Part shown: positions 1-64,000 of the stretch, piece after piece | How the letters are laid out: each line of letters starts with the position of its first letter | How positions within the stretch are numbered: position 1 is the stretch's first letter | Source: an uncultured bacterium | GTDB taxonomy: Bacteria; Fidelibacterota; JAANXI01 | Assembly (NCBI GenBank): GCA_964413425.1 | Contig: CAYPST010000001.1 | Coordinates: forward strand, 25,942-89,941 | Length of the DNA: 64,000 nt | Direction of reading: 5' to 3' | Made by a program: the position numbers and the translations under genes | The notes under the pieces: generated by a model | Database searches by the model: none | Seen by the model: the letters and a program-made list of their open reading frames with translations, nothing else | What the model was told of the DNA's origin: nothing

Positions 1-48
1 GTCCCTCCTTTCTTATTAACGATTATGGTGGTTTTGTATATGCATATG

Positions 49-333
49 CTAGCTCAACGTTCCGTTAATCTCGTCTTTTAATACCTTGGACGCCTTAAAC
101 ACCGGCACCAGGCGTTCGGGGAGATATACCATTTCGCCGGTACCGGGGTTCCTGGCTTTTTTCGGCTTCCGCTTCTTGACGCTGAAACTCCCGAACCCCC
201 GGAATTCCACCCGCTCACCCTGTTTCAGGGACTCTTTCAGCTTATTCAAAAATCCCGTGACCACGGCTTCCGTTTCAACCTTGGTCAATCCGGTTGCTTC
301 CGAGATAATGTCGACCATATCAGACTTTGTCAC
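49..333 (-). CDS. HU family nucleoid DNA-binding protein
   Basis: 94-aa ORF; typical HU/IHF sequence (GFGSF beta-arm motif, basic C-terminal half); size and composition fit the bacterial histone-like family. Confidence 0.85.
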   Translation of the reverse strand: MTKSDMVDIISEATGLTKVETEAVVTGFLNKLKESLKQGERVEFRGFGSFSVKKRKPKKARNPGTGEMVYLPERLVPVFKASKVLKDEINGTLS

Positions 334-354
334 TGTTGTCTCCCGTTCAGTTGA

Positions 355-1233
355 TTATGGATACCGATACTCTAAAATAGGAACCTGGTACAATCGATCC
401 TTCAGTTGTTCCAGATCACCAAACAACACATCCCAGAGACGAAGCCGCCGTTCCCGGGATCTGACAATGGTTGGCTCTCCGGCGATTCCGGCCATCTCCG
501 CGGCCACCTGAATAGCCTGATGCAGGTCTCCCAGTTGATCAATCAGGCCATGCTCCATTGCCTGGGCTCCGGTGTAGACTCTGCCGTCTGCCAGTGTTCG
601 CACCGAATCAATATCCAGATGCCGTTCTTCGGCGACTGCAGTAATGAACTGTTCATACGTATTCATCACGATGGACGAAAAATACTGCCGGGTTTCTTCG
701 TCCCATTCGGAGTATGGGGCACCGGCATTTTTGAGGGGACCGCTGGTTACGCTGTGAAACTCGATCCCCAGGGTCTTCAACAACTTTGTCGTCTGGGGAA
801 AATCCATGAGCACGCCGATGCTTCCGGTGAGGGTGCCGGGATTTGCCAGAATGGAATCAGCCCCCAGCGCCAGATAATAGGCCCCCGACGCGGCCAGAGA
901 TCCCATGGACACCACAATCGGCTTTTCGGTTGCCCGGGCCCGCTTCACGCCTTCATACATTTCCTGGGAAGCGGCCACAACGCCTCCGGGGCTTTCCACC
1001 CTGATGACAATGGCTTGCACCTCCTTTCTCTCCAGGTAGCGATCCAATCGCTCCAGGAACGGCTGGGCATCCGTGATCATCCCTTTCATCGAAATCACCG
1101 CCACATCCCCTTCACCGGTGATGAACCGTTGATCCGCCGGGGGACGGAAAAAGCTGAACGCCGTCCATACCAGAAAGAGCACCAGGATCACTAAGATGAC
1201 CCCGACTACGACATCGGAGGGACGTTTCGCCAT
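355..1233 (-). CDS. sppA: signal peptide peptidase SppA (36K type, ClpP/crotonase fold)
   Basis: 292 aa; N-terminal TM helix followed by an SppA/S49 peptidase core (GGVVAASQEMY..., SMGSLAASGAYY). Confidence 0.8.
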   Translation of the reverse strand: MAKRPSDVVVGVILVILVLFLVWTAFSFFRPPADQRFITGEGDVAVISMKGMITDAQPFLERLDRYLERKEVQAIVIRVESPGGVVAASQEMYEGVKRARATEKPIVVSMGSLAASGAYYLALGADSILANPGTLTGSIGVLMDFPQTTKLLKTLGIEFHSVTSGPLKNAGAPYSEWDEETRQYFSSIVMNTYEQFITAVAEERHLDIDSVRTLADGRVYTGAQAMEHGLIDQLGDLHQAIQVAAEMAGIAGEPTIVRSRERRLRLWDVLFGDLEQLKDRLYQVPILEYRYP

Positions 1234-1238
1234 GGGCC

Positions 1239-3143
1239 CTAATTCACCATAATCCGGATGCGATCACCCGGTTTAATATTTCCGCTGGCGACTTCCGGAT
1301 TCCACTGTCTGAGAGAACTGAGCTCAACATCATACCGTCTGGCGATATCCCAGAGAGTGTCGCGGCTCTGTACCACATAGATCTGGTAGTCGCCGCCCTG
1401 GGAGGTCTGGGCGCTTGCCACCGGTGTTCCCTCAGCCTGCGCATTCTCCTGCGCCCCGGCAAACTGGCTGTCTTCCGGTACCCAGATATTCAGTCGATCT
1501 CCGGGATAGATATACTGTCCGTAATATAACCCGTTCCAGTTCCGAATGCTCTGGGCCCGCGTATTATACATCTCAGCGATTTCTCCGAGGGTATCGCCGC
1601 GTTTTACGATGTACACGAGTTTCTTATGCCCCGCCACGTTCTGAGGAATGGGCTGGGCGGACCGGGATGCGCTCGCCGTATTCCGGCTATACGATGGTGA
1701 CAGCGGAATGGTCAGCACATCTCCCACGTTAATCCAGTGACTGTTCCGGATATTGTTCACGCTGGTGATGGTCCCAACAGAAACACCGTATCTGTTTGCA
1801 ATGTAGGAGAGGGTCTGCCCCCACTGGACCCGATGCCTGACATATTCCAGTTCACCGGCTTCCGGAATTTCCTCCTGCACTGCCAGGAATTGTTCCCGGG
1901 TGCCCGCCGGTAATCTGAGCACATACGAATCCACATTGGTCGGAGTGGTGTATCGGCGTAATTCCGGATTCAATTCTTTGATAACGCCAACCGGTATGGA
2001 CATGGCGTCGGCAATATTATTCAGCTCGAATCCTTTCCCCACCTGTACGGTATCGGCGAGCCATTTTGGCTCGGGATCAATGGTAAATCCATACTCTTCC
2101 GGGTGGTTGGCAATGATGGTGGCCGCCAGGACGGTGGGCACATAATTCCGGGTCTGCCGGGGCAGCGTCCGCAGATTCCAGAAATCCCGGGTGTTCTCAC
2201 GCCGAATGGCCCGCCAGATTCTGCGTTCCCCGCTGTTATAGGCTGCCATTGCCAGATACCAATCGTCAAATTCGTGGTATAGTTTGGCGAGGAACTTTGC
2301 GGCGGCATGGGTGGATTTGACCGGATCATATCGTTCATCAACCCAATAGGTGCGTTCCAATCCGAATTTCTTGCCGGTGCTGGAAATGAATTGCCAGGGG
2401 CCGGCGGCGTAGGCATAGGAATACGCCCGAGGATTCAAGCCGCTTTCGATGAGTGCCAGATAAAACAACTCCGGCGGCAGATTATACTGGGCCAGAATCT
2501 CTCTAAAGAGATCTTCAAACCGATTCATGCGGTTCAGGTACGTTTGAAACTCGTCCCGCCGACGGGTCTGGAGAAAACGGATGATCCGCTCCACCTGCGC
2601 GTTGAGGATGATGGGGATGTGCCCTTCCCGGTCATCGAGCACCTTGAACTGCCCGTTTTCCCACTCTATCTCTTCAATGGGCTCCAGGAGGGAGATCTGT
2701 TCCTGGAGAGAGGCGGGTTTGTACCCATCGTCTTCTTCTTTGTTCTCGACGTAATGCACATAATCTTCGGTAATCTTTTGAGTGAACAGAATCGATTCAT
2801 CTTCAGTCCAGGGCTCAAGATTTTCGTACTCCTGCAGCTGCCGGAGATGCTCCAGCGCCGCTTCGAAATGGTACCGGGCACCGGTGGTATCATTGTCATA
2901 TACTGAAATCAGGGCATTGGAATATTGTATCTTTGCCTGATTTAACAAGTCCTCTTCGCCCGGTTGGGACTGTATCGAGTCGACTGCTCCCTCCGCTTTG
3001 GCAGCCATCAGACTATCCACCTGTTCATGTTGCTTCTGTGTACTTTCCTGTCCCGTATTCAGGTTGAATCTGGTGGCTGTGCACCCCAGAAGGACGCTAC
3101 TGATTACAACGGTCAGAATATACCTGGAGAATTTACTACCCAT
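1239..3143 (-). CDS. membrane-bound lytic murein transglycosylase (MltD-like) with C-terminal LysM repeats; lipoprotein
   Basis: 634 aa; lipobox LLGC at N-terminus; central SLT/transglycosylase domain (ESGLNPRAYSYAYAAGPWQF); at least three C-terminal LysM-like repeats (DTLGEIA..., DTLWDIARRY...). Confidence 0.8.
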   Translation of the reverse strand: MGSKFSRYILTVVISSVLLGCTATRFNLNTGQESTQKQHEQVDSLMAAKAEGAVDSIQSQPGEEDLLNQAKIQYSNALISVYDNDTTGARYHFEAALEHLRQLQEYENLEPWTEDESILFTQKITEDYVHYVENKEEDDGYKPASLQEQISLLEPIEEIEWENGQFKVLDDREGHIPIILNAQVERIIRFLQTRRRDEFQTYLNRMNRFEDLFREILAQYNLPPELFYLALIESGLNPRAYSYAYAAGPWQFISSTGKKFGLERTYWVDERYDPVKSTHAAAKFLAKLYHEFDDWYLAMAAYNSGERRIWRAIRRENTRDFWNLRTLPRQTRNYVPTVLAATIIANHPEEYGFTIDPEPKWLADTVQVGKGFELNNIADAMSIPVGVIKELNPELRRYTTPTNVDSYVLRLPAGTREQFLAVQEEIPEAGELEYVRHRVQWGQTLSYIANRYGVSVGTITSVNNIRNSHWINVGDVLTIPLSPSYSRNTASASRSAQPIPQNVAGHKKLVYIVKRGDTLGEIAEMYNTRAQSIRNWNGLYYGQYIYPGDRLNIWVPEDSQFAGAQENAQAEGTPVASAQTSQGGDYQIYVVQSRDTLWDIARRYDVELSSLRQWNPEVASGNIKPGDRIRIMVN

Positions 3144-3689
3144 AAGCCGTTCTCCCCTGCGCTTTTATTCGGTTCGCGAGATACATGAACCCCGGCACTA
3201 CCTCTGAATCTGAAAAAACAGAGGCTCCGCCGGGTGTCTCCTGGTTTCGCCCCGACCCGTCGGGGCAGATTGTTTTATCCTGAATAATTCGAAAAAAAAT
3301 AGCACACGCCGGTCGAAGGCCCGGCTCCTGACGGGAATGAACACAGAAACAACAAGCCTGCCCCGATACGTCGGGGATGAACACGGAACTCTCCCTGCCA
3401 CATCCCGGTGGAGCGGTCGCTCCGCCTCCGGGGAAGCATGAAGGCCAGAGATGGAGAGGTGTGCCCCAGCAGGGATACGGTGACTCCAATGATCTCCTGA
3501 GGCATCCCACGCTCCTCCTGCCATGCCGGCCCACAATCGCCCGGCTGGTGGGTTGGGAGCCTGGTTCTGTTTTTCATCTGTGGTCATCCCATGTTTCCGT
3601 GTATATCAGTGTGCTATTCTTGTCGTATTTATAATAATTCGGGTTATCTTGCCTGCAATAATATGTCGATATTTACCGGAATGCAATAC

Positions 3690-5024
3690 TTAGATCCCTT
3701 CTGAAGAAAAATTCCTGCCTTCCGTCCCCGTTTTTGACGGTTCACCCTCAGGCAGAGATGGTATCATGGGGCACGCATGACAACGCCCCTGTTCGCACCA
3801 GTGCTTCTGAAGATACAGGAATCCCTGCAGCCGAATCGGATGGATCCGACGCCCCGGGTACCGGCCCCGCCAGCGGGTGTTCCGGATAAATCTGACAATG
3901 CGTTGATACGGCGGTATCCATGGGAGATCCTGCACCCAGCTCCGGAGGGCCGGATACGCTTCCTCATTCTCAGTCAGCCAGAGAGGCAGCAGGCAGTTGA
4001 TAATCACTTCTACTGCCTGGGATCGTCCGATGGAGAGTGTCTTCTGATGAAAGAGATCGGCATATGTGGCGGGTACCGGCTTTCGCATCTGCAGCCGGTT
4101 CAGGAATTCCCGGGCGGTGAAGCTGCGGTGCCCCTCCCGGGAGAGGGCATACCACGTTTCGAAACCAGCAAAGAACAGATACAGACGGAACAGCGGATGA
4201 TTCATCGGCCGGGACAACAGCGGATGCCAATCGTAGTACCGGAAGCCCCGGAGATCAAAATCCGATGCCATGCGTTCCCACACGGGCGCCCGGCATTCGT
4301 AATATTCATCATATCCCAGCAAGCCAAGGAGGAACTCAAAGAGATGCTCCGCAGAAAGATGTGCCGCAATTTCCCGGGCCAGAGAAAAGGGGACCATGTC
4401 TGACAGCTGCTCCATCTGCCGATGATTCTGCCCGTAGCCCAGGCACCGAAGAATTTTCTTATACCAGAGAGTATGGGGTGGGCACTCTTCCCGCAGTCTC
4501 CCGAACCGCCCGGCCTTTTGCCGGATTCTCTTCCATCCGGCCTCCTGCAGAAGGTAATCCGCCCGGGAAACCGGATGGACCTGCCTGCATCGTCGCGAGC
4601 CGGGTGTGACCGGCGGATGATTCGAGACCCCGGTGAGGAGGATGGTATGCGCCGGGTAGTGCTTCAACCGTGACGGTTTTGTGGAATCACTGCGCGTGCC
4701 GACCACGTGCAATACGACCTCACGATATCGTTGATCGCTTTGATGACCATGCATCCACCAGCCGTCCTGCCGCAGATGGATTTCAACCGCCCCCCGGATC
4801 ACATCCTGTTCCGTGAGAATAATCGCATTCAAAAAATCCGGACCGGCATTCTTGTTGCAAATACCGCCTTCCAGTACCGTAATCTTCGATCCGGCAAGCG
4901 TGGTGAATTCTTTGGGAAAGGAGAGATCCTCCCAGTAACGCTGGTAATCCGCTTCCGTGGGCCGGATGTCGCAAACCCGTCCCCCGTGCGGAATTGGAAA
5001 CCCGGCTGATGCAGTTGACGTCAT
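3690..5024 (-). CDS. conserved hypothetical protein (DUF2851-like)
   Basis: 444-aa ORF with a 4-nt overlap onto plsC downstream; Cys/His-rich C-terminus (HACPMIPS); no recognisable catalytic motif; family assignment from memory only. Confidence 0.45.
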   Translation of the reverse strand: MTSTASAGFPIPHGGRVCDIRPTEADYQRYWEDLSFPKEFTTLAGSKITVLEGGICNKNAGPDFLNAIILTEQDVIRGAVEIHLRQDGWWMHGHQSDQRYREVVLHVVGTRSDSTKPSRLKHYPAHTILLTGVSNHPPVTPGSRRCRQVHPVSRADYLLQEAGWKRIRQKAGRFGRLREECPPHTLWYKKILRCLGYGQNHRQMEQLSDMVPFSLAREIAAHLSAEHLFEFLLGLLGYDEYYECRAPVWERMASDFDLRGFRYYDWHPLLSRPMNHPLFRLYLFFAGFETWYALSREGHRSFTAREFLNRLQMRKPVPATYADLFHQKTLSIGRSQAVEVIINCLLPLWLTENEEAYPALRSWVQDLPWIPPYQRIVRFIRNTRWRGRYPGRRIHPIRLQGFLYLQKHWCEQGRCHACPMIPSLPEGEPSKTGTEGRNFSSEGI

Positions 5025-5752
5025 GGGGACACCGGCTCTTTCGCCTGCTTATTTTTTGTTATGATTTCCCGGGTCATCCGGACAAGGTGTTCCCGGTCTT
5101 GCGCCTCGAACTCAGCCACTTCTATTGGTTTATCGACCAAAACGTCCACTTCTCCAGGCATGATAAACGAGGCCTTCTTCGGCGTCAGATACCGGCTGCC
5201 GAGAATAGTGACCGGCACAACAGGCAGCCCGGTTTGCTGGGCAAAGGCGAATCCCCCTTTTTTAAATGGTCTCAGCCGGCCGGTGGGAGATCGCGTTCCC
5301 TCGGGAAACACCACCACCGATACCCGCTGTCGGGGAATGCGCCGGGCTGCTTCGTTCAGGCTGGCAATGGCGCGTTCGGTATTCCTGCGATCCACTTTGA
5401 TGTATCCTCCCAGACTCAGTGCCCAGCCAAACAGGGGAATGCGAAATAATTCCTGCTTGGTCATGATGCGCAGCTGGTATGGCAAACTCCGGATTAACAC
5501 AGGGATATCCAGCGCACTTTCGTGGTTGGAGATAAACACATAGTTGGCTGTTCCGGATAAATGCTCCAATCCGGAGATATTTACCCGAACTCCGGAAAAG
5601 AATAAAATGGTTCTGGCCCAGAACCGGGCACAGGAGTGGGTGAAATAACCCCGCCGATCTATCAGGCCGAAGAGAACGGCGAACACCGCAGAAAAGAAAC
5701 TCCAGAAGACGACCCAGAATACGGTCCAGGTTGATCGAATCGTCTTTCGCAT
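5021..5752 (-). CDS. plsC: 1-acyl-sn-glycerol-3-phosphate acyltransferase (lysophospholipid acyltransferase)
   Basis: 243 aa; N-terminal TM helix; H(X4)D acyltransferase motif NHESALD; PEGTRS motif. Confidence 0.8.
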   Translation of the reverse strand: MRKTIRSTWTVFWVVFWSFFSAVFAVLFGLIDRRGYFTHSCARFWARTILFFSGVRVNISGLEHLSGTANYVFISNHESALDIPVLIRSLPYQLRIMTKQELFRIPLFGWALSLGGYIKVDRRNTERAIASLNEAARRIPRQRVSVVVFPEGTRSPTGRLRPFKKGGFAFAQQTGLPVVPVTILGSRYLTPKKASFIMPGEVDVLVDKPIEVAEFEAQDREHLVRMTREIITKNKQAKEPVSP

Positions 5753-5770
5753 AATGGATGCACCTGGGAA

Positions 5771-6328
5771 TTATTCCTTCACGAGTTGGGCAACCCGGGC
5801 AAGGTGTTCGGCCCTCTCCAGGCGGAACAGGGCTTCTTCCAGACTGCCTCCTATGGATAGAGCGCCGTGACGGGCCAGAATCCCAACCACGGATCCTTTC
5901 AGACTCTCTGCCACCGTTTGCGCAAACTGCTCGGTGCCGGGCTCTTCCGCAGAAATCACTGCCAGCTCTCCCACTGTTTCAGCGGTTTCGAACAGCAGAC
6001 CGGCATCCGGCGATTCGCCTCGAACCCCCCAGGCAGTCAGATAGACGGGGTGAGCGTGCACCACCGCCTGAACATCGGGATGGCTCTGATAGATAGCCGT
6101 ATGCATCCGCCACTCCGATGAGGCCCGGCGGGACACGCCTTCTCCGCTGAGATCGACCCGGACCAGATCCCGGGGCTTGAGCTGTTCTTTCCGCACCCCG
6201 GTCGGTGTGATGAGCATCGTCTGCTCATCCACGCGAACGCTGCAATTCCCGTCGCTGGCAGGCATCATACCCAGGCCGCTCAGTCTCCGACAGGTTTCAA
6301 CCAGTTGATATTCTTGTTCTCGCGCCAT
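5771..6328 (-). CDS. class II aldolase/adducin-family protein
   Basis: 185 aa; class II aldolase fold signatures (HTAIY...VVHAHP metal-binding histidines). Confidence 0.65.
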   Translation of the reverse strand: MAREQEYQLVETCRRLSGLGMMPASDGNCSVRVDEQTMLITPTGVRKEQLKPRDLVRVDLSGEGVSRRASSEWRMHTAIYQSHPDVQAVVHAHPVYLTAWGVRGESPDAGLLFETAETVGELAVISAEEPGTEQFAQTVAESLKGSVVGILARHGALSIGGSLEEALFRLERAEHLARVAQLVKE

Positions 6329-7596
6329 TATTGTAATATAGTGGATCCGAGGTATGGCTTCAATACCTCAGGGAGTGTCACGGTCCCTTCTTCTGTTTGA
6401 TGGGTTTCCAGCAGCGCCACCAATAATCTGGCGGTGGCCACCCCCGATCCATTCAGCGTATGCACGTATTCCACGTTTCTGGTGGATCTGCGGCGAAAGC
6501 GGATATTCGCGCGTCGCGCCTGAAAATCTTCAAAATTACTGCAGCTGGATACCTCCAGCCATTTCTCTTCACCCGGAGCCCAGATTTCCAGATCGTAACA
6601 CTTGGCAGCGGCGAAGCTTAAGTCTCCGGTACTCAGGTTGAGTACCCGATAAGGAATTTCCAGCGCCTGCAAAATCGCTTCGGCATTACCGGTGAGTTCT
6701 TCTAATACGGCATATGAGGATTCGGGCCGGACAATTTCCACCATTTCCACCTTATTAAACTGATGCATTCGCAAAAAACCGCGGGTTTCCCGGCCATGGC
6801 TCCCGGCTTCTCTGCGAAAACAGGGGGTATAGGCCACATACCGCAGGGGTAGCTCATCTTCCGGAAGAATCTCATCGGCACGGATGTTGGTCACCGGCAC
6901 TTCGCCGGTGGGAATCAGAAAGAGGTCATCCTTTTTCGTATTGTACATGTCTTCTTCCAGCTTCGGCAGCTGGCCGGTATGCTGCATGGCATCCCGGGAC
7001 ACCAGCAGCGGCGGAAGCACTTCGGTATACCCGTGGTGCCGGACGTGGTAATCGACCATAAAATCAATCAGCGCCCGCTCCAGTTTTGCCCCCGGTCCCG
7101 TATATAACGGAAACCCTGTCCCGCTGATTTTTGCCGCCCGGGTGAGATCGAACAGCTCCAGCGACTCCCCCAGCTCAAGATGGTTCCTGGGAGCAAATCC
7201 GAATTCCGGTGTCGCACCCCATTCCCGCACCACTTCATTGGCGGATTCGTCTTTTCCGACCGGTACCGTTTCGTGCGGGACATTAGGCACTTGAAGCAGC
7301 AGGGTGTCCAGCTCAGTCTCCAGGTCACCGATTTGTGCGTCGAACTCACGGATTTCTTCCGCCACGTCCCGCATGGCTGCAATCTGTTCGGAGGCGTCCT
7401 CTCCGGCTTTCTTCTTCTGGCCGATATCCTCCGAAACCACGTTCCGATGGTGCTTCATCTGATTCACTTTGTTCAACAGGTTGCGCCGCTGCTCGTCCAG
7501 CCGGAGGACTGCATCAAAATCCACCTGCTCGTTTTTGTGTCGGGTTGCCTGCCGGAATTTGTCCGGATCCTCACGGAGCTCCTTGATATCAATCAT
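6328..7596 (-). CDS. serS: serine--tRNA ligase
   Basis: 422 aa; N-terminal coiled-coil arm; class II aaRS core motifs (FRRE, GSGxxR region). Confidence 0.9.
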   Translation of the reverse strand: MIDIKELREDPDKFRQATRHKNEQVDFDAVLRLDEQRRNLLNKVNQMKHHRNVVSEDIGQKKKAGEDASEQIAAMRDVAEEIREFDAQIGDLETELDTLLLQVPNVPHETVPVGKDESANEVVREWGATPEFGFAPRNHLELGESLELFDLTRAAKISGTGFPLYTGPGAKLERALIDFMVDYHVRHHGYTEVLPPLLVSRDAMQHTGQLPKLEEDMYNTKKDDLFLIPTGEVPVTNIRADEILPEDELPLRYVAYTPCFRREAGSHGRETRGFLRMHQFNKVEMVEIVRPESSYAVLEELTGNAEAILQALEIPYRVLNLSTGDLSFAAAKCYDLEIWAPGEEKWLEVSSCSNFEDFQARRANIRFRRRSTRNVEYVHTLNGSGVATARLLVALLETHQTEEGTVTLPEVLKPYLGSTILQ

Positions 7597-7682
7597 ACCA
7601 TATTACCATCAGCTTTTGTGATACATTTATCTGCTGTAGCCACCAGCCAAATATAGGAAATAATGGGAAAATAAATAAATGC

Positions 7683-8777
7683 TTAAGCGAAGTAAGCATT
7701 GACCGTATCAATCACCCTTTGCCGGTCGGTTTCGGGCATCTCCGGATAAATAGGCAGGGAAAGAATATGTGCGGCCACCTCCTCGGAAACCGGGAGTCCC
7801 GCAGTTTGTCCGACCTGCCGGAAGGCTGGTTGGTGATGCAGGGGAATGGGATAATGGATAGCAGTCGGGATATCATGCTCCTGCAAATAATCCCGTACAT
7901 CATCCCGATTCGGCACCTGAATCGAAAATTGATGGAAGACATGGGTGTTCCCGGGAAGAATTTCAGGGAGCGTGATCTCCTCCGGTATGATTTCGCGTTT
8001 ATACTCCTCTGCAATAGCGGCTCTCCCGGCATTCCACTGTTTCAAATACGGAAGTTTGACTCGTAGAACCGCTGCCTGCAGTGCATCCAGACGACTGTTC
8101 ACCCCCAATGTTTCATGCTGATACTTCACCCGGGATCCGTGCTTGGTTATCATGCGGAGCCTCTCCGCCACTTCCGCCTCATGGGTGACCATCATGCCTC
8201 CGTCACCGTACGCCCCCAAATTCTTGCTGGGAAAGAAACTGATGCATCCGACATCACCGAAGGTCCCGGCATATCCCCCGTTACGGGTGGCTCCGATCGC
8301 CTGGGCCGTGTCTTCGATCACCACCAGGTCATGCCGGCGGGCGATCTCCAGAATCTCCTCCATATCTGCGCACTGTCCATAGAGATGCACGGGAATGATA
8401 GCCCGGGTATTTTCAGTGATGGCATCTTCGATGGCTGCCGGATCGATGGTATAGCTCACCGGATCGATATCGACGTAGACCGGCGTGGCACCCAGCAGGG
8501 CGACAACCTCCACCGTGGCCACAAAAGTGAACGCGGTGGTGATCACTTCGTCGCCCCGGCCGATATCATACGCCATTAGCGCAATCTGGAGGGCATCCGT
8601 TCCGGAAGCGCACCCCACGGCATATTCGATGTCCAGAAAGTCAGCCATTTCTTCTTCCAGAGTCTGGAGCTCCGGGCCCATAACAAAATAGCCGGAATCC
8701 AACACCCGTTGAATAGCGGCATCCATCTCGGGCTTCAGGTGCTTGTACTGTGCTACCAGATCAAGAAATTGCATCAT
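7683..8777 (-). CDS. DegT/DnrJ/EryC1/StrS family PLP-dependent sugar aminotransferase (WbpE-like)
   Basis: 364 aa; AAT fold I sugar aminotransferase signatures (ISFFPSKNLGAYGDGG with the catalytic Lys). Confidence 0.85.
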   Translation of the reverse strand: MMQFLDLVAQYKHLKPEMDAAIQRVLDSGYFVMGPELQTLEEEMADFLDIEYAVGCASGTDALQIALMAYDIGRGDEVITTAFTFVATVEVVALLGATPVYVDIDPVSYTIDPAAIEDAITENTRAIIPVHLYGQCADMEEILEIARRHDLVVIEDTAQAIGATRNGGYAGTFGDVGCISFFPSKNLGAYGDGGMMVTHEAEVAERLRMITKHGSRVKYQHETLGVNSRLDALQAAVLRVKLPYLKQWNAGRAAIAEEYKREIIPEEITLPEILPGNTHVFHQFSIQVPNRDDVRDYLQEHDIPTAIHYPIPLHHQPAFRQVGQTAGLPVSEEVAAHILSLPIYPEMPETDRQRVIDTVNAYFA

Positions 8778-9059
8778 CAGGTTCCTTCTCCGTTTCTATT
8801 TTTTCCGTCTCTCAATGTCGATATGCTTTATGAACATGTCTGCTGACTTACCTTCCCCATTCGCATAGAGCTTCCCCAAAATGATCCGCCCGGACTACTC
8901 CGGCATCAGAAAAATCATGCTCTTTTTTGTGCTGTTTTGACGGCTTTGACTGACACTACTTCTTCATCACTTTATTTTAGATTATCTGTGGTCATCTGTG
9001 TGCACCAGTGGCCGATATCCGTGTCGCATGCAATACAGTGTTTCGCGCACCGGCCGCTC

Positions 9060-10652
9060 TCACGTCGACACCTTGAGCCGGTGAATTTCCCGGTCGCTCA
9101 CCTGTGCATATTTCCGTCCGCAGCGTTCGCAGACGGCTTTCTCCCCATCAAATGCCAGCCGGGTTCCGCACTCACACATCCAGCCGGCAATTCGCCCCGG
9201 GTTGCCAACCACAAGCGCATAGTCAGGCACATCTTTGGTTACCACCGCGCCGGCACCAATAAATGCATGCTTCCCCAGGGTGATCCCGCAGAGAATGGTG
9301 GCATTTGCACCGATAGAAACGCCTTCCTTCACCAGGGTTTTGATATAATACTCCGATCCCCGCTGAGGATATTTGGAGCGGGGATTCATAATATTGGTGA
9401 ATACCATGGATGGCCCGCAGAACACGTAATCCTCCAGCTCCACTCCCTCGTATACCGAGACATTGTTCTGGATTTTCACATGATCCCCAACCCGGACCCT
9501 GGGCCCCACCATGACATTCTGTCCCAGAGTGCAGTTCTCTCCGATGGTGGTATCGCCGAGAATATGACTGAAATGCCAGATTTTGGTCCCCTTCCCGATG
9601 GTGACGTTTTCGTCAATCACCGCGGTATCATGCACTCCCGGATGTCTGGGAGGTTTCACCCTCTCTGCTTCCCGGGAAACCAGACTGTTCTGCGCGGCAT
9701 CCAGAATTTGCAGCACCTGGATGCCGTTGCGCCCATCGGTTAACGGCTGCTTCCGCGACCGGACGCACTCCAGAAAGTGCTGACACTCCGACTTCAGGGG
9801 TTCTGTCTCCGGATAGGAAATACTCTCCCACTCGTTTTTCCGGGGAATCGGCTCCCCCTCCGTCCAGTCGATTCCCCGATCATACAGTTTGAGTTTATCT
9901 TCCGAGGCGGTATCCTCGAACACCAGCATTTTCTTACTCCCGATGATGGCCAGTCTGTGCTCCTTGAACGGATGCAGCCAGGACACATGAATATGCCCCA
10001 GCTGGTTATCGGGAAACTCCAGGGTGGTCAGGGTGACATCATGAATGTTCGGCTGCAGGAACATCCCGCCCTGGCAGCTGACGTTCTCCGGCATCGCCTT
10101 TAACAGGTGAAGCAGAACAGAAATATCGTGGGGAGCAAAACTCCAGAGAATATTTTCTTCCTGCCGGACTTTCCCCAGGTTCAACCGGTGAGAATAGACA
10201 TGATAGATCCGGCCGAGCTCGCCGGCGTCAATCATCTCCTTTATCTTCACAATGGCCGGATGATATAACAACAGGTGCCCGACCATCAGAATACGGTCGT
10301 TCTCCAACGCCAGCCGGTGCAGTTCTTCCGCCTCGTCCACCCGCAGCGCCAGCGGTTTTTCCACAAAGATATCTTTCCCGGCCAGCAGGGCTTTTCTGGC
10401 AATGGCATAATGGGTTTCCGCCGGGGTGGCGATGCCCACTGCAGTATAGTCATTCCGCTCCAGCACCTCATCCACGGATCCGAATCCCTCCGTTCCGGGA
10501 TATTGCTGCAGGAATGTTTCGAGACGTTCGGAATTGTCTTCCACAATGCCGCTGAGAACATCCAATTCGTGAAAATTCCTGATCAGATTCTTTCCCCAGT
10601 AACCAGCACCGATCACGGCCAGATTAATTTCAAAGGAAAATGAGGATGGCAA
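9060..10652 (-). CDS. bifunctional Gfo/Idh/MocA oxidoreductase (WbpB-like) fused to a hexapeptide-repeat N-acetyltransferase (WbpD-like), with a C-terminal zinc-ribbon
   Basis: 530 aa; N-terminal Rossmann GAGYWG plus EKPLAL of the Gfo/Idh/MocA family; C-terminal left-handed beta-helix hexapeptide repeats; terminal CECG-x13-CERCG. Confidence 0.75.
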
Positions 10653-11113
10653 AATTCATTCCCTTCCTGTTAGAATTGAGGTTGTTCCAAATAGTAAAGC
10701 AAAGAGCTTGTGTGCTTATTCAATGAGGATACCCAAGGATATATTGAATTATATTACGTATTTGTAAAGTCTTGTACAATAAGAGTCTATTTAGAAAACG
10801 CCTCGAAGAGATCCCGTGACGACGGGACAAAGAACACCTGAACAATTGGCTCCTGCATCCCGAAAAATATTCGGGAAATATGTGCTGTCTATACTCCATG
10901 GAAGCCGGGCGCAACATTTTGTCGATACTTACTGTTTTCTAAACACTCTCATAATTAAGTAAACCCTAAGTTGAGCGAAACGAGTGCCCCACTGGGATCC
11001 CTTAGGGATACTTCGGTAGAACCCCGACTGAGAAAATGTAGGTTTTCACCGAACGGGTGCGGAACGTCCCGACGCCGTTTTCGGGGAGGTGAACACGTAC
11101 ATTTTCTTTGTCG

Positions 11114-11145
11114 ATTGAGCGATTTATGGAAATAAATCGCTCAAT
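11114..11145. promoter_or_regulatory. 13-bp perfect palindrome with 6-nt spacer (ATTGAGCGATTTA-TGGAAA-TAAATCGCTCAAT)
   Basis: Both arms read identically on opposite strands; lies in the 618-bp AT-rich gap inside the polysaccharide locus; no flanking U-run, so more likely a protein-binding operator than an intrinsic terminator. Confidence 0.6.
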
Positions 11146-11270
11146 TTGGGTAAACATAATTCGTGACCATTCCCCGAAGCCTCGGGGCAGGCTGTGTAAT
11201 TCGTGGTTTCTATAGCACTCTCAGAATTGCGCAGATCAAAATTCAATTGGAATCGTCCCCGGGAATCGAA

Positions 11271-12632
11271 TCAGACTTCCAGCTTCACCGCCTCCCGGGG
11301 GGTTTCCAGATATCCGGTTCCCAGTTTGATCACATTTTGAGGAAGTTTTCCGTCGGTTTTACTGACAGCATTCCGTGTATCGACGACCAGCCGGGAATTC
11401 TCCACAATAGCCTGGTAATCGAACGTGGAATGGTCGGTGGCAATGACGGTGCAGTCGTACCCGGAAAGGAGGTCGTCGGAGTACTCGATGGATTGCATCT
11501 CCTTACCATCGAACTTGATCCGGGGGATATACGGATCGTAATACTCCACCTCGGCCCCTTTCTGGCGCAGGAGATTGATGATATCCAGCGCCGGGGATTC
11601 CCGGACATCATTGATATCCTTCTTGTAGGCGGCCCCTAACACCAGAATCCTGGCACCGTTGACGCTTTTCCGGTGCCGGTTGAGGCCTTCCATGGTGAGA
11701 TGGACCACATGGTAGGGCATTTCGGTATTGATTTCCCCTGCCAGTTCGATGAACCGGGCTTTATAATCCAGGGTCTTCATTTTCCAGGCCAGATAATGAG
11801 GGTCAATCGGAATGCAGTGTCCGCCTAAGCCGGGACCCGGATAGAACTTCATGAACCCGAACGGCTTGGTATCGGCTGCCTCGATGACCTCCCAGATATC
11901 CACACCCAGTTTCTCCGCCATAATGGCCATCTCATTCACCAGCCCGATATTAATAGATCGGAAGGTGTTCTCCAGCAACTTCACCAGTTCGGCCGCTTCC
12001 GTGGACGAGACCGGTACGATGGTATCGATGACCCCTTCATAGAGTAAGGCCCCCATCCGGGTGCACTCCGGCGTAATTCCCCCCAGAACTTTGGGGGTAT
12101 TTTTTGTGTGGTAGGTCCGATTGCCGGGATCCACTCTTTCCGGACTGAACACCAGATAGAAGTCTTCCCCGACCTCCAGCCCGCTTTCCTCCAGCCTGGG
12201 CAGCACCAGCTCTTTGGTGGTGCCGGGATAGGTGGTACTCTCCAGGATAATGATGATTCCGGAATGCAGATACTCCGTTATTGAATCCAGCGCTTTCAGG
12301 ATAAATGAGACATCGGGATCCTTCAATTTATTCAGCGGCGTGGGAACACAAATTGACACCGCTTCCATCTCTTCGATCACATTGAAATCGGTGGTGGCAG
12401 CCAGTTTACCCGCCTCAACCAGCCCTTTCAGGGTAGAATCTGAGACATCCTGGATGTAATTCTGTCCCGCGTTAATCCGCCGGACCTTCGATTCGTCAAT
12501 ATCGATCCCCACCACCCGAAATCCGGACGACGCGAAATCGGCGGCCAGCGGCAAACCGACGTATCCCAGTCCCACTATGCCCACCGTGATATCGTGCTGT
12601 TGAATTCGTTGCTCAAGATTCATTGCTGTCAA
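11271..12632 (-). CDS. nucleotide-sugar dehydrogenase (UDP-N-acetyl-D-glucosamine/mannosamine 6-dehydrogenase, WbpA/TviB-like)
   Basis: 453 aa; N-terminal GLGYVGLP Rossmann motif; catalytic Cys region (GGHCIPID); UDPG/MGDP dehydrogenase architecture. Confidence 0.8.
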   Translation of the reverse strand: MTAMNLEQRIQQHDITVGIVGLGYVGLPLAADFASSGFRVVGIDIDESKVRRINAGQNYIQDVSDSTLKGLVEAGKLAATTDFNVIEEMEAVSICVPTPLNKLKDPDVSFILKALDSITEYLHSGIIIILESTTYPGTTKELVLPRLEESGLEVGEDFYLVFSPERVDPGNRTYHTKNTPKVLGGITPECTRMGALLYEGVIDTIVPVSSTEAAELVKLLENTFRSINIGLVNEMAIMAEKLGVDIWEVIEAADTKPFGFMKFYPGPGLGGHCIPIDPHYLAWKMKTLDYKARFIELAGEINTEMPYHVVHLTMEGLNRHRKSVNGARILVLGAAYKKDINDVRESPALDIINLLRQKGAEVEYYDPYIPRIKFDGKEMQSIEYSDDLLSGYDCTVIATDHSTFDYQAIVENSRLVVDTRNAVSKTDGKLPQNVIKLGTGYLETPREAVKLEV

Positions 12633-13690
12633 CCTTGCTCTTCACCTTCCTGGTTTGATAATTCCAGTTGATAGTGTTGTTTATAATATTCTAAAAAATC
12701 GCCGCTTTTTAACGGCTTCCACCAGGAGTCATTTTCCCGGTACCATTGGATAGTCTCCAGGAGCGCTGTTTCAAATCCGGATGTGCCTCGATGGATCGGA
12801 GTCCATCCCAGCGCATTGATTTTGGTGGTCTCGAGTGCATACCTGCGGTCGTGGGCCTTCCGATCAGTGACAAATTGAATGAACGATTCATCCTTGTCAA
12901 GCACTGATAAAATCATCCGGGTGATCTCAATATTCTGCATTTCATTCCCGGCAGCGATGTTGTAGGCTTCCCCTTCTGCACCGTGCTCTATCAGGAAACA
13001 AATGGCGTCGCAATGATCTTCCACATACAGCCAGTCACGGACATTTGTCCCGTCGCCGTACAGCGGGAGTGGTTCCTCCTGAAGTGCATTGGTCACGAAT
13101 AACGGAATCAGCTTTTCAGGATACTGGTACGGTCCGAAGTTATTGGAGGCCCTGGAAATAATCACCGGCACGTCATACGTCTGTGCATAGGCATAGGCCA
13201 GCCGATCGGCACCCGCCTTGCTTGCGGCATACGGATTGCTGGGCATCAGTGGAGACTCTTCTGAAAACTTGCCGCGCTCGATACTGCCATAGACTTCATC
13301 GGTGGAAACCTGAATAAATTTCCCCAGACCGAACTCCCTGGCAGCTTCCAGCAGTCGATAGGCACCATAGATATCGGTGTGAATAAAATCATCGGGGTTG
13401 CCGATAGACCGGTCGACGTGGCTCTCCGCGGCAAAATTAATTAGGATGTCCGGCCTGAATTCACCGAAAATCTCTCCCACCACTCCGGCATCGCAGATAT
13501 CGCCCCGGATAAACTGATACGTCGCCGTATCCTCTATATCCCGCAGGTTGGCCGGATTGCCGGCATAGGTGAGTTTATCCAGATTCACCACCTGCACATC
13601 GGGATAGCGCTGCATAATATAACGGATAAAGTTGCTGCCGATGAACCCGCATCCGCCGGTTACAAAAAAGGTATGGTCCGCTATGGTCAT
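12629..13690 (-). CDS. rfbB: dTDP-glucose 4,6-dehydratase
   Basis: 353 aa; TGGCGFIGSNF Rossmann motif; STDEVYG and YAASK catalytic motifs of the extended SDR family. Confidence 0.85.
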   Translation of the reverse strand: MTIADHTFFVTGGCGFIGSNFIRYIMQRYPDVQVVNLDKLTYAGNPANLRDIEDTATYQFIRGDICDAGVVGEIFGEFRPDILINFAAESHVDRSIGNPDDFIHTDIYGAYRLLEAAREFGLGKFIQVSTDEVYGSIERGKFSEESPLMPSNPYAASKAGADRLAYAYAQTYDVPVIISRASNNFGPYQYPEKLIPLFVTNALQEEPLPLYGDGTNVRDWLYVEDHCDAICFLIEHGAEGEAYNIAAGNEMQNIEITRMILSVLDKDESFIQFVTDRKAHDRRYALETTKINALGWTPIHRGTSGFETALLETIQWYRENDSWWKPLKSGDFLEYYKQHYQLELSNQEGEEQG

Positions 13691-14145
13691 CGATTCTCCC
13701 TCTCCCAGTTGTAGGGAATTTCGTCCGTATCGAAAGGCAGTCGATACTCATCGGGATCTTCATGATTATACGGTTGATTGACAACACTCATCACCAGAGA
13801 TTCCGTATCCGAAATCCCCTTCCAGCCGTGATAGACGTAGGGGGGGATACTCACGATCATCATGTTGTGATCTCCGATGTAAAATTCGTTCACTTCCCCG
13901 TGGGTCGGGCTCCTGTCTCTGGCATCGTACAGGGCCAGCTTTATCATCCCGGAGACGCAGCAGACTGCGTCGTGCCGCTGCTCTTTGTGATAGTGCCAGG
14001 CTTTGACCACCCCCGGATAGTTAGTGGTGAGATAGACCTGGCCAAATTGGGTAAACATCTCGTCATCCCGCCGCAATATCTCAAACAAGCGGCCGCGTTC
14101 GTCCGGAATGACACGCAGTTTTTTGGTTTGCACTCCTTCGATCAT
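13687..14145 (-). CDS. dTDP-4-dehydrorhamnose 3,5-epimerase-like cupin (RmlC/WxcM family)
   Basis: 152 aa; cupin with a conserved His pair (KAWHYHKEQ); 4-nt overlaps with both neighbours; shorter than canonical RmlC, so the exact activity is uncertain. Confidence 0.6.
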   Translation of the reverse strand: MIEGVQTKKLRVIPDERGRLFEILRRDDEMFTQFGQVYLTTNYPGVVKAWHYHKEQRHDAVCCVSGMIKLALYDARDRSPTHGEVNEFYIGDHNMMIVSIPPYVYHGWKGISDTESLVMSVVNQPYNHEDPDEYRLPFDTDEIPYNWERENR

Positions 14146-15467
14146 GAGAGTTTCTCACTATACGTTTCTCTCCCCACACAGGCGTATTTAAATCCAATCT
14201 GCCGAACGGTGTCGGGGTCATATAAATTGCGGCAATCCACCAGTATCGGCTGTTGCATCAACTGTTTGACCCGGGCCAGATCGATTCCGCGGAATTCGTT
14301 CCATTCCGTAAGCACCATTACCGCGTGGGAGTCCTTCACACTTTCGTAGAGGTCTTCCACATACTCTAATTCCGGATGAATTTCTTTCATGGATGCTATT
14401 GCCACCGGATCGAATGCCTTGATTTTCGCGTTAACCGCCTGCAATCTGTTTATTATCGGAAGGGCCGGCGATTCCCGTACATCATCCGTTCGCTGCTTGA
14501 AGGCCAACCCCAGAAGCGTGACTGTCTTTCCCTCCGGATCCGGCAGCAGGGTTTGCAGCTTGTCAAACATGCGTAATTTCTGGGCTTCGTTCACCTCGGT
14601 GACCGCCTGAATCAATTTCGCCTGGTAACCCATTTTTTCGCCGATGGCGTGCAGTGCCCGGACATCTTTGGGAAAACAGGAGCCTCCGAACCCGGGTCCG
14701 GGATGCAAAAATTTGGGGGAGATCCGCCCATCCAATCCCATGGTTTTGGCGACGACATGGACGTCCGCACCAACGTGATCACATAAGTTGGCCATCTCGT
14801 TAATAAAGGTGATTTTGGTGGCCAGGAAGGCGTTGGAGGCGTATTTAATCAGTTCGGCAGTCGGAATATTGGTAAAGATGAATGGCGTTTCGATGAGGTA
14901 CAACGGACGGTAGATTTCCTGTATGATCTGTTGTCCGTGTTCGGTTTCGGAGCCGATAACCACCCGATCCGGGTGCATGAAATCGTACACCGCGGATCCC
15001 TCCCGGAGAAATTCGGGATTGCTGACGACCTCAAAACTGCTGCCCGGCTGTGCGACCTTTGCGATAATCTTTCGAATTTCTGCTCCGGTCCCCACAGGTA
15101 CCGTGCTCTTGGTCACCACAAACTTGTGCCCATCGAGGTTTTTCCCGATGGTTTCTGCCACAGCAAACACCTGGCTCAGGTCCGCCTGCCCGTCATCCGC
15201 GGAGGGGGTTCCGACCGCAATAAACACAATTTCGGCGTCCCGGATGCCCGCCTCAATGTCCACTGAGAAATGCAGCCGTCCCGCCCGGACGTTCTTCCGA
15301 ACCATCTCAATCAGGCCCGGCTCCCAGATGGGGAGCTGCCCTTTGTTCAGGGTCTTGATTTTTTTACGATCAATATCCAGACAGGTCACTTCGTTTCCGA
15401 AATCAGCCAGCCCGGTGCCGGAGACCAGGCCGACGTATCCCGCTCCAATCACTGCTATTCTTCGCAC
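14142..15467 (-). CDS. ugd: UDP-glucose 6-dehydrogenase
   Basis: 441 aa; N-terminal GAGYVGLV motif; catalytic GFGGSCFPKD motif. Confidence 0.85.
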   Translation of the reverse strand: MRRIAVIGAGYVGLVSGTGLADFGNEVTCLDIDRKKIKTLNKGQLPIWEPGLIEMVRKNVRAGRLHFSVDIEAGIRDAEIVFIAVGTPSADDGQADLSQVFAVAETIGKNLDGHKFVVTKSTVPVGTGAEIRKIIAKVAQPGSSFEVVSNPEFLREGSAVYDFMHPDRVVIGSETEHGQQIIQEIYRPLYLIETPFIFTNIPTAELIKYASNAFLATKITFINEMANLCDHVGADVHVVAKTMGLDGRISPKFLHPGPGFGGSCFPKDVRALHAIGEKMGYQAKLIQAVTEVNEAQKLRMFDKLQTLLPDPEGKTVTLLGLAFKQRTDDVRESPALPIINRLQAVNAKIKAFDPVAIASMKEIHPELEYVEDLYESVKDSHAVMVLTEWNEFRGIDLARVKQLMQQPILVDCRNLYDPDTVRQIGFKYACVGRETYSEKLS

Positions 15468-15570
15468 AGATTACTCCTCACTTAACCAATGCAAGCAAAT
15501 ACTTGAATTCCTTTGAAAATTTCAAAAATTGTAGAAAAGTCTCATACGAAAATCAACCATTTCTTTCTGC

Positions 15571-17640
15571 TCATAACAATCCGCTCCTCCGGCGTATCCA
15601 CCAGTCGACCGCAAACATCACTACCAACACCCCCCAAATCCAATGGGCGGATCGTAACCGCAAAGCGTGCTGGCGTGTCTCCCGGATGTTCGGTGCTTCG
15701 GAAACCCGGGTCATCGGGAAATCCCGCATATCCGACAATGATTCCCCGGAATAACGGGTACTGAGGTTTTGTAACTGCTCGGGATTCCCCTGGGTGCCAC
15801 TCGTCTCGAGATTGATTTCCGGTATCCGGAACACTGCGGACATAACTTCCAGAGTATCAACAGGCGTGTAGGCCCTGGTCCGAAGCCGGTATTCCCCGGG
15901 GACGCGTATTTTTTCCTGATACATGTACATCTCACCATCCCGGGAAAACAATCCCCGGTGAGCGATCTGTCCGGTGGAATCCACCACCTCTCCTAACACT
16001 TTTGCGATCTCGACCGGCTGCATAGCGGTCGTATAGACTTGCGCTTCCGCACGTAGTGAATTTTGCGCATCCACCTCCGTCCAGACCTGCAGTCTGTCAG
16101 AAGGGGAGGTTTGCAATATCCAATACAACAGCTGAGCCAGGGTCGCCCGGTACGGATGTTCCGGGAATATCTGGCTGTTGCCCCTCCCTTCCATCTGTTG
16201 TTTCGCGAAATCCCATCGCCATAAATGCTGCCCGAGAATACGGATCATCTTCGGATCGGTACTCTCATGGAACGTAATAACCGGAGCGCCTGATGCTCTG
16301 CCGCGTAATGCCACTCTCTGCGATTGCTGTGCCAATCCGGGGGCCGGCAGTGTCCAGATGGGCGGTAATTGTTCCCAGGCCGACATACGCCGAATCACAG
16401 ACAGCAGGGGATTATCCGTCCGGTTGGCAATTTGCACTCCTTCCTCCATCCAATCATTGGAATTGGAAGGATTCGGTCCTGCTATCTGCCCCCGGGAGTC
16501 GGCTTGCAGGAGAATGCCTCGCAGATCAGATTGGTCTCGTGCTCTGGTGATGATATCCGAACCGCCGGCCGGGCGGCCGATTACATACACAATATCGGCC
16601 AGCGCAAACAGTGAATCCAGTGCTGATTGCGGTGATAACGTCGCATAAAACGTGTCCAACGAGAAACGCTCCATCTGCCGGATGGCCTGCCCTGCAAATC
16701 GCGTTTCATAGGAGGGGGTCTCAGCGTATAAGAGCACCTGATAGCGGGAGGGCCGAACTCTGATCTGACGTCTGGAGACATTATTTGTCTTATGTTGTTC
16801 CCCCGGGAGTGTATCGATCCGGCCGACTATTTGATAGTCTCCGGGATCGGAGAGAACAAACATTTCCGTCATCTCCCGGCTGTAGGATCCGGGAGAAAAA
16901 ACCAGGGACTCCGCAGCATGATGATAAGAATTCGAATTCACTCGAAAATTCAGCGTGCTCTCCCGCGGAAGCCGTTCCACCGTAAACTGCAACTGTGTCC
17001 GGATAGAATCTCCGGCATACGCGACCCGGGGAAGCATCATCTGCTCTAACCGGATGTCGGGAGCCACAGCAGAGTCGCCAACAAAATGGGTATAGACGGG
17101 GATGTGAGCCGCCGCCCCGGGAGTGATCGATCCCGGGAGTACTCCACTGTTATGACTGCCATCACTCACAATGAAGGCTGCCCGAATATTATTTGCACGC
17201 TGATGCTCCCTCATGTGGAAAAGCGGCAGGCTCAGGTTCGTCAATTGTTCGTCAAACTCCAGCGCCGAAATGCCATTCACCTGGTGTACGTCACTGTCGA
17301 AAGAGTACAGGGTATAGTTCACATTCTGTTGATCGAATTGATCCAGCAGAGATTGGAGTACGCTGTGTACCCGGTCAGCATCGTCCTGCATACTCTGGGA
17401 ATTATCCACATAGATGGCGACCACCGGAGGCAGGGAGCGTGAAGTTTGCCAGAGCGCCTGCAGGTTCACGGTGAGCAGTACCAGGACAACCAGGCCCATC
17501 ATTCTGATGGTACGTAAAACAACTGCAATCCGGCGCTCTGCAATTTTGCGCAAATAATAGGTGCTCCACCACCAGAAAGTGAGTCCTCCGGCGAGGACGA
17601 TGAGTGTAATCCAGGCCGAATCTGTGAGTAACCGGAACAT
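15571..17640 (-). CDS. von Willebrand factor type A (VWA) domain-containing membrane protein (BatA-like)
   Basis: About 690 aa from an internal Met; two N-terminal TM helices; MIDAS motif DNSQS; the start chosen at 17640 abuts the tsaD stop codon. Confidence 0.6.
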   Translation of the reverse strand: MFRLLTDSAWITLIVLAGGLTFWWWSTYYLRKIAERRIAVVLRTIRMMGLVVLVLLTVNLQALWQTSRSLPPVVAIYVDNSQSMQDDADRVHSVLQSLLDQFDQQNVNYTLYSFDSDVHQVNGISALEFDEQLTNLSLPLFHMREHQRANNIRAAFIVSDGSHNSGVLPGSITPGAAAHIPVYTHFVGDSAVAPDIRLEQMMLPRVAYAGDSIRTQLQFTVERLPRESTLNFRVNSNSYHHAAESLVFSPGSYSREMTEMFVLSDPGDYQIVGRIDTLPGEQHKTNNVSRRQIRVRPSRYQVLLYAETPSYETRFAGQAIRQMERFSLDTFYATLSPQSALDSLFALADIVYVIGRPAGGSDIITRARDQSDLRGILLQADSRGQIAGPNPSNSNDWMEEGVQIANRTDNPLLSVIRRMSAWEQLPPIWTLPAPGLAQQSQRVALRGRASGAPVITFHESTDPKMIRILGQHLWRWDFAKQQMEGRGNSQIFPEHPYRATLAQLLYWILQTSPSDRLQVWTEVDAQNSLRAEAQVYTTAMQPVEIAKVLGEVVDSTGQIAHRGLFSRDGEMYMYQEKIRVPGEYRLRTRAYTPVDTLEVMSAVFRIPEINLETSGTQGNPEQLQNLSTRYSGESLSDMRDFPMTRVSEAPNIRETRQHALRLRSAHWIWGVLVVMFAVDWWIRRRSGLL

Positions 17641-18644
17641 CAGAGCGACGAGATACTTAATCGTGGTTCGGTAGTGAAATGCAGCGTCGTGGGGCGGTCG
17701 TGCTTCAACGCCATCCAACCCGCATATGCAATCATAGCTCCGTTATCGGTGCAGTATTCAAATGCGGGATAAAACACCTGCACGTCCAGCGTTTCACTCA
17801 GTTCGATCATTCGCCGGCGCAATCGGGAATTCGCGGCTACTCCGCCGGCAATCGTCACACGGGTAATCCCGGTGCATTCCACCGCCTGTTCAATTTTTGT
17901 CACCAGAGAATCAATCACAGCGGCCTGGAAACTGGCGCAGAGATCCGAAATCTGTTGACGCCGGGGCTCTTCATCCAGCGATTCGATGGTATAGAATACT
18001 GCGGTTTTTAATCCCGAGAAACTGAAATTTAAGTCACCGGAATCGATCATGCCTCTGGGAAAGTCATAGGCCTCCACATTACCATTCCGGGCATATTTGT
18101 CGATATACGGACCGCCCGGATATCCGAGATCCAGCAGCCGTGCTATTTTATCGAAGGCCTCTCCGGCAGCATCGTCGATTGTGGTTCCCAGGATCTTGTA
18201 TGCTCCGTAGGCGTCCACCTGGATAATCTGGGTGTGGCCTCCGGAGACCAGCAGACAGAGGAACGGATACGTCAGGTCCGGATTGTCAATAAAATTCGCC
18301 AGCAGGTGAGCCTCGATATGGTTGACAGAGATAATGGGCAACGCATTGCGGAGTGCCAGGCCTTTCCCGAAGCTCACGCCCACCAATAACGAGCCCATCA
18401 ATCCGGGCCCGGCAGTCACGGCGATACCATTCACGGCCGGCAATGAGATTCCCGCTGCGGTAAGCGCCGATTCGGTAATATGCGCCAGGAGCCGTTCGTG
18501 CTCTCGCGATGCCACTTCAGGGACCACTCCGCCGTATTCACCATGCACCTGCTGCGACGCAATGATATTACTGCGGACTGCGCCCTCCTCAACCACGCCC
18601 ACTGATGTTTCATCACACGATGTCTCAATTCCCAACACAACCAT
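17640..18644 (-). CDS. tsaD: tRNA N6-adenosine threonylcarbamoyltransferase
   Basis: 334 aa; Kae1/TsaD signatures (GIETSCDETS, metal-binding HIEAH). Confidence 0.9.
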   Translation of the reverse strand: MVVLGIETSCDETSVGVVEEGAVRSNIIASQQVHGEYGGVVPEVASREHERLLAHITESALTAAGISLPAVNGIAVTAGPGLMGSLLVGVSFGKGLALRNALPIISVNHIEAHLLANFIDNPDLTYPFLCLLVSGGHTQIIQVDAYGAYKILGTTIDDAAGEAFDKIARLLDLGYPGGPYIDKYARNGNVEAYDFPRGMIDSGDLNFSFSGLKTAVFYTIESLDEEPRRQQISDLCASFQAAVIDSLVTKIEQAVECTGITRVTIAGGVAANSRLRRRMIELSETLDVQVFYPAFEYCTDNGAMIAYAGWMALKHDRPTTLHFTTEPRLSISSL

Positions 18645-18659
18645 GGATACTGCCTTGAC

Positions 18660-19649
18660 CTACTTTCTCACAATTATTATTTCCACCCGCTGGGGGTTGG
18701 CGTTCCGCCACTGCAACACATCCGGCGGTGTGTTAATAACTGGAACATAGTAATTCTGTTTCGGGTTCCACTGTCTGGAATAATCTATATACACTTCGAT
18801 ATCGGAAGGCTCCAGATTATAAATATATTGCGATCCCCCTTCCACAGTGAGCGAAATAGTCGATGGAGCCGTATTCGCTGTCAGCCGGCTGGGGACATTC
18901 CGCACCTCCACCGGAATATCGGTGATGCGGCGCTCACTGATCGTCTGGACATCCGCGTAGAATTTGACCTGCCGAACGGAGCTCTGAAACAGCACCGGAT
19001 TCGGTATATGAACACTCGCAGTCCCTTCCACGAATCCATCGGCTTCCTGAATGAGCACCTCTTTGGTGCGGACCGCATCGATTCCGGCCAATTTCCCGGC
19101 TGGCCCCTGCAATTCCAGGCTGTCCGGGATAATGCGTATCTCCCCCACCAAGGTATACCCCGGGCTCGTCTCCACCTGAATATCGGGAATAATCGGGAGG
19201 TGTTTGAACCCCAGCTCATCCAGCTCCAACCGGATGATCTCCGGTTGGACCACACTCACTAATTCCAGGTTCAATCCGCGGGGTAATATGATGTTATCCG
19301 GATGCGCATCAATATATTCCGGCAGCCGGAATTCGTGGGATTCCTCCGCCATGCGGGCATCCAACCGGAGCGACATATCAGAATACGACCGGGTGATCAT
19401 TGTCTTCAGATAGGTAATCCCCGTGCCCCGGAACCTGGCTTTCACCACCGGCGGAGTCTCATTGGCAATAGTCATTTCATTGGGAACATTGACAATCCGG
19501 AGCGGCAGGTCGACCTGGTATACGTAATTATTGGAGATCACCACATACAGCCACATGACAATAGCCAGTACCAGCGCACCGAACTTGACTGCCGCATCAA
19601 CTTTGAAGAATCGTTTGACTGCTTCCCAGACTTTTTCCAGCAACTCCAA
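18660..19649 (-). CDS. YbbR-like domain-containing protein
   Basis: 329 aa; N-terminal TM helix then repeated YbbR-like beta domains; no diadenylate cyclase gene adjacent in the window. Confidence 0.6.
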   Translation of the reverse strand: MELLEKVWEAVKRFFKVDAAVKFGALVLAIVMWLYVVISNNYVYQVDLPLRIVNVPNEMTIANETPPVVKARFRGTGITYLKTMITRSYSDMSLRLDARMAEESHEFRLPEYIDAHPDNIILPRGLNLELVSVVQPEIIRLELDELGFKHLPIIPDIQVETSPGYTLVGEIRIIPDSLELQGPAGKLAGIDAVRTKEVLIQEADGFVEGTASVHIPNPVLFQSSVRQVKFYADVQTISERRITDIPVEVRNVPSRLTANTAPSTISLTVEGGSQYIYNLEPSDIEVYIDYSRQWNPKQNYYVPVINTPPDVLQWRNANPQRVEIIIVRK

Positions 19650-19785
19650 GGATGATGCTCCTTAACACTACTCTGAGGGGGAAGGCCAGAGAGACATAAG
19701 ATGGATACGACGAAGAGCGACATCCCATGCCTGTGAAGGTAGAACTTCTATGCAGAAAAACCGGGGGCGAACTCCCGGGTTCGGA

Positions 19786-19986
19786 TTAGCGTTTGAGCGC
19801 TTTTTCGGAAATGGGCTCTCCCCGGCTCACATCACCGTTATCAATCCGTAAATTAAATCCGCACTCCGGATTAATGCATACCCAGGCTTTGTACGGAATA
19901 CTTGCTCCTTCCCGCCCATAATCTGATAAGGGAACAAGTACTCCGGTTTCGCATTTCTGGCAATTCGGGAATTCTTGATGAACCAT
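19786..19986 (-). CDS. small zinc-ribbon protein (hypothetical)
   Basis: 66 aa; CxxC-x24-CxxxC pattern; GAGGAG Shine-Dalgarno about 9 nt upstream of the ATG; sits between rpsA and the YbbR-like gene. Confidence 0.45.
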   Translation of the reverse strand: MVHQEFPNCQKCETGVLVPLSDYGREGASIPYKAWVCINPECGFNLRIDNGDVSRGEPISEKALKR

Positions 19987-20037
19987 GTGCTCTTCTCCTC
20001 ACTGCATCCCAGCTGTTAATCGTTTCTTGCCTTTTTC

Positions 20038-22248
20038 CTATGATTTGTCTTCGTTTTCAGAACTCATCTCTTCTGCTGCCTCGGTGTCCTCTTCATCTTC
20101 GGCCTGAGTTTTCTCCTCTGCCTCACCTTCCTCTTCACCCTCTGCTTCATCTGCGGAGGTCTCGGCTTGCTCCTCTTCCTTGTCGGCTTGCTCGTCGGCA
20201 GCTTGCCTGGTGTCCTTGTCCTGCTTTTCTTTCGCTGTGTCTTCCTGATCCTCGGACTCCGCTTCGGACCGCTCTTCGCCTTCCTTGATCGAGCGTCTGA
20301 CCTCTTCAGGTATTTCGATTTTTTCGGCCGTATCCGACTCCTGCGTCTTCAAGAACATATCCACGTTGTGCCGCTCTTTGTCCTGGATGAATTCATCACG
20401 CGACAGCACCACTTTTTTATCATCTTCATTGATATCAATCACCTTCAACTCCAGCGTATCGCCCACCTGGATATTCCGGGTCAGCTGCTTGCGATCTTGC
20501 TTGGCAATATGCGACAGTGGCACGATCCCTTCCACATCCAGATCCAGGGTAACGATAATGCCCTTGTTCAGGATCCGCTCCACTTTTCCTTCGGTGGTAG
20601 TGCCGATACTATAGCGCTCCTTGATCTGTGGCCACGGATCTTCTTCCACCTGTTTAAGTCCCAGAGATATTTTCCGCTCGTCTTTGGACACGTTCAGCAC
20701 CTTCACCTCCACTTCATCTCCTTTGGAAAGAATCTCCTTGGGATGGCGAATTTTTCTGGTCCAGGACATATCAGACACATGCACCAGCCCGTCGATCCCT
20801 TCTTCCAGTTCCACAAAGGCGCCAAACTGCGTGAGGTTGCGAACAATCCCGGTCACGATGGAGCCCGGTTTGAACCGCTGCTCGATTTCCTCCCAGGGAT
20901 CCGGTTCCAGCTGTTTGACACCCAGCGAAATCTTTTCTTCTTCCGGCTGCATATCCAGCACCTTGACATCAATCTCAGCTCCCAGCGAGAAGACTTCCGA
21001 CGGATGCTTGATATGCTTGACCCAGGAGATTTCGGAGATATGAACCAGGCCTTCAATGCCCTTCTCCAGTTCCACAAACGCCCCGTAATTGGTAATGCTC
21101 ACCACTTTCCCGGAGACTACCGAGCCCACCGGATACTTCTCTTCCACGTTCTCCCAGGGATGAGGTTGCAGTTGTTTAAGCCCCAGCGAAACCCGCTGCC
21201 TCTCCTCCTCATAATCGATCACCATCACATCGATCACGGCTTCCAGGTCAACCACTTCCGAGGGGTGGTTGACGCGTCCCCAGGATAAGTCTGTGATATG
21301 CACCAGGCCATCTATCCCCCCCAGGTCGACAAAGACGCCGAAGTCGGTGATATTTTTCACGCGGCCCTGCAGCACCTGGCCCACTTCGATATCTTTCAGC
21401 AGTTCCCGGCGGCGTTCCTTCAGATTTTCTTCTAACAGCACCTTGCGGGAGAGCACAACATTTTTCCGCGTTTCGTTGATTTTGACGATTTTAAAGTCGA
21501 AGGTCTGCCCCACATAGGCATCAAAATCCTGAATTGGCCGGACATCGATCTGGGATCCCGGCAGGAAGCAATTCACACCGTTCACATCGACCATCATTCC
21601 ACCCTTCACCCGGCGAATGATGGTGCCTTCCACCACCTCATCCTTGGCAGCGGCCTCACTGACTGTCTCCCACTGCTTCATAAAGTCCGCTTTCTTTTTC
21701 GAAAGAATCAGCTGACCTTCCTCATCTTCCAGGATGTCCAGAAATACGTCCACATCACTGCCAACTTCGGGCGCGTCTTCCTCGTCAAATTCTTCAATCG
21801 GGATGATACCTTCGGCCTTGAAACCAATATCGACAACGACCTCCCGCTCGTTTATCGCAATGACCCGACCGCTCGTTATCTGATTTTCTCCAATATCACG
21901 TAAGGTCCCCTCCATGAGTGTCCGAAGTTGCTGCGTCTCCTCATCTTCTTCCTCACGCTCTTCCTCTAATTTGTCCTTGGGCACCGTCCGGATCTCATCC
22001 AACTCCATGATGCCGAAGTCCGGGGGATCCGACTGCCCGTTACTCTCGGATTGTGAGACCGACTCGCTTTCCTCGGATTCCTGCGACGGCACATCCGCCG
22101 CCTGGTCGTCGGTTTCCGTATCTTGTGCATCAGGTGCCGGGTCCTGGGACCCTGACTGCTGTTTATCTTCGTCCACAACTTCGGTAGTCGTCTCCTGTTC
22201 CTGGGATTCGTCATCCCGGGCTTGTTGTTTCTTTTCTTCTTCACTCAT
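20038..22248 (-). CDS. rpsA: 30S ribosomal protein S1 with long acidic N- and C-terminal extensions
   Basis: 736 aa; six tandem S1 (OB-fold) domains; start overlaps the cmk stop (classic cmk-rpsA arrangement); about 115-aa N-terminal and about 110-aa C-terminal D/E-rich low-complexity tails. Confidence 0.9.
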   Translation of the reverse strand: MSEEEKKQQARDDESQEQETTTEVVDEDKQQSGSQDPAPDAQDTETDDQAADVPSQESEESESVSQSESNGQSDPPDFGIMELDEIRTVPKDKLEEEREEEDEETQQLRTLMEGTLRDIGENQITSGRVIAINEREVVVDIGFKAEGIIPIEEFDEEDAPEVGSDVDVFLDILEDEEGQLILSKKKADFMKQWETVSEAAAKDEVVEGTIIRRVKGGMMVDVNGVNCFLPGSQIDVRPIQDFDAYVGQTFDFKIVKINETRKNVVLSRKVLLEENLKERRRELLKDIEVGQVLQGRVKNITDFGVFVDLGGIDGLVHITDLSWGRVNHPSEVVDLEAVIDVMVIDYEEERQRVSLGLKQLQPHPWENVEEKYPVGSVVSGKVVSITNYGAFVELEKGIEGLVHISEISWVKHIKHPSEVFSLGAEIDVKVLDMQPEEEKISLGVKQLEPDPWEEIEQRFKPGSIVTGIVRNLTQFGAFVELEEGIDGLVHVSDMSWTRKIRHPKEILSKGDEVEVKVLNVSKDERKISLGLKQVEEDPWPQIKERYSIGTTTEGKVERILNKGIIVTLDLDVEGIVPLSHIAKQDRKQLTRNIQVGDTLELKVIDINEDDKKVVLSRDEFIQDKERHNVDMFLKTQESDTAEKIEIPEEVRRSIKEGEERSEAESEDQEDTAKEKQDKDTRQAADEQADKEEEQAETSADEAEGEEEGEAEEKTQAEDEEDTEAAEEMSSENEDKS

Positions 22249-22975
22249 GCAGAGTAACCTCCTGTAATTCCTTCTTCTTTACTTGTTCGACGATCATATC
22301 CACCTGCTCTTCGATAGAAAGATTCGTCGTGTCAATCAGGATGGAATCTTTGGCAATCCGGAGCGGTGATTCTTCCCGTTCTGAATCCCGTCGATCCCGA
22401 TCTATCAATTCATGTTTTACCGTTTCCACATCAATCTCAATCCCCTGGTCGAACAGCTGGTGCTGCCGCCGTTCAGCGCGTGTGTCAATATTGGCATCAA
22501 TGTAAAATTTCAACTCCGCATTGGGCAGCACCCGGGTGCCAATATCGCGACCTTCCATCACCACGCCGCCCTCTTCCGCCAGGGATCGCTGCAAATTCAC
22601 CAAAATTGCCCGGACACCGGGAATTTCACTCACTTGCCCTACGGCTTTATCAACTCTGGGTTCCCGAATTTTCTCGGTCACGTTCTTCCCGTTGAGCAAA
22701 ACTTCCAGTTGATCACCCGAGCGGGTGAACTGAATCTGCACCTCTGCCGCTTCTTTCACAATCTGCGACTTGTCTTTGAGGGGAACAGCATTATTCAGGA
22801 TGTGCAGGGTAATGGCGCGATACATTGCACCGGTGTCCACATAGGTGTACCCAAGCCTCTGCGCACTCAGACGAGCAGTAGTACTCTTTCCCGACCCAGA
22901 GGGACCATCAATTGCTATAGTTAGTTTTTTCCTCATTAAGCCTTTGAATTTAGAAGATTCATAAATCGATTGCAA
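22241..22975 (-). CDS. cmk: cytidylate kinase
   Basis: 244 aa; P-loop GPSGSGKST; CMP-kinase motifs. Confidence 0.9.
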   Translation of the reverse strand: MQSIYESSKFKGLMRKKLTIAIDGPSGSGKSTTARLSAQRLGYTYVDTGAMYRAITLHILNNAVPLKDKSQIVKEAAEVQIQFTRSGDQLEVLLNGKNVTEKIREPRVDKAVGQVSEIPGVRAILVNLQRSLAEEGGVVMEGRDIGTRVLPNAELKFYIDANIDTRAERRQHQLFDQGIEIDVETVKHELIDRDRRDSEREESPLRIAKDSILIDTTNLSIEEQVDMIVEQVKKKELQEVTLHE

Positions 22976-23061
22976 ACGCTATTTCTCATTCATATCGATT
23001 TCCGCGGCAAGCCAAGCTGGCCATCACAATACAGTGTCGCCACCGTTACTTCACATCCACC

Positions 23062-24771
23062 CTATTTCATTCGCGCCCCTCCCTCTTCTCTGTCAAGAAT
23101 CCAGCTCACAACCGGTCCCAATTCACTGGGATCCGAATCGAATTCATACTTGCGCCGGTGGTAATATTCGGATGAAAAATTCACCGCCCCATCGCCGTCC
23201 AGTTCTTCCAGCAGCTGGGTGATCCGCTCATGCCACTTCTCCATATTGCTCTTCCGAAGATCCAGCCATCCGTTATCCGCCCAGTAATTCACCCGTTCCG
23301 GTGTTGATTCAAACCTATCCACCCCTTCGAACCGCGGAAAACTCAATACGGGACCACGCATGAATGTGTTCCCTGCCGGGAGCAGAATCCCGGTACCTAT
23401 CGAGAGGATAATCTGCCGTAAGGGATCATCCTGGCGTAATATTTCCAGCATCTCTCTGGAGAGAGTTTCAGGCGAATATTGAGGTATACTCCGAATATCA
23501 CCGGCGATTCGCTTCAATAAATAGATTTCATACAGTAACTTGGTAATCATCGGCGGTCCCAGCAGCTCGAAGGCAATCGATTTGCTCTCATACTCCTCTT
23601 CCAGTTCACGCATTTTCTTAATCGCCGTGTTCCGGAGCGTTCCGCCCCGGTAGGATGGATTCAGCACCGCAGCATCCAGCGCACTGACAATATCCGTGCC
23701 GGTATTCCCCCCTTTAATTTCCATGAGCACCTTGGAGGCAATCTCTTCCGGCGTCACAAATTCCATTAATCCCTCAGCTGTGATCACCGCGAACTCCCCT
23801 GTGGAATAGTACCCGTTTTCCCCGGCATCGATATACACTGACTCTACCACCTGATTGGGCAGTTCCACCCAGTATTTTTCCGGATACCGCTCGAGATAAT
23901 CATCCACCAGATGTGCCCACTCCACCTTACAGTCGTACATGGGGATATAGGTTCCATGCCGGCGAATTTTCCCGTGCCCGATTTCTTTCCAGCCAATAGC
24001 CGCGGCAGGCTTTATCTCCTTGATTATCGGGCCGTCCGGGGTTCGGCCCATGAGAAACAACAGCATGGAATGGGCCCCGGCTACCGAAGATTTGCTCAGC
24101 AGCAGCTTGGAAGGCTTCTCTTCACTGTGGGTGAACGGCACATTCAACCCCATGCCGCCGGTGCCGGTGGTCCCAATTTTCAGATAACACTCGGTCTTAT
24201 ATTCGGCCATGGCCAGATGTAATATTTGAACATGACGAATGAGCTGCGGGATATACTGAGAAGCAATGAGTTGCTCCAGATCTCCCACCAGTTCTGAGGA
24301 ATATTCCTGCGTTCCATCCTGTTCCTTCAATTCATTTCGAATCTCCGCCACCTTCTCAAATAAATTCTGATATGCAAAGGCGGTCGCCGTATTGATACAG
24401 TCGATAATGATGTGCGGCCGAAACGTTCGGATTAACCGGTATAAGTAGGAGGACTCCAGGACATCATCGCTCAGGTCGTCATAGAGGTCTGCAATGAGCA
24501 TCTCCCGCAATTCGGGATCCTCGTACATGTCACCGCGGGGGACATCTTTCATGGACTCCCGGACAAAGATATCGCCCCATTCCCCGGAAATTTTGCTGTT
24601 ATATTTGTCCCCGAGCGGCTGGAGAATCTCCAGAACCTCGTTAATTTCTTCCTGCCGCAGCGAGGTAACCACCAATTCACCGGGAGCCTCGGTCAGCAGT
24701 TGTTTACTGATGGCACGTCCCACCAATCCCCAGCCACCGAATACCATTAATCGCTTTCCCTGGATGTCCAT
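23062..24771 (-). CDS. uncharacterised protein with N-terminal NAD(P)-binding Rossmann-like motif
   Basis: 569 aa; glycine-rich GGWGLVG near the N-terminus, otherwise no motif I can place; embedded in the scpAB-rluB-cmk-rpsA housekeeping operon. Confidence 0.5.
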   Translation of the reverse strand: MDIQGKRLMVFGGWGLVGRAISKQLLTEAPGELVVTSLRQEEINEVLEILQPLGDKYNSKISGEWGDIFVRESMKDVPRGDMYEDPELREMLIADLYDDLSDDVLESSYLYRLIRTFRPHIIIDCINTATAFAYQNLFEKVAEIRNELKEQDGTQEYSSELVGDLEQLIASQYIPQLIRHVQILHLAMAEYKTECYLKIGTTGTGGMGLNVPFTHSEEKPSKLLLSKSSVAGAHSMLLFLMGRTPDGPIIKEIKPAAAIGWKEIGHGKIRRHGTYIPMYDCKVEWAHLVDDYLERYPEKYWVELPNQVVESVYIDAGENGYYSTGEFAVITAEGLMEFVTPEEIASKVLMEIKGGNTGTDIVSALDAAVLNPSYRGGTLRNTAIKKMRELEEEYESKSIAFELLGPPMITKLLYEIYLLKRIAGDIRSIPQYSPETLSREMLEILRQDDPLRQIILSIGTGILLPAGNTFMRGPVLSFPRFEGVDRFESTPERVNYWADNGWLDLRKSNMEKWHERITQLLEELDGDGAVNFSSEYYHRRKYEFDSDPSELGPVVSWILDREEGGARMK

Positions 24772-24772
24772 G

Positions 24773-25522
24773 TCACCCTCCTGCTTTCAGGGATCGAACT
24801 TCTTGCTGAGATAATTTTCTATACTCTCCCGGTGCCAGAGGCTCACACCCGAGTCCGGCAAACCGGCTCCGATGCAGTCGGGTTACGGTACAATTCAACG
24901 CACCAAAAATCCGTTTCACTTCGTGATATCGACCTGCACGCAGGGTAAGGGTCGCGATCCCCTGGTCATCCGATTGTTGTTGCCCCTGTAAAGTCCCCCG
25001 GGCGGGCAGATCTTCGCCAATGTCGACCCCCGCCTTCAGGCGTGCAGCAGCGTCTGCAGGCAGCACTCCCTCATACCAAACCTGATAAGTGCGCGGAACT
25101 TCCTTAGAGGGATGCGTGAGCTGATTGGCCAGGTCCCCATCATCGGTGAGCAGAAGTACTCCGCTGGTATCATAATCTAACCGTCCCACCGGGAAAATGC
25201 GTCGATCAGTGGGGATGAGATCCACCACGGTTTCTCTTCCCCGGGGATCATCGACGGTTGAAATGACGTGCTGAGGTTTATGAAGCACATAGTAAACGAA
25301 GGCGTCCGGGAGCGTAACCGCTTTTCCGTCGACCTCCACTCTATCCTTCCCGGGATCCACCCGGATACCAAATTCAGTGACGGTTTGCCCGTTCACTGTC
25401 ACGCGTTGCTCAGCGATAAGCGAATCCGCTTTTCGGCGGGACGTAACCCCGCACCGGGCGAGATACTTATTGATTCGCACTTTGATTGACAGACTTTCCC
25501 TCATTCGGAAGCGTTTCCACAT
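24773..25522 (-). CDS. rluB: pseudouridine synthase, RsuA/RluB family (S4 domain + catalytic domain)
   Basis: 249 aa; N-terminal S4 RNA-binding domain (RINKYLARCGVTSRRKAD); catalytic Asp motif GRLDYDTSGVLLLT. Confidence 0.85.
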   Translation of the reverse strand: MWKRFRMRESLSIKVRINKYLARCGVTSRRKADSLIAEQRVTVNGQTVTEFGIRVDPGKDRVEVDGKAVTLPDAFVYYVLHKPQHVISTVDDPRGRETVVDLIPTDRRIFPVGRLDYDTSGVLLLTDDGDLANQLTHPSKEVPRTYQVWYEGVLPADAAARLKAGVDIGEDLPARGTLQGQQQSDDQGIATLTLRAGRYHEVKRIFGALNCTVTRLHRSRFAGLGCEPLAPGEYRKLSQQEVRSLKAGG

Positions 25523-26069
25523 GTTCTTCGGCGATATCTTCCGATTGAAGGGTCAGTTGATCTATTTCTTTCAGTTTCGGAAGATCATCGAGACTGTTCA
25601 GGCCGAAATAGCGTAAAAACTCCTCAGAGGTTCCATAGAGCAGGGGACGCCCGGGCTGATCTTCCCGGCCCCTGACCACGATTAAATCCCGCTCCAGAAG
25701 GGTTCGGAGCACAGCATCGCTGTTGACGCCCCGAATCGCATCAATATTCGGGCGGCTGATCGGTTGTTTATAGGCAATGATGGACAGCGTTTCCAGCGCT
25801 GCCTGGGATAAACGCATCCGGCTGGAACCGACATATAACTTTTTGACAAACGGTTCGAATTCTTTATGGGTGACCAACTGATAGCCACCGGCTACCTGAA
25901 TGATGGTAAATGCACGATCGGTTTTGCCGTAATGGGTGTTTAACTCTTCGATAATCTCTGCAACAGGAATAGCCTCATCCGTATCGACACATTCCTTAAT
26001 CCTGGCTGCTGTGAGTGGTTTATCCGAGGAAAATAACAGGGCTTCTACAATTTGTCGGAGATAATCCAT
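25467..26069 (-). CDS. scpB: segregation and condensation protein B
   Basis: 200 aa; tandem winged-helix ScpB signature (VEALLFSS..., IIAYKQPISRPNIDAIRGV). Confidence 0.85.
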   Translation of the reverse strand: MDYLRQIVEALLFSSDKPLTAARIKECVDTDEAIPVAEIIEELNTHYGKTDRAFTIIQVAGGYQLVTHKEFEPFVKKLYVGSSRMRLSQAALETLSIIAYKQPISRPNIDAIRGVNSDAVLRTLLERDLIVVRGREDQPGRPLLYGTSEEFLRYFGLNSLDDLPKLKEIDQLTLQSEDIAEEHVETLPNEGKSVNQSANQ

Positions 26070-26088
26070 GCGTTTTCTGCGGTGAGTG

Positions 26089-26823
26089 TTATGCGTGCGC
26101 CTGCTGTTTTCGCCGCTCTACCCGGAAATCACTGAAATTCTCTGACTGGATAACCAGAATCTGCTGCAGTTTGATCAAATCCAGCAAGGCGATGAAGGTG
26201 ACGATGATGGTTAATTTGTCTGAAAGTTCCTGAATCACTTCCGAAAATTTGAACGCCCCGGATTTCTGCAGTTTATTCCTGAGATATTCCTGCTGTTTCC
26301 GAATGTTCACATCGTAGCGCCGGACCCGGTGGACCGGCTGATCTTCGACTGACTGCAGCAGGTGCCGGAAGGTCTTCATCAGGTCATACAATGTGACTTC
26401 GCCGAGCACTTCTTCCGGTTTAATGTCCGTATCAATTCGTGAATAATCCGGCTGTCGGGAATAATACTTCCGTTGCTCCTCTTCCAGCTCTTTGAGTGTG
26501 CCGGCGGTTTCCTTAAACCGTTTGTACTCCAGCAACATTTCCACCAGCTCAGACCGCGGATCCTCATACTCTTCCTCCTCATCATTATCCGCCAGCTGGG
26601 GAAGAAGGGTTCTCGCCTTGATACGCATCAGCGTGGCTGCCATCCGGATATATTCGCCGGCAATCCCGATGTTTAACTGCCGCATGAGATCCAGATAGCC
26701 GAGATACGATTCGGTGATCTTGGAAATAGGAATATCATAGATATCAATCTCATCCCGCTGGATAAAGAAAAGCAGAAGATCCAGGGGGCCTTCAAAAATA
26801 TCTAACTTCACCTGATACGACAT
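26089..26823 (-). CDS. scpA: segregation and condensation protein A
   Basis: ScpA/kleisin N-terminal motif (FEGPLDLLL...I); start assigned to the internal Met MSYQVKLD rather than the longer ORF start at 26919. Confidence 0.8.
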   Translation of the reverse strand: MSYQVKLDIFEGPLDLLLFFIQRDEIDIYDIPISKITESYLGYLDLMRQLNIGIAGEYIRMAATLMRIKARTLLPQLADNDEEEEYEDPRSELVEMLLEYKRFKETAGTLKELEEEQRKYYSRQPDYSRIDTDIKPEEVLGEVTLYDLMKTFRHLLQSVEDQPVHRVRRYDVNIRKQQEYLRNKLQKSGAFKFSEVIQELSDKLTIIVTFIALLDLIKLQQILVIQSENFSDFRVERRKQQAHA

Positions 26824-26875
26824 TGAATAGTATATCCTGTGTATCTTCGGAGATACAATGAAAACTTCTGTGATG

Positions 26876-27394
26876 TTATCCCAGAAAAATATACGGCTTC
26901 CATGACTGGATCGGTTCACCGATATGTTGCTGTAAGAACTGCACGTAGTGTGGTTTTTTCGGTTTTTTCTGCAGGGGCATTTCTGCCTGCTCCGGGGTGC
27001 GATCCCCTTTCACGTTATTACACCGGACACAGGCAGTCACCAGATTTTCCCAGGTATCCTTGCCGCCATGCCGTTTCGGAATCACATGATCCAGGGTCAG
27101 CTGCACATCCTTCTTGCCGCAGTATTGGCATCGGAACCCATCCCGGCGCATAATATTCTTCCGCGACAGGACGATTTCATAGCCCCGGTAATTGATGTAC
27201 CGCTTCACGCGAACAACCGTGGGCAACGGAAATGTTCGATCCACCGTATGAATCACGGCTCCATCGCTTTCAACCATTTCAGCCTTCTGCAAAAACAGCA
27301 TGACCATTGCCCGCTTGACGTCGCAAATTTGCAGCGGTTCATAGTTCTGGTTTAAGACCAAGACCTGCCGATTTAATATGCCATTTCCTTGCAT
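26876..27394 (-). CDS. HNH endonuclease
   Basis: 172 aa; HNH motif with Zn-binding cysteines (CQYCG...LDHVIP...N...CVRCN). Confidence 0.8.
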   Translation of the reverse strand: MQGNGILNRQVLVLNQNYEPLQICDVKRAMVMLFLQKAEMVESDGAVIHTVDRTFPLPTVVRVKRYINYRGYEIVLSRKNIMRRDGFRCQYCGKKDVQLTLDHVIPKRHGGKDTWENLVTACVRCNNVKGDRTPEQAEMPLQKKPKKPHYVQFLQQHIGEPIQSWKPYIFLG

Positions 27395-27396
27395 AA

Positions 27397-28251
27397 CTAA
27401 TCCTGTATCGCCCGATTTGCTCCGGAAAACATCCTATCCAGCCGCTGATGATAATCAGGAGCATTCTGATCGAAAGAATTCACTCGCACCCACCCGGAGC
27501 AATGGATAAACCGGTCGGAATCGTAGGCAATGCCCACATGATCCACCCGATCGTTTTGTGCAAAGAAAACTAAATCCCCGGCTTGAAGTTCCTTCCTTCC
27601 GCGAAGTGCGCGGGTTTGTGCCGCCTGCTGGGCAGCATCTCGGCGGAGGTGAATCCCCTGTAACCAGAACACGGTCTGGACAAATCCCGAACAATCGAAT
27701 CCGAGTGCCGTTTTCCCGCCCCACAAATAGGAAACGCCTAAAAACCGTTCGGCAGTCGAGAGGATCTGCTGCCGGACATTCTCTGCTATCTCTGATCCCT
27801 GCTGCCTCTGCACATATCCCTGTGTCCTGTCCGGCAGAGTCACCATCATCCACTCTTCCTCCGCAATTTCTCCGGGGAGCTCCACACCGGTGCATATCTG
27901 ACGCAAAGGTGTGCTCTCTGTGGAAGGATTCTGATAGACCCACCCGTATGCCTCGCCATACCGAAAAGTCGGCTCCCAATCATCCGGCGGATCCACCACA
28001 GAAAAACGATACAGCCATCCTTCATACTCATCCCACTGGCGTATATAATACCAATCATCCTTGGTTTTGAGTACGGTGAGTTGTTCGCCCAAGATACCCT
28101 GGGTGACAATCGACGAGAGAAATGTGGGTTCGGCGTAGATGCTTGCTACACCAACGTTAATGAACTTCTGCTGGTTTACTCCACGAGCGAAGACTTTTAC
28201 TCCTTTCTTGCTTAATGCAAAATAGATGAAACATCCATTGAAGTCAAGCAT
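27397..28251 (-). CDS. NlpC/P60 (C40) cell-wall peptidase with N-terminal SH3-like domains
   Basis: 284 aa; C-terminal C40 catalytic region (YLWGG...GFDCSGFV with the catalytic Cys, downstream His). Confidence 0.8.
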   Translation of the reverse strand: MLDFNGCFIYFALSKKGVKVFARGVNQQKFINVGVASIYAEPTFLSSIVTQGILGEQLTVLKTKDDWYYIRQWDEYEGWLYRFSVVDPPDDWEPTFRYGEAYGWVYQNPSTESTPLRQICTGVELPGEIAEEEWMMVTLPDRTQGYVQRQQGSEIAENVRQQILSTAERFLGVSYLWGGKTALGFDCSGFVQTVFWLQGIHLRRDAAQQAAQTRALRGRKELQAGDLVFFAQNDRVDHVGIAYDSDRFIHCSGWVRVNSFDQNAPDYHQRLDRMFSGANRAIQD

Positions 28252-28334
28252 AATTAATCCGCTGTTACACGTGTCACCCCATGGTTCCAGGGATTCCAGA
28301 GCCTGTATGATCTACGTCGCCACCCGAGCGCACT

Positions 28335-30149
28335 TCAGTTCCAGAACTGCCACCGTACCCCAAGAAAGAAGACGGGAAAATGCGCGCGCTGATCCAGGGC
28401 ATATCGTAACTGGTAAGCCAGGATGTTGTAGAATGATGTGGAAAGAGTGAAGGGGCCGACCTCTCCGATGAGGTACAAATGGATACAGGCACTGGCGGCC
28501 GGCGCGGCAAGGCCCGGATAATACGTTATACTCTGAATCGCCGGGCTCCAGCCTGAGGGCTGCCGTGAAAAATACATTCCATTCTCCACATAGAGATGCA
28601 GCAGCAGATTGTTCTGAAAGAGATACCGCTGGAGGTGCAGCCAGCTGGTCACTGATTGCCTGCTCCACAATTCCGGCACCACCTGGGTCATCTGGGGATA
28701 ACTGATGTATTGCGATCCCAGGGAAAGCCAGGGAAAGGGGTCGATTCCAACCCGGGAATGCAGCCCGATGAGTCGTCCGGCACTCTGGCGTGCCATCAGT
28801 GAGGTGCCTGCGTCGCCGGCGGAAGATGCATGTATCAGGGTATACCAATCCTGAAAACGTATATGTTCAGCAATGAATTGGAGAGAGCTCCAGTCGGTTA
28901 CCTGGAATTCCACTCCCGCCTGCAACCGGTCCAGCCGGGTCAGAGCAGGCCTGCCATTCCTTTCCAGAAGAGGGTTCTCTCCATAGCTCCATTGCCGGGG
29001 CGGCGCGGAGACTTCCCGGCGGTACCTCCCGGTGACCGTTAAAATATCCCACCATGAATAGGAAATCCGGAACTCTGGTAACAGGAGGAGATCCCATCGG
29101 GAGACTCTGTTGAGGCCTATCTGCGTTGCCCCGGCTTCCAGGTTTACATTTGATCCCTGGTAGTAGGCACGAAATCGGAGGTGATGCCAGTGCTCGTCAG
29201 TCCTGGGAGTGGTCTCCGACTGGTGCTGGAAGATATTGTATCGATAGAATAATTCGGACAGCAGCAAGCCCCCCAGGGAGGCACGCGCACCAATCCAGCC
29301 GCCCCGCTGTACCTCCATTAATTGGGTTGTGCCGGCGGTCCGGTTCAGCCAGAGCCGGTGAGAACCCAGGTTCAAACCACCATACAGGGTGCCGAGGTGA
29401 TGAGTGGTTCGCCATTCCAGCTGGTTATAATACCAGCTGCTGAATTCATCTCCGATCTGTTGCATATTCGGTAAAGCGGTGGTCCAGTTCAGCTGATCTC
29501 TGGTATAAAAGGTATTATAGAAAAATATAGTCGAATCACTCACCTGATGATGCACTGCAGCATAATATCTCTCGTTCTCCAACCCTTCCAATGCGTAAGG
29601 TCCGACATATCCCTCACCTTCTCTGGCCAGATGCAGATGAGTCTGTTCCGTGATATCGGCAGCCAGGCTGATGGAGAGATCATTCAGAGCGTAATCGCCT
29701 TTTTTATAGGCCACATTTACCAGGGGCTCTTCTCCCTTCTCCAGAATATGCGTTCGGAGAGGATATTGGAGTTGACCATCCTCCCGGAACCGAAACCCGA
29801 TGATGGCGTGCTCGGGAAAATATCGGGAAGGGATGGTTGGACGCAGCCTGGTGCGAATCCGATGGTTTTGAATGTATATGACATTCCCGTATTGCGGACC
29901 GGTGACCCCCTGCCAGAAGCCGGTGTTTCCGGTCTCTTCGCGCGGAAAAAAACCGGGAGGATGCATAATCATCAATTCATGCAGCCGCGAACGTATGGCA
30001 ATCGGTACGGTCTCTGTATCGAGAATGATTTGCGTGCTGTCCGGCTCCCGGATATGCAGAGAATCTACACTTTGTGCTCTTATCCGGATCGGAGCTAATG
30101 CCAGAATGGCAAAAAGAATTGTGGCAACGCGTCTGTTTGAAGAACTCAT
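28335..30149 (-). CDS. outer-membrane beta-barrel protein (hypothetical porin-like)
   Basis: 604 aa; cleavable signal peptide; alternating amphipathic beta-strand pattern; C-terminal aromatic residues (...RWQFWN) as in beta-barrel OMPs. Confidence 0.5.
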   Translation of the reverse strand: MSSSNRRVATILFAILALAPIRIRAQSVDSLHIREPDSTQIILDTETVPIAIRSRLHELMIMHPPGFFPREETGNTGFWQGVTGPQYGNVIYIQNHRIRTRLRPTIPSRYFPEHAIIGFRFREDGQLQYPLRTHILEKGEEPLVNVAYKKGDYALNDLSISLAADITEQTHLHLAREGEGYVGPYALEGLENERYYAAVHHQVSDSTIFFYNTFYTRDQLNWTTALPNMQQIGDEFSSWYYNQLEWRTTHHLGTLYGGLNLGSHRLWLNRTAGTTQLMEVQRGGWIGARASLGGLLLSELFYRYNIFQHQSETTPRTDEHWHHLRFRAYYQGSNVNLEAGATQIGLNRVSRWDLLLLPEFRISYSWWDILTVTGRYRREVSAPPRQWSYGENPLLERNGRPALTRLDRLQAGVEFQVTDWSSLQFIAEHIRFQDWYTLIHASSAGDAGTSLMARQSAGRLIGLHSRVGIDPFPWLSLGSQYISYPQMTQVVPELWSRQSVTSWLHLQRYLFQNNLLLHLYVENGMYFSRQPSGWSPAIQSITYYPGLAAPAASACIHLYLIGEVGPFTLSTSFYNILAYQLRYALDQRAHFPVFFLGVRWQFWN

Positions 30150-30447
30150 AAAAAGTGGATCGGTCTACTTTCGAAAATCCGGGTTCACTGTAATTTGAAA
30201 TAATACATTTCTCTGCCGGTTATTTATCTTTCCCTCATATTTATAAGCCAGCATTTATAATATGGCAATTAGATCTGCTCAGGCAGAATCGTTGAAACGG
30301 CCAGGAACGGGTATGGTCTTCATAGCCCCCAGAGATATACTCTGAAGTAATGAAGCACGCTCCGGATTTTATATGTATGTTCATGGCTTCTCCGGTTATT
30401 TCGTAATGATGGCAGACGTGGTTCGTGAAAAACATCACCCCGCTGAC

Positions 30448-30999
30448 CTATTTGATAATCTCCGTAATGCCTAACTGCTTATGGATGGTCCGTAAAATCT
30501 GTGGGACAAGAATGGCGAATATGATGCCATTACTGACCACATGGACTCCCGAAAGTCCCAGACCGGCCAGCACAGTGCCCCACATCTGGACTCCGGAGAA
30601 ACCTGCGGCCAGGGGAAAACTGATGGTTGTGAGCAGATCATAGACCACAGTCAAGAGCGCCCCCAGGAGTCCCAGCGCGAGATAACCGCCTCCGGTGGCA
30701 AGGAAGAATATTTCGCCTTTCCGGGTCAGACCGCCTGCCAGTCCCACCAGCCCGATAGAGATCACCTGCGCAAGCAATAAAGGAGGAAAGAGAAATCCGG
30801 ATCCGACCGGATTCATTCCCGAATAAATGACTTCCGTCAGCGCGCCAATCAGTGCCCCCATACCCGGGCCCAGAAGCCACCCGCTGATGAAGACGGTGGC
30901 GGTGATCATCTCCAGATTCGGCAGCGCGATCAGGGCAAATCCCAGAGCGACGGCCAGAGCGATAAATAATCCGCTGTAGGCGATCCGGCGTGTACTCAC
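30448..30999 (-). CDS. small polytopic membrane protein, ECF-transporter S-component-like
   Basis: 183 aa; 5-6 predicted TM helices, glycine-rich; 4-nt overlap with the upstream yhaM-like gene; substrate unknown. Confidence 0.4.
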   Translation of the reverse strand: MSTRRIAYSGLFIALAVALGFALIALPNLEMITATVFISGWLLGPGMGALIGALTEVIYSGMNPVGSGFLFPPLLLAQVISIGLVGLAGGLTRKGEIFFLATGGGYLALGLLGALLTVVYDLLTTISFPLAAGFSGVQMWGTVLAGLGLSGVHVVSNGIIFAILVPQILRTIHKQLGITEIIK

Positions 31000-31967
31000 T
31001 CTTCGGACTCCTGCCTCCCTTTGAAGAGCGGGTACGGAAAGCGATAGGTCGGCTGTGTCCAGGTGCCCGGCGCGGAATCGTTGCGGAGAGTGGTAAGCAA
31101 CTGTTGATAGGTGGTGTCGAATCGATCCAGCATAGCAACAGCCAGCGCTTCCAGATTGGCCGGGCGCCTGGCAGCACCTGATTCGAGCGTTTCCTGATGA
31201 GCCAGGATAATGTGTTCCAGCTGTAACAGAAGATCATCCGGGAAGTCCGGAAAATGCTCTGTCACCGTTTCCCGGACAATATCTCGCCCCAGAACCACGT
31301 GGCCGATAAAATGGCCCTCATCGGTATACTGGCGGTCAATATCCGATTTGATTTCCAGTAACTTGCCGATATCGTGGAGCAGCAACCCGGCAAGAAAGAG
31401 GTCCCGGTTCAACTCGTAATAATGATCCGCAACCAGGATTCCCAGCTCGCCAAGCGACCAGGTATGTTCCAGAAATCCTCCCCGGTAGATATGATGCTGT
31501 GAGACCGAGCCGGGATGGGTTTTTATTTCCTGCTCAAAGTCATGATAAATTTGCTTCACCAGCTTGTGAAGATGGATCTCTTCCAGGCTGCCGATGATTT
31601 TCTCTACCGCCTCCCACATATAAGCGATATCATATTCCGTGGAAGGCACAATATCCCGATAGGTTAACCCGAACCGCTCAACCTGGTCTTCTTTGGCCGG
31701 TGTAATCTGGTCCACCACCAGCTGCAATTTGCCATTATATTCTTCCACCTCGCCGGTCGCCGCCACCACCATGCCCTGCTGCAGCCATTCCAGGGCCTCC
31801 GCCGGGACGTTCCACCATTTTGCCTGCACGGAACCCTCCCGGTCGCTCAGCACACAGTCCAGAAAAGGATCCCCTTTCCGGGTGAGCCGGCGATTCATCT
31901 GGGTCAGCTGATAGAATCCCTTGACGTTTTGTCCGACTTTGAATTTCTGAATGGGCGTTAACTTCAT
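30996..31967 (-). CDS. OB-fold + HD-domain 3'-5' exoribonuclease (YhaM-like)
   Basis: 323 aa; N-terminal OB-fold nucleic-acid-binding domain; HD motif (LLHDIGK). Confidence 0.7.
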   Translation of the reverse strand: MKLTPIQKFKVGQNVKGFYQLTQMNRRLTRKGDPFLDCVLSDREGSVQAKWWNVPAEALEWLQQGMVVAATGEVEEYNGKLQLVVDQITPAKEDQVERFGLTYRDIVPSTEYDIAYMWEAVEKIIGSLEEIHLHKLVKQIYHDFEQEIKTHPGSVSQHHIYRGGFLEHTWSLGELGILVADHYYELNRDLFLAGLLLHDIGKLLEIKSDIDRQYTDEGHFIGHVVLGRDIVRETVTEHFPDFPDDLLLQLEHIILAHQETLESGAARRPANLEALAVAMLDRFDTTYQQLLTTLRNDSAPGTWTQPTYRFPYPLFKGRQESEE

Positions 31968-32104
31968 AATCTTGCCATTAAATTACACAAAAATTTCATT
32001 TGACATAAGGATAATTTCCCCGGACCGATTGACTTCCTATTCTCACAAACCACCAAACACTGGTAAAATATTGAAACAAAACAGTTGTTACTTGTCCGCA
32101 CTTG

Positions 32105-33505
32105 TCACATCAACAGCTGAATCTTCTCCACGTACCCATCCGCATCGAATTTCCGCTTCAACCCATTCGCATTCATATACCGGACCTTCCCGTAGACGGG
32201 ACGTTCTTTCCATCCCTGGTCATGATTACCGAAGCACCAGGCAACCCCGGCATAGCCGTTGGGATCCCGTCCGTCGAGTTCGTACTTGTTATTTAAATAG
32301 AGTGCAATATCATACGCTCTTCCCGGATGCTCCGTCCACTCCAGGATCTTCTTCCCCCAGTACATCCGCATGTATCCGTGCATTTTCCCGGTAAGAACCA
32401 TTTCCATCTGAGCGGCATTCCAGTAAGGATCATGGGTCTCTGCTCTCTCAAATTCTCCCGGGGAGTACATATATTCACGCGTATCTTCTGCATGTTCGGA
32501 CAGAGTTACCCCAGCCCACTGTGGCAGGCAGGAAAATTCATCGTAATTTTCGGTGTAATAACAAAAATTCACGCTCAGTTCCCGCCGCACAATCAACTCT
32601 TCCAGGTAAGGGTCTTTGCCCGGACTTTCAGTCTCCAGGATCTTCCCGGCGATATAGAGCGGAGAGATTTGGCCGAAACGGAGATAGGGACTCATGCGTG
32701 AGAGGGCGTCTTCCACCGGATTATTACGGTCGATATCATATCGATCCAGTTTCTTCGCGATGAAAGTATTCAACAAATCACGTGCACGGGAAGTCCCGCC
32801 CCGGAAGTGCTCAGTCGGTGTCACCGATCGATCAACGTCAAGTGCGTGCAGCACAGCAGAGATATCCGAAATGTCTGCAGACCGGATACTAGGGCCGACG
32901 GAGGGATTCCTCACCTCTTCCCGCGTTACCGGGTGGAGAAATTTATCCAGATGGCGGTGTATTTTTGGCCGGATGGTTCTGGCAGCATACTCGCGTTTCA
33001 AAGTAACTTCCTCCACCGGGACCACCACATCAGATTCCACCTGGAATAAGGGACAATCGATGTTCCCGGCAACCTCCCGGCGCCACTGCCTCTGGATGCG
33101 CGTGTACCCGCGATCGGTAACCATAAGTACTGCCCGCCGGGAAAATTCTATGGCAACCCGTTCCGGAGACTGATAACGAATGGCCATCTGAATTCCGCGC
33201 TCTCGTAATTTCTGCTGTGTTTCCTGAAGCCCTTCCAGCATGAACTTGTAATGCCGGGCATTGGCCTCAGGATACTCACCGGTAATGCCGAACACCACCA
33301 GCGGCGGCACATTCAAACGGTTCGCATGCTGAACGGCAAACTCCAGAGCGTGATTGTACTCCTCTCGCTGAGAAGCCTGCATCCAATAGATCACATACTT
33401 CCCGGACTGCCCTGTGTGATCAGTCAGTCTTTGAACCCGCTCGGTCGGAATCATCGCCTGCGCCTCTAATGAACTTTTCATTCTCCCGTCCTCCTCCCGT
33501 GTCAA
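32105..33505 (-). CDS. phr: deoxyribodipyrimidine photolyase (class II CPD photolyase-like)
   Basis: 466 aa; photolyase N-terminal alpha/beta domain and FAD-binding C-terminal domain (WN...M...HGYMRMYWGK). Confidence 0.8.
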   Translation of the reverse strand: MTREEDGRMKSSLEAQAMIPTERVQRLTDHTGQSGKYVIYWMQASQREEYNHALEFAVQHANRLNVPPLVVFGITGEYPEANARHYKFMLEGLQETQQKLRERGIQMAIRYQSPERVAIEFSRRAVLMVTDRGYTRIQRQWRREVAGNIDCPLFQVESDVVVPVEEVTLKREYAARTIRPKIHRHLDKFLHPVTREEVRNPSVGPSIRSADISDISAVLHALDVDRSVTPTEHFRGGTSRARDLLNTFIAKKLDRYDIDRNNPVEDALSRMSPYLRFGQISPLYIAGKILETESPGKDPYLEELIVRRELSVNFCYYTENYDEFSCLPQWAGVTLSEHAEDTREYMYSPGEFERAETHDPYWNAAQMEMVLTGKMHGYMRMYWGKKILEWTEHPGRAYDIALYLNNKYELDGRDPNGYAGVAWCFGNHDQGWKERPVYGKVRYMNANGLKRKFDADGYVEKIQLLM

Positions 33506-33976
33506 TCATCGGTCCTTTCCGAACCGGTGTCTGAGGATTTCCGCCCGGAAGTGAAAAATGTCGTTCAGGCGTTTCCGGACGACGAACTTATGCACCAATT
33601 CTCCTATTATGCTCAGCGGCATGGCATAATGGACAATATCTTCCATTCTGGTGCCAGAAGCGGTTTCCCGGAACAGATGCTGATGATGCCAGAACCGATA
33701 CGGTCCGAAGCGCTGTTCATCTACGAACATCTTCCCGGGATGAAAATGAGTGATTTCGGTAATCCATCGGAGGGAGACGCCGGGAAATACGCCAATTCGG
33801 TACGTGATTATCAGACCTGCATACATCTGATCAGGTACCTCCGAAGTGATGCGAAACCGCAGCCAGTCAGGTGTGATGTCAGCGAGATTCCCGGGATCAG
33901 AGAAGAAATTCCATGCCTCCGCTAACTCAACCGGCAGCAGCTGCGTGCGATGAATGCGATGAAGGTTCACGTTCAA
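33506..33976 (-). CDS. SRPBCC (START/polyketide-cyclase-like) family protein
   Basis: 156 aa; abuts the photolyase gene with no intergenic gap. Confidence 0.6.
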   Translation of the reverse strand: MNVNLHRIHRTQLLPVELAEAWNFFSDPGNLADITPDWLRFRITSEVPDQMYAGLIITYRIGVFPGVSLRWITEITHFHPGKMFVDEQRFGPYRFWHHQHLFRETASGTRMEDIVHYAMPLSIIGELVHKFVVRKRLNDIFHFRAEILRHRFGKDR

Positions 33977-34037
33977 TCAGTTCCAACCTTTCCTGCCTCG
34001 AATGATACTTCAGTTATCAGAAGCTACAGTTATAATT

Positions 34038-34733
34038 TCACTTTAAAAGCACCAACCCGAAATAGAGTATCTGGGCAAAAAATATATGCTTTGCTAACAT
34101 AGGCGCCTGATTCGGTACGGCATTGAACCGCAGACCGAGAACCGTGAAGAACAGACTTATTACGAACCAGGCGGTGTAATTCCGGAGCGGAATGCCCCCG
34201 CCAAACCAATGCCAGTACCCCAGTGTGACAGCCACTTGCTCCAGAAGGAAATCAAACAGGACCATCGACACTGCAATCAAAAGTCCCCGGAGCAGCCATT
34301 TCTGTTGTGTATTTTTCACAAGCCAGTCAACAACGCCGTTTGACGCCAGAAGCATCCCCAGCCATGCGAAACCGATTGCCAGGGGTACTCCCCGAATCAC
34401 CGGCCGGAGCACCTGGCCGTATTGATACTTTCCAAAAATTACGCCCGTTTGCGCCCCAATTAGTTCTACGAAAAAACTTGCGCCCAGCACAAAGAAGCTC
34501 CAGGCAATGAATACCAGACGACTGTGAGTCGACAGAATCCGATAATACTCACCTGCTAACCATATCCCGAGAACGATAATAACCGGCCCAGCCAGAATTC
34601 TCATGGTATCCTGCAATATTCCCAGGAGATGCCAGAACCCGCCGGCCAGGAGTATAAAGTAGAGCGCTCCGAGCTTGATCCGGGATATATGCTCCCGGTT
34701 GAATCCTCTCCGGATAAACCCGAATCTCCTCAT
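34038..34733 (-). CDS. membrane carotenoid biosynthesis protein, CruF-like (putative carotenoid 1',2'-hydratase)
   Basis: Polytopic membrane protein of about 230 aa from the internal Met at 34733 (the longer ORF would overlap the upstream gene by 86 nt); position in the carotenoid operon next to GT2 and acyltransferase genes mirrors cruF in Salinibacter/Rhodothermus clusters; assignment by context. Confidence 0.5.
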   Translation of the reverse strand: MRRFGFIRRGFNREHISRIKLGALYFILLAGGFWHLLGILQDTMRILAGPVIIVLGIWLAGEYYRILSTHSRLVFIAWSFFVLGASFFVELIGAQTGVIFGKYQYGQVLRPVIRGVPLAIGFAWLGMLLASNGVVDWLVKNTQQKWLLRGLLIAVSMVLFDFLLEQVAVTLGYWHWFGGGIPLRNYTAWFVISLFFTVLGLRFNAVPNQAPMLAKHIFFAQILYFGLVLLK

Positions 34734-34767
34734 ATCTTCCGTATGTTCCTGTCTTGTTAGCCAGCCA

Positions 34768-35889
34768 TTAAGGCGAGTGAAGAACAATGTCCCGCCCCTT
34801 CCAGTGTATAACCCCTTTCTTGACTTGCCGGTAGGAATCCACACTGATGACAAGCGTTAACAGGACCGCTACCGGATGCAGCAGAACACTTAGCAAAATG
34901 GGATGCCGAAACCGCAGAGCCAGCCCGCCCCTGATAAGCACATTCACAGCGATTGCTGCCCCTGAAAGCAACGCAAATGGCCGGAACCATATCACCGCGT
35001 AAGGGGCGATGGCCGTCAGCAACATCAGCGGCACAGCGACCCAGAAGAGCACGCTGTTATAGCCGGTCAATCCGAACATGATTTTCGTCATACCCTCCCG
35101 GGTCTCCTGCATTGTGCGGTACATTCTGGCAAATACCACCCCGGTCCCGGCTGCCGTCATCATCCGGATCCCGGCGGCTTTGGCCTTCCGGGCCAGCTCA
35201 ACATCTTCAACTATTTCTACGCGAACAGCCTGATGTCCTCCCAGCGATTGATACATGTCCCGCGTACATGCCAGCCATTGTCCGTTGGCTGCCGATAAAG
35301 ACGGAGCCGAAAACCGCAAGACAGCCCAGAGGGGCAGAGTACTGTAGAGAATCACGTCTATCATCGGTACCAGGAGTTTTTCCGGAACCGTCCGGGTTAT
35401 CTGCTGCGGAAATGCAGAAAATAATCCAAGATTACGCTGCTGCATCCATGCGATCGTCCTGGTCACTGCATCCGGAGCACACCAGTTATCCGCATCCGTG
35501 AAAATGAGCACCTCACCGCCCGCCACCTGACTCAATTGATGACAGGCCCAATTTTTTCCGGTCCAGCCAGGGGGTACCGGCTCCCCCCGTATCAGGGTGA
35601 TATTCGAATGGCGGGCAGCATACTCTTCTACCAACTCGCCGGTTTTATCTTCCGACCGGTCATCCAGCACCAGAATTTCCAGGGGTTCATAATTCTGCCG
35701 CACCAATCCCTCCAGGCACCGACTGATATTGCTGGCCTCATTCCGGGCCGGGACCAGCAACGAAACCTTTACCTGCTCAAGGACTGCTCCGCTCTGGCTC
35801 AACTGCGGGCCCCAAATAATATTCATGTACGAAATGAGCAGCAGGATGAAAAGCAGGGCGAAAATAACTGAAGCAAAGTACAACATCAC
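34768..35889 (-). CDS. family 2 glycosyltransferase (CruC-like carotenoid glycosyltransferase)
   Basis: 373 aa; N-terminal TM helix; GT-A fold motifs (LVPARNE, DD, TDADN DxD motif); C-terminal TM helices. Confidence 0.7.
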   Translation of the reverse strand: MMLYFASVIFALLFILLLISYMNIIWGPQLSQSGAVLEQVKVSLLVPARNEASNISRCLEGLVRQNYEPLEILVLDDRSEDKTGELVEEYAARHSNITLIRGEPVPPGWTGKNWACHQLSQVAGGEVLIFTDADNWCAPDAVTRTIAWMQQRNLGLFSAFPQQITRTVPEKLLVPMIDVILYSTLPLWAVLRFSAPSLSAANGQWLACTRDMYQSLGGHQAVRVEIVEDVELARKAKAAGIRMMTAAGTGVVFARMYRTMQETREGMTKIMFGLTGYNSVLFWVAVPLMLLTAIAPYAVIWFRPFALLSGAAIAVNVLIRGGLALRFRHPILLSVLLHPVAVLLTLVISVDSYRQVKKGVIHWKGRDIVLHSP

Positions 35890-35896
35890 CGAAATC

Positions 35897-36616
35897 CTAA
35901 GTAAACCACTCTTTGAATTGCCGGTATCTGGTATGGACTGAGGGCGTACCCTTCAGGAGAGGTGTGGCTGGTGGTTCCGTTTTCATATGATCAACCAGTT
36001 CGTCCAGCAACTGGGTCTCCTCCTTCTCTAACCATGGCATCCCCGGAAATTCCTGGCCAGTGATTACGTGATTTTCACCAAAGAGGACAAACACCTCCGG
36101 ACGCTGTTCCGCACACAACTCCGCTTTTATCGCCACGGGGATGATACTGACGCTGCCCTGATAACGAGTGAGAACCCACTCCAGTCCGCTTCGAAAATCC
36201 AGCGGACGCTGAAACCAGGACACCAGATCTCCCTGGGGAAAAATGCAGACCAGCGAGGCGGGTTTACTGTGCTCGTCCAGCAACTCCAGAGTATATTGCA
36301 GCGATTCCATCATCCCCTTCCGTGATTCCAGTGGAATGGAGTAAGCCCCCACCTTCGCAAAGAACCGGAACGACCGAAGCTGGTCCTCGGTCACCATGAG
36401 ATAGAACGGCCGCTTGAAGACCTTCACATTGAGCAGATAGATTAAGAATCCGTCCCACCAGGTGCTGTGATTAGGTGCAAGCACTACGGGAATCGCCGGG
36501 GCAGTCGAAGGAATATCACCATAGATATAAATCCCTGCAAAGGACTTCCTGAGCAGCCGAAAAATGTAGGAACGGAAGATCTGCTCGAACCATCCTGAAT
36601 GAGCGGCTTTAATCAT
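35897..36616 (-). CDS. lysophospholipid-acyltransferase-family protein (CruD-like carotenoid glycoside acyltransferase)
   Basis: 239 aa; H(X4)D motif NHSTWWD; located between the GT2 gene and crtB. Confidence 0.65.
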   Translation of the reverse strand: MIKAAHSGWFEQIFRSYIFRLLRKSFAGIYIYGDIPSTAPAIPVVLAPNHSTWWDGFLIYLLNVKVFKRPFYLMVTEDQLRSFRFFAKVGAYSIPLESRKGMMESLQYTLELLDEHSKPASLVCIFPQGDLVSWFQRPLDFRSGLEWVLTRYQGSVSIIPVAIKAELCAEQRPEVFVLFGENHVITGQEFPGMPWLEKEETQLLDELVDHMKTEPPATPLLKGTPSVHTRYRQFKEWFT

Positions 36617-36760
36617 GATCCGGTGCCGTGCCCAGTGTTAAAAACTTGAATTTCAGTACCGGGCCATGGATACACGAGTCCACACTCAAATTTTCCGAAT
36701 TCATACTGGCAGCCATTCCCTCCTCGTTACATCCTGCGATTTCTACCCTGTCAGGAACCA

Positions 36761-37675
36761 TTATGTATTCACCGACACCATTTGCTCTTGCCTGAACGAC
36801 AGCCTGGTTCGGAGGATTTCTCCGAGCAGGATTTGCAGTTTCTCGGTCTTTGGTACATATACACGTTCCAGGAACGGATTATAGCCGCGCGCTTCAATCT
36901 TTGCGAGAATGCCCCGGTAGATCTTACTGGCAGCGTAAATGGCAAATTGAGCATTCTTCTCCAATAACTGGATGCCTGGCTGGGCTTCATCGTAATATCG
37001 GTGGGCTCTGCTCACCTGAAAGGTCATGAGGTCCTGCATTGCGTCAGACATAGTACCTGCCTGAACATGATGATCTCTCAGATTAAACCTTCCCAGTTCA
37101 TCCTGGGGCAAATATATTCTGCCTCGTCCGACATCCTCTTTCACATCCCGCAGAATATTCGTCAACTGCATGGCAATCCCCAATTTTTCTGCGTATGCAA
37201 AGGCCTCCTCACTCTGGTATCCCAGAACATAGGTCATCATAATCCCCACAACGCCCGCCACCCGATAGGCAAACAGATACAGATCATCAAAGGTCTCGTA
37301 GCGTGAGAGCCGGAGGTCCATTTCAATGCCCTGTAACAGCTCCTGCGGATATTGTTCCGGAATCTCATATTCCCTGGCAACAATAATGAAAGGCTGCAGT
37401 ACGGGATGTTCTGATTCTCCGGTGCGGTAGGCGACACTGAGTTCCTCGGAGAGATAGGAGATCTCCCGGCTCAGCTCTTCAACAGAGCGCTGCCGGGGGT
37501 TATCTATCAAATTATCTGCATACCGGCAGAGGCCATACAGTGCATAGGTGGCCCACTGCTTCTGCTCCGGAAGCATCCGGGCGGAAAGATAGAAGCTTTT
37601 CGAGTGATGCGCCGTCAGCAGCCGGGCATGTTCGAATGCCACTTTGTTTTCGCCATTCATCCAGTGGTATTTCAT
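36761..37675 (-). CDS. crtB: phytoene synthase
   Basis: 304 aa; squalene/phytoene synthase Asp-rich motifs (YCRYADNLID, DLRLSRY region). Confidence 0.85.
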   Translation of the reverse strand: MKYHWMNGENKVAFEHARLLTAHHSKSFYLSARMLPEQKQWATYALYGLCRYADNLIDNPRQRSVEELSREISYLSEELSVAYRTGESEHPVLQPFIIVAREYEIPEQYPQELLQGIEMDLRLSRYETFDDLYLFAYRVAGVVGIMMTYVLGYQSEEAFAYAEKLGIAMQLTNILRDVKEDVGRGRIYLPQDELGRFNLRDHHVQAGTMSDAMQDLMTFQVSRAHRYYDEAQPGIQLLEKNAQFAIYAASKIYRGILAKIEARGYNPFLERVYVPKTEKLQILLGEILRTRLSFRQEQMVSVNT

Positions 37676-37679
37676 ACAA

Positions 37680-39185
37680 TCAGGCCCTTTTTCTTTGATA
37701 TTGTTGCATATTAAAATCTGAGAGCACCACCTGCTCGGTGGCTTCCGCAGTCAGGAGCACGCCAGGCACTCCGGCTCCGGGGTGAGTACTCGCTCCTACA
37801 AAATACAGCCTGTCGATGTCTTCACTCCGGTTATGCGGACGGAAGATGGCGGTCTGGGTGAGTTTCGGCTCCACGCCCCACGCACTTCCCAGGTACGAAT
37901 TGCGCTGCGTCCGGAAATCCTCCGGAGTAAACAATTCCATAACGCCGATATTCTCCGTCAATCCCTGTAATCCGAAATCCTCCTCCAGATAACGCAGGAT
38001 TCTTCCGGCATATCGCTCCCCCTGCTGCTCCCAGTCGATACCGCTTCGAGCGTTTGCCACGGGAACCAGGATCGTCATGCTCTCGGCGTCAGGCGGGGCC
38101 ATCCCGGGATCCGTGCGGCTTGGAACATGCAGATAGATGGAAAAATCCTCCGGAAGAATCTTCTGATCGAATATATCCCGGACCAGTTCCTTGTATCGAG
38201 GGGACAGCACAATTGTGTGATGCCGGAGCTGCGGAAATTGCTTTTTCACACCTACATACATCAAAAATGCACTCATGGAATAATCCAGGTTTTCCACCCG
38301 GCGGTTGGTCCACTTATGTCTATGTACCGGAGGTATCAACTCCCGATAGGTATGAGCAAAATCCGCATTGGATATAACGGCGTCGGCGTCGAGGAACCGT
38401 CCATCCGTCTGTACTCCCACAGCCATACCATCGTTGACGACAATTTCCCGGGCCGGAGTATTGGTGAGTACGCGTCCTCCCAGTGATTCGAAGACCGACT
38501 CCAGCGCCCCGACCAGCGAATACATGCCGCCTTTGGAGTACCAGACGCCGCCGATCTTCTCCAGATAGGGAATCATCAGGTAAACCGCCGGGGCGCGAAA
38601 CGGATTCCCGCCGATGAACAGGGGATGAAAGGAAAACGCAAACTGATGCCGGGGGTCTGCAAAATGGCGCCTTACAAAAGTATGAGTCGACAACAGCGCC
38701 TTCAGTTTCAGAGCCCGGGGAAGGAACTGCAGCATGGTCCCCCAATCCATAAACGGCTGGGATCCGAGTCCGTCGGTGATGACCGCATGATACAACTCAC
38801 GTGATTCCCGGACGAAATCCTCGTAATGCTCCGCATCCGACGGGTTAAATTGCTTCATCTGCGCAATCATCCGGTCGGTATCATCCGTATAATCCAGGTA
38901 TGTACGGTCATGATAATATATCCGATAGAACGGATTCAATTTTGTCAGCTTTAGGTGATCCTCCATCCGGGTTCCACCGGCGTGAAACACCTTCTGAATG
39001 ATATCGGGCGCCGTGATGAGTGACGGCCCCATATCGAAGGTGTATCCCTCCTTTTTCAGCTGGAAAGCATGGCCGCCCACAGCAGCATTCTTCTCCAGGA
39101 GAGTCACTTCAAATCCCAACCCCTGTAATCGAATGGCAATAGCCAGACCACCCAATCCGGCGCCAATGACCACGATCTTATTCAT
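37680..39185 (-). CDS. crtI: phytoene desaturase
   Basis: 501 aa; N-terminal FAD-binding VIGAGLGGLA; CrtI-family C-terminal signature. Confidence 0.85.
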   Translation of the reverse strand: MNKIVVIGAGLGGLAIAIRLQGLGFEVTLLEKNAAVGGHAFQLKKEGYTFDMGPSLITAPDIIQKVFHAGGTRMEDHLKLTKLNPFYRIYYHDRTYLDYTDDTDRMIAQMKQFNPSDAEHYEDFVRESRELYHAVITDGLGSQPFMDWGTMLQFLPRALKLKALLSTHTFVRRHFADPRHQFAFSFHPLFIGGNPFRAPAVYLMIPYLEKIGGVWYSKGGMYSLVGALESVFESLGGRVLTNTPAREIVVNDGMAVGVQTDGRFLDADAVISNADFAHTYRELIPPVHRHKWTNRRVENLDYSMSAFLMYVGVKKQFPQLRHHTIVLSPRYKELVRDIFDQKILPEDFSIYLHVPSRTDPGMAPPDAESMTILVPVANARSGIDWEQQGERYAGRILRYLEEDFGLQGLTENIGVMELFTPEDFRTQRNSYLGSAWGVEPKLTQTAIFRPHNRSEDIDRLYFVGASTHPGAGVPGVLLTAEATEQVVLSDFNMQQYQRKRA

Positions 39186-40776
39186 GTGTCCTTCCTTGCT
39201 TCTTTTGATTAATAATGCTGTCCAACCCGGCTTGCCAGTATTCCGTTATTTCCCGGAGTGACTGGCTATGATTCTGAGGCATGTCCTTCTCAACTGAGAA
39301 CCCCTCCTGTTCGGCAATCAAAGTGGCCGCCATCCGTCCGGAGAGGAGCACCAGCGGTATCCCGCCGCCGGGATGGACCGAGCCACTGGCAAAGTACAGC
39401 CCCCGAATATCCCGGCTGCGATTGGGATGACGTTGAAATGCCGTTGTCCGGCTGTTGGAAGACACCCCATAAATGCTCCCCTTATTGCTGCCAAACAGGC
39501 GAAAGAAGTCCACCGGAGTCAGTACTTCTTCCAGCTCGATATCCGAGGCGATATCAATGCCGTGTGCTCTGAGTTTTCGGAATACCTGCTGCCGGGTTTC
39601 ACCGACAAACCGCGACCAGTTCTGGCTGCCGAACATATACGGCATATTCACCAGCACAAACCAGTTCTCCCGGCCTGCAGGGGCATCCCCGGGGTCGGTC
39701 TTTGAGGAGATTGCGATATATACCGTGGGATCATCAGGAGCCCGCAATTCCTGAAACAACTGTCGAAACTCCTGCCGGTAATCATTGGAAAAGAAAATAT
39801 TATGGTGCTTCAGATCCGGCGTCACACCTCGTTTGCCCCAGAAGAACACTAACCCGGAGAGCGATGGTTCAAGCGCAGTCACCTGCCGATGCAGGTGGGG
39901 CAGGTTCTCCAGCAGTTGATTGTAAGCGGTCACAACATCGACATTACAGATGACGTAATCCGCCCGGTAGGATTCTCCCCCGACTCGAACCCCTGCCACC
40001 TGCTCCCCGTTATGCTGTATTTTTTCCACCCGGGTCGAATGGTGAATTCGTACTCCCCTGGCACGCGCCATTTGCTGCAGTATCTCTACCAGACGATACA
40101 TTCCTCCGGAAATGTAAAAGCCGCCCAGGCCGAATTCCACATAAGGGATAATGTTCAGCGTTGCCGGCGCCTGATAGGGATCGGAGCCGTTATATGTGGC
40201 ATACCTGTCGAATAATTGAATCAACTTCGGATCCTGAAAATGGGATGCGACAGCCTTATGGACCGTTCGCAGTGGATCGATTCTATGCAGAAGGGTGAGC
40301 GATTTCAAGTACATGGGAAAACGAGACAAACTTATCTCATGAATCGGATTCCAGAGAAAGAGATCTGCCGTGTGCTCGAAAATCCGCTTACTATAACGGA
40401 GGAATCGACGGTACGAGCGCACATCATCCGGCGCAACACGACGGATTTCCGCTTCCATTGAAACCGGGTCCATACTGGCGTCGAACACAGTTCCGTCAGG
40501 AAACTGATATCTGCAGAGCGGATCCAGTGGAATATATTCTAAAGAATCCGACGGTTCCGCCTCGATGAACCGGAATAACTCATCCACCACAAACGGCATG
40601 GTCAGCAGGGAGGGGCCGGTATCGAATCGATAGCCGTCCAGCCGGAGTTCATTCATCTTTCCGCCCAGCGACCGGTTCTGCTCAAACAGTGTGACGTCAA
40701 ACCCCATTTTCGCCAGCCGGAGGGCACTGCTCAAACCCGCCAGTCCACCGCCGACGACAGTAACTTTCTTAGGCAT
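39178..40776 (-). CDS. CrtI-family carotenoid oxidoreductase (CrtO-type ketolase or CrtD-type 3,4-desaturase)
   Basis: About 530 aa from Met at 40776; FAD motif VVGGGLAGLS; second CrtI paralogue in the operon, as in salinixanthin-type clusters; exact reaction not assignable from sequence. Confidence 0.7.
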   Translation of the reverse strand: MPKKVTVVGGGLAGLSSALRLAKMGFDVTLFEQNRSLGGKMNELRLDGYRFDTGPSLLTMPFVVDELFRFIEAEPSDSLEYIPLDPLCRYQFPDGTVFDASMDPVSMEAEIRRVAPDDVRSYRRFLRYSKRIFEHTADLFLWNPIHEISLSRFPMYLKSLTLLHRIDPLRTVHKAVASHFQDPKLIQLFDRYATYNGSDPYQAPATLNIIPYVEFGLGGFYISGGMYRLVEILQQMARARGVRIHHSTRVEKIQHNGEQVAGVRVGGESYRADYVICNVDVVTAYNQLLENLPHLHRQVTALEPSLSGLVFFWGKRGVTPDLKHHNIFFSNDYRQEFRQLFQELRAPDDPTVYIAISSKTDPGDAPAGRENWFVLVNMPYMFGSQNWSRFVGETRQQVFRKLRAHGIDIASDIELEEVLTPVDFFRLFGSNKGSIYGVSSNSRTTAFQRHPNRSRDIRGLYFASGSVHPGGGIPLVLLSGRMAATLIAEQEGFSVEKDMPQNHSQSLREITEYWQAGLDSIINQKKQGRTHE

Positions 40777-41446
40777 GGCGGACCCTTCGGAGTTTTTCAT
40801 ACAAAATGAGTGTGAACAGAATCAGTGCGAATCCATAGAAGAAATCCTCCAGTGGGATAGTAAAAATGTATATACCCAGCTGGAAGGATGTATCATACAA
40901 CACCAGAGGACGGGCGGTGAGATACCCGTTAAACAGCAAAATAAACACAGCCAGAACGCCCAGATATCGATAGGTTCTGCTTTCCAGGAGCACGCCGGTT
41001 TTCAACACCAGATCCAGCCCTATCACCAGAGCCAGGGCCAGCAAGACCAATCCCGGATATTCATATCCAAGCAGTAGAAACAGTGTTCCGATAATCAGGC
41101 TGCAGGCCGCGAAAACTCCAAGCGTTCCGGTACGAATTACAACAGCTGCTTCACGATGAGCGAAAAACACTTCCCAGACAAACAGGCAGGCGAACGGGAC
41201 CGAAACAAAAAACAATATTTCCTCCACAGGGAGTCCTGCTACCCGAAATCCTGTGGTGTAATCCTGATTAAACCACCAGTGCCGCCCGACAACCAGGGCA
41301 TCCCAGAGAACAAAAGGGACCAGCACGGCTGCGATAGCCGTAAAAACCATCGGCCACCTTGAGGCGAACCGGACTTTGTTTTCAAAACTAAAGCCAATCG
41401 GACCGGCCATCACCAGCACATTAAACAGGAGATATTCGTATTTCAT
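40769..41446 (-). CDS. lycopene cyclase domain protein (fused CrtYcd type)
   Basis: 225 aa; seven hydrophobic segments; duplicated heterodimeric-lycopene-cyclase-like halves. Confidence 0.7.
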   Translation of the reverse strand: MKYEYLLFNVLVMAGPIGFSFENKVRFASRWPMVFTAIAAVLVPFVLWDALVVGRHWWFNQDYTTGFRVAGLPVEEILFFVSVPFACLFVWEVFFAHREAAVVIRTGTLGVFAACSLIIGTLFLLLGYEYPGLVLLALALVIGLDLVLKTGVLLESRTYRYLGVLAVFILLFNGYLTARPLVLYDTSFQLGIYIFTIPLEDFFYGFALILFTLILYEKLRRVRHA

Positions 41447-42021
41447 TCGCTGTGTATCTCAGCTTTTATTGTATTAAGAGTCACCTCTTCTCCGGCAGTC
41501 AGGGGAACTTCCTCTTCCATGAACCGGACGACATCCAGGATCAGTTCGGAGTCGTACTGCCGATAATTCTCCTCCAGTAACCCTATGATGTGCCGGAATG
41601 TCTTAAGAGCATCCTCTTTGCAGCCGAAGAAGAACGGCAGATGATGACAGGTCATTCCATAGATGAAAAGTGCTTCCAGATCATCGGGAGCTTCCGTTAA
41701 TCCCTGCTCCATCATCTGTAAACCATCCTGCACATATCGCAATTTCTTCTGTGGCATAAAGGCGTGCTTGCCTTTCAGGGTATAGGCCGCCCCTGTATAA
41801 GTCAGTGCCAGTCCGTTATAGGCCGGCGCATGGCTGGAGAGCTCCTGGAATATTTCCTGAGTCGTATCCACCAGGCTTTCCTGCCGCACGGCCTCATAGA
41901 ACGCCTTCCGGCCCTTATCCAATAACACCTCCATATCGGCAGCAGACGCCTGGTATCCCGCGGGCCCTCCGGTGAATATAGACAGGCCAACCAGCAGTAT
42001 GAGATATTTCCGTTTCTTCAA
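41443..42021 (-). CDS. secreted hypothetical protein, first gene of the carotenoid operon
   Basis: 192 aa; Sec signal peptide (MKKRKYLILLVGLSIFTGGPAGYQASA); helical; ATGA-type overlap with crtYcd start. Confidence 0.55.
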   Translation of the reverse strand: MKKRKYLILLVGLSIFTGGPAGYQASAADMEVLLDKGRKAFYEAVRQESLVDTTQEIFQELSSHAPAYNGLALTYTGAAYTLKGKHAFMPQKKLRYVQDGLQMMEQGLTEAPDDLEALFIYGMTCHHLPFFFGCKEDALKTFRHIIGLLEENYRQYDSELILDVVRFMEEEVPLTAGEEVTLNTIKAEIHSE

Positions 42022-42196
42022 TGGTCCCCTCTTCTCCGTTTGCTCATATGGTTATTTCTGAATATATGAGCGTTATGAACGGTAAATGTTACAGATTTAT
42101 TTTAACTGAGTCAAATATAAAAGTTCAATACGATTATATTATTTGCTTCTCCGGTACGCAGACAGTAATTTTCTTCTGAATATCAGGGAGGGGAAT
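42022..42196. promoter_or_regulatory. divergent promoter/operator region between the carotenoid operon and the litR/carH-like regulator
   Basis: 175-bp AT-rich intergenic region between two divergent start codons; direct repeat TTCTGAATAT at 42056-42065 and 42173-42182; TGTTACA/TGTCAAA-like elements. Confidence 0.5.
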
Positions 42197-43066
42197 ATGC
42201 GTGCGACCATACAATATTTTTCTACCAAAGATGTGGCCCGTCTCCTGGGTGTTCACGTCTCCACTATCAAGCGGTGGACGCAAGAGGGGAAGCTGGACTG
42301 CATTAAAACCGCCGGTGGCCACCGGAAATTTTCCTTTCAGCATATCACCAAATTTCTGCAGGATCATCGTGAGCAGATTGACCGGGCCAATCTCCTCTCA
42401 ATCGAATCCGGAGAGGACCTCCAGCTCAGTTATGAAATAATGAATAACAATACGGACTTCCTCGGAGAGTATATTTTTGCACAGGCATTACAGCGAAACA
42501 GGAAGCAGGTCAATAAGGTGTTGAACGGACTATCGCTGGCCCAGTACCCACTCTACCGGGTTTATGACGAGATTCTGACTCCGGTGCTCCACGAAATTGG
42601 CGATCAATGGGAGGCGAATGAACTCACCGTGATTGAAGAGCACATTGCAGCCCAAACCATCCGGGATGCGATTATCCGGCTGCAGGGTATTCTCCAATTA
42701 CCGGAGACCACCCGCGGCAATGTTCTGTGTCTCAGCCTCACTTCCGAACTGCATGATATTGCCCTCAAGATGGCAGACCATATTCTGGAACAGCGGGGCT
42801 TCACCGTCCTGTTCAGCGGACAAATGACCCCGCTCTATGGTATCGAGACTGTTTTGCAGAAGTACGAGGTCAGCCGTCTCTATATTTCGAGCACGTACGT
42901 TTCCGATGTCAACCGCGCGCAGTTTGAACTGAATTATCTCTACGATCACTGCGCTGATTATGGTACGGATATCATTGTGGGAGGGAGCGGTTTTGATACA
43001 CTGGAATACGATCACCCGGCGGTAAAGGCGCGGCTGCATACGTTCAGGGAAATACAGGAATATTAA
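42197..43066 (+). CDS. MerR-family transcriptional regulator with C-terminal cobalamin-binding domain (CarH/LitR-type light-responsive regulator)
   Basis: N-terminal MerR HTH (YFSTKDVARLLGVHVSTIKRW); C-terminal B12-binding-like module (ELHDIALKM with candidate axial His, ...SxV..., ...GGSG); GGGAGGGG RBS upstream of the Met at 42197 (the longer ORF starts at 42143). Confidence 0.7.
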   Translation: MRATIQYFSTKDVARLLGVHVSTIKRWTQEGKLDCIKTAGGHRKFSFQHITKFLQDHREQIDRANLLSIESGEDLQLSYEIMNNNTDFLGEYIFAQALQRNRKQVNKVLNGLSLAQYPLYRVYDEILTPVLHEIGDQWEANELTVIEEHIAAQTIRDAIIRLQGILQLPETTRGNVLCLSLTSELHDIALKMADHILEQRGFTVLFSGQMTPLYGIETVLQKYEVSRLYISSTYVSDVNRAQFELNYLYDHCADYGTDIIVGGSGFDTLEYDHPAVKARLHTFREIQEY

Positions 43067-43093
43067 CGCTCGCGGGCGGGATGCGGATTGTTC

Positions 43094-43774
43094 TCAGAGC
43101 GAAGCCAGCAGGACGGCAATAATTCCGGTCAGGAAAATCCCGTCGAATGTGCCGGCGCCGCCGATGGACGCCACCGGGGCACCGGAGTGGGCAATCTTCT
43201 TCAGATTCAACAGATCCGCGCCTATCAGCGTCCCGAAGGTTCCGGAAATATAGGCCACCACCGGCTCATATGTATTGGTGAGGATGACCGCTGCCAGGGC
43301 GGCAATAATCGGCGGGATGAACAGCGGAACACCGATGCCTACCCCCTGTATCTGCCGGGCCAGTCTGTTAACAGCCACCGTCAATATGGCGGTGGCAACC
43401 AGAGCGGGAAGCAGAATGGCGGGATTTGACAGGAGCAGATAGAGTGACAGCAGCACCGGGATGACAGCGCCACCGACATTCACCGCAATCAAAGTCTCAT
43501 TGCTCCGGGCCATTCCCGGAATCCGGAACCGCCAGCCCATAAACCGCACCTGCGAACCGGTGGAGACAACCACATCGCTGGAAATGCGCTTCACCGGAAC
43601 ATTCACCGCACTCCCCAGCAGTGAGAGAAACAGCAGAAGAAATACGGCCTCCATGGGAATACCGACGGCTTCGAACGCGTAACCAATCACCCCAATCTGC
43701 ACGATAAAGAACAGGAATCCCAGTATCAGAATGTACAGGAGAAAGAAAATAAACAGAAACGGAAGAAAATACAT
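43094..43774 (-). CDS. DUF1614-like polytopic membrane protein
   Basis: 226 aa; about 6 TM helices; family assignment from memory. Confidence 0.5.
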   Translation of the reverse strand: MYFLPFLFIFFLLYILILGFLFFIVQIGVIGYAFEAVGIPMEAVFLLLFLSLLGSAVNVPVKRISSDVVVSTGSQVRFMGWRFRIPGMARSNETLIAVNVGGAVIPVLLSLYLLLSNPAILLPALVATAILTVAVNRLARQIQGVGIGVPLFIPPIIAALAAVILTNTYEPVVAYISGTFGTLIGADLLNLKKIAHSGAPVASIGGAGTFDGIFLTGIIAVLLASL

Positions 43775-44037
43775 CGTTGCTCATCCTTTCATTGGTCTTG
43801 TACCGAAGATAGTAAACCGAATCAACTTGCACAACTGCGACCTGTTATCAGTTGCTGCGGGTATTTGCCTTTATATGTTGTGTACTGTATGGATAACGAC
43901 CAAAAAAGGAATGCGATAAAATCAGAGACATGCAAAAGAAGGAGGTATCACAAAACCGCACACGTCGCAAAAAACTTTAAGAGACATTACCCTATGCTTG
44001 TGCTGCTGGATCGCTTAATGAGTATCGTTGCTAAGCC

Positions 44038-44508
44038 TTATCGCTGGTCTTTCGTGGCGTCATTCTGCGAAGCAGTCAGATCTTCCACCCGCTGTTTTAA
44101 TGCTTCATTCATCTGTTGAAAGCCAACCCGGGTGTTGGTATCCAGGCTCCGCCACAACAGCGGGACCAGGAGTCCGGTGAAATTTTCTTCCTGGGTAAAT
44201 AACACTTTCTTCTCCGACAGGGGCAGAATTTGAAAGATATGCTCTCCGTTGAATAACCGGGGGAGCCCCATTCGTCCTATCCAGCGAAATTCTCTGGGAG
44301 GATTGGCCGTCAGTACGGTCGGTCTGAACCACATCCCCTTGCTGCCGGGTGGTTTGATCAACACCTCCAGGCGACTCCCGCTGACCGGGGTTCCGATAAT
44401 CTCCGGAATGAAGGGGTTCCATTCGGCATGAGCCCCGAAATCCATTAAGGTTTGCCACACCTGCTCCGCGGATGCCCGAATCTCAATCTCACTGCGTAAG
44501 GTCCGCAT
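44038..44508 (-). CDS. SRPBCC family protein
   Basis: 156 aa; polyketide-cyclase/START-like fold indicators (WNPFIPE, FRWIG). Confidence 0.6.
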   Translation of the reverse strand: MRTLRSEIEIRASAEQVWQTLMDFGAHAEWNPFIPEIIGTPVSGSRLEVLIKPPGSKGMWFRPTVLTANPPREFRWIGRMGLPRLFNGEHIFQILPLSEKKVLFTQEENFTGLLVPLLWRSLDTNTRVGFQQMNEALKQRVEDLTASQNDATKDQR

Positions 44509-44771
44509 AACTATCCCTAACTCCTGATCAATATTTCAGCAATTACTATATCAGTATCTCTTATTTTTCCCGGTGAGTATAGTAAGTATACGTACGAATT
44601 ATTCCACTGTCGACTGTTTTATTTCCTGGCGAAAATTTTTCGTGTGCGGACCGGAGCATATCGAGAGCAAATGGCCTCCCCGGAGGGAGCGGAGAGGCCT
44701 GTTTACAGGCGCATGAACAAGGGAAGCGTTGTTCTCTGTGCGCTTTTACGAGAATCATACATTGTATCTTT

Positions 44772-45770
44772 TTACAGCACTTTTTTCCCTCGACTGATGG
44801 AGATATTTCCGGCGGAGGTTCTCAATTCGAGCAGCGGCCCCCCACCATTTAAAGTGCCTTCAATCCGACCCTGCGACAGTTCTCCCCGCACCGTGATGGG
44901 TAAATCCGTGATGATTTTCCCACCCATGGATCGGGCTTCAATGTCCAGCCGGACATCCTCCGGAATGTTCACTGTCACACTGCCGGCGGACGTCGTCAGA
45001 CGACAATCCCCTTTGGGCTGGCTCAGGAGTGTGGCTTCCACCGAGCCACCTGATGTTCTGGCATCCACCGCATCGGTCACGCCGTCAATGGTGATACTGC
45101 CACCGGCCGTTCGGGCTTCCAGCGTTCCGTTGATTTCGCCAAGATGAATGGAGCCCCCGGAGGTTTCCACTTTTGCGCTACTGAGAACCCGGCCGACTAC
45201 TATACTGCCGCCGGCAGTTTTCAACTCTACATTACGGCCGCTTCCGCCCAGCCGGATACTCCCGCCGGCGGTTTTCGCACTCACCGGTCCCCGCACCTTC
45301 CCAATCTGGATGCTTCCGCCTGCGGTACGTGAAACAACCGAGCCGTCCAAATCAGCAATATCGATAGACCCACCGGCAGTACTCAGATTAATATTATACT
45401 CTTTAGGGATCATGATCCTGTAGCGTACCTGTAACCTATTTCGCCTGTGATTGTCTATCTCTCCGATGACCTCCACATCATTCCCATCCTGATTGAATTC
45501 AATCTGAAACCGTTCCAGAATCTCTTTCCCCTGAATGCTTCCAATCACATTTGCCCGCCGTTCTACGTTCACTTCCACCACATTCTGATTGCCGGTCCGC
45601 ACGTTCACTGATCCCAGATCGCTTTCCAGTGTCAGTGTCCCTCCGGGCTGTACCTGAAAGGTCCGGCTCACCGTATCCGAAACGTCGGCACACGCCTCGG
45701 CTGCGATAAATCCGAGCACCAGAAACAGGCTGAGCAGCGGATATTTGATATGTCGAATGATCGATCTCAT
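44772..45770 (-). CDS. DUF4097-like putative adhesin (beta-helical repeat protein)
   Basis: Seven or more repeats of TAGGSI-x(7-9); signal peptide from the Met at 45770, which has a GAAGGAGG Shine-Dalgarno 7 nt upstream (the longer ORF to 45791 lacks one). Confidence 0.65.
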   Translation of the reverse strand: MRSIIRHIKYPLLSLFLVLGFIAAEACADVSDTVSRTFQVQPGGTLTLESDLGSVNVRTGNQNVVEVNVERRANVIGSIQGKEILERFQIEFNQDGNDVEVIGEIDNHRRNRLQVRYRIMIPKEYNINLSTAGGSIDIADLDGSVVSRTAGGSIQIGKVRGPVSAKTAGGSIRLGGSGRNVELKTAGGSIVVGRVLSSAKVETSGGSIHLGEINGTLEARTAGGSITIDGVTDAVDARTSGGSVEATLLSQPKGDCRLTTSAGSVTVNIPEDVRLDIEARSMGGKIITDLPITVRGELSQGRIEGTLNGGGPLLELRTSAGNISISRGKKVL

Positions 45771-45820
45771 TGGTCCTCCTTCATCAATCATGCATTTTCG
45801 TATTCGTCTACTCCCATTAA

Positions 45821-45836
45821 TACAATTCCTGTGCCA
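45821..45836 (-). promoter_or_regulatory. candidate sigma-54 (-24/-12) promoter upstream of the DUF4097 gene
   Basis: Minus strand reads TGGCAC-AGGAA-TTGTA (consensus TGGCAC-N5-TTGCW) with correct N5 spacing, about 50 nt upstream of the start codon; -12 GC is GT here, so weak. Confidence 0.3.
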
Positions 45837-46432
45837 GGAATCCCTGTTTCCCCGCTGACCTTACAAATACCGGACCACAGACCGGCCACTCACTGCATTG
45901 GCATATCTTTTTGATATAATCGCATATCATGTTGATATAGATCACATTTTTTGGGTGATCGTGTTCTCCGGCGATAGGTTTGTGAGATGCCCTTGACTAT
46001 TATCGCCTTCGTCCCACACTCTGCTGCCCGCTCTTCGGGAAATTGGTGAGAACCTGTGCCGGGGATTACCCCTCTCCACCCCGGCGAGATAGCATCTCGC
46101 TCCAGAGGCTGTGTGAGAACAAGAAGTCAAGTAGAGAAAATGGCATCCTGATCGGAGTCCCGGTGTGTGGGATCCCGGTTCGCCGGGAAAGGATCTCCTC
46201 GTTTGTCCCCTATCCCATGTTATACAAGAGTTTTAGCAAGTCGGGAGCATCATCCCAGGGGATCCTTCTCCCGGTAAACCGGGATCAGGATGACAATCTT
46301 TTTATTGACCTGGCATTCTCACACACCCTCTCTACATCGGGGATTCAAACGGTTCGACATGGGGACGGAGATCCAGTTCCAGGGTCCAGGTGCTTCGGTC
46401 CGGCGCTTTGACTGAAATGCTCCGGCAAGCGC

Positions 46433-47575
46433 TCAGCTATCCGACAGTGTTGCGGCAATCCGTCGCGGCTTGATGGATGGAATGATATACTCTTCCAGCA
46501 GCCGGAGCACGTTATCGTTGTGGTTACCGTGATCCGGGCGTTCGGTGAGGGAAGAGGTGCATACCACGACCAGATCCAGATCCGGCACCACCAGGATAAA
46601 TTGCCCCCCGTGTCCCCACGCGAATGTGGTCCGGTAGCCGGCGAACCGGTCCGTCCACCAGAAATAGCCCTGCCAGTGCCGGCTGAAACGGGACTGCACA
46701 TACCGGCGGGTGGACTCCCGCACCCAGGTGATCGGAACAATCTGCTCATCCTGATACCGCCCGTTGCTCAGGTACAGTTCACCGATTTTGAGCATATCCC
46801 TGGGATGCAGTGCCATATTGTTCCCGCCGAAATAGTACCCCTGCGGATCCCTGGGCCAGATAACCCGCTCTATTCCCAGGGGATCGAAAAGGTACCGCTC
46901 CGCCAAGTCCCGGGTGGACACACCGGTGGCCCGGGTCAGAATCACGGACAGCAGATGCGAATTCCCCGTACTGTAAATCATGCGGGTACCCGGTTCACTC
47001 ACCAGCGGCTGTTCCAGTGCCCAGTAAGCCCAGTTCGAACTGGTCACCCAGCGTCCGTAGTTAAAGAAACTGGTGGTTTCCAGTCCCGCCCGCATGGTTA
47101 TCAAATCCCGCAGCGTAATTCGCCGCTTCTCCGATGCAGTGCGGTCTTCAAAATACTCCGGAAAGAATTGGTCAATAGTCTGGTCCAGACTATCCAGATA
47201 TCCCTCCTGCAGAGCGATACCCACCAGAATGGAAAGAATACTCTTGGAGGCCGATTTAATATTCCAGAAATCCCCGGCGTCGAACCCGTTAAAATACTGT
47301 TCTGCCACCAGGGCTGTGCCCCGGGAGATCAACATGCTTTCCAGCGGCGGCGAAATGGTTTCGGCCTGCCGGAAGGCTCGCTCCAGAGCGACACTATCCA
47401 TACGAAAATATACCGGACTCCGCACCTGCCAGTCGGGTGTCTCAGCGCACAATGACTCACCTGCCAGCAGTCTGATAATGACAAACAAAAATGCCCAGAC
47501 CATTCGGTATTGCAGGTTTTGTGATACTATCGCATGGTTATTCCCGGTCATTTCTTTCTCCAGTGAGTTCTTCAT
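46433..47575 (-). CDS. serine hydrolase, beta-lactamase/PBP (class C-like) family
   Basis: 380 aa; signal/TM at N-terminus; SxxK active-site motif (SASKS); YxN-like and HGG regions. Confidence 0.75.
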   Translation of the reverse strand: MKNSLEKEMTGNNHAIVSQNLQYRMVWAFLFVIIRLLAGESLCAETPDWQVRSPVYFRMDSVALERAFRQAETISPPLESMLISRGTALVAEQYFNGFDAGDFWNIKSASKSILSILVGIALQEGYLDSLDQTIDQFFPEYFEDRTASEKRRITLRDLITMRAGLETTSFFNYGRWVTSSNWAYWALEQPLVSEPGTRMIYSTGNSHLLSVILTRATGVSTRDLAERYLFDPLGIERVIWPRDPQGYYFGGNNMALHPRDMLKIGELYLSNGRYQDEQIVPITWVRESTRRYVQSRFSRHWQGYFWWTDRFAGYRTTFAWGHGGQFILVVPDLDLVVVCTSSLTERPDHGNHNDNVLRLLEEYIIPSIKPRRIAATLSDS

Positions 47576-47916
47576 TTGGCATTATGAAATACAATGTACA
47601 CAATATTACCGAATTTTTCAGGATGCCGGAGAGTGCCGGTGAAACCGCCCTCCTGTGCAAACCATCTATTTGTTCGGCTGTGTGGTTCCGGTAACCATCC
47701 GGGATCCTCTTTCCCTGTTGCGGACAACCTGTCTGTACCTGTTGTACACCATCTCTGTTCTTCACCGGCAACAAGTCCGTACCTGTGAACCAACACCCGC
47801 AGCAATCGATGGCGGAGGAAAGTACTTCGTGTAATTCCCCGATGCATCGGGCACGCTGTATCTTTCGTAGCTCCATACAGGCGAAGCAGGGATTTTGAGT
47901 ATTGGATATTGAGTAT

Positions 47917-48219
47917 TTATTGGGAATCCAGTTCTGAAGTAAGGGCTTCGTACTTTTCCTGCCGGAAGTAGCCGGCATACTGGCCGGATTTCATCAGCGG
48001 ACTCATGATGAACTCCAATTTCCCGCGATTGGCTTCGGCTATCTCCGACCACTGTTTATGCAGTTCGGCATACAACTGCTGCTTATCAATCTTCACCACA
48101 TACGTGGCGCTCAGCACCTGCACAATATTATAGCCGTCCAGACAGGCCTTCATCTGCTGGTTTAATTCCTCTTTCTCCTCTCCTTCAGAATATATTTCCC
48201 AGGTGATAATGAAATGCAT
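47917..48219 (-). CDS. small hypothetical protein in a low-GC islet
   Basis: 100 aa; AT-rich codon usage unlike neighbours; GGAAAG weak RBS. Confidence 0.4.
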   Translation of the reverse strand: MHFIITWEIYSEGEEKEELNQQMKACLDGYNIVQVLSATYVVKIDKQQLYAELHKQWSEIAEANRGKLEFIMSPLMKSGQYAGYFRQEKYEALTSELDSQ

Positions 48220-48300
48220 GATTCTTTCCGTTTATTTGTTAGTTGTTCATGGTCATTTGTCAACCGTCAGTCGTCAATTGGCGGCGTTCGATGGACCATA

Positions 48301-48458
48301 GTGAAAAGGCAAAAGGCAGAAGTGAAAAGCAAGCCTCGATTAAACTATACATCGCATTCCAATGTAAGCACATTCGGTAATGAAGTCATTTTACGTATAT
48401 TATATGCACCTTGCATTAACAATCACATACTTTCGCCTTTCGCCTTTCGCCTTTTGCC
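48301..48458. repeat. 17-bp perfect inverted repeat pair (GTGAAAAGGCAAAAGGC) flanking a 124-bp AT-rich segment
   Basis: 48301-48317 reads GTGAAAAGGCAAAAGGC and 48442-48458 reads GCCTTTTGCCTTTTCAC, its exact reverse complement; arms extend imperfectly into purine/pyrimidine-skewed tandem 7-mers (TTTTCAC x3). Confidence 0.8.
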
Positions 48459-48505
48459 TTTTCACTTTTCACTTTTCACTCCATTCCATTTGTTCTATCT
48501 GTAAT

Positions 48506-49453
48506 CTATGTTAAAAGCGGATGCTCCCGGAACCCGACCAGCTGGCATTCCGGCTGTGGGATGACCCCGTACCGATCCCGGACCAGTTCCTGCATTTTTC
48601 TGGCCAGTCCGGCGATATCTTCGGAAGTTGCCTTTCCACGATTCACAATCATATTGGCGTGTTGAAAGGAAACGAAGGCATCGCCCACGGATAATTCTCC
48701 TTTTATCCCCAGTTTATCCAGATAGTACGCCACGAAAATCATCAGGGTGCCGTTGATTTCCAGCGAGACCTCCTCATCCAGGAAATTCCGGAAGAAACTC
48801 CCGCAGGTGTGGGACCGTGGATACCGCCGTTCCCGGTGCCGGATGGTTTCATCCCGGCGGCCTCTGGCATAGGCGCCCTCTATTTCGGTTCCCTGTCGCA
48901 GTATAAACTCCGCATCCAGCAGGATATGATCTTTCCGGTGCAGGCGGGACGTGTCGTAACCAAACCGGAACCAGTCTGTGTCCACCTCCAGAATCTCACC
49001 GGATTCCCGGTGCATAACCCTGGCGCTGACCAGAAAATCCGACAGCAGGTATTCGAAGTAATGCAGGTTGATATACACAGCACCGCCTACGGTCCCGGGG
49101 ATGCCGCTGAATTCTTCCAATCCGAGGATATTGCGTTCCAGACAGTACTCGATGACATCCTGCATGTCCGCCCCGCCATCTGTGCGGAGTCGTACGGCGT
49201 CACCAGGCTGGCCTCCGGCAACCACTCGAATTTCTGCATTCTTCGGACGTATAACCAATCCCGGGAAGCCGTCATCACTGATCAAAATGTTTGCCCCTTC
49301 ACCCAGGACAAACAGTTCCAGATTCTCCCGGTCGGCAAACCGGAGTGCTTCCCGGAAATCTTCATCGGAAACCGGTTCGCAGAAATACTCGGCTGCACCT
49401 CCGGTCCGGAACCAGTTTAACGGCGCCAGAGAGATGTTTTGTTGGATTTTCAT
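48506..49453 (-). CDS. murB: UDP-N-acetylenolpyruvoylglucosamine reductase
   Basis: 315 aa; FAD-binding PCMH domain; MurB C-terminal domain. Confidence 0.85.
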   Translation of the reverse strand: MKIQQNISLAPLNWFRTGGAAEYFCEPVSDEDFREALRFADRENLELFVLGEGANILISDDGFPGLVIRPKNAEIRVVAGGQPGDAVRLRTDGGADMQDVIEYCLERNILGLEEFSGIPGTVGGAVYINLHYFEYLLSDFLVSARVMHRESGEILEVDTDWFRFGYDTSRLHRKDHILLDAEFILRQGTEIEGAYARGRRDETIRHRERRYPRSHTCGSFFRNFLDEEVSLEINGTLMIFVAYYLDKLGIKGELSVGDAFVSFQHANMIVNRGKATSEDIAGLARKMQELVRDRYGVIPQPECQLVGFREHPLLT

Positions 49454-49475
49454 TGAGGTGTGAATTTTTATTGTG

Positions 49476-49512
49476 TCAATTGTCAGTTGTCAGTTGTCAA
49501 TTGTTGATTGTA
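49476..49512. repeat. tandem heptamer array (YYGTCAR)x5 immediately upstream of murB
   Basis: GTGTCAA TTGTCAG TTGTCAG TTGTCAA TTGTTGA TTG; a related array TTGTCAA CCGTCAG TCGTCAA TTG lies at 48256-48280, downstream of murB; contains three CAATTG palindromes. Confidence 0.8.
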
Positions 49513-49629
49513 CTTCCAATTGCCGGACGGTCTGATTATTAATAATGTTCTCAGGTACAGGTAGAAGACCCTATATCAGCTTCCTCCCGTATCATTCATT
49601 TCTGCCATTTGTTCTTTTCCAACCTATGG

Positions 49630-51510
49630 TCATCCAGATTTCTCCAGCACCCGTTGGATGGCATTCCGGGTCATGGCGTGATACATTGGCCGCGCGTCCC
49701 GGTAAATTTGCCGGGCCATCTTCAGACCTGTCTCGGTCTGGGTTAATGCTTTATATACGGGCTCAATCAGATAGATGCGCCCCACAGAGGTTAAAAATGT
49801 TTCCATCCTGGGATAGGCAGGCTGGTATCCGGAACGAATGGCTAACGGCAGCCAGACCCGCAGAAGGGGCGTATTGCCGGTCCGGGTGAACCCAAAGGTG
49901 TCATCCAGCACTTTCAGGCGTTCTTCTCCCAGGGAATCCGGCAGCTCTTGTACAAAGTGAATATAGTGATGGGAGGTCCAGCCGGTGGTGTCGACACTGG
50001 CCGGATTGCCTTCATTCATGAACGCTCCGGCCGCCTGCTTCACTCTGGTCAACTCCTGAGACTCCACCCGGGGAATATTTCCGGGGATGCCCGGTTCGTA
50101 TAACCAGTCTTCAACAAGCAGCTCCTCCTTGAGCTGTTGATCGTTTCTCAGGAGTGTACCGGTCAAATACTTCTCGAATTCTTCTGTGGTCAGAGAAGTG
50201 AACCTGAATTGCTTAAAATAGAGCGCCAAAAAATGGTCCCAGGTGTCTCTGCCGAAATGTTCTTCCAGCATTTTCAGGAAGAAAAATCCTTTCACATAGG
50301 GAATACTGGAATACGCCGCCTCGGGATCCCGTCCGGCCAGATCCAGTTTCAGGGCGGTGTCGGGATTATCCGGCCCCAGGTCTTCCACGGTCTGTTCCAG
50401 GTCATGATAGCTCAGTTCACTCAACATCTCTGCGAACCGTTTGCCCCGGACCGCTTCCATAATACGGTGCTCGAAATACACCGTAAAGCCTTCGTTCAGC
50501 CAGAAGTCGTTCCAGGTGGCGTTGGTGACCAGATTTCCGGACCAGGAATGGGCCAGTTCGTGCGCAATCAGATCGACCAGCGACCGGTCACCTCCCAGGA
50601 TGGTGGGTGTGACAAAGGTCAGCCGGGGGTTCTCCATCCCACCGAACGGAAACGAAGGCGGAAGTGTCAGCATATCATAGCGTTCCCAGAGATAAGGCCC
50701 GTACAGTTGCTCCGCCGCCTGAATCATCTGTTCGGTTTCGGCAAATTCCCAGGCGGCGCGATCCGCCACCGGGGGTTCGGCATACACCCCGCTCCGGGGA
50801 CCGATCTCCCGGAAGGCGAGGTTACCCACTCCCAGTGCCAGTAAATAAGAGGGTATCGGCTGGGGCATCTCAAAGTGATATACGCCGGAGTTCTTTCGGG
50901 TCTGCGGATTGGCAGCACTCATCACCGCCAGGTATGCCGGTCTGGTCCGGATAACGGCAGAGTAGGTCATTCGAACGGCCGGTGTATCCTGGCAGGGAAC
51001 CCAGCTCCGTGCCAGGATGAACTGGGATTGGGTATAAAGCAGGGGACTGGTTTTGCCCTCGGTTTGTTCCGGTGCCACCCACTGCAATGCCTGGGCATCG
51101 GGACTGGTGGTATACTCAATGGTGACACGCCCGGTTTCCGGCGAGATCGGAATAAGAAGCGGCTGCCCGTAATATTGTACTTCTGCTCCCAGCTGGTATT
51201 CCACAGGAGTAGCTTTCTCTCCACTGGTCACCTTGTGAATGGTAAGGTTCTGGGTATCCAGGACAAGCCGGTCTGTGCCGGTGGTGTTCTCCAGATGCAG
51301 CACCGCCGTTCCGGACAATGTCTTTGCGGAGAAATCGACAGTCAGGGCCAGATCCATATGCTCAATGGTCACCTCATTGAAATTGGAGAGTGAAGTGGGA
51401 TCATCCACAGAACTGGTTGCGATTGCAGGCTGTTGTGTACAGCCGATCGCCAGAATAAAAAGGTACGATGCAAGCAACAGAAGTGGCCGGACAATTTGTT
51501 TTCTCTTCAT
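49630..51510 (-). CDS. M1-family zinc aminopeptidase (aminopeptidase N / LTA4-hydrolase-like), lipoprotein
   Basis: HEXXH-(18)-E zinc motif (HELAHSWSGN...WLNEGFTVY); GAMEN-like motif (FGGMENP); lipobox LAIGC after the Met at 51510. Confidence 0.85.
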   Translation of the reverse strand: MKRKQIVRPLLLLASYLFILAIGCTQQPAIATSSVDDPTSLSNFNEVTIEHMDLALTVDFSAKTLSGTAVLHLENTTGTDRLVLDTQNLTIHKVTSGEKATPVEYQLGAEVQYYGQPLLIPISPETGRVTIEYTTSPDAQALQWVAPEQTEGKTSPLLYTQSQFILARSWVPCQDTPAVRMTYSAVIRTRPAYLAVMSAANPQTRKNSGVYHFEMPQPIPSYLLALGVGNLAFREIGPRSGVYAEPPVADRAAWEFAETEQMIQAAEQLYGPYLWERYDMLTLPPSFPFGGMENPRLTFVTPTILGGDRSLVDLIAHELAHSWSGNLVTNATWNDFWLNEGFTVYFEHRIMEAVRGKRFAEMLSELSYHDLEQTVEDLGPDNPDTALKLDLAGRDPEAAYSSIPYVKGFFFLKMLEEHFGRDTWDHFLALYFKQFRFTSLTTEEFEKYLTGTLLRNDQQLKEELLVEDWLYEPGIPGNIPRVESQELTRVKQAAGAFMNEGNPASVDTTGWTSHHYIHFVQELPDSLGEERLKVLDDTFGFTRTGNTPLLRVWLPLAIRSGYQPAYPRMETFLTSVGRIYLIEPVYKALTQTETGLKMARQIYRDARPMYHAMTRNAIQRVLEKSG

Positions 51511-51957
51511 GTATAGCCCCTGTTTCGCCCCGAATCTAACTCGAATAATATAGTACGAGTTGACGGGAATCAAAACAGGAGTCTGGGGGATGGAAGTACA
51601 TCGGGTTTTGATTGATGGAGTGACCAGGTTTTCGTCATCAAATTCTTATCCCCAATGTGCGACTCAAATCAAAGCCATCTCATATGTCATCCCGAAACCA
51701 CCGGGGCGAATACGCACCCTGGGAGCCCCGGTAGAGATCCCTCGGCCCTGGAATGCAGGGCCTCGGGATGACAGGACGGTTGGTTCGGTATGAGGGGTGT
51801 AGGTTAGGAGCATAATGAACCGATCGGTTCCAGGTCAGTCCAGAAACGGCGCCCTCTGGTGTGTAACCGGGGGGCTTTGGTTCGGCCTCGCCCTCATTCC
51901 GTGTCATCCCCAACCCCAACGCCCAGGGGTGCGGTCAGGTCCCGTCAGCCTGCCGCG

Positions 51958-52791
51958 TTACAGCAATTCATACCGAAAGGTAATAATCCCCTGGACGGCA
52001 GATTGTTCCGCACCGGAGGGCAGCGGGTTGAACCGCCACTGTTTGAGTGCCCGAATGGTGATTTCTTCAAGTCTGGGATAATCTTTCTGGATGGGGATCA
52101 TCTGTCCCACCCGGCCATCCGGGAGCACGGTAAACCGGATGCGGATGGTCGCTTCCTTTTCCACGCCTTCCGGATATTCCGGAATCACTTTGGTCAGGAT
52201 AGACCGCTCCGCCGCTTTCCCTTCGATAGTGAACGGCTGTGCGTCAGCCGGTGAACCCATTTCCGTGGTGGGTGATATTCCTCTGGAATCCATCGCCATC
52301 TGCTGCGGACTGGCAGTGATCCGTTCACCGGTGGAGCGGTCCGGATTCACCGTGCCCGGTTGTCTGGCGTCAAACTGGCCGGACCGGGCCGGTACATCAC
52401 TGGCCCCCTGGTTCGTGGTGAGTTTCTCCGATTCCCGGTTCCGCGGGATCGTTTCTTCTTCTGCCATCATCCGGCGCCTTGGCAGATTCACCGGCACGTC
52501 CGACAATTCCGCCCCGCCGGCACTGGCCGGTTCCTGCTGTTCCGGTGCCGGCTGTGTTTCTTCGGTGACTTCAGGCGGCGTCTCTGCCGGTTCGGAATCG
52601 ACCACCGTTCTGGGCGCGGGAGCCGGAGTGCCGGACGGGGACTGGGAACCGGCGACGAAACTGACCTCCGTAAACCCTGAGGTATCAAAATCAAATCCGG
52701 TCCCGGTGAAGATGAACAGCAGCATCAGTAAAAGATGAACTCCGGTTGACACCGCCAGTGTTTTTCTTATATCTGTAAATAAAGTACCCAT
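51958..52791 (-). CDS. tonB: energy transducer TonB
   Basis: 277 aa; N-terminal TM anchor; Pro/Glu-rich spacer; C-terminal TonB domain. Confidence 0.75.
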   Translation of the reverse strand: MGTLFTDIRKTLAVSTGVHLLLMLLFIFTGTGFDFDTSGFTEVSFVAGSQSPSGTPAPAPRTVVDSEPAETPPEVTEETQPAPEQQEPASAGGAELSDVPVNLPRRRMMAEEETIPRNRESEKLTTNQGASDVPARSGQFDARQPGTVNPDRSTGERITASPQQMAMDSRGISPTTEMGSPADAQPFTIEGKAAERSILTKVIPEYPEGVEKEATIRIRFTVLPDGRVGQMIPIQKDYPRLEEITIRALKQWRFNPLPSGAEQSAVQGIITFRYELL

Positions 52792-52808
52792 GACAATTAC
52801 TTCTGATG

Positions 52809-53207
52809 TTATAACGCTTGTTCTGTGGCTATCATGAATCGTTCCGCCCCGGCGAGTTTGGCAATATCGACGATGCGGATGGTCGATTCCAGCGAGATAT
52901 CTTTATCAGCCCGGATGACGACCAGCCTCTCGCCTTCCCTCAGTATCTGCCGGAGCTGTTCTCCGAGCTGAGCGCGATTGACCTGCACCTGATTCAGGTA
53001 GATTCGATTGCTCTGGGTTACGGTAATGAACACTCGATCTTCCGTGGCTTCCTGACCGGTGGCGGCCCTGGGCAGCCGCACCTTAATCCCCGGCTGCACC
53101 ACGAAGGACGAGGTGAGCATGAAGAAAATCAGGAGGAGCAGCACAATGTCAGTGAGAGAGATAGCGGAAAAGGTTACCATCAATTTTCGGTTAGATTCTA
53201 TTTTCAT
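52809..53207 (-). CDS. exbD: biopolymer transport protein ExbD/TolR
   Basis: 132 aa; single N-terminal TM plus ExbD periplasmic domain. Confidence 0.85.
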   Translation of the reverse strand: MKIESNRKLMVTFSAISLTDIVLLLLIFFMLTSSFVVQPGIKVRLPRAATGQEATEDRVFITVTQSNRIYLNQVQVNRAQLGEQLRQILREGERLVVIRADKDISLESTIRIVDIAKLAGAERFMIATEQAL

Positions 53208-53826
53208 TCACCACCTCCCGCTCCAGTAAGATGTCCAGCAAATTCCCGGAGCTTTCCTGCATTTCAAACACGTGATGCTCCACCTTTCCCTGCAGCCAGT
53301 TATAAAAGATTAAGGCGGGGATACCCACGCTTAATCCGGCAGCCGTGGTAATCAGGGCTTCCCAGATACCGCCTGCCAGCACACTGGCATCCACGTTGCC
53401 CCCGAGGGTTTGAATTTGAATAAATGCCCGGATCATCCCGGTGACCGTTCCGAGGAATCCGATGAGCGGAGCAATGGCGGCGATGGTTCCAAGAATACCA
53501 AGATATCTTTCCAGATGATACACCTCCGACTGTGCAGCCGTTTCAATGGCATCCTTGATTTCATCCCTGGGACGATCATGTTTTTTCAATCCGGCTTTGG
53601 TAATAGCCGCAATGGGCCCCGGTGTGTTCTGGCTGATGCGGATTGCCTCATCAACATCACCTCGCAGCAGGATATTCCTGACCCGCGTAATAAACGCCTT
53701 GGCATTGATCCGGATTTTCCGCAGCGAAACCAGCCGTTCAATGAGAATGGCCAGTGCAATGATCGAGCACAGGCCAATCGGAATCATCAGAATACCGCCT
53801 TTCATAATAATTTCAAATACGGACAT
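53191..53826 (-). CDS. exbB: MotA/TolQ/ExbB proton channel
   Basis: 211 aa; three TM helices with the conserved MotA/TolQ/ExbB segment. Confidence 0.85.
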   Translation of the reverse strand: MSVFEIIMKGGILMIPIGLCSIIALAILIERLVSLRKIRINAKAFITRVRNILLRGDVDEAIRISQNTPGPIAAITKAGLKKHDRPRDEIKDAIETAAQSEVYHLERYLGILGTIAAIAPLIGFLGTVTGMIRAFIQIQTLGGNVDASVLAGGIWEALITTAAGLSVGIPALIFYNWLQGKVEHHVFEMQESSGNLLDILLEREVVNENRI

Positions 53827-53862
53827 GGAGACATCCTCCTGCTCGCTTACGCTGTTTCCCGA

Positions 53863-55587
53863 TTACAATTTCGCTCTCACTCCCAAAAATATTTGAATTC
53901 CCATCCTCGGATACTGTTCCCAGTAGGTGTAGGATTCGTTCAGGATGTTCGAGGCCGACAGCAGCACGGTGACCTTCTCCTGAAAACTCCTTGAAATGGT
54001 GGCGTTCACCAGGTTGTATGCGGCCAGCTCGGTATTTGTGGTATAATCTACGGATCGCGGTCCGCTGAGTTCCCCGTCCAGTGTTAATTCGAAATCCGAG
54101 GGCAACCGCAGCGTCGCCTGGAGGGGAATGCGCATCCGGGCACGATAAGGAATATAGTAGACATCGGAGTACGCTGCGCCCTCCGGATAGGTGGCGCTGT
54201 AGGTTACCATCGTTCCGCGGAGCTCCAGCCAGTCCGTCGGGGTCCACTCCACACCTCCCCGGGTTTCCGCCACCTGAACCTCTCCGGTATCTTCTAAGTC
54301 GAAAAATCCGGTTTGGGGATCCCGGTGCCAGTAATACAGGGTCTTCATCCTGGCATAAGCGATGCCGGCATGAAGGCTTACTCCCTGGGATAACCTGATG
54401 TCCATGCTTATGTCGGCGCGCCAGTCTGCTTCTTCCGGCTGAAGAGGGATAACGTGTGCAATGTAGGGATTCTGATTCCGGCGCCGGGTGAACGTCTGAT
54501 ACTCATATCCCGTGGATATGGTGGCCGAAACGCCCATCCTGTTGCCGGGAATGAAATTCACCCGGCCGTAGGGTGCTATCCGGCCGGTCGATGTATCCGT
54601 CCGGACCGACTGATACTTCGCCCCGAGTCCGGCACTCACCGCTCCGGAGACCGGAAACAATGTTTCCAGTCCGACTTCACCGAATTGCCCCTCCCGCTCC
54701 ACATCATTCTGGTGTCGGGAGAGTGTTTCCATCAAGATTCTTCCGGAACCTCCCAGCTGGATCCCCGCCAGTTGTGTAATAAATTCTCCTGATGCACCAT
54801 ACCAGGTATCCGTTGTCCTGTCCAGTGCTGTTTCTCCCGTATCACTCCGAAACCTGGTGGCCCCGTAATCAACACCGAGTTGCAGAGTGGAATTATCCGC
54901 TATGTCAAATTGGAAGCCGGCATTCGCCCCGCCGCTGCTGCCGGTGCGCGTTTCTGCAGGCGATACGGCTTCGACCTGGAATAAACCGCGTCTGGTCAGT
55001 GTGTAATCACCTCGGATGGTGCCGGTCACCCTGTCCGTGAAATGATAATCGGTCTGAAGAGTGAGCCCCCCGGTGGTATACTGGCTGTTCCGATATTGCC
55101 CGGCGCTGCGATCCAGCCAGCCGCGCGCATGAACGGAAAAAGAACCGAATTCCTGCCAGTGCCCGGCATTTGCCATGAAGGTTGCATAACTGCCTCCAAG
55201 CAGATCCCCCCAGGTGGATCGCTGAATACCTGGCCCCGACGTTTCAACCTGGGGTTTCGTGTCCTGCAGCTGAAACCAGGTGCTTATCACCTGGGAAGGA
55301 TTTTCCGGTTTCACCAGTGCAGGGGTATCCGGAACAGTGGTCTCTTTGTCGGAGGCGATACGTACCACCTGCGTGCGTCCCTGTATCAGAACTTCCGGCA
55401 GCTCCAGCTCCGACTTCTCCGATCGTACTCTGGACGGATACTGGGTGGCAGGTTGCTGCAGAGAATCCGACGGCACCGGCATTCGGGTAGGTGGGGGTTT
55501 CACCTTTTCCTGTGCGAACAGCGGCAATGCGAAACAGACCACTATCCATAATGTTCTGTACTTATAATTCATAACCTGTCTGAACAC
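53863..55587 (-). CDS. outer-membrane beta-barrel protein (TonB-system associated; receptor-like but no recognisable plug)
   Basis: 574 aa; signal peptide; beta-strand-rich; immediately upstream of exbB in the same orientation. Confidence 0.45.
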   Translation of the reverse strand: MFRQVMNYKYRTLWIVVCFALPLFAQEKVKPPPTRMPVPSDSLQQPATQYPSRVRSEKSELELPEVLIQGRTQVVRIASDKETTVPDTPALVKPENPSQVISTWFQLQDTKPQVETSGPGIQRSTWGDLLGGSYATFMANAGHWQEFGSFSVHARGWLDRSAGQYRNSQYTTGGLTLQTDYHFTDRVTGTIRGDYTLTRRGLFQVEAVSPAETRTGSSGGANAGFQFDIADNSTLQLGVDYGATRFRSDTGETALDRTTDTWYGASGEFITQLAGIQLGGSGRILMETLSRHQNDVEREGQFGEVGLETLFPVSGAVSAGLGAKYQSVRTDTSTGRIAPYGRVNFIPGNRMGVSATISTGYEYQTFTRRRNQNPYIAHVIPLQPEEADWRADISMDIRLSQGVSLHAGIAYARMKTLYYWHRDPQTGFFDLEDTGEVQVAETRGGVEWTPTDWLELRGTMVTYSATYPEGAAYSDVYYIPYRARMRIPLQATLRLPSDFELTLDGELSGPRSVDYTTNTELAAYNLVNATISRSFQEKVTVLLSASNILNESYTYWEQYPRMGIQIFLGVRAKL

Positions 55588-55656
55588 TCCGCATGGTTAG
55601 CGACTCGATTTAATTATTCACTTGTATGGTAGAACACACAGCTATGCCGTCTGTTT

Positions 55657-58600
55657 TCAACCTTCTCCCATCAAATCCTGCAATCGCTGTTTCGACTTCT
55701 CTGTAAAGGTGGTATCCGTGGGAAAGTCAGTCAGGATAGAGCGGTACAGTCTGCGGGCGTTATCATACTGATCAATGGCAACATGGCACTCTGCAGCATT
55801 ATAGACACTCTTCACCACCCATTCTTTCTCGGAGCCGTACAGATACTTGGTTTTCAGATATTCCACCACCGCGGCATTCCAATCGCCCTGCAGCCGGTAT
55901 GATTCTCCCAGGAGATATTGCGCTTCAGCGCCGATTTCCGGTGCGGCTTCCGCCACCACCTCTTCCAGAAGATCTCTGGAATCATCATAACGTTCCTGCT
56001 GCAGCCGGACGCGCGCCAGCCCCAGCCGGCCCAGATGCTTCACGTGATCACTCCACTCGCTGCGAAGGATACTCTCGAAGAAGGCCTGCGCCTGCTCGTA
56101 GTTTTCCAGCTGGTAAAAGGCTAATCCGGTTTTATAAGTGGCCAGGGCGATGTTTTCATGCTGCGCATAATCCCTGAGGATTTTTTCATAGATATCGACG
56201 GCCTGGGAGTAATCCCCCCGATTATACAGCAGATCTCCCGCGTGCATTATGGCATCCGGAGTGCGGGCAGCGTTCGGGTAGGTCTGCCACTGCTGCCGGA
56301 AAGTAGCGATAGCAGAGTCCGGAGTGGAGTATTCTTCATACACCGTACCAATCGCAAAGTAAATGTTCCGTGCGGTTTCCGTATCGGGATACTCCTGTAG
56401 AATACTGCGGTATTCTTTGAGTGCCTCCTGAGAGCGCTGAAGCGTGACAAAATAGTTCGCCTTCCTGCTCAGGATTTCTGCTGCTTTGTCTCTGTCCCGG
56501 AGACGATCCACCAGTGCATCGATAATATCCAGCGACTCGGCAGCCCCTTCTCCCTGCTGCATCATTGACCACTGCAGGCCGGTCACTGCATCGGCCACAT
56601 ACTCGCTTTCGGGAAATTTGTTAATGATAATTTTATACTGCTCTCCTGCCTGGGCATATTGTTCCAGATTATAGTAACAATCTCCGATGGCATAAGTGGC
56701 ATCCACCCGATATTCACTGTCCGGGTAGTTTAAAAGCAGTTCCCGGAAGTCAGAGATCGCCACCTGATATTGTCCTCCCCGGAAGGCAGCCCGCCCGCTC
56801 AGATACAGAGCTTCTTCAATATCAGGATACGAAGGATACTCGTCGACCGCCGTCCGAAAAGCTTCCCGGGCGGAGGTAAAATTGCTGCTGCGAAGATAGG
56901 CCTGGCCGATCTGGACATGGGCCTCTGCTTTCTGCCTGGCGGTGCTGGTATTTTCGAGCACCACCCGGTATACCTGAATGGCTCGACTATACTGCTTCGC
57001 ATTGAACAGCGCATCGCCCTGGCGCATTCGGGCGTCAATGCGAATAGACTCATCCTCCGCCTCCCGGGCTGCGGTTTCAAACGCCCGGGCGGCTTCTTCA
57101 TACCTCCCCAGCCGCATGGCGGCATATCCCAGTCCGTAATTCGCATCCGCAAGGGATGAAGACTCCGGAAACTGATCGATGAATTGACTGTAGGCAGCAT
57201 AGGCTTCCCGGAAGTTACTCAGCCGGTACTCAGACTCCGCTTTCCACAACAGGGCCTCACTCACGAACTGGCTGTTGGGATAGGTCCGGAGCACGTGATC
57301 AAAATACTTCGCTGCCTGTTCGTACTGTTCCGCCCGGTAATGGGACCAGGCCAGCCGGTACATTGCCCGATCCTGGATGTCAGAATCCTCATAATGAACC
57401 CAGGTTTGCCGGAAGGCCTCCTGCGCTTCGCCGTATTCTCCCCGGGCAAAATGGCATTCTCCCACCATCAGGGAGGCATCCGGCACCAGAGACGAGCTCT
57501 GGTATTCCTCCACCACCCTGGAGAAATAGCGCTGAGCTTCGGAGTAATTGCCATCTTCGAATTCCAGAGACGCATATTGGTACAAAGCATTCGGGGCATC
57601 GGATGAGCCGGTGTAATCCTGAAAGACTGTTTGGAAGGCCTGCCGGGCACGGTCTCGGTTATCGTCCTGTAAATAGCTCTGTCCGGCCTGAAATGTTGCC
57701 GAGGCAATGAGCGTATCGCTGGCACTGATTTCGGCTACTTCCTGAAATGCTGCCGCGGCCTCGGCGTACCGTTCCAACTCCGCATAGGCCCATCCCAGGC
57801 TGTACTGGGCATCATCCCGGTACGGATTCTCTGCCATCCTGACGGCGGTTTGATACTCCGCAATGGCACTTTTGTACTCACTTTGATGGTAATACGCTTC
57901 CCCGATGAAGTACTGCGCTTCACCACGGAGCGGACTGTCCGGATAATTCTCCAGGGCGCTCCGCAGGCTGGTAATGGCTTCGGCATAGTCCCCTTTGCCG
58001 TATGCGGCAAAACCGACCCGATACGCAGCCTGATTTGCCAGAGGACTCTGGGGATGCGTGGCGATTAATTTGTCGTACGCCTCCATGGCCCGGTCCCACT
58101 GGCCTTGCTCTTCAAAAATATATGCAGCGGAATAGGCTGCATAATCCGCCAGCGCAGCATCGGGATAGTCCTGATACACCTGCTGATAGAGTTCCAAGGC
58201 CTTCCCGGTGTCTCCGGTTCCATAGACGGCTTCCCCGTACCAGTAGAGTGCATTGGGCTTCAAATCACTGTTGGGATATTGCTCCAGGAACCGTTCCAGC
58301 GCCCGCATAGCCCCCTGATTTTCGCCGGCATTCACCAGCGCTTCACCAAGCCGGAATTGGGCCCTGTCCCGAAACCCGACTGCCGGATACCTGGTCAGTA
58401 ATTCCCGGTAGGCGGAGATGGCCCGAGTGTAATTCTGGGATTGAAGATAGGATTCCGCCAGAAGAAATTGGGCCTCCCCGGCATAATTGCTGGAGGGAAA
58501 TTTCTTCAAAAATTCACGGAATTGGGTGCTGGCCAGTTCGTATAATTGATCGTTATACATCCCTTTGGCAACAAAGAATTCACGCTCGGCCGCATTCTCC

Positions 58601-58695
58601 TGGGATTGGGCGTTCACCAGCCATGCACACATGAACACACCGGCCAGCACACCGATCCGGACTGATAACCTGAAGTACTTAACGAGTGCTTTCAT
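55657..58695 (-). CDS. large tetratricopeptide-repeat (TPR) protein, secreted/periplasmic
   Basis: 1012 aa; signal peptide; more than 20 TPR-like 34-residue repeats with the W-LG-Y / A-F-A-P pattern (YbgF-like repeats). Confidence 0.8.
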   Translation of the reverse strand: MKALVKYFRLSVRIGVLAGVFMCAWLVNAQSQENAAEREFFVAKGMYNDQLYELASTQFREFLKKFPSSNYAGEAQFLLAESYLQSQNYTRAISAYRELLTRYPAVGFRDRAQFRLGEALVNAGENQGAMRALERFLEQYPNSDLKPNALYWYGEAVYGTGDTGKALELYQQVYQDYPDAALADYAAYSAAYIFEEQGQWDRAMEAYDKLIATHPQSPLANQAAYRVGFAAYGKGDYAEAITSLRSALENYPDSPLRGEAQYFIGEAYYHQSEYKSAIAEYQTAVRMAENPYRDDAQYSLGWAYAELERYAEAAAAFQEVAEISASDTLIASATFQAGQSYLQDDNRDRARQAFQTVFQDYTGSSDAPNALYQYASLEFEDGNYSEAQRYFSRVVEEYQSSSLVPDASLMVGECHFARGEYGEAQEAFRQTWVHYEDSDIQDRAMYRLAWSHYRAEQYEQAAKYFDHVLRTYPNSQFVSEALLWKAESEYRLSNFREAYAAYSQFIDQFPESSSLADANYGLGYAAMRLGRYEEAARAFETAAREAEDESIRIDARMRQGDALFNAKQYSRAIQVYRVVLENTSTARQKAEAHVQIGQAYLRSSNFTSAREAFRTAVDEYPSYPDIEEALYLSGRAAFRGGQYQVAISDFRELLLNYPDSEYRVDATYAIGDCYYNLEQYAQAGEQYKIIINKFPESEYVADAVTGLQWSMMQQGEGAAESLDIIDALVDRLRDRDKAAEILSRKANYFVTLQRSQEALKEYRSILQEYPDTETARNIYFAIGTVYEEYSTPDSAIATFRQQWQTYPNAARTPDAIMHAGDLLYNRGDYSQAVDIYEKILRDYAQHENIALATYKTGLAFYQLENYEQAQAFFESILRSEWSDHVKHLGRLGLARVRLQQERYDDSRDLLEEVVAEAAPEIGAEAQYLLGESYRLQGDWNAAVVEYLKTKYLYGSEKEWVVKSVYNAAECHVAIDQYDNARRLYRSILTDFPTDTTFTEKSKQRLQDLMGEG

Positions 58696-58952
58696 ATAAT
58701 TACAATTTCAGTTCCTTGAACTTATTACACACACTGTATTGATCCCTGTTCCGCAGAGATAAAAACGCTGTGTTTTTGACGATCCGAGCATTGCAAAGTT
58801 CCTGGCCCGTTAAATAAACTGCCGTATTCGGGAGGCTGGTACTTTCCGTAATAAATTGAATGATTCCATGGTTCTGTTCGGACGATGCCTCTCCGGTGTA
58901 TCATTCTATCTTATGATTATCCCCGTTGTTTTCCAAAAGAATTCAATGAAAC

Positions 58953-60197
58953 TCAGCTGAATACTAACTTCAGGTAGAACAGCGGATTTGACAACTGTTT
59001 CCGCGGCACCTCATTCGCCAGCATCCCTCCGATGATTCGATTGACCTCCTCACTTTTCGCTGCCTTGTGGATGACAAAGTTGAGCAGCGGCCTGATTTTT
59101 CCCAGTTTCTGCAAACGGGAACTCACCTGTAATTCATCCCCGATTTCCGCCCAGAGGCGCTCATCGTAGCGCCGCAGGAAGGTTTCACTGTAATCGTTGG
59201 CCTCCAGGGCTTCGCTGATCGTCTGAACTGCATACCTGGCAGAATACATAGCGTTGCCGATTCCTTCCCCGGTGAACGGGTCAATCAGGCCCGCAGCATC
59301 TCCCAGCAGCATAAAGCCATTCCCGTAGTTCTTGCGATGCTTGCTCCCCACCGGCAAATTCCAGCCGGTCGGATTTTCCAGGGGGGTGGCTTCTGCAAAC
59401 CGATCCTGAAAGGCCGGACTCTCGATGGAGTACTGCAACGCCTTCCTGAGATTTACGTTTTCGTCCTTAATATACTTGTGCAGCATTCCGATCCCCACAT
59501 TCGCATATCCGTCCTCCAGCGGGAAAATCCAGAAATATCCGGGGAGCACTTCATCGACATAATGCAATTCGATTTGATCCGTCAGTCCTTTCACTCCCTG
59601 ATAATACTGGCGGAGCGCCACCACCCAGTGTGCGGGATCATGATGATACAACCCTGCTTTCTGTGCTATCACAGACCGGTAGCCATCCGCACCCAGGACT
59701 ACCGGAGCATGATAGGTCTGCTCATTGTCCCGGTTATCTCTCCCCGTAATTCCGGTGACCTGTCCGTCTTCCCAGACCAGATCGGTAACAGTAAAATTCT
59801 CTCTGACTGTATCTGCTGCTTCCCGGGCTTTTTGGAACAGGTAATTGTCAAAGACCGTGCGGCGGATGACAAAACCCGAAATACTATCCTCTACGATATC
59901 CTGCTTAAAGTCGATATTCACCTGGACATGCTCCGGGCTGCCAAACACCACTCTTTTGATATAGGCTCCCGGCAAGGCGCTCACTTCCTCCATCATATCC
60001 AGATCCTTCAGGATGGTGACAGACTTCCCCGAGAGCGCATCCCCGCAAATTTTATCCCTGGGAAAGGACGCTTTATCCAGCAGCAGCGATTTTAACCCGG
60101 CGCGCTGTGCGTAGATGGCAGCGGTGGAGCCGGCAGGACCAGCTCCCACAATAATCACGTCATAGCGTTCAGTGTGTGCTGCGGTCATTGTTGACAT
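58953..60197 (-). CDS. geranylgeranyl reductase family FAD-dependent oxidoreductase
   Basis: 414 aa; [15 protein letters not shown] motif; CGDAxSG motif and GDAAG motif typical of the ChlP/GGR family. Confidence 0.75.
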
Positions 60198-60245
60198 TTC
60201 TTCCTGAATATATTCAAACAGTCACATTCTTTGCTTTGATTAAGG

Positions 60246-60740
60246 TCACTTCTTTTTTCGTTCGTATGTTACAAAGCTATAATCGTACGGCTGATCTGAG
60301 TCAGAGTAGTCTTCGCGCTCCACCTCCCGCCATTCTCTCCAGTTGAAATCCGGGAAGAACACGTCCCCCTCAAAGGTTTCGTGGATGCGGGTGAGATACA
60401 TACGATCGGCGACGGGAAGCGCTGCTTTATAGATTGCGGCGCCACCGGCGATCATCACCTCTTCCGCATCCCCGGCGGCCTGGTACGCCTCTTCGAGTGA
60501 GTGAACCACCACACAACCATCCTGGTTGTAGTTTGCCTGTCGAGTTACAATAATATTGGTCCGGCCTGGCAACGGCTTCTCCAGCGTTTCGAAGGTCTTA
60601 CGACCCATGACCACCGGTTTTCCCATGGTGCTCTGCTTGAAATGTTGCATATCCGGTGGAAGATGCCAGGGCAAGCCATCCCCCTTTCCAATGACTCCAT
60701 TCTCGCTCACGGCCGCTATCAGAGAGATTATCATGGGCAC
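60246..60740 (-). CDS. folA: dihydrofolate reductase
   Basis: 164 aa; DHFR signature (IIAAVSENGVIGKGDGLPWHLPPD, GRKTFE). Confidence 0.9.
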   Translation of the reverse strand: MPMIISLIAAVSENGVIGKGDGLPWHLPPDMQHFKQSTMGKPVVMGRKTFETLEKPLPGRTNIIVTRQANYNQDGCVVVHSLEEAYQAAGDAEEVMIAGGAAIYKAALPVADRMYLTRIHETFEGDVFFPDFNWREWREVEREDYSDSDQPYDYSFVTYERKKK

Positions 60741-61562
60741 TCAGACCGCCATCGGTGCTTTGATTGGCGGATGATGTTTGTAATGCTCCAGCCGGATATC
60801 CTCCATGGTAAAGCCATCGATGTCCTTCACCTCAGGATTCAACCGCAGATTCGGAAGTGGGTTTGGTGTGCGACCGAGCTGCTCCCTGACCTGTTCGAAA
60901 TGATTATGATAAATATGCGCATCCGAAAGGGTGTGTATGAACTCTCCCGGCTTCAAATGGGTAATCTGGGCGACCATATGGAGCAGCAAGGAGTAGGAGG
61001 CGATATTAAATGGGACCCCCAGGAACATATCACAGCTGCGCTGGAACATATGCAGTGAGAGCGTGTCCTCGACAACGAAGAATTGAAAGAGAATATGACA
61101 GGGGGGAAGCGCCATCTGGTCCAGTTCTCCCGGATTCCAGGCGGTGACCACATGCCGCCGGCTGTTTGGGTTCCGCTTGATGTTTTCGATGACCTCCCGC
61201 AGCTGGTCGATCTCCCTGCCATCCGGCGCTTGCCAGGAACGCCACTGCACGCCGTAGATGCGGCCCACGTCCCCGTCGAATTCGGCTTTCGGTTTCCAGT
61301 AGTCGGCACTGGCATTGGCATCCCAGATGCGGGAGCCCATCCTCCGGAGCTCGTTCACGTCCCGGCTCCCCCGGAGAAACCACAGCAATTCCGCTGTCAT
61401 AGATTGAAATGCCAGCTTCTTGGTAGTCACCGCCGGAAACCCGTCCGACATGGGAAACCGCAGCTGCATTCCAAAGATGGCACGGGTCCCGACGCCCGTT
61501 CTGTCCGGCCGGTCCACCCCCTCTTCCAGGATCTTGCGCAGCGCATCGAGATATTGCTTCAT
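60741..61562 (-). CDS. thyA: thymidylate synthase
   Basis: 273 aa; ThyA signature (...PCH..FQF catalytic Cys region); contiguous with folA. Confidence 0.9.
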
Positions 61563-61786
61563 GAAATCTATCTATCCCGCCCTCATCTCCATTTCAATTA
61601 ACTCCTAAGTTATAAGAAAAATCACGAACTCAAAAATGATTAATGCAAAAAGGCGGAAACCTTATCCGGTAGAATATTGATATTCTTAATTTGGGATTTT
61701 GAGTTTTGATTATTGAGACTACTACGGAAACCACGAATGACACCAATGGACTCAGTATTGGAGTTTTGAATTCTTGATCTCTTGTT

Positions 61787-62077
61787 TCACCCCTGTCCAG
61801 GCGATTTCAGATACGCAATGGTCGCGCCCCAGCTCCCTCTGGCATCTCCGGCCAGATGGTATTCAGTCACGTATGGATGCCTTTCCAGAATCGAGTGGAC
61901 AATCCGTCTCAAGGTGCCGGTTCCTTTCCCATGGATAATTCGTATCCGATAAATCTCCTTCTCCCGACATGCCCCGATATACTCCGGCACCAATTCCTTC
62001 ACGTCTCCCGGATGGAATTGATGGAGATCCAGCACCCCGTCAATGGGATATTCCACCGGTTCATCCCGGGCATTCAT
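61787..62077 (-). CDS. Smr (small MutS-related) domain protein
   Basis: About 96 aa from the Met at 62077; Smr motif (LDLHQF...IIHGKGTG.LR); start codon overlaps the upstream stop (ATGA). Confidence 0.7.
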   Translation of the reverse strand: MNARDEPVEYPIDGVLDLHQFHPGDVKELVPEYIGACREKEIYRIRIIHGKGTGTLRRIVHSILERHPYVTEYHLAGDARGSWGATIAYLKSPGQG

Positions 62078-63852
62078 CGGATGATCACGCCTTTCTGTGC
62101 GTACCACGTGTTCCCGATACGAAGCCGATAGATGTACACTCCGGATCCGACCGGCCGGTTCTGCGTATCGGTGCCATTCCACCGGATGGATTGGACCCCG
62201 GCCGGCCCGGGCCCCCGAACCAGTGTTTTGATGTGCCGGCCGGAGATATCATACACTGCGAGATACACCTCCGATGCCTGTTCCAGCTTATAATGGAGCC
62301 TGGTGCTCTGCGAAAAGGGATTGGGGTATCCGGACAACAGCACCGCATTATTGTTGAACCTCACGTTGGAACCGGATTGTATTCCGGTATCCATCCCGCT
62401 GATATCGAACACCCGGGGGTAATGATCCGATGCCAGGTGGGAATCACCTCGCCGGAGCCCGTATTGTTGTAACGTCGAATCATGCATTGCCGTCGTATTC
62501 AAAATAAAATGCCTGCCGGGTTCGATCACGCTGTCGGAAAAGAGCACATAGTCCAGTTTTCCCGGATTGAACGTACTTCTATCATCCCGCCAGGTATACC
62601 CCATCCGCCGGGCGGTGTGGCGCGAAAAGAGATCCGTAAACGGGGTCCCGTCCCAATCCGGGAACGCGTCCGGACCGAACACCTCTTCATTGGAGATATC
62701 TCCGGTAGTCAGAGTGGTCAGCTGCCGGGCGTATCCCACTAGGTTAAAATCTCCCACATGGACAATGGGAGTATGTTGCGGCAAGGGAAACGGTCCCGCT
62801 CCGTGCTTCCAGTCCCGGACGGCGGCCATAATCCGGTCGGCATCCTGCTGGCGACTGAGATTGTTGCCGCAGCAGGCCAGATGGGAATTGATGACCAGCA
62901 GAGAGCCTGTCCATGGGGTAGACAACTCCAGGAGCACGGCGAGGGAGCGCTCGGATTCGGTGAGTATCGCATATTCCCGGAGGGGAAACCGGGAGATCAC
63001 GGCCACAGAGTGCGCCTGCTTACTCACGTACCATGTCTGCCCCGGAAACCATTCCTGTATAATACCTTGCAGATCGATGTTATCATCGAACAGCTCCTGG
63101 AAGGCCATGATATCCGGACGTAATGCCTGAAGTATTCTTTGAAATCCTGGCTGGCGGACCGGATCCTGAAGCCCTGACCGCAGCGTGTTGTACGTAACGA
63201 TGCGGAGGTCTTCCGGGTGTTCCCGTTCCAACGGAATGGGATCTGCCGACATCGTCCTGCTCGTATCGATGACATAGCTGACCCCGCCGGCCTGATCGGG
63301 CAGATAATCACCACCATCCCTGGTCTCCACCAGCACCATCCGAATAGTATCAGGGTGAACCTGATTCTGCTGCGCAAAAATCGGCCTCCGATAGGCTATG
63401 GCAAGTTCGAAGGCATCGGAGGTCACGGTGGGAAAGATCCGCAGGCTGATATCGGATTGGTAAAACAATTGATTCTGATCCTCCGAGTGGAGCATCCCTT
63501 CCCGGCATCCGAAGCACCACTCCAGGTCGGCGCCGATTCCATGGATTGGCACTCCGGTCTCGGTGTTGGTATCAGTATCAATGTACAGATGGATGTCGTT
63601 CCAGTCCTGGAGCAGATGATCCCCGGTATGAAACCGTAGCGAGAGGTACAGGAAGTCCTGATCGTTGGTGACTTTCAGCTCGGAAAAGTCCTGACGCAAA
63701 GCATCCTTTGCCGGATCCGACACTGCCACCGGGATATCCTCCCAATCGTCAAACAGCCCCTCCATCACCATGGGAATATTCTGCGAGAAGCCGGAAGCCG
63801 CCACCAGAAACAACAGACCGGCAGCTGTAATATATGTGTGAATATTATTCAT
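62074..63852 (-). CDS. endonuclease/exonuclease/phosphatase (EEP) family protein with T9SS C-terminal sorting domain
   Basis: 592 aa; signal peptide; central EEP fold motifs (...SDHYPV); C-terminal about 80 aa Por-secretion-tail-like beta domain (...VYIYRLRIGNTWYAQKGVIIR). Confidence 0.75.
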   Translation of the reverse strand: MNNIHTYITAAGLLFLVAASGFSQNIPMVMEGLFDDWEDIPVAVSDPAKDALRQDFSELKVTNDQDFLYLSLRFHTGDHLLQDWNDIHLYIDTDTNTETGVPIHGIGADLEWCFGCREGMLHSEDQNQLFYQSDISLRIFPTVTSDAFELAIAYRRPIFAQQNQVHPDTIRMVLVETRDGGDYLPDQAGGVSYVIDTSRTMSADPIPLEREHPEDLRIVTYNTLRSGLQDPVRQPGFQRILQALRPDIMAFQELFDDNIDLQGIIQEWFPGQTWYVSKQAHSVAVISRFPLREYAILTESERSLAVLLELSTPWTGSLLVINSHLACCGNNLSRQQDADRIMAAVRDWKHGAGPFPLPQHTPIVHVGDFNLVGYARQLTTLTTGDISNEEVFGPDAFPDWDGTPFTDLFSRHTARRMGYTWRDDRSTFNPGKLDYVLFSDSVIEPGRHFILNTTAMHDSTLQQYGLRRGDSHLASDHYPRVFDISGMDTGIQSGSNVRFNNNAVLLSGYPNPFSQSTRLHYKLEQASEVYLAVYDISGRHIKTLVRGPGPAGVQSIRWNGTDTQNRPVGSGVYIYRLRIGNTWYAQKGVIIR

Positions 63853-64000
63853 GTCTCCGAATTATGCGGTGAATCTCCCAATCATCTATAAACTGCGATA
63901 AAATACCATTCGGGACGGAAAAATGGAAAAAGTTATTTGCCGACTCGATTGAAAGAATAGCACACAGATGCGCACGGAAACAGGGGATGACCACGGATCA

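Follow-up and report, generated by a model that had tools for sequence, protein, structure and literature searches.

Results

The fusion gene and its neighbours

The window analysed here is a stretch of 64,000 nucleotides from an uncultured bacterium of the Fidelibacterota. On its minus strand lies a complete, uninterrupted open reading frame of 530 amino acids (9060..10652) that, according to Pfam, NCBIfam and an AlphaFold model, encodes a bifunctional GFO dehydrogenase and WlbB-type N-acetyltransferase. The start codon is a TTG at 10652, preceded by the Shine-Dalgarno-like AGGAAGGG (10668..10661, minus strand) with a spacer of 8 nt, both read directly from the sequence. A scan for promoters and terminators between 8700 and 11400 gave nothing above shuffled expectation, and an Rfam scan of the whole window returned no match.

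The next gene downstream, 282 nt away, encodes a DegT/WbpE-class sugar 3-aminotransferase (7683..8777, minus strand), the middle step of the module, and is not fused, just as an earlier note on this DNA had described. It matches PF01041 with 400 bits, P. aeruginosa WbpE (3NU7) with 346 bits and QdtB with 323 bits. Upstream of the fusion, behind 620 nt of non-coding DNA in which we found no credible open reading frame, lies a UDP-N-acetylhexosamine 6-dehydrogenase of the WbpA/WecC/Cap5O class (11271..12632, minus strand; TIGR03026 449, 4R16 256 and Cap5O 237 bits). Further upstream, Pfam identified RmlB (12629..13690) and a small cupin of 152 amino acids (13687..14145), which scores 87 bits against the RmlC-like protein 3EJK versus 22 bits against QdtA. 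Neither a 2-epimerase nor a dedicated glycosyltransferase was identified among the open reading frames scanned in the window. In related loci, scored with a relaxed-position criterion, the DegT gene adjoins the fusion in about 41 of 70, and gene strings of the form WbpA, fusion, DegT, 2-epimerase are found in three loci (L009, L017, L030).

Domain organisation and predicted structure

Domain mapping with Pfam and NCBIfam placed a GFO dehydrogenase half and a left-handed beta-helix (LbH) acetyltransferase half on the protein, all features being encoded on the minus strand. The NAD-binding GFO/IDH/MocA Rossmann domain spans residues 9-126 (10275..10628; PF01408, 85 bits) and carries a GAGYWG and an E98-K99-P100 motif. 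It is followed by the GFO C-terminal alpha/beta substrate domain at residues 135-324 (9681..10250; PF22725, PF02894), which contains an LWSFAPHD motif with H175 and D176. A short linker of residues ~325-339 (9636..9680) leads to the WlbB/WbpD-type N-acetyltransferase domain (residues 340-490, 9183..9635), recognised by Hexapep/LbH models at ~340-490 (82 bits) and by its match to WlbB (3MQG). The alignment to WlbB and the structural model define a C-terminal beta-hairpin cap at residues 491-525 (9078..9182), whose Cys4 core (9120..9176) is a putative structural zinc site.

AlphaFold predicted the fusion protein alone with high confidence (pLDDT 94.4, pTM 0.79), including the linker (pLDDT 83-95). 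Across the family the spacing from L317 to H341 varies between 11 and 90 residues, with a median of 27, and column conservation in this region is low. A fold search with the model did not find a solved chain covering both halves.

The dehydrogenase half resembles GnnA

The earlier note had called the dehydrogenase WbpB-type. We compared the N-terminal half by sequence search, family-profile search, fold search and NCBIfam models, and this assignment did not hold. The nearest relatives in the sequence, profile and fold searches were 3C1A and GnnA (7BVJ). In the sequence search 3C1A scored 84, GnnA 81 and WlbA (3Q2K) 43 bits; in the profile search the values were 148 for 3C1A, 143 for GnnA, 97 for WlbA and 83 for 3Q2I. 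WlbA 3Q2K ranked only 22nd and 23rd in the sequence and profile searches, respectively, outranked by many unrelated GFO enzymes, and the N-terminal half is no nearer to WlbA/WbpB than to inositol dehydrogenases. The entries 3OA2 (WbpB of P. aeruginosa) and 3O9Z (WlbA of T. thermophilus) were not among the best 60 profile-search matches. In the fold search 7BVJ and 7BVK superimposed with a TMt of 0.89-0.92 and an rmsd of 1.9-3.4 Å, compared with a TM of 0.82 for WlbA.

The best NCBIfam model was NF040723, archaeal UDP-GlcNAc 3-dehydrogenase, which aligned over positions 2-300 of 302 with 166 bits, far below its equivalog cut-off of 450 bits. UDP-GlcNAc 3-dehydrogenase (GnnA/MMP0352, EC 1.1.1.374) is thus the nearest characterised neighbour at a score short of equivalence. 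With WbpB/WlbA (EC 1.1.1.335) the half has in common the two-domain GFO fold, the EKP motif, the gene-order logic and, as a formal reaction, an oxidation at C3 ahead of a DegT transaminase, but the closest subfamily is a different one. Of 96 fusions, at least 91 have the EKP motif, 90 have H175 and 95 have D176. Both the EKP and the HD motif are common to the N-terminal half, the Acidithiobacillus ferrooxidans GnnA (7BVJ/7BVK), with which the HD residues align, and the archaeal MMP0352 type, although identity to these enzymes is only ~25%. GnnA acts unfused in the synthesis of lipid A GlcN3N, while here the dehydrogenase is joined to an acetyltransferase; Namboori and Graham are said to have described the archaeal genes as separate in 2008. 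As judged from these relatives, the dehydrogenase half belongs to the GnnA/archaeal MMP0352-like subfamily and not to WbpB/WlbA. It scores far below the NF040723 cut-off and is no demonstrated orthologue of GnnA or of WbpB, so that its substrate and regiochemistry are inferences.

The acetyltransferase half is of the WlbB/WbpD type

The second assignment of the earlier note, a WbpD-type acetyltransferase, fared better. In a sequence search against the PDB the C-terminal half reached 216 bits with WlbB (3MQG), well above FdtD (4MZU, 148 bits), 7S43 (125 bits) and QdtC (64 bits), and the alignment covers WlbB residues 6-183 of 192 including the tail. With a family profile the score against WlbB is 325 bits. 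Residues H360, H363, N379, N420 and R425 are each conserved in at least 92 of 96 fusions. N420 (94 of 96) aligns with the Asn of the WlbB FTN motif, and R425 is present in all 96. The active-site Asn of this motif is Asn84 in the reported numbering of WlbB. The full-length similarity and the conserved FTN Asn with its neighbouring residues support a genuine WlbB/WbpD-type N-acetyltransferase (EC 2.3.1.201-like) and not the generic hexapeptide enzyme that had been considered as an alternative. The predicted domain has the conserved LbH residues in common with the UDP-GlcNAc3NA N-acetyltransferases WlbB from Bordetella petrii (3MQG/3MQH) and WbpD from P. aeruginosa, and differs from them in sitting behind a fused dehydrogenase.

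The Cys4 tail is native to the acetyltransferase family

The protein was said to end in CECG-x13-CERCG, an element outside both canonical domains. The four cysteines are there (GWM-C493-E-C495 ... C508-ER-C511-GRKY), but the spacing is CECG-x11-CERCG (CxC-x12-CxxC) and another 19 residues follow the CERCG motif before the protein ends. Nor is the element foreign: the tail aligns residue for residue to the native C-terminus of WlbB (residues ~160-183), in which S, H, C and T occupy the positions of the four cysteines. When the cysteines are scored by alignment column, Cys4 is present in ~64% of stand-alone and ~67% of fused acetyltransferase representatives. The cysteines occur in an all-or-none manner; of 267 homologues examined, the full set is present in 190 and Cys3 alone in 55, while 4 are intermediate. 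The Cys4 element is a trait of the acetyltransferase family itself, the majority form of its C-terminal beta-hairpin cap, and Bordetella WlbB carries a degenerate version.

The tail, which AlphaFold predicts as all beta (pLDDT ~96-97), carries its cysteines in two pairs, C493/C495 as a CxC and C508/C511 as a CxxC knuckle, positioned on beta-hairpins and conserved together. Pfam gave only sub-threshold zinc-ribbon matches to the isolated tail, the best being Zn_ribbon_SprT with 15.8 bits versus a cut-off of 28.1. Its sequence pattern makes the cap a probable structural zinc site.

The fusion is widespread and has several formats

The listings show the full-length architecture in 120 or more protein clusters (54-80% identity) and, among genomes representing species, in 600 or more matched stretches. 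These come from over 15 phyla and include one archaeon, a recurrence well beyond what chance would give. The nearest named relative belongs to Candidatus (Neo)Marinimicrobia (76%). With its open frame and its recurrence across reference genomes, the fusion is confirmed as a real gene encoding one polypeptide of 530 amino acids and not an artefact. The rarity implied before is not borne out; the fusion is widespread and already annotated automatically. Homologue labels name just one activity of the pair; NCBI uses 'Gfo/Idh/MocA family oxidoreductase', JGI 'UDP-GlcNAc3NA N-acetyltransferase'.

Close relatives carry split dehydrogenase, acetyltransferase and DegT genes in the same order (L038), others are fusions of acetyltransferase and DegT (P0153, P0238), and one is a triple fusion of all three (P0176). 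These three fusion proteins have the same acetyltransferase subfamily and gene order as the window protein, which differs in ending after the acetyltransferase and leaving DegT separate. A neighbour-joining tree of the acetyltransferase domains combined with parsimony counts at least 18 changes of the fused state, a rough estimate given the short domain and the metagenomic fragments among the entries. The Bordetella gene order is wlbA-wlbB-wlbC. Since split, partly fused and triply fused relatives keep the same gene order, it looks like adjacent wlbA-wlbB-wlbC-like genes have fused recurrently, and the window protein is one of several fusion and fission states.

In a literature search for a bifunctional enzyme or fusion combining WbpB with WbpD, or WlbA with WlbB, the words 'fusion' and 'bifunctional' turned up in incidental senses only, and we found no biochemical data on any member of the fusion family, which appears to be biochemically unstudied.

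Discussion

The protein is, in our judgement, quite probably a bifunctional enzyme that arose by fusion of two neighbouring genes of a pathway to a di-N-acetylated UDP-sugar. In the proposed sequence of reactions UDP-GlcNAc or UDP-GlcNAcA would first be oxidised at C3 by the N-terminal GFO/IDH/MocA domain with NAD+, yielding a 3-keto sugar. The DegT/WbpE-class PLP enzyme encoded separately downstream would then convert the 3-keto into the 3-amino sugar by transamination, and the C-terminal LbH domain would N-acetylate it with acetyl-CoA to yield UDP-GlcNAc3NAc(A), the most likely product of the fusion acting together with the aminotransferase. The upstream WbpA-class 6-dehydrogenase may supply or complete the uronic acid. 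The benefit of the covalent link most likely lies in co-expression and co-assembly, and joining an LbH trimer to GFO dimers would be expected to create a higher-order oligomer.

With GnnA and the archaeal UDP-GlcNAc 3-dehydrogenase as nearest relatives of the N-terminal half, UDP-GlcNAc rather than UDP-GlcNAcA could be the substrate, and because the half belongs to this subfamily we slightly favour UDP-GlcNAc and a 6-oxidation that comes afterwards, the order known from archaea. In the classical Pseudomonas/Bordetella order the N-terminal half would instead be a functional WbpB equivalent. It would oxidise UDP-GlcNAcA that the WbpA-like enzyme encoded upstream has made first, and 2-oxoglutarate released by the aminotransferase would serve to recycle its tightly bound NADH. 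We regard this as a serious alternative, though less likely than not. The characterised enzyme closest to the C-terminal half takes the uronate UDP-GlcNAc3NA as its substrate, and the gene immediately upstream of the fusion is of the WbpA class; both observations fit the classical order equally well. A WbpA-class gene is also found directly upstream in about 9-12 related loci, and the JGI name of the homologues agrees with the uronate substrate. Against this stand the distance of the N-terminal half from WlbA/WbpB, its nearest characterised relatives, which use UDP-GlcNAc, and the finding that a WbpA-like gene lies within ~6 kb in only 15 of 79 scorable loci, with none within 10 kb in one locus (L083). 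For WbpB/WlbA enzymes 2-oxoglutarate-coupled NADH recycling has been described (PMC10622841), but it cannot be assumed for the N-terminal half of the fusion.

A much bolder picture would make the whole family a widespread non-WbpB route to 2,3-diacetamido sugars in bacteria and archaea. UDP-GlcNAc would be oxidised directly by the GnnA-like dehydrogenase without a 2-oxoglutarate cycle, 6-oxidation would come last or be absent, and GFO dimers crossed with LbH trimers would form a hexameric or larger scaffold whose zinc-stabilised caps dock DegT, so that all three steps take place in one particle, at which the rare triple fusion P0176 would hint. We consider this unlikely as a whole.

Slightly more doubtful still is a reading along the lines of the earlier note, in which a special WbpB-WbpD fusion arose for the channelling of the unstable 3-keto intermediate and carries an accessory zinc ribbon foreign to both domains, for example as a dock for the aminotransferase. 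It is true that the first and third steps are covalently joined, that DegT is adjacent in most genomes, that a triple fusion including DegT exists and that the pTM of the model hints at a defined arrangement of the domains. However, WlbB-type enzymes have this tail natively, as often when unfused as when fused, and the N-terminal half is not WbpB-like. Moreover, the fused activities are not consecutive, hence the intermediate must leave and return in any arrangement. Nor is substrate channelling favoured by the linker, which varies in length and sequence, or by the fusion formats, which track gene order; split forms persist among close relatives.

The assignment of the acetyltransferase half and DegT, together with RmlB and the cupin of the same block, to a dTDP-3-acetamido-3,6-dideoxyhexose (Qui3NAc/Fuc3NAc) pathway can be rejected as very improbable. 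RmlB and the cupin do lie upstream, the DegT protein scores well with QdtB and FdtD is the second-best PDB match of the C-terminal half, but WlbB clearly outscores both FdtD and QdtC, the cupin is not QdtA-like, such a pathway needs no GFO dehydrogenase and the context across the family is WbpA, DegT and 2-epimerase. An artefactual fusion through frameshift, sequencing error or misassembly is effectively refuted: two-gene split versions are known in some relatives, but the reading frame here is uninterrupted, the same fusion recurs across many phyla in hundreds of independent assemblies, and the AlphaFold model is confident across the domain junction.

Since this fusion of two adjacent sugar-nucleotide enzymes is very common and the Cys4 tail normal for its acetyltransferase family, the finding is an ordinary one that does not overturn the current view of the pathway. 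A small, testable structural point is the Cys4 cap, which is present in most WlbB/WbpD-family enzymes and missing from the one crystallised member. The practical value lies chiefly in annotation. Once the fusion and its dehydrogenase half, GnnA/MMP0352-like rather than WbpB-like, are recognised, the 2,3-diacetamido sugars that many uncultured phyla put into their surface glycans would be better predicted.

Results

The fusion is encoded by an unbroken frame of 530 aa on the minus strand (9060..10652 in the ORF list of the window), and the sequence reads as a TTG start codon at 10652 with AGGAAGGG upstream at a spacing of 8 nt. Pfam places a GFO/IDH/MocA Rossmann domain at residues 9-126, a GFO C-terminal domain at 135-324 and hexapeptide (left-handed beta-helix, LbH) repeats at about 340-490; the Cys4 tail (C493, C495, C508, C511) lies beyond them. 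Frame and domain map bear out the earlier note, which had read dehydrogenase, acetyltransferase and cysteine tail in one polypeptide. Its tail motif holds for the four cysteines of the C-terminal region, but their spacing is CxC-x12-CxxC, not x13, and a further 19 residues follow. The aminotransferase is, as described there, the unfused next gene downstream, a separate DegT (7683..8777, minus strand; 346 bits to P. aeruginosa WbpE) 282 nt off.

These two genes close a minus-strand block of six sugar-nucleotide genes that opens with a UDP-glucose dehydrogenase (14142..15467), followed by an RmlC-like cupin of 152 aa (13687..14145) adjoining RmlB (12629..13690) and by a WbpA/WecC/Cap5O-class UDP-HexNAc 6-dehydrogenase (11271..12632). 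The block lies between housekeeping genes, with SerRS at one end and a membrane protein plus TsaD at the opposite end. Neither a 2-epimerase nor a dedicated glycosyltransferase cluster was found among the ORFs scanned in the window. The cupin is shorter than canonical RmlC and has as its best relative 3EJK, an uncharacterised 'dTDP sugar isomerase' (87 bits). The otherwise tightly packed block contains 620 nt devoid of credible ORFs between the WbpA-like gene and the fusion (10653-11270), with no Rfam match and no promoter or terminator signals above shuffled expectation; this stretch may be an internal promoter, a regulatory RNA or a gene remnant. From the fusion stop codon to the DegT start there are 282 nt (8778-9059), whereas in many relatives (e.g. 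the reference loci L038 and L083) the equivalent genes abut or overlap.

Elsewhere in the window, 32105-43066 resembles a light-response and carotenoid neighbourhood with a photolyase (32105-33505), a GT2 (34768-35889), a phytoene/squalene synthase (36761-37675), two phytoene-desaturase-like amine oxidases (37680-40800) and, on the strand opposite to the carotenoid genes, a CarH/LitR-like MerR-type regulator with a B12-binding domain (42143-43066). The large minus-strand ORFs 15571-17718 (715 aa), 23062-24771 (569 aa) and 28335-30149 (604 aa) had no Pfam match at E<=1e-5; a further ORF of 1012 aa lies at 55657-58695. The plausible genes are nearly all on the minus strand, and the cumulative GC skew drops steadily over the 64 kb, which fits one replichore with strong gene co-orientation.

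The fusion is neither an artefact nor rare. Among 5.8 billion protein clusters searched (at least 8000 candidates scored), the best 120 were nearly all full-length fusions of 517-557 aa with 54-80% identity from varied sources; three had an extra C-terminal domain and one was broken at the C-terminus. When a single genome was scanned for each species, at least 600 stretches matched; the 80 loci retained span Nitrospirota, Planctomycetota, Acidobacteriota, Desulfobacterota, Verrucomicrobiota, Chloroflexota, Bacteroidota, Alpha- and Gammaproteobacteria, Patescibacteria, Omnitrophota and Marinimicrobia, and they also take in one Methanobacteriota archaeon as well as Microvirga rosea, which is cultured. 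The nearest named relative among the matches listed is a Marinimicrobia protein (76% identity), and the host of the window is probably akin to Marinimicrobia. The AlphaFold model from a 96-sequence alignment (pLDDT 94.4, pTM 0.79) is confident across the junction. The frameshift or sequencing error that the earlier note had kept in view is therefore excluded by the open frame, the recurrence across sources and phyla, and this model. Homologues among the best 120 are labelled 'Gfo/Idh/MocA family oxidoreductase' by NCBI and 'UDP-2-acetamido-3-amino-2,3-dideoxy-glucuronate N-acetyltransferase' by JGI, and our literature searches found no paper on this fusion; the architecture is even so abundant and already auto-annotated, a known kind that is apparently uncharacterised. 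Three homologues of 694-695 aa (P0013, P0015, P0016) carry, behind the Cys4 tail, an additional C-terminal hexapeptide/LbH region that may be a second acyltransferase.

The dehydrogenase half did not prove to be WbpB-type. With the single sequence and the family profile, respectively, it scored 84 and 148 bits against 3C1A, an unnamed oxidoreductase, and 81 and 143 bits against 7BVJ, which Foldseek labels 'UDP-N-acetylglucosamine 3-dehydrogenase GnnA', but 43 (rank 22) and 97 bits against B. pertussis WlbA (3Q2K). In the profile search 3Q2I reached 83 bits, the two WlbA entries ranked amid inositol dehydrogenases and glucose-fructose oxidoreductase, and 3OA2 and 3O9Z, which we take to be WbpB of P. 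aeruginosa and WlbA of T. thermophilus, were absent from the top 60. The best Foldseek superpositions were with GnnA (TM 0.89-0.92, rmsd 1.9-3.4 A); WlbA reached a TM of 0.82. The top NCBIfam model is the archaeal UDP-GlcNAc 3-dehydrogenase NF040723, matched over its full length at 166 bits, although its equivalog cut-off is far higher, at 450. Two motifs common to GnnA and the N-half in the alignment, EKP (E98-K99-P100) and H175-D176, are kept in no fewer than 90 of the 96 fusions, and with this conservation the N-half looks catalytically competent. We therefore class the N-half as a sugar C3 dehydrogenase from a GnnA/MMP0352-like subfamily.

Judged by its sequence, the C-half does belong to the WlbB/WbpD type, as had been proposed: in the PDB search it scored 216 bits against Bordetella petrii WlbB (3MQG), 148 against FdtD and 64 against QdtC, and 325 bits with the family profile. 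The WlbB alignment continues through the Cys-rich region, where the query tail pairs with WlbB GWMSRHGEQLDLPLRGNAEATCPHTGERYI and the four cysteines face S, H, C and T. This makes the tail the family's own C-terminal segment and no added module, and the earlier view of it as foreign to both domains fails also on the stand-alone enzymes that carry Cys4. When the C-half alone was searched against 1.84 billion representatives, stand-alone (about 190-250 aa) and fused enzymes interleaved in the ranking; all four cysteines occur in 69 of 107 acetyltransferase-only representatives, in 32 of 54 strictly stand-alone proteins (235 aa or shorter) and in 24 of 36 fused ones. Across 267 homologues the pattern is all-or-none (190 with four, 55 with the third only, 4 intermediate), and a rough NJ tree has the set lost as a unit at least 12 times. 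This fits a structural Cys4 metal site that some lineages lost as a unit. The tail is predicted to be a set of beta-hairpins (pLDDT about 96-97) and matched no curated Pfam zinc-ribbon model (best 15.8 bits, cut-off 28.1); we infer that it would bind zinc.

Discussion

The simplest reading of the link between steps 1 and 3 is recurrent fusion and fission of adjacent genes. In several close relatives, GFO and acetyltransferase (AcT) are two separate genes in the same order (L035, L037, L038, L044, L050, L058, L067); at L038 a 322-aa GFO ends 4 nt ahead of a 191-aa AcT with Cys4 tail, followed by an overlapping DegT. There are also AcT-DegT fusions (P0153, P0238; 564-572 aa) and an 892-aa GFO-AcT-DegT triple fusion (P0176, L081 369-3047). 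On an NJ tree of 99 AcT domains at least 18 changes between the fused and stand-alone states are counted, where shuffling gives a mean of 32, and the linker between the halves varies from 11 to 90 poorly conserved residues. In Bordetella, wlbA-wlbB-wlbC likewise has the order oxidoreductase, acetyltransferase, aminotransferase. Recurrent fusion and fission needs no channelling design, which had been suggested earlier, and the fused activities are non-consecutive anyway. The benefit would likely be co-expression and co-assembly, and trimeric LbH with dimeric GFO domains would be expected to form a higher-order oligomer.

Neighbourhoods were tallied at the 80 reference loci, 79 of them scorable. 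Of 70 evaluable loci, at least 28 have a DegT as the next gene downstream and about 13 have one as the next gene upstream; 15 loci have a WbpA-like gene and 22 an Epimerase_2 gene, and the complete WbpA-fusion-DegT-2-epimerase string occurs at L009, L030 and the archaeal L017. By this content the fusion family belongs to 2,3-diacetamido sugar pathways. The N-half would act on UDP-GlcNAc or UDP-GlcNAcA, between which sequence cannot decide. The 6-dehydrogenase is often missing nearby, which lends mild support to UDP-GlcNAc; the Nitrospiraceae genome with a fusion and DegT pair (L083) has no WbpA within 10 kb. A classical WbpB-like mechanism with UDP-GlcNAcA as substrate, favoured by the WbpA-class gene upstream of the fusion and the WlbB-like C-half, is a serious possibility, if less likely than not. 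A role in dTDP-Qui3NAc/Fuc3NAc synthesis is unlikely, as that pathway requires no GFO enzyme and the cupin scores 87 bits against RmlC-like 3EJK but only 22 against QdtA. At L083 a NusG-family (UpxY-like) gene (9310-9831) precedes the fusion and a nonulosonic-acid cluster (NeuB, CTP_transf_3) lies behind it, which suggests dedicated antitermination control of this glycan locus.

Two findings add to the earlier note: the dehydrogenase half resembles GnnA/MMP0352 and not WbpB, and most members of the WlbB/WbpD family have the Cys4 cap, which the crystallised enzyme lacks.

What the first reader, a model, noticed from the sequence alone, without database searches (positions are those of the whole stretch)
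23062..24771. Large uncharacterised Rossmann-motif protein inserted into the conserved scpA-scpB-rluB-cmk-rpsA operon
The order scpA-scpB-pseudouridine synthase-cmk-rpsA is widely conserved. Here a 569-aa protein with only a GGWGLVG dinucleotide-binding-like motif and no other recognisable signature sits between rluB and cmk, with 1-nt and about 86-nt spacings, so it is probably co-transcribed. Its housekeeping context suggests a role in RNA or nucleotide metabolism or chromosome biology.
Basis: partly seen in the sequence, partly recalled or inferred. Interest (0 to 1): 0.55.

Follow-up and report, generated by a model that had tools for sequence, protein, structure and literature searches.

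The report
Ind2-family oxidoreductase in housekeeping operon
The 569-residue gene between rluB and cmk is real and conserved there across several bacterial phyla, but it belongs to a known family: it is a full-length relative of Ind2, the NADH-dependent keto-acid reductase of indolmycin antibiotic synthesis, so it is most likely a 2-oxo-acid reductase whose natural substrate is unknown.

The parts
23062..24771 (-). Gene X: 569-aa clade-A member of the Ind2 / PF27054 family (two-domain NAD(P)-dependent oxidoreductase)
   Evidence: ORF. At least 7,959 homologues, all tagged PF27054. 31% identity end to end with Swiss-Prot-named Ind2, E 6e-71. hhalign probability 100% over 551 columns.
24007..24771 (-). 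N-terminal catalytic domain (about residues 1-255): atypical, extended-type SDR/Rossmann fold with helical insertions
24718..24738 (-). GGWGLVG dinucleotide-binding motif (residues 12-18; GxxGxxG)
   Evidence: G12, G15 and G18 are invariant across both clades.
24121..24186 (-). Family signature Y196-x-K-x-G-T-x-G-x-G-G-M-G-x-N-x-P-x-T-H-S-E217: the end of beta5 plus an inserted loop, the presumed active-site loop
   Evidence: Y196, G205 and G208 are invariant. K198, T201, G203, G206, M207, T214 and H215 are at least 90% conserved across clades A and B. The loop is modelled with low confidence (residues 204-221, pLDDT<50). Its catalytic role is inferred.
23065..24015 (-). C-terminal region (residues 253-569): a small beta-sheet subdomain plus an all-helical domain; includes the part Pfam calls Beta_methylindole_red_C
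24776..24782 (-). AGGAGGG Shine-Dalgarno-like site inside the 3' end of rluB, 4 nt before the ATG of X
   Evidence: Read directly from the sequence.
24773..25522 (-). rluB-type pseudouridine synthase (S4 + PseudoU_synth_2), immediately upstream
   Evidence: Pfam. It is the same-strand upstream neighbour of X in 12 of 79 species loci.
25467..26069 (-). scpB
   Evidence: Pfam SMC_ScpB, 4e-58.
26089..26919 (-). scpA (the listed GTG start is probably too far upstream)
   Evidence: Pfam SMC_ScpA, 3e-39, matching residues 53-267.
22241..22975 (-). cmk (cytidylate kinase), downstream; its true start is probably the ATG near 22936
   Evidence: Pfam Cytidylate_kin, 1.5e-72, starting at residue 20. Sequence.
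20038..22248 (-). rpsA (six S1 domains, with long acidic N- and C-terminal tails)
   Evidence: Pfam S1, 5e-91, six stretches. Translation.

Best explanation
Gene X encodes a cytoplasmic, NAD(P)H-dependent carbonyl reductase of the Ind2 family. An atypical SDR-type Rossmann domain binds the nicotinamide cofactor through GGWGLVG and the DxINTAT (NNAG-like) motif. It carries a Thr201/Lys227 remnant of the SDR catalytic set but no catalytic Tyr. An inserted, invariant GGMG-N-P-THSE loop and a family-specific C-terminal domain of unknown fold are presumed to complete the active site and bind the substrate. By homology with Ind2, which reduces the 2-keto group of 3-methylindolepyruvate to the 2-hydroxy acid using NADH, the most likely reaction is reduction of a 2-oxo acid to a 2-hydroxy acid. 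The substrate is probably an amino-acid-derived aryl- or branched-chain pyruvate. The window protein belongs to a distinct, highly conserved clade (A) found as a chromosomal gene in Marinimicrobia, Calditrichota, KSB1, Ignavibacteria and relatives. This is not the antibiotic-cluster clade (B). In the window's lineage it is transcribed with, and translationally coupled to, rluB in the scpA-scpB-rluB-X-cmk-rpsA string.

Shown: that the gene is real, its family membership, the fold of the N-terminal half, the lack of any solved relative for the C-terminal half, the clade split, and the conserved synteny. Inferred: cofactor use, the 2-oxo-acid chemistry, the class of substrate, and co-transcription.

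The confidence of 0.5 is for the 2-oxo-acid reductase reading as a whole. Family membership alone is about 0.95, and an aryl- or branched-chain substrate about 0.25.
For: Family membership: every close homologue carries PF27054 'Beta_methylindole_red_C'. P0319 is named 'Beta-methylindole-3-pyruvate reductase', S. griseus. It lies in a 90%-identity cluster whose representative sits in an ind0-ind8-ordered locus: trpS, methyltransferase, this protein, then six more genes. Window X against Ind2 gives 31% identity over 539 aa, E 6e-71, and hhalign probability 100% over 551 columns.

Biochemistry of Ind2: it is described as an NADH-dependent ketone reductase that converts 3-methylindolepyruvate to indolmycenic acid (PMC8246080; PMC5925218).

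Shared motifs across both clades argue for shared chemistry.

Context of clade A members outside the scpAB block: in L047 and L087, OFOR alpha/beta/gamma, an acetate/butyrate-kinase family gene, PTA_PTB and X lie on one strand. In L019 the string is POR gamma, PTA_PTB and X. In L032 it is PTA_PTB and X. An aldehyde dehydrogenase and/or a YbjQ-like gene lies upstream in 12 loci.

Context of clade B and the deep branches: trpS paralogues above the TIGR00233 cut-off sit next to X in L088, L093 and L095. L092 has an SNF transporter, X and a Pyridoxal_deC gene. L089 has a Zn-ADH, an aminotransferase, ispG and X.

Synteny and coupling. No terminator-like site in the gaps.
Against: 31% identity does not allow substrate, or even reaction type, to be transferred. 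Clade A differs from clade B at motif level: GGWGLVG against GA-GxIG, THSE-KPS against THGD plus a 2-3 residue insertion, and FELLGPP against GNLG-P. In the window, and in most clade A loci, no metabolic partner gene is adjacent. The OFOR/PTA_PTB contexts number only 4 of 79 loci. The very high conservation of clade A (63% mean column identity across phyla) and its housekeeping neighbourhood fit a core role more specific than a redox-sink keto-acid reductase. The catalytic proton donor is unidentified, since there is no YxxxK Tyr, and the signature loop is poorly modelled. Cofactor preference is not determined. No expression data were available, so co-transcription is inferred.
Confidence: 0.5

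Rival explanations
1. X acts on RNA or in ribosome/chromosome biology, for example as a reductase-type RNA modification enzyme or a partner of RluB or ScpAB. Its tight coupling to rluB would then reflect a shared pathway.
Confidence: 0.1
2. X is a nucleotide-sugar dehydratase or epimerase of the CapD/PglF 'polysaccharide biosynthesis protein' type, as some database records call it.
Confidence: 0.05
3. X fills a specific missing step of core metabolism in these phyla, as a non-orthologous replacement for a known NAD(P)-dependent 2-oxo/2-hydroxy-acid enzyme such as ketopantoate reductase, 4-phosphoerythronate dehydrogenase or a prephenate-related dehydrogenase. It would not be a general fermentative keto-acid reductase.
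For: Clade A is very highly conserved and widely distributed: at least 572 species genomes and 63% mean column identity. It has housekeeping neighbours in several lineages: rluB/cmk/rpsA, ispG/leuS in L089, hisS/lgt/rlmB in Ignavibacteria. A PanE homologue is proposed as the functional equivalent of Ind2 in chuangxinmycin synthesis (PMC5925218), so the chemistries are interchangeable. From general knowledge, aromatic amino-acid or PLP genes (serC, aroA, tyrA) precede cmk-rpsA in many proteobacteria.
Against: No phylogenetic-profile test could be run because whole genomes were not available. No pathway partner is adjacent in any locus examined. It is not a MurB replacement, since murB is present in the window.
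Confidence: 0.2

Closest known systems
Ind2, beta-methylindole-3-pyruvate reductase of Streptomyces griseus (indolmycin biosynthesis; Pfam PF27054 Beta_methylindole_red_C)
   Same: Same length (569 against 570 aa) and the same two-part architecture, aligned end to end (31% identity, E 6e-71; hhalign probability 100%). The two share GxxGxxG, DxINTAT, YxK-GT-G-GGMG-N--TH, K227, GEN, ME--T-EE, LGP and W-D-R motifs.
   Different: They fall in different clades of the family tree. The window gene is not in a biosynthetic cluster: there is no adjacent trpS resistance paralogue, C-methyltransferase or other ind genes. Motif-level differences lie around the signature loop (THSEEKP against THG(S/D) plus an insertion). 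The substrate is therefore probably not 3-methylindolepyruvate.
Short-chain dehydrogenases/reductases (SDR superfamily), e.g. AerF, MalC, FabG; extended SDRs such as PglF/CapD
   Different: Sequence identity is 12-15%, with no significant Pfam SDR hit. The catalytic Tyr is absent. There are large helical insertions (residues ~79-117 and ~137-190) and an inserted invariant loop (204-221). About 315 extra C-terminal residues have no solved structural relative.
Ketopantoate reductase PanE/ApbA-type and D-2-hydroxyacid dehydrogenase-type keto-acid reductases (e.g. CxnC, FldH)
   Same: Same proposed chemistry, NAD(P)H-dependent reduction of a 2-oxo acid to a 2-hydroxy acid. CxnC, a PanE homologue, is proposed to do the Ind2 step in chuangxinmycin synthesis (PMC5925218).
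   Different: Unrelated folds and families, with no sequence or structural match in any search here.

Membership tests
Ind2 / PF27054 family (beta-methylindole-3-pyruvate reductase-like) | Significant full-length sequence similarity to Ind2 itself | tested here: met
   BLASTP gives 31% identity over 539 aa, E 6e-71. hhalign gives probability 100%, E 2.5e-59, over 551 columns. Ind2 was identified by its source name and by the ind0-ind8 locus layout.
Ind2 / PF27054 family (beta-methylindole-3-pyruvate reductase-like) | Match to the Pfam PF27054 model | tested here: inconclusive
   The local Pfam copy lacks PF27054. The identical protein P0001 and all 120 listed homologues carry a precomputed PF27054.1 hit, so the match is indirect but strong.
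Ind2 / PF27054 family (beta-methylindole-3-pyruvate reductase-like) | Conservation of the family-wide invariant motifs | tested here: met
   All 13 invariant and 27 nearly invariant columns of the cross-clade alignment A2 are listed by their residue in the window protein.
Ind2 / PF27054 family (beta-methylindole-3-pyruvate reductase-like) | NADH-dependent reduction of 3-methylindolepyruvate (EC-level function) | not testable with these tools
   This needs an enzyme assay. The clade separation and the absence of ind-type neighbours argue against the same physiological substrate.
Ind2 / PF27054 family (beta-methylindole-3-pyruvate reductase-like) | Location in a TrpRS-inhibitor-type biosynthetic cluster (adjacent trpS paralogue and C-methyltransferase) | tested here: not met
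   There is no trpS anywhere in the 64-kb window and no methyltransferase or rSAM neighbour. This is a property of clade B, not of the protein family as such.
SDR superfamily | Rossmann fold with an N-terminal glycine motif, and structural similarity to SDRs | tested here: met
SDR superfamily | Catalytic Ser/Thr-Tyr-Lys (YxxxK) set | tested here: not met
   K227 is at least 90% conserved, but the position four residues before it is Leu in the window protein and variable in the family. T201 occupies the Ser position. The protein is therefore an atypical SDR at best.
SDR superfamily | Significant match to an SDR sequence model (adh_short, Epimerase, Polysacc_synt_2 ...) | tested here: not met
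   There is no Pfam hit below E 0.06. NCBIfam gives only E 0.023 over residues 4-52.
CapD/PglF nucleotide-sugar 4,6-dehydratases | Similarity beyond the first beta-alpha-beta, and a nucleotide-sugar-binding C-terminal subdomain | tested here: not met
   Profile hits cover residues 3-54 only. The C-terminal region has no PDB relative.

The most novel reading that the evidence does not exclude
Clade A of the Ind2 family is an undescribed core enzyme of several FCB-group phyla (Marinimicrobia, Calditrichota, KSB1, Ignavibacteria, Kapaibacteria, Kryptonia). It would be a 2-oxo/2-hydroxy-acid oxidoreductase with a C-terminal fold absent from the PDB. It would either replace a canonical step of central or cofactor metabolism, or link amino-acid keto-acid status to the translation/chromosome-maintenance operon in which it is embedded. 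The antibiotic enzyme Ind2 would then be a secondary-metabolism offshoot of this primary enzyme.
Probability: 0.2. Interest if true: 0.6.

Novelty: new member of a known kind. Interest (0 to 1): 0.35.

Why it matters
The family has a single characterised member, from an antibiotic pathway, and no solved structure. Yet the clade found here is a highly conserved chromosomal gene in at least several hundred species of environmentally abundant, mostly uncultured phyla. Knowing its substrate would fill a gap in metabolic reconstructions of Marinimicrobia, Calditrichota and Ignavibacteria. It would also show where the indolmycin enzyme came from and add a new substrate-binding fold to the SDR repertoire. 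For annotation, labels such as 'short-chain dehydrogenase' or 'polysaccharide biosynthesis protein' should be replaced by 'Ind2-family oxidoreductase, substrate unknown'.

Tried and rejected
1. Local Pfam, NCBIfam and PDB sequence searches with the single protein gave nothing significant. A profile search of the PDB hit only the first 50 residues of CapD-type enzymes.
2. The afdb50 Foldseek library was not available.
3. A full-text search for 'PF27054' found nothing, and 'beta-methylindole' found only irrelevant papers. The primary Ind2 paper (PMC4352800) is not held.
4. I looked for one operon partner shared by all clade A loci and found none. The upstream neighbour is a divergent ptsN-like gene in 27 loci, rluB in 12, and other genes elsewhere.
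5. I considered that trpS in the same string (trpS-scpA-scpB-rluB-X in 8 of 10 loci with scpA) echoes the trpS linkage of clade B. I rejected it as evidence because it is one inherited arrangement, the window itself has no trpS, and the clade B linkage is explained by self-resistance.
6. The 3HCDH-X 'fusion' of L091, flanked by crotonase and thiolase genes, was not used. That contig shows several split genes, so the fusion may be a frameshift artefact.
7. I first assumed that the PigC/PEP-synthase-like ligase of L093 corresponds to Ind3. The Streptomyces ind locus shows only a weak AMP-binding hit at the ind3 position, so I dropped the equation.
8. An Rfam scan of the whole window found no RNA element in the X-cmk gap or anywhere else.
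9. MurB replacement was rejected because murB is in the window.
10. Cofactor preference cannot be read from the residue after beta2. R39 aligns with an Arg in NADH-dependent Ind2 and varies within the family.

Full report
**Observation.** The ORF at 23062-24771 on the minus strand (ATG start, 569 aa) exists exactly as described. Pfam confirms its co-directional neighbours:
- ScpA, 26089-26919
- ScpB, 25467-26069
- an S4 + PseudoU_synth_2 (RluB-type) protein, 24773-25522
- cytidylate kinase, 22241-22975
- a six-S1-domain RpsA, 20038-22248

The rluB stop codon is followed by a single base and then the ATG of the gene, here called X. An AGGAGGG site lies 4 nt upstream of that ATG, inside rluB. 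The gap to cmk is 86 nt, or about 125 nt if cmk starts at its first ATG. Simple scans found no terminator-like or promoter-like site on the coding strand in these gaps. GC content matches the neighbours. An identical protein is on record from an NCBI contig of 122 kb, and the closest named relatives are Candidatus Marinimicrobia (72% identity).

**Family assignment.** The large protein collection returned at least 7,959 homologues. All of those listed carry a precomputed hit to PF27054.1, whose name is 'Beta_methylindole_red_C'. An exhaustive HMMER pass over 1.84 billion representatives found 791 clusters at 50% identity with E<=1e-3, and 231 with E<=1e-30.

I tested the implied link to Ind2 directly by searching with an actinomycete-like family member. 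That search recovered Micromonospora, Streptomyces and Polymorphospora proteins. One 90%-identity cluster contains P0319 (570 aa), which its sources name 'Beta-methylindole-3-pyruvate reductase', Streptomyces griseus. The representative of that cluster lies in a locus with the ind0-ind8 layout: trpS, a methyltransferase, this protein, then six further genes. The window protein aligns with P0319 from residue 1 to 520 at 31% identity (E 6e-71). The profile of its close relatives aligns with P0319 over 551 columns at probability 100%. The literature describes Ind2 as the NADH-dependent ketone reductase that converts 3-methylindolepyruvate to indolmycenic acid (PMC8246080; PMC5925218).

By inspection of the alignments, the following SDR features are present or absent:
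- The glycine motif is of the extended-SDR type (G12-x-x-G15-x-x-G18, invariant).
- DxINTAT (residues 124-130) corresponds to the NNAG motif.
- T201 occupies the catalytic Ser position.
- K227 occupies the lysine position of YxxxK.
- The tyrosine position is Leu and is variable in the family.

In place of the tyrosine, the family has an invariant inserted loop, G-G-M-G-x-N-x-P-x-T-H-S-E (residues 205-217). This loop is poorly modelled (pLDDT<50). I infer, but have not shown, that it carries the proton donor.

**Two clades.** A cross-family alignment shows that the signature motifs are shared by all members. A neighbour-joining tree splits the family into two groups.

Clade B contains Ind2, the actinomycete proteins and members from Clostridia and unclassified MAGs. 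Their genes sit next to trpS paralogues, all of which score above the curated TIGR00233 cut-off:
- L088: trpS-X, with B12-radical-SAM, carrier-protein, carbamoyltransferase and thioesterase genes.
- L093: trpS, X, a B12-rSAM gene and a second trpS, with a ligase-type gene nearby.
- L095: a Trp repressor, a chorismate-mutase-methyltransferase fusion and two trpS genes, one overlapping X by 11 nt.

These arrangements reproduce the logic of the indolmycin cluster: a resistant TrpRS, a C-methylase and the reductase. Another clade B gene lies between an SNF-family transporter and a Pyridoxal_deC-family decarboxylase.

Clade A contains the window protein and the proteins of Marinimicrobia, Calditrichota, KSB1, Ignavibacteria/Melioribacter, Kapaibacteria and Thermokryptus, plus deeper branches. 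It is strongly conserved, with 63% mean column identity among 36 members from different phyla.

**Genomic context of clade A.** In the 79 species loci where the gene and its flanks could be read:
- The immediate upstream gene is rluB on the same strand in 12 loci, with an 11-17 nt overlap in 9 of them.
- The downstream gene is cmk in 11 loci.
- These loci come from Marinimicrobia, Calditrichota, KSB1 and a few differently labelled MAGs.

The position between rluB and cmk is thus inherited across several phyla. It is not a recent insertion, and the translational coupling to rluB is conserved.

The position is not universal, however:
- In 27 loci, mostly Ignavibacteria, the gene is transcribed divergently from a ptsN-like, hisS, lgt and rlmB-like block, with variable downstream genes.
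- In L047 and L087 it is the last gene of a co-directional string: 2-oxoacid:ferredoxin oxidoreductase alpha, beta and gamma subunits, an acetate/butyrate-kinase family gene and a phosphate acyltransferase.
- In L019 and L032 it follows PTA_PTB.
- In 12 loci an aldehyde dehydrogenase and/or a YbjQ-like gene lies upstream.
- A deep-branching relative sits in a string of Zn-ADH, aminotransferase, ispG, X, GT2 and leuS.

The window itself holds no obvious metabolic partner. Within 64 kb I found cell-envelope, nucleotide-sugar, tRNA-synthetase, carotenoid and peptidase genes, but no aminotransferase of the aromatic type, no OFOR and no trpS.

**Interpretation.** The best-supported reading is an NAD(P)H-dependent carbonyl reductase that most likely converts a 2-oxo acid to a 2-hydroxy acid. 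It would use an atypical SDR domain together with a family-specific C-terminal domain. The chemistry is transferred from Ind2 and gains some support from the 2-oxoacid-fermentation contexts of a few clade A genes. The substrate is unknown. It is unlikely to be 3-methylindolepyruvate, given the clade split, the motif differences around the signature loop and the absence of ind-type neighbours.

My confidence by claim:
- Family membership: about 0.95.
- 2-oxo-acid reductase chemistry: about 0.5.
- An amino-acid-derived aryl or branched-chain substrate: about 0.25.

I keep it as a rival at about 0.1. A more interesting rival, at about 0.2, is that clade A replaces a specific canonical step of core metabolism. 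This would fit its conservation and housekeeping neighbourhoods. It could not be tested without whole-genome presence/absence data.

**Novelty and score.** The protein is a new, uncharacterised member of a family that is already defined (a Pfam model and one Swiss-Prot enzyme). I file it as a new member of a known kind. The points of real interest are three: the clade is a conserved chromosomal gene of several abundant uncultured phyla, its C-terminal half has no solved structural relative, and its only studied relative is an antibiotic-pathway enzyme. A specialist would find this worth an enzymology project but not very surprising. Interest: 0.35.

Noticed in passing
window 32105-43066: A carotenoid gene block on the minus strand: Caroten_synth-family protein 34038-34853, GT2 glycosyltransferase 34768-35889, acyltransferase 35897-36616, phytoene/squalene synthase 36761-37675 and two phytoene-desaturase-type amine oxidases 37680-40800. 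It is flanked by a DNA photolyase (32105-33505) and, on the opposite strand, a MerR-HTH + B12-binding regulator (42143-43066). The layout resembles a CarH-type light-controlled carotenoid glycoside-ester cluster in a Marinimicrobia-like genome.
   Followed up: partly
L004, L009, L012, L014, L017, L029, L078, L086 (about 2.7-3.9 kb in each locus): In most related loci a trpS gene sits directly upstream of scpA, giving trpS-scpA-scpB-rluB-X-cmk (8 of 10 species loci with scpA). The window lacks trpS anywhere in its 64 kb. Distant clade B relatives of X are next to trpS paralogues for a different, self-resistance reason. Whether the clade A proximity means anything is unexplained.
   Followed up: partly
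window 26876-27394: A 172-aa HNH endonuclease gene (HNH 3.5e-17, HNH_5 4.7e-17) lies between the NlpC/P60 gene and scpA. It overlaps the annotated scpA ORF start by 44 nt. The same HNH gene is found at that place in several Calditrichota and KSB1 loci (cluster 19), so it is a conserved resident and not a mobile insertion.
   Followed up: partly
window 20038-22248: RpsA is unusually long at 736 aa. It has highly acidic, low-complexity N-terminal (~100 aa) and C-terminal (~100 aa) extensions around six S1 domains.
   Followed up: no
window 1-64000: Extreme strand bias: 55 of 57 ORF-level genes are on the minus strand. Rfam found no RNA gene or element at gathering threshold anywhere in the 64 kb.
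   Followed up: no
L093/L094 4692-14720; L088 1-11438; L095/L096 710-8668: These look like uncharacterised indolmycin- or chuangxinmycin-like biosynthetic clusters in anaerobes and unclassified MAGs. They hold one or two extra trpS genes, an Ind2-family reductase and B12-radical-SAM or SAM methyltransferases. L093 also has a SAM_HAT_N-family gene and a PigC/PEP-synthase-like ligase. L095 has a TrpR repressor and a chorismate-mutase-methyltransferase fusion. They are candidates for new TrpRS inhibitors.
   Followed up: partly
L091 7001-9775: A 924-aa protein joins a 3-hydroxyacyl-CoA dehydrogenase (3HCDH) domain to a clade A-like X. It is flanked by enoyl-CoA hydratase and thiolase genes. The contig has several split genes, so the fusion may be a frameshift artefact. 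If real, it would link the family to acyl-CoA metabolism.
   Followed up: no
window 15571-17718 and 28335-30149: Two large ORFs (715 aa and 604 aa) flank the housekeeping string and have no Pfam hit at E<=1e-6. The 604-aa protein begins with a signal-peptide-like sequence and may be an outer-membrane protein.
   Followed up: no

Follow-up and report, generated by a model that had tools for sequence, protein, structure and literature searches.

Within a 64,000-nucleotide window of DNA from an uncultured bacterium, ten tightly packed minus-strand genes lie divergent from the gene of a putative B12-binding repressor. We consider it likely that they form an operon for photoprotection whose dark-state repressor is an AdoCbl photoreceptor, a member of the CtMerR-like branch within the CarH/LitR superfamily. 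B12-based photoreceptors have been studied in few organisms and, to our knowledge, CtMerR is the only characterised member of its branch. For comparison we used 80 species-level related loci, together with L081, L082 and L083, which are close relatives of the window.

A compact gene block divergent from a B12-type regulator

The sequence-only reading had described ten contiguous minus-strand genes, and this was borne out by the ORF map, by Pfam and NCBIfam scans and by the size of the junctions. Within the block (32105–42021) neighbouring genes overlap or are separated by 0–61 bp, the sole exception being the crtB–acyltransferase junction, with a gap of 144 bp. The regulator and then the block, in order from the promoter, are as follows.

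42197–43066, plus strand: putative B12-binding photoreceptor-type repressor, 289 aa, divergent from the crt block, CtMerR-like subfamily
41443–42021, minus strand: unk192, 192 aa, signal peptide, Sec-exported, first gene of the operon
40769–41446, minus strand: crtYcd, fused heterodimer-type lycopene cyclase (PF18916 92.9 bits in two stretches; TIGR03462 100.4 bits)
39178–40800, minus strand: second CrtI paralogue, CrtD-like 3',4'-desaturase, likely start 40776 (NF042421 CrtD 438 bits)
37680–39185, minus strand: crtI, phytoene desaturase (TIGR02734 550.7 bits, cut-off 238)
36761–37675, minus strand: crtB, phytoene synthase (PF00494 252 bits)
35897–36616, minus strand: PlsC-type acyltransferase, CruD-like (PF01553 38.6 bits; cluster position conserved)
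34768–35889, minus strand: GT2 glycosyltransferase, CruC/CruG-like (PF00535 82.7 bits)
34038–34853, minus strand: CruF-like carotenoid 1',2'-hydratase, likely start 34733 (PF04240 88.8 bits)
33506–33976, minus strand: SRPBCC (Coq10/RatA-type) lipid-binding protein (PF03364 30.7 bits)
32105–33505, minus strand: phr, class II CPD photolyase, last gene of the block (TIGR00591 566.2 bits, cut-off 550.05)

The profile scores uphold the identities first proposed for these genes and narrow that of the second CrtI paralogue, for which CrtO had been an option. This protein, ~31% identical to the adjoining CrtI, scored 438 bits on the CrtD model (NF042421, cut-off 500) versus 64.5 bits on the CrtO model (NF045689, cut-off 1000), and a CrtO ketolase was therefore rejected. 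The photolyase aligned over its full length with solved class II enzymes (PDB 2XRY, E 1.2e-113; 8OET, E 1.3e-114). The protein encoded by unk192 is all-helical and TPR-like, with zero matches in Pfam; speculatively, it is a carrier of carotenoid or another hydrophobic ligand.

Predicted pigment pathway

The enzyme set had been likened to the salinixanthin-type pathway, and the part of that pathway formed by CrtB, CrtI and lycopene cyclase, as in R. marinus, is all present (252, 551 and 93 bits). The CruF hydratase, CruC-type glycosyltransferase and CruD-type acyltransferase were matched at the level of family only, with NCBIfam equivalog scores below cut-off for CruF (65 bits) and, for the GT2 protein, for both CruG (136.6 bits) and HpnB (149 bits); the three genes are kept together in ~25 related clusters. 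The CrtO 4-ketolase is the component that did not hold up: the best CrtO scores in the cluster were 78 bits (CrtI) and 64.5 bits (the paralogue), against the cut-off of 1000, and the 64-kb window contains no third CrtI-family gene. Because the cluster has no ketolase, the enzyme set is not wholly of the salinixanthin type, and we predict a pigment related to salinixanthin but not ketolated, which would be a monocyclic 1'-glycosyloxy-3',4'-didehydro carotenoid acyl ester lacking the 4-keto group.

The clusters of R. marinus and S. ruber share with the present one CrtB, CrtI, a lycopene cyclase, the CruF hydratase, a glycosyltransferase and an acyltransferase, and a MerR-family gene is present in the R. 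marinus cluster (PMC7414004, PMC5822342). Relative to those clusters, the one described here has no CrtO ketolase but a dedicated CrtD-like desaturase, a cyclase of the CrtYcd type instead of CrtY, and a cruF that is not fused to crtB; it appears as one divergent operon, to which a secreted TPR-like protein, the SRPBCC protein and the photolyase are added. The phylum differs as well. An affinity to Salinibacter and Rhodothermus had been implied, whereas the housekeeping SerS points to Marinimicrobia/Fidelibacterota, and so to an uncultured Marinimicrobia-like bacterium as the host.

Assignment of the regulator to a CtMerR-like subfamily

The regulator ORF is listed from a TTG at 42143. We placed the start at the ATG at 42197, which is preceded by GGGAGGGG, because the resulting length of 289 aa matches the whole family. 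The protein consists of an HTH_17/MerR winged-helix domain, a four-helix bundle and a Rossmann B12 domain. In Pfam, the HTH was best matched by PF12728 (HTH_17, 41.8 bits), while PF13411 (38.3 bits) and PF00376 (35.7 bits) also exceeded their cut-offs; PF02607 scored 42.6 bits and PF02310 a weak 16.4 bits. An alignment of 24 family sequences resolved as invariant W138-x9-E148-H149, E184-x-H186, S231/T233, G262G263, G135xxW and G208xxxP212. Of the four elements of the SignatureFinder light-response signature (GxxW, EH, GxxH and GxxxP), three are thus invariant, as G135xxW138, E148H149 and G208xxxP212. Thus the divergent MerR-superfamily, B12-binding regulator proposed earlier is upheld by an intact Wx9EH in the four-helix bundle and a lower-ligand His motif. 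The consensus B12 motif D/ExHx2G/P-x41-SxT/V-x22-27-GG is present as E184-L-H186-D-I-A189, 41 residues, S231-S-T233, 28 residues and G262G263, with two deviations: the G/P position is occupied by A here (by A or P family-wide) and the last spacer is one residue over the range. The GxxH element of SignatureFinder is S183xxH186 here and varies across the family; in CtMerR the Gly of this element makes a main-chain contact only.

By these sequence comparisons, the regulator is a member of a CtMerR-like subfamily of the CarH/LitR superfamily with an HTH that resembles the BldC/excisionase type, and CtMerR is its closest characterised relative. The family profile matched CtMerR (8JBS) with E 7e-43 over residues 4–268 and the single sequence with E 1.4e-32, compared with E 1.6e-11 for TtCarH (5C8D) and E 1.4e-4 over residues 10–54 for BldC (6AMA). 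CtMerR (WP_157850694; PDB 8JBS/8JBT; Yu et al., FEBS J 2024) binds AdoCbl as a dark tetramer that monomerises in light, and no DNA site, target or regulon has been reported for it (PMC11796333). It shares with the regulator the full-length architecture, the HTH type (GGHR[KR]F, KRW), Wx9EH, the lower-ligand His, GxxxP and a residue other than His after the Trp. The two are only 34% (CBD) and 48% (DBD) identical, GxxH is SxxH here, and the regulator, unlike CtMerR, comes with a predicted operator and target operon.

Canonical CarH was rejected as the identity of the regulator. The recognition helix is VSTIKRWTQEGKL, with KRW invariant in the family; the RxWERRY helix of CarH was not found in the protein, ERRY being absent, and neither was the His after Trp that serves the bis-His light state. 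The score on the CarH equivalog (NF052513) was 60.8 bits, far below the cut-off of 400, and the TnnACA repeats of CarH operators are missing from the intergenic region. Features shared with CarH/LitR class I (Thermus thermophilus, Myxococcus xanthus, Bacillus megaterium) are an AdoCbl-type CBD with Wx9EH, a regulator gene beside and divergent from carotenoid genes, a direct-repeat operator that is predicted here to overlap promoter elements and, as we infer, the logic of dark repression and light derepression. The CarH/LitR model of the sequence-only reading survives as a working model, through full-length homology to the photoresponsive CtMerR, and not in its canonical CarH features.

A regulator of this kind might instead sense cobalamin availability or redox, or act independently of B12 as CarA does, and adjust the expression of carotenoid and TonB-receptor genes to B12 status. 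Among the other genes linked to the operator in this family, those for TonB-dependent receptors are indeed the most frequent, and the weak PF02310 match, the loosely retained GxxH and the missing His after Trp, which forms the light-state bis-His adduct in TtCarH, would all be compatible with this. We nevertheless regard it as improbable. The intact and invariant Wx9EH is the motif that distinguishes light-sensing CarH from CarA (PMC9304148), CtMerR likewise has no His after Trp and yet is photoresponsive, and the genes targeted (carotenoids, photolyase, SRPBCC/SDR/DUF1295) have photoprotective roles. AdoCbl-dependent dark oligomers that dissociate in light have been shown only for the homologue CtMerR (CBD) and for TtCarH (PMC11796333).

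Predicted promoters and operators

Footprinting across the 80 related loci gave a conserved predicted operator, CGCTCA-N3-CGCTCA, with a 9-bp period. Sites with ≤1 mismatch numbered 117 in the 80 loci, against 1–9 in shuffles; 65 of the 117 lie ≤400 bp upstream of the regulator gene, where the density is 50-fold higher, and they do so in 45 of the 80 loci whatever the neighbouring genes. The elements between the two divergent genes of the window are as follows.

42143–42171, plus strand: predicted regulator promoter, TTGCTT, 17-nt spacer, TAATTT, read from the sequence
42122–42136, plus strand: predicted operator O2, AGTTCAATACGATTA, variant tandem repeat at the canonical position, four mismatches to consensus
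42086–42114, minus strand: predicted crt-operon promoter, TTGACT (42114–42109), 17-nt spacer, TAACAT (42091–42086), from a consensus scan
42067–42081, minus strand: predicted operator O1, CGTTCATAACGCTCA, two direct repeats with 9-bp spacing, one mismatch to the family consensus

O1 covers the predicted crt transcription start, beginning 4 nt past the crt –10, and is the sole match with ≤2 mismatches in 64 kb. In the close relatives L081 and L083 the O1 segment TGAGCGTT[AT]TGAACG is identical while its flanks diverge, and GTTCAnnnCGATTAT of O2 is also kept in both. O2 lies between the –35 boxes of the two divergent promoters, its start being 6 nt upstream of the regulator –35, 7 nt upstream of the crt –35 and 75 nt upstream of the ATG of the regulator gene. 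The geometry of the operators relative to –35 and –10 is fixed among related loci: the CTTGACA-17-TATATT-operator arrangement of the crt promoter is repeated in them, in 20 of 39 loci 6 nt separate the end of the plus-strand site from TTGAC, and the position of the regulator promoter agrees with their TTGACA-17-TATATT promoters.

The 9-bp period is that of BldC of Streptomyces (PDB 6AMA/6AMK), whose protomers bind 9-bp direct repeats head-to-tail (PMC5859096) through a MerR-like wHTH without a coiled coil, as in the regulator. BldC is a 68-residue stand-alone domain reading AATTxxxxC; the regulator carries its domain joined to a B12 sensor and is predicted to read CGCTCA. The likeness is modest (41.5 bits on NF033787 versus a cut-off of 77, besides the E value given above). 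CarH operators have 3–4 contiguous 11-bp repeats, nnnnTnnACAn, and not two separate pairs of 9-bp CGCTCA repeats as here (PMC9304148). Class II LitR proteins (PplR/PmlR, Pseudomonas) resemble the present system as LitR-family repressors over photolyase and lipid-modifying genes, with operators placed across the –35 and past the transcription start, and differ from it in having no Rossmann B12 domain, in needing a LOV partner and in their operator, TGTACA-N12-TGTACA (PMC9758184). No CarH-type TnnACA (11-bp repeats) occurs on either strand of 42022–42196, and no class II LitR-type motif is present.

We predict, from the co-occurrence of site and gene, that CGCTCA-N3-CGCTCA is the DNA target of the regulator. 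It might instead be bound by some other factor, for example one encoded elsewhere, with the B12 regulator reading another site; the assignment being by co-occurrence only and the 35 of 80 regulator loci that have no site within 400 bp would fit this. It seems very unlikely, since the sites accompany the regulator gene in different phyla and beside different genes (crt, ECF sigma, ribA, TonB receptor), Neomarinimicrobiota loci carry the site ahead of a TonB-receptor–regulator operon, the 9-bp tandem repeat suits a BldC-type DBD, and the motifs of both CarH and class II LitR are absent.

Extent of the proposed transcription unit

Since minus-strand genes make up nearly all of the window, shared orientation is in itself poor evidence for a unit, and the adjacency of the genes could be partly incidental. 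What leads us to infer co-transcription as one unit through phr, a "supraoperon", is the close packing of the genes, the divergent position of the regulator and the synteny kept among relatives: the divergent regulator/crt arrangement is kept in ~37 of the 80 species-level relatives. The crtB–acyltransferase gap is not conserved among relatives and could hold an internal promoter, and no clear terminator was seen at the 3' end of the block.

The placement of the photolyase and SRPBCC genes had been called distinctive, and we agree: in none of the 80 species-level relatives are they part of the cluster, while the window's own clade retains them. The light-regulated unit might accordingly stop at cruF, with SRPBCC and phr as a separate, possibly constitutive unit that merely abuts the crt operon; the 61-bp gap between cruF and SRPBCC, the lack of an operator upstream of either SRPBCC or phr and the gene-rich, largely co-oriented surroundings fit such an arrangement. 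It is nonetheless unlikely. L081 and L082, whose regulator is only 70% identical, retain all ten genes including a 4-bp SRPBCC/phr overlap, and scans of the 61-bp gap gave no second operator and no promoter-like or terminator-like site. Moreover, SRPBCC orthologues lie directly downstream of the regulator, in its own operon, in L045, L054 and L064, and photolyase genes are typical of LitR regulons (PMC9758184).

Proposed mechanism and wider reading

In the mechanism that we propose for the dark-repressed operon, the AdoCbl-loaded regulator would oligomerise in the dark, probably as a tetramer, and its paired BldC/excisionase-type winged-helix domains would bind two tandem 9-bp direct repeats head-to-tail. 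Binding at O1, over the crt transcription start, and at O2, between the back-to-back –35 boxes, would block the operon and make the regulator autoregulated. Light would cleave the Co–C bond, upon which the oligomer would break up and the repressor leave the DNA. Once derepressed, the operon would be transcribed from unk192 through crtYcd, crtD, crtI, crtB and the acyltransferase and GT2 genes to cruF and, in this lineage, onward across SRPBCC and the class II photolyase gene.

A broader proposal, which we offer tentatively and hold to be possible rather than probable, is that the 289-aa proteins of Calditrichota, KSB1, Zhuqueibacterota and Marinimicrobia form with CtMerR a distinct class of B12 photoreceptor-repressors whose BldC-like domains read tandem 9-bp CGCTCA repeats. 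A single dark tetramer would bridge two repeat pairs 55–67 bp apart and loop out the core promoter of the photoprotection operon; the class would also gate a TonB-dependent receptor, coupling light to the uptake of a substrate, possibly a corrinoid.

Marinimicrobia-like bacteria are usually regarded as heterotrophs of the dark ocean or of sediments. This locus would extend light control of pigment synthesis and photorepair to uncultured FCB-group lineages that include them. For the CtMerR-like branch, the predicted operator and regulon provide a specific DNA fragment and half-sites, and a repressor/operator pair orthogonal to CarH would serve green-light optogenetic tools.

Gene content of the crt operon

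The ORF map and the Pfam/NCBIfam scans upheld the gene list that the sequence-only reading had given for this operon and its divergent regulator. The ten genes are joined in the ORF map by overlaps or by gaps of at most 61 bp, with the sole exception of the crtB-acyltransferase junction (144 bp).

Genes of the crt operon
32105-33505, minus: class II CPD photolyase (phr); TIGR00591, 566 bits (> 550); PDB 2XRY, E 1e-113
33506-33976, minus: SRPBCC protein; PF03364
34038-34853, minus: CruF-like protein; PF04240
34768-35889, minus: GT2; PF00535
35897-36616, minus: PlsC-type acyltransferase; PF01553
36761-37675, minus: crtB; PF00494
37680-39185, minus: crtI; TIGR02734
39178-40800, minus: second CrtI paralogue; NF042421 (CrtD)
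40769-41446, minus: fused crtYcd; PF18916
41443-42021, minus: unk192, 192 aa with signal peptide; matches no family

A greedy ORF call of the window (1-64000) showed an extreme strand bias, with about 55 genes on the minus strand and, on the plus strand, the regulator plus just four other ORFs, all of them short and doubtful. Because nearly the whole 64 kb is minus-stranded, the co-orientation of the crt genes is by itself no evidence. In the 144-bp gap no conserved element was found among close relatives, and an internal promoter there is possible. No terminator could be assigned after phr, where the RNA is no more stably folded than shuffled sequence (z 0.25), and none is evident between phr and the genes that follow it: a YhaM-like 3'-5' exoribonuclease with OB and HD domains, then an ECF-transporter S component that overlaps it by 4 bp (together 30448-31967). 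Further along, the three large proteins of 28335-30149 (604 aa), 23062-24771 (569 aa) and 15571-17718 (715 aa) have no Pfam match.

The regulator resembles CtMerR

Translation of the regulator most likely begins at the ATG at 42197, behind GGGAGGGG, which yields 289 aa, a length common to the whole family. Pfam recognized HTH_17/MerR and B12-binding_2 domains. Residues G135xxW138, W138-x9-E148-H149, E184-x-H186, G208xxxP212, S231/T233 and G262G263 are invariant in a 24-member family alignment, and are the counterparts of the Wx9EH and lower-ligand motifs of CarH (PMC9304148). PF02310 matched weakly, and the NCBIfam CarH equivalog reached 60.8 bits where its cut-off is 400. Of the four SignatureFinder elements three are found, GxxH being SxxH in the window (PMC11796333). 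The residue after the Trp is Glu, so that a bis-His light state like that of Thermus CarH (TtCarH) is not expected; CtMerR has Arg at this position and responds to light nonetheless (PMC11796333).

The closest protein of solved structure is CtMerR itself (PDB 8JBS), an AdoCbl photoreceptor, with a profile E of 7e-43 over residues 4-268 and a single-sequence E of 1.4e-32; identity is 48% in the DNA-binding and 34% in the cobalamin-binding domain. TtCarH matched at E 1.6e-11, and the HTH matched that of BldC at E 1.4e-4. On these sequence comparisons we propose the regulator as a member of a CtMerR-like branch, an assignment that is new here, instead of CarH proper. The DNA site of CtMerR is not known according to its authors, and should differ from the CarH site (PMC11796333).

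Paired operators are predicted between the regulator and the crt operon

Exact-sequence look-ups of the window regulator matched no contig on record. A scan of species-representative genomes (GTDB), which do not include the window's own genome, gave 80 regulator loci (cited below by L number), in which the best regulator match was 52%; L081-L083 are closer metagenome relatives. The aligned intergenic regions share a repeat with the consensus AAAAAAT-CGCTCA-TAA-CGCTCA-TTT and a 9-bp period. Sites with at most one mismatch number 117 in the 80 loci versus 1-9 in shuffles, and 65 of these, spread over 45 loci, fall in the 400 bp ahead of the regulator gene, a 50-fold higher density. In the related loci the layout is fixed: one copy, on the minus strand, follows by 4-13 nt the TATATT of a promoter (CTTGACA-17-TATATT) that points away from the regulator; the other, on the plus strand, stops 6 nt short of the TTGACA in the promoter of the regulator itself; and 56-67 bp separate the two. 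The generic promoter/terminator scan performed at chance level overall, and was therefore used only where comparative data agreed. The predicted promoter of the crt operon in the window is TTGACT-17-TAACAT, and two operators are predicted:

O1, CGTTCATAACGCTCA, 42067-42081, minus: one mismatch to the consensus; starts 4 nt after TAACAT
O2, AGTTCAATACGATTA, 42122-42136: four mismatches to the consensus; located upstream of both the regulator's predicted promoter, TTGCTT-17-TAATTT (by 6 nt), and the crt -35 (by 7 nt)

Across the 64 kb, O1 alone matches the consensus well, and a second operator, sought ahead of crtB, SRPBCC or phr, was found at none of them. Both O1 and O2 are kept in L081 and L083 amid diverged flanking DNA, which argues that O2 is a maintained variant and not a product of decay. 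The intergenic region has neither the TnnACA repeat of CarH-type operators nor the TGTACA box of class II LitR-type operators. BldC protomers bind head-to-tail on 9-bp direct repeats (PMC5859096); the predicted repeat period agrees with this, and the regulator's DNA-binding domain may be of the BldC type. No Rfam family matched in the window, cobalamin riboswitches included, and a tRNA scan was likewise empty.

From homology and geometry, which underlie every functional step, we infer as the best reading that in the dark an AdoCbl-loaded oligomer on O1 and O2 would repress the crt operon, that light would release it, and that transcription would then read through to phr. Light control of crt clusters by CarH/LitR regulators is well established, and LitR regulons are also well known to include photolyase genes (PMC9758184). 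What would be new is the 9-bp-repeat operator with its two-site geometry, as predicted from sequence, and a predicted regulon spanning uncultured phyla of the FCB group.

Further genes linked to the operator in the relatives

Apart from crt, the genes most frequently linked to the operator encode TonB-dependent receptors; these are about 780 aa long and, where scanned, have CarboxypepD_reg and Plug domains. In 16 loci (L004, L009, L017, L018, L022, L026, L042, L045, L048, L055, L058, L064, L065, L068, L074 and L076) a CGCTCA-N3-CGCTCA site lies within 350 bp of the start of a receptor gene adjoining the regulator (e.g., L045:11494-13827), and in Neomarinimicrobiota loci a site precedes a TonB-receptor-regulator operon. 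A further receptor lies downstream of the regulator in L054 (13251-15620), with no operator site listed ahead of it and DUF4249 after it. A corrinoid as receptor substrate would be a guess.

ECF sigma factor genes are divergent from the regulator in place of crt, with the same paired operators, at L013:9281-9841, L030:2724-3299 and L035:9245-9820; their identity was Pfam-confirmed for L013 and L030. This layout resembles the LitR-LitS cascade of Streptomyces and the CarQ cascade of Myxococcus. A second regulator paralogue is divergent from GTP cyclohydrolase II (L044:9129-9791, Pfam-confirmed), and same-sized ORFs occupy the equivalent position at L055:9147-9803, L058:7273-7929 and L057:2282-2971. 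Further paired operators flank DUF4397 proteins (L044:14165-15481, L055:12424-13749). Five genomes carry two regulator paralogues (L001/L061, L016/L055, L027/L058, L036/L057, L044/L051), one beside crt genes and one elsewhere.

SRPBCC and photolyase genes are joined to the pigment operon in one lineage

By tblastn, the regulator is divergent from (unk192)-crtYcd-crtD-crtI-crtB-acyltransferase-GT2-cruF, in the order of the window, in about 37 of the 80 loci; unk192 is present in 14 of these, and a photolyase is absent from all of them. L081 and L082, whose regulator is 70% identical, retain the full set of ten, with a 4-bp SRPBCC/phr overlap and DUF1614 downstream of the regulator, and L083 has the same arrangement to the end of its contig. 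In the window's lineage the crt operon has the SRPBCC and class II photolyase genes attached at its end, a lineage-specific fusion that is new, and their presence in the operon was rightly called distinctive. The DUF1614 membrane protein gene of the window (43094-43774) is convergent with the regulator, and L081-L083 keep it in this place; another SRPBCC protein of the window, unrelated to the first (44038-44508, PF10604), has no conserved counterpart in L081.

In L045, L054 and L064 the gene directly after the regulator is an SRPBCC orthologue, so that SRPBCC recurs in the regulator neighbourhood. The order in L054 and L064 is regulator-SRPBCC-NmrA/epimerase-DUF1295-TonB receptor, the SRPBCC gene and the NmrA/epimerase-type SDR gene lying within the regulator operon (L054:10852-13119; L064:11988-13372) and DUF1295 following the SDR in that of L054. 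The window SRPBCC protein has no significant match among proteins of solved structure; its sole match, to the N-terminal region of PDB 3OH8, at E 0.34, is far from significant. That chain is deposited as a nucleoside-diphosphate sugar epimerase (SulA family), and this match and the gene adjacency may point to a functional SRPBCC-SDR pair. Immediately upstream of the regulator in L064 (8991-9986) is a 2-thiouracil desulfurase/DUF1722 (YbgA-like) gene; E. coli ybgA is co-operonic with phr.

Predicted pigment and source organism

With 438 bits for the CrtD model against 64.5 for CrtO, the second CrtI paralogue is CrtD-like; of the earlier label, 'CrtO/CrtD-like', only the latter half stands. The cluster has no ketolase, and the window no third member of the CrtI family. 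The R. marinus pathway comprises CrtB, CrtI, CruF, CruC, CruD, CrtY and CrtO (PMC7414004), and the window set differs in lacking CrtO and in having an extra dedicated desaturase. The enzyme set, matched earlier to the pathway of Salinibacter and Rhodothermus, is therefore salinixanthin-type only in part, and the predicted product, inferred from the gene set, would be a monocyclic glycoside acyl ester that has no keto group. Among the window genes examined there was no rhodopsin, no ketolase and no further copy of the regulator, and a reading of the pigment as a xanthorhodopsin antenna was therefore dropped. A search for literature on carotenoids in Calditrichota or Marinimicrobia returned nothing relevant.

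SerS (6328-7596) has its best named relatives in Candidatus Marinimicrobia/Fidelibacterota (73-74% identity), and regulator relatives were found in MAGs of Calditrichia, KSB1, Zhuqueibacterota and Marinimicrobia. This places the source of the window among uncultured bacteria of the FCB group and not in Rhodothermota; the implied affinity to Salinibacter/Rhodothermus is not upheld.

The unk192 family

The first gene of the operon encodes a protein with a Sec signal peptide, for which the model predicts, confidently (pLDDT 86.9), an eight-helix TPR-like fold. A profile search (E<=1e-3) retrieved 1501 representative clusters, proteins with three domain copies included. The family, to which P0123-P0279 belong, is large and has no Pfam model; three-copy members span 540-968 aa, and GKHAF...P..K and TC..LPFFF are invariant in its core. 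As speculation, unk192 might carry a hydrophobic ligand in the periplasm.
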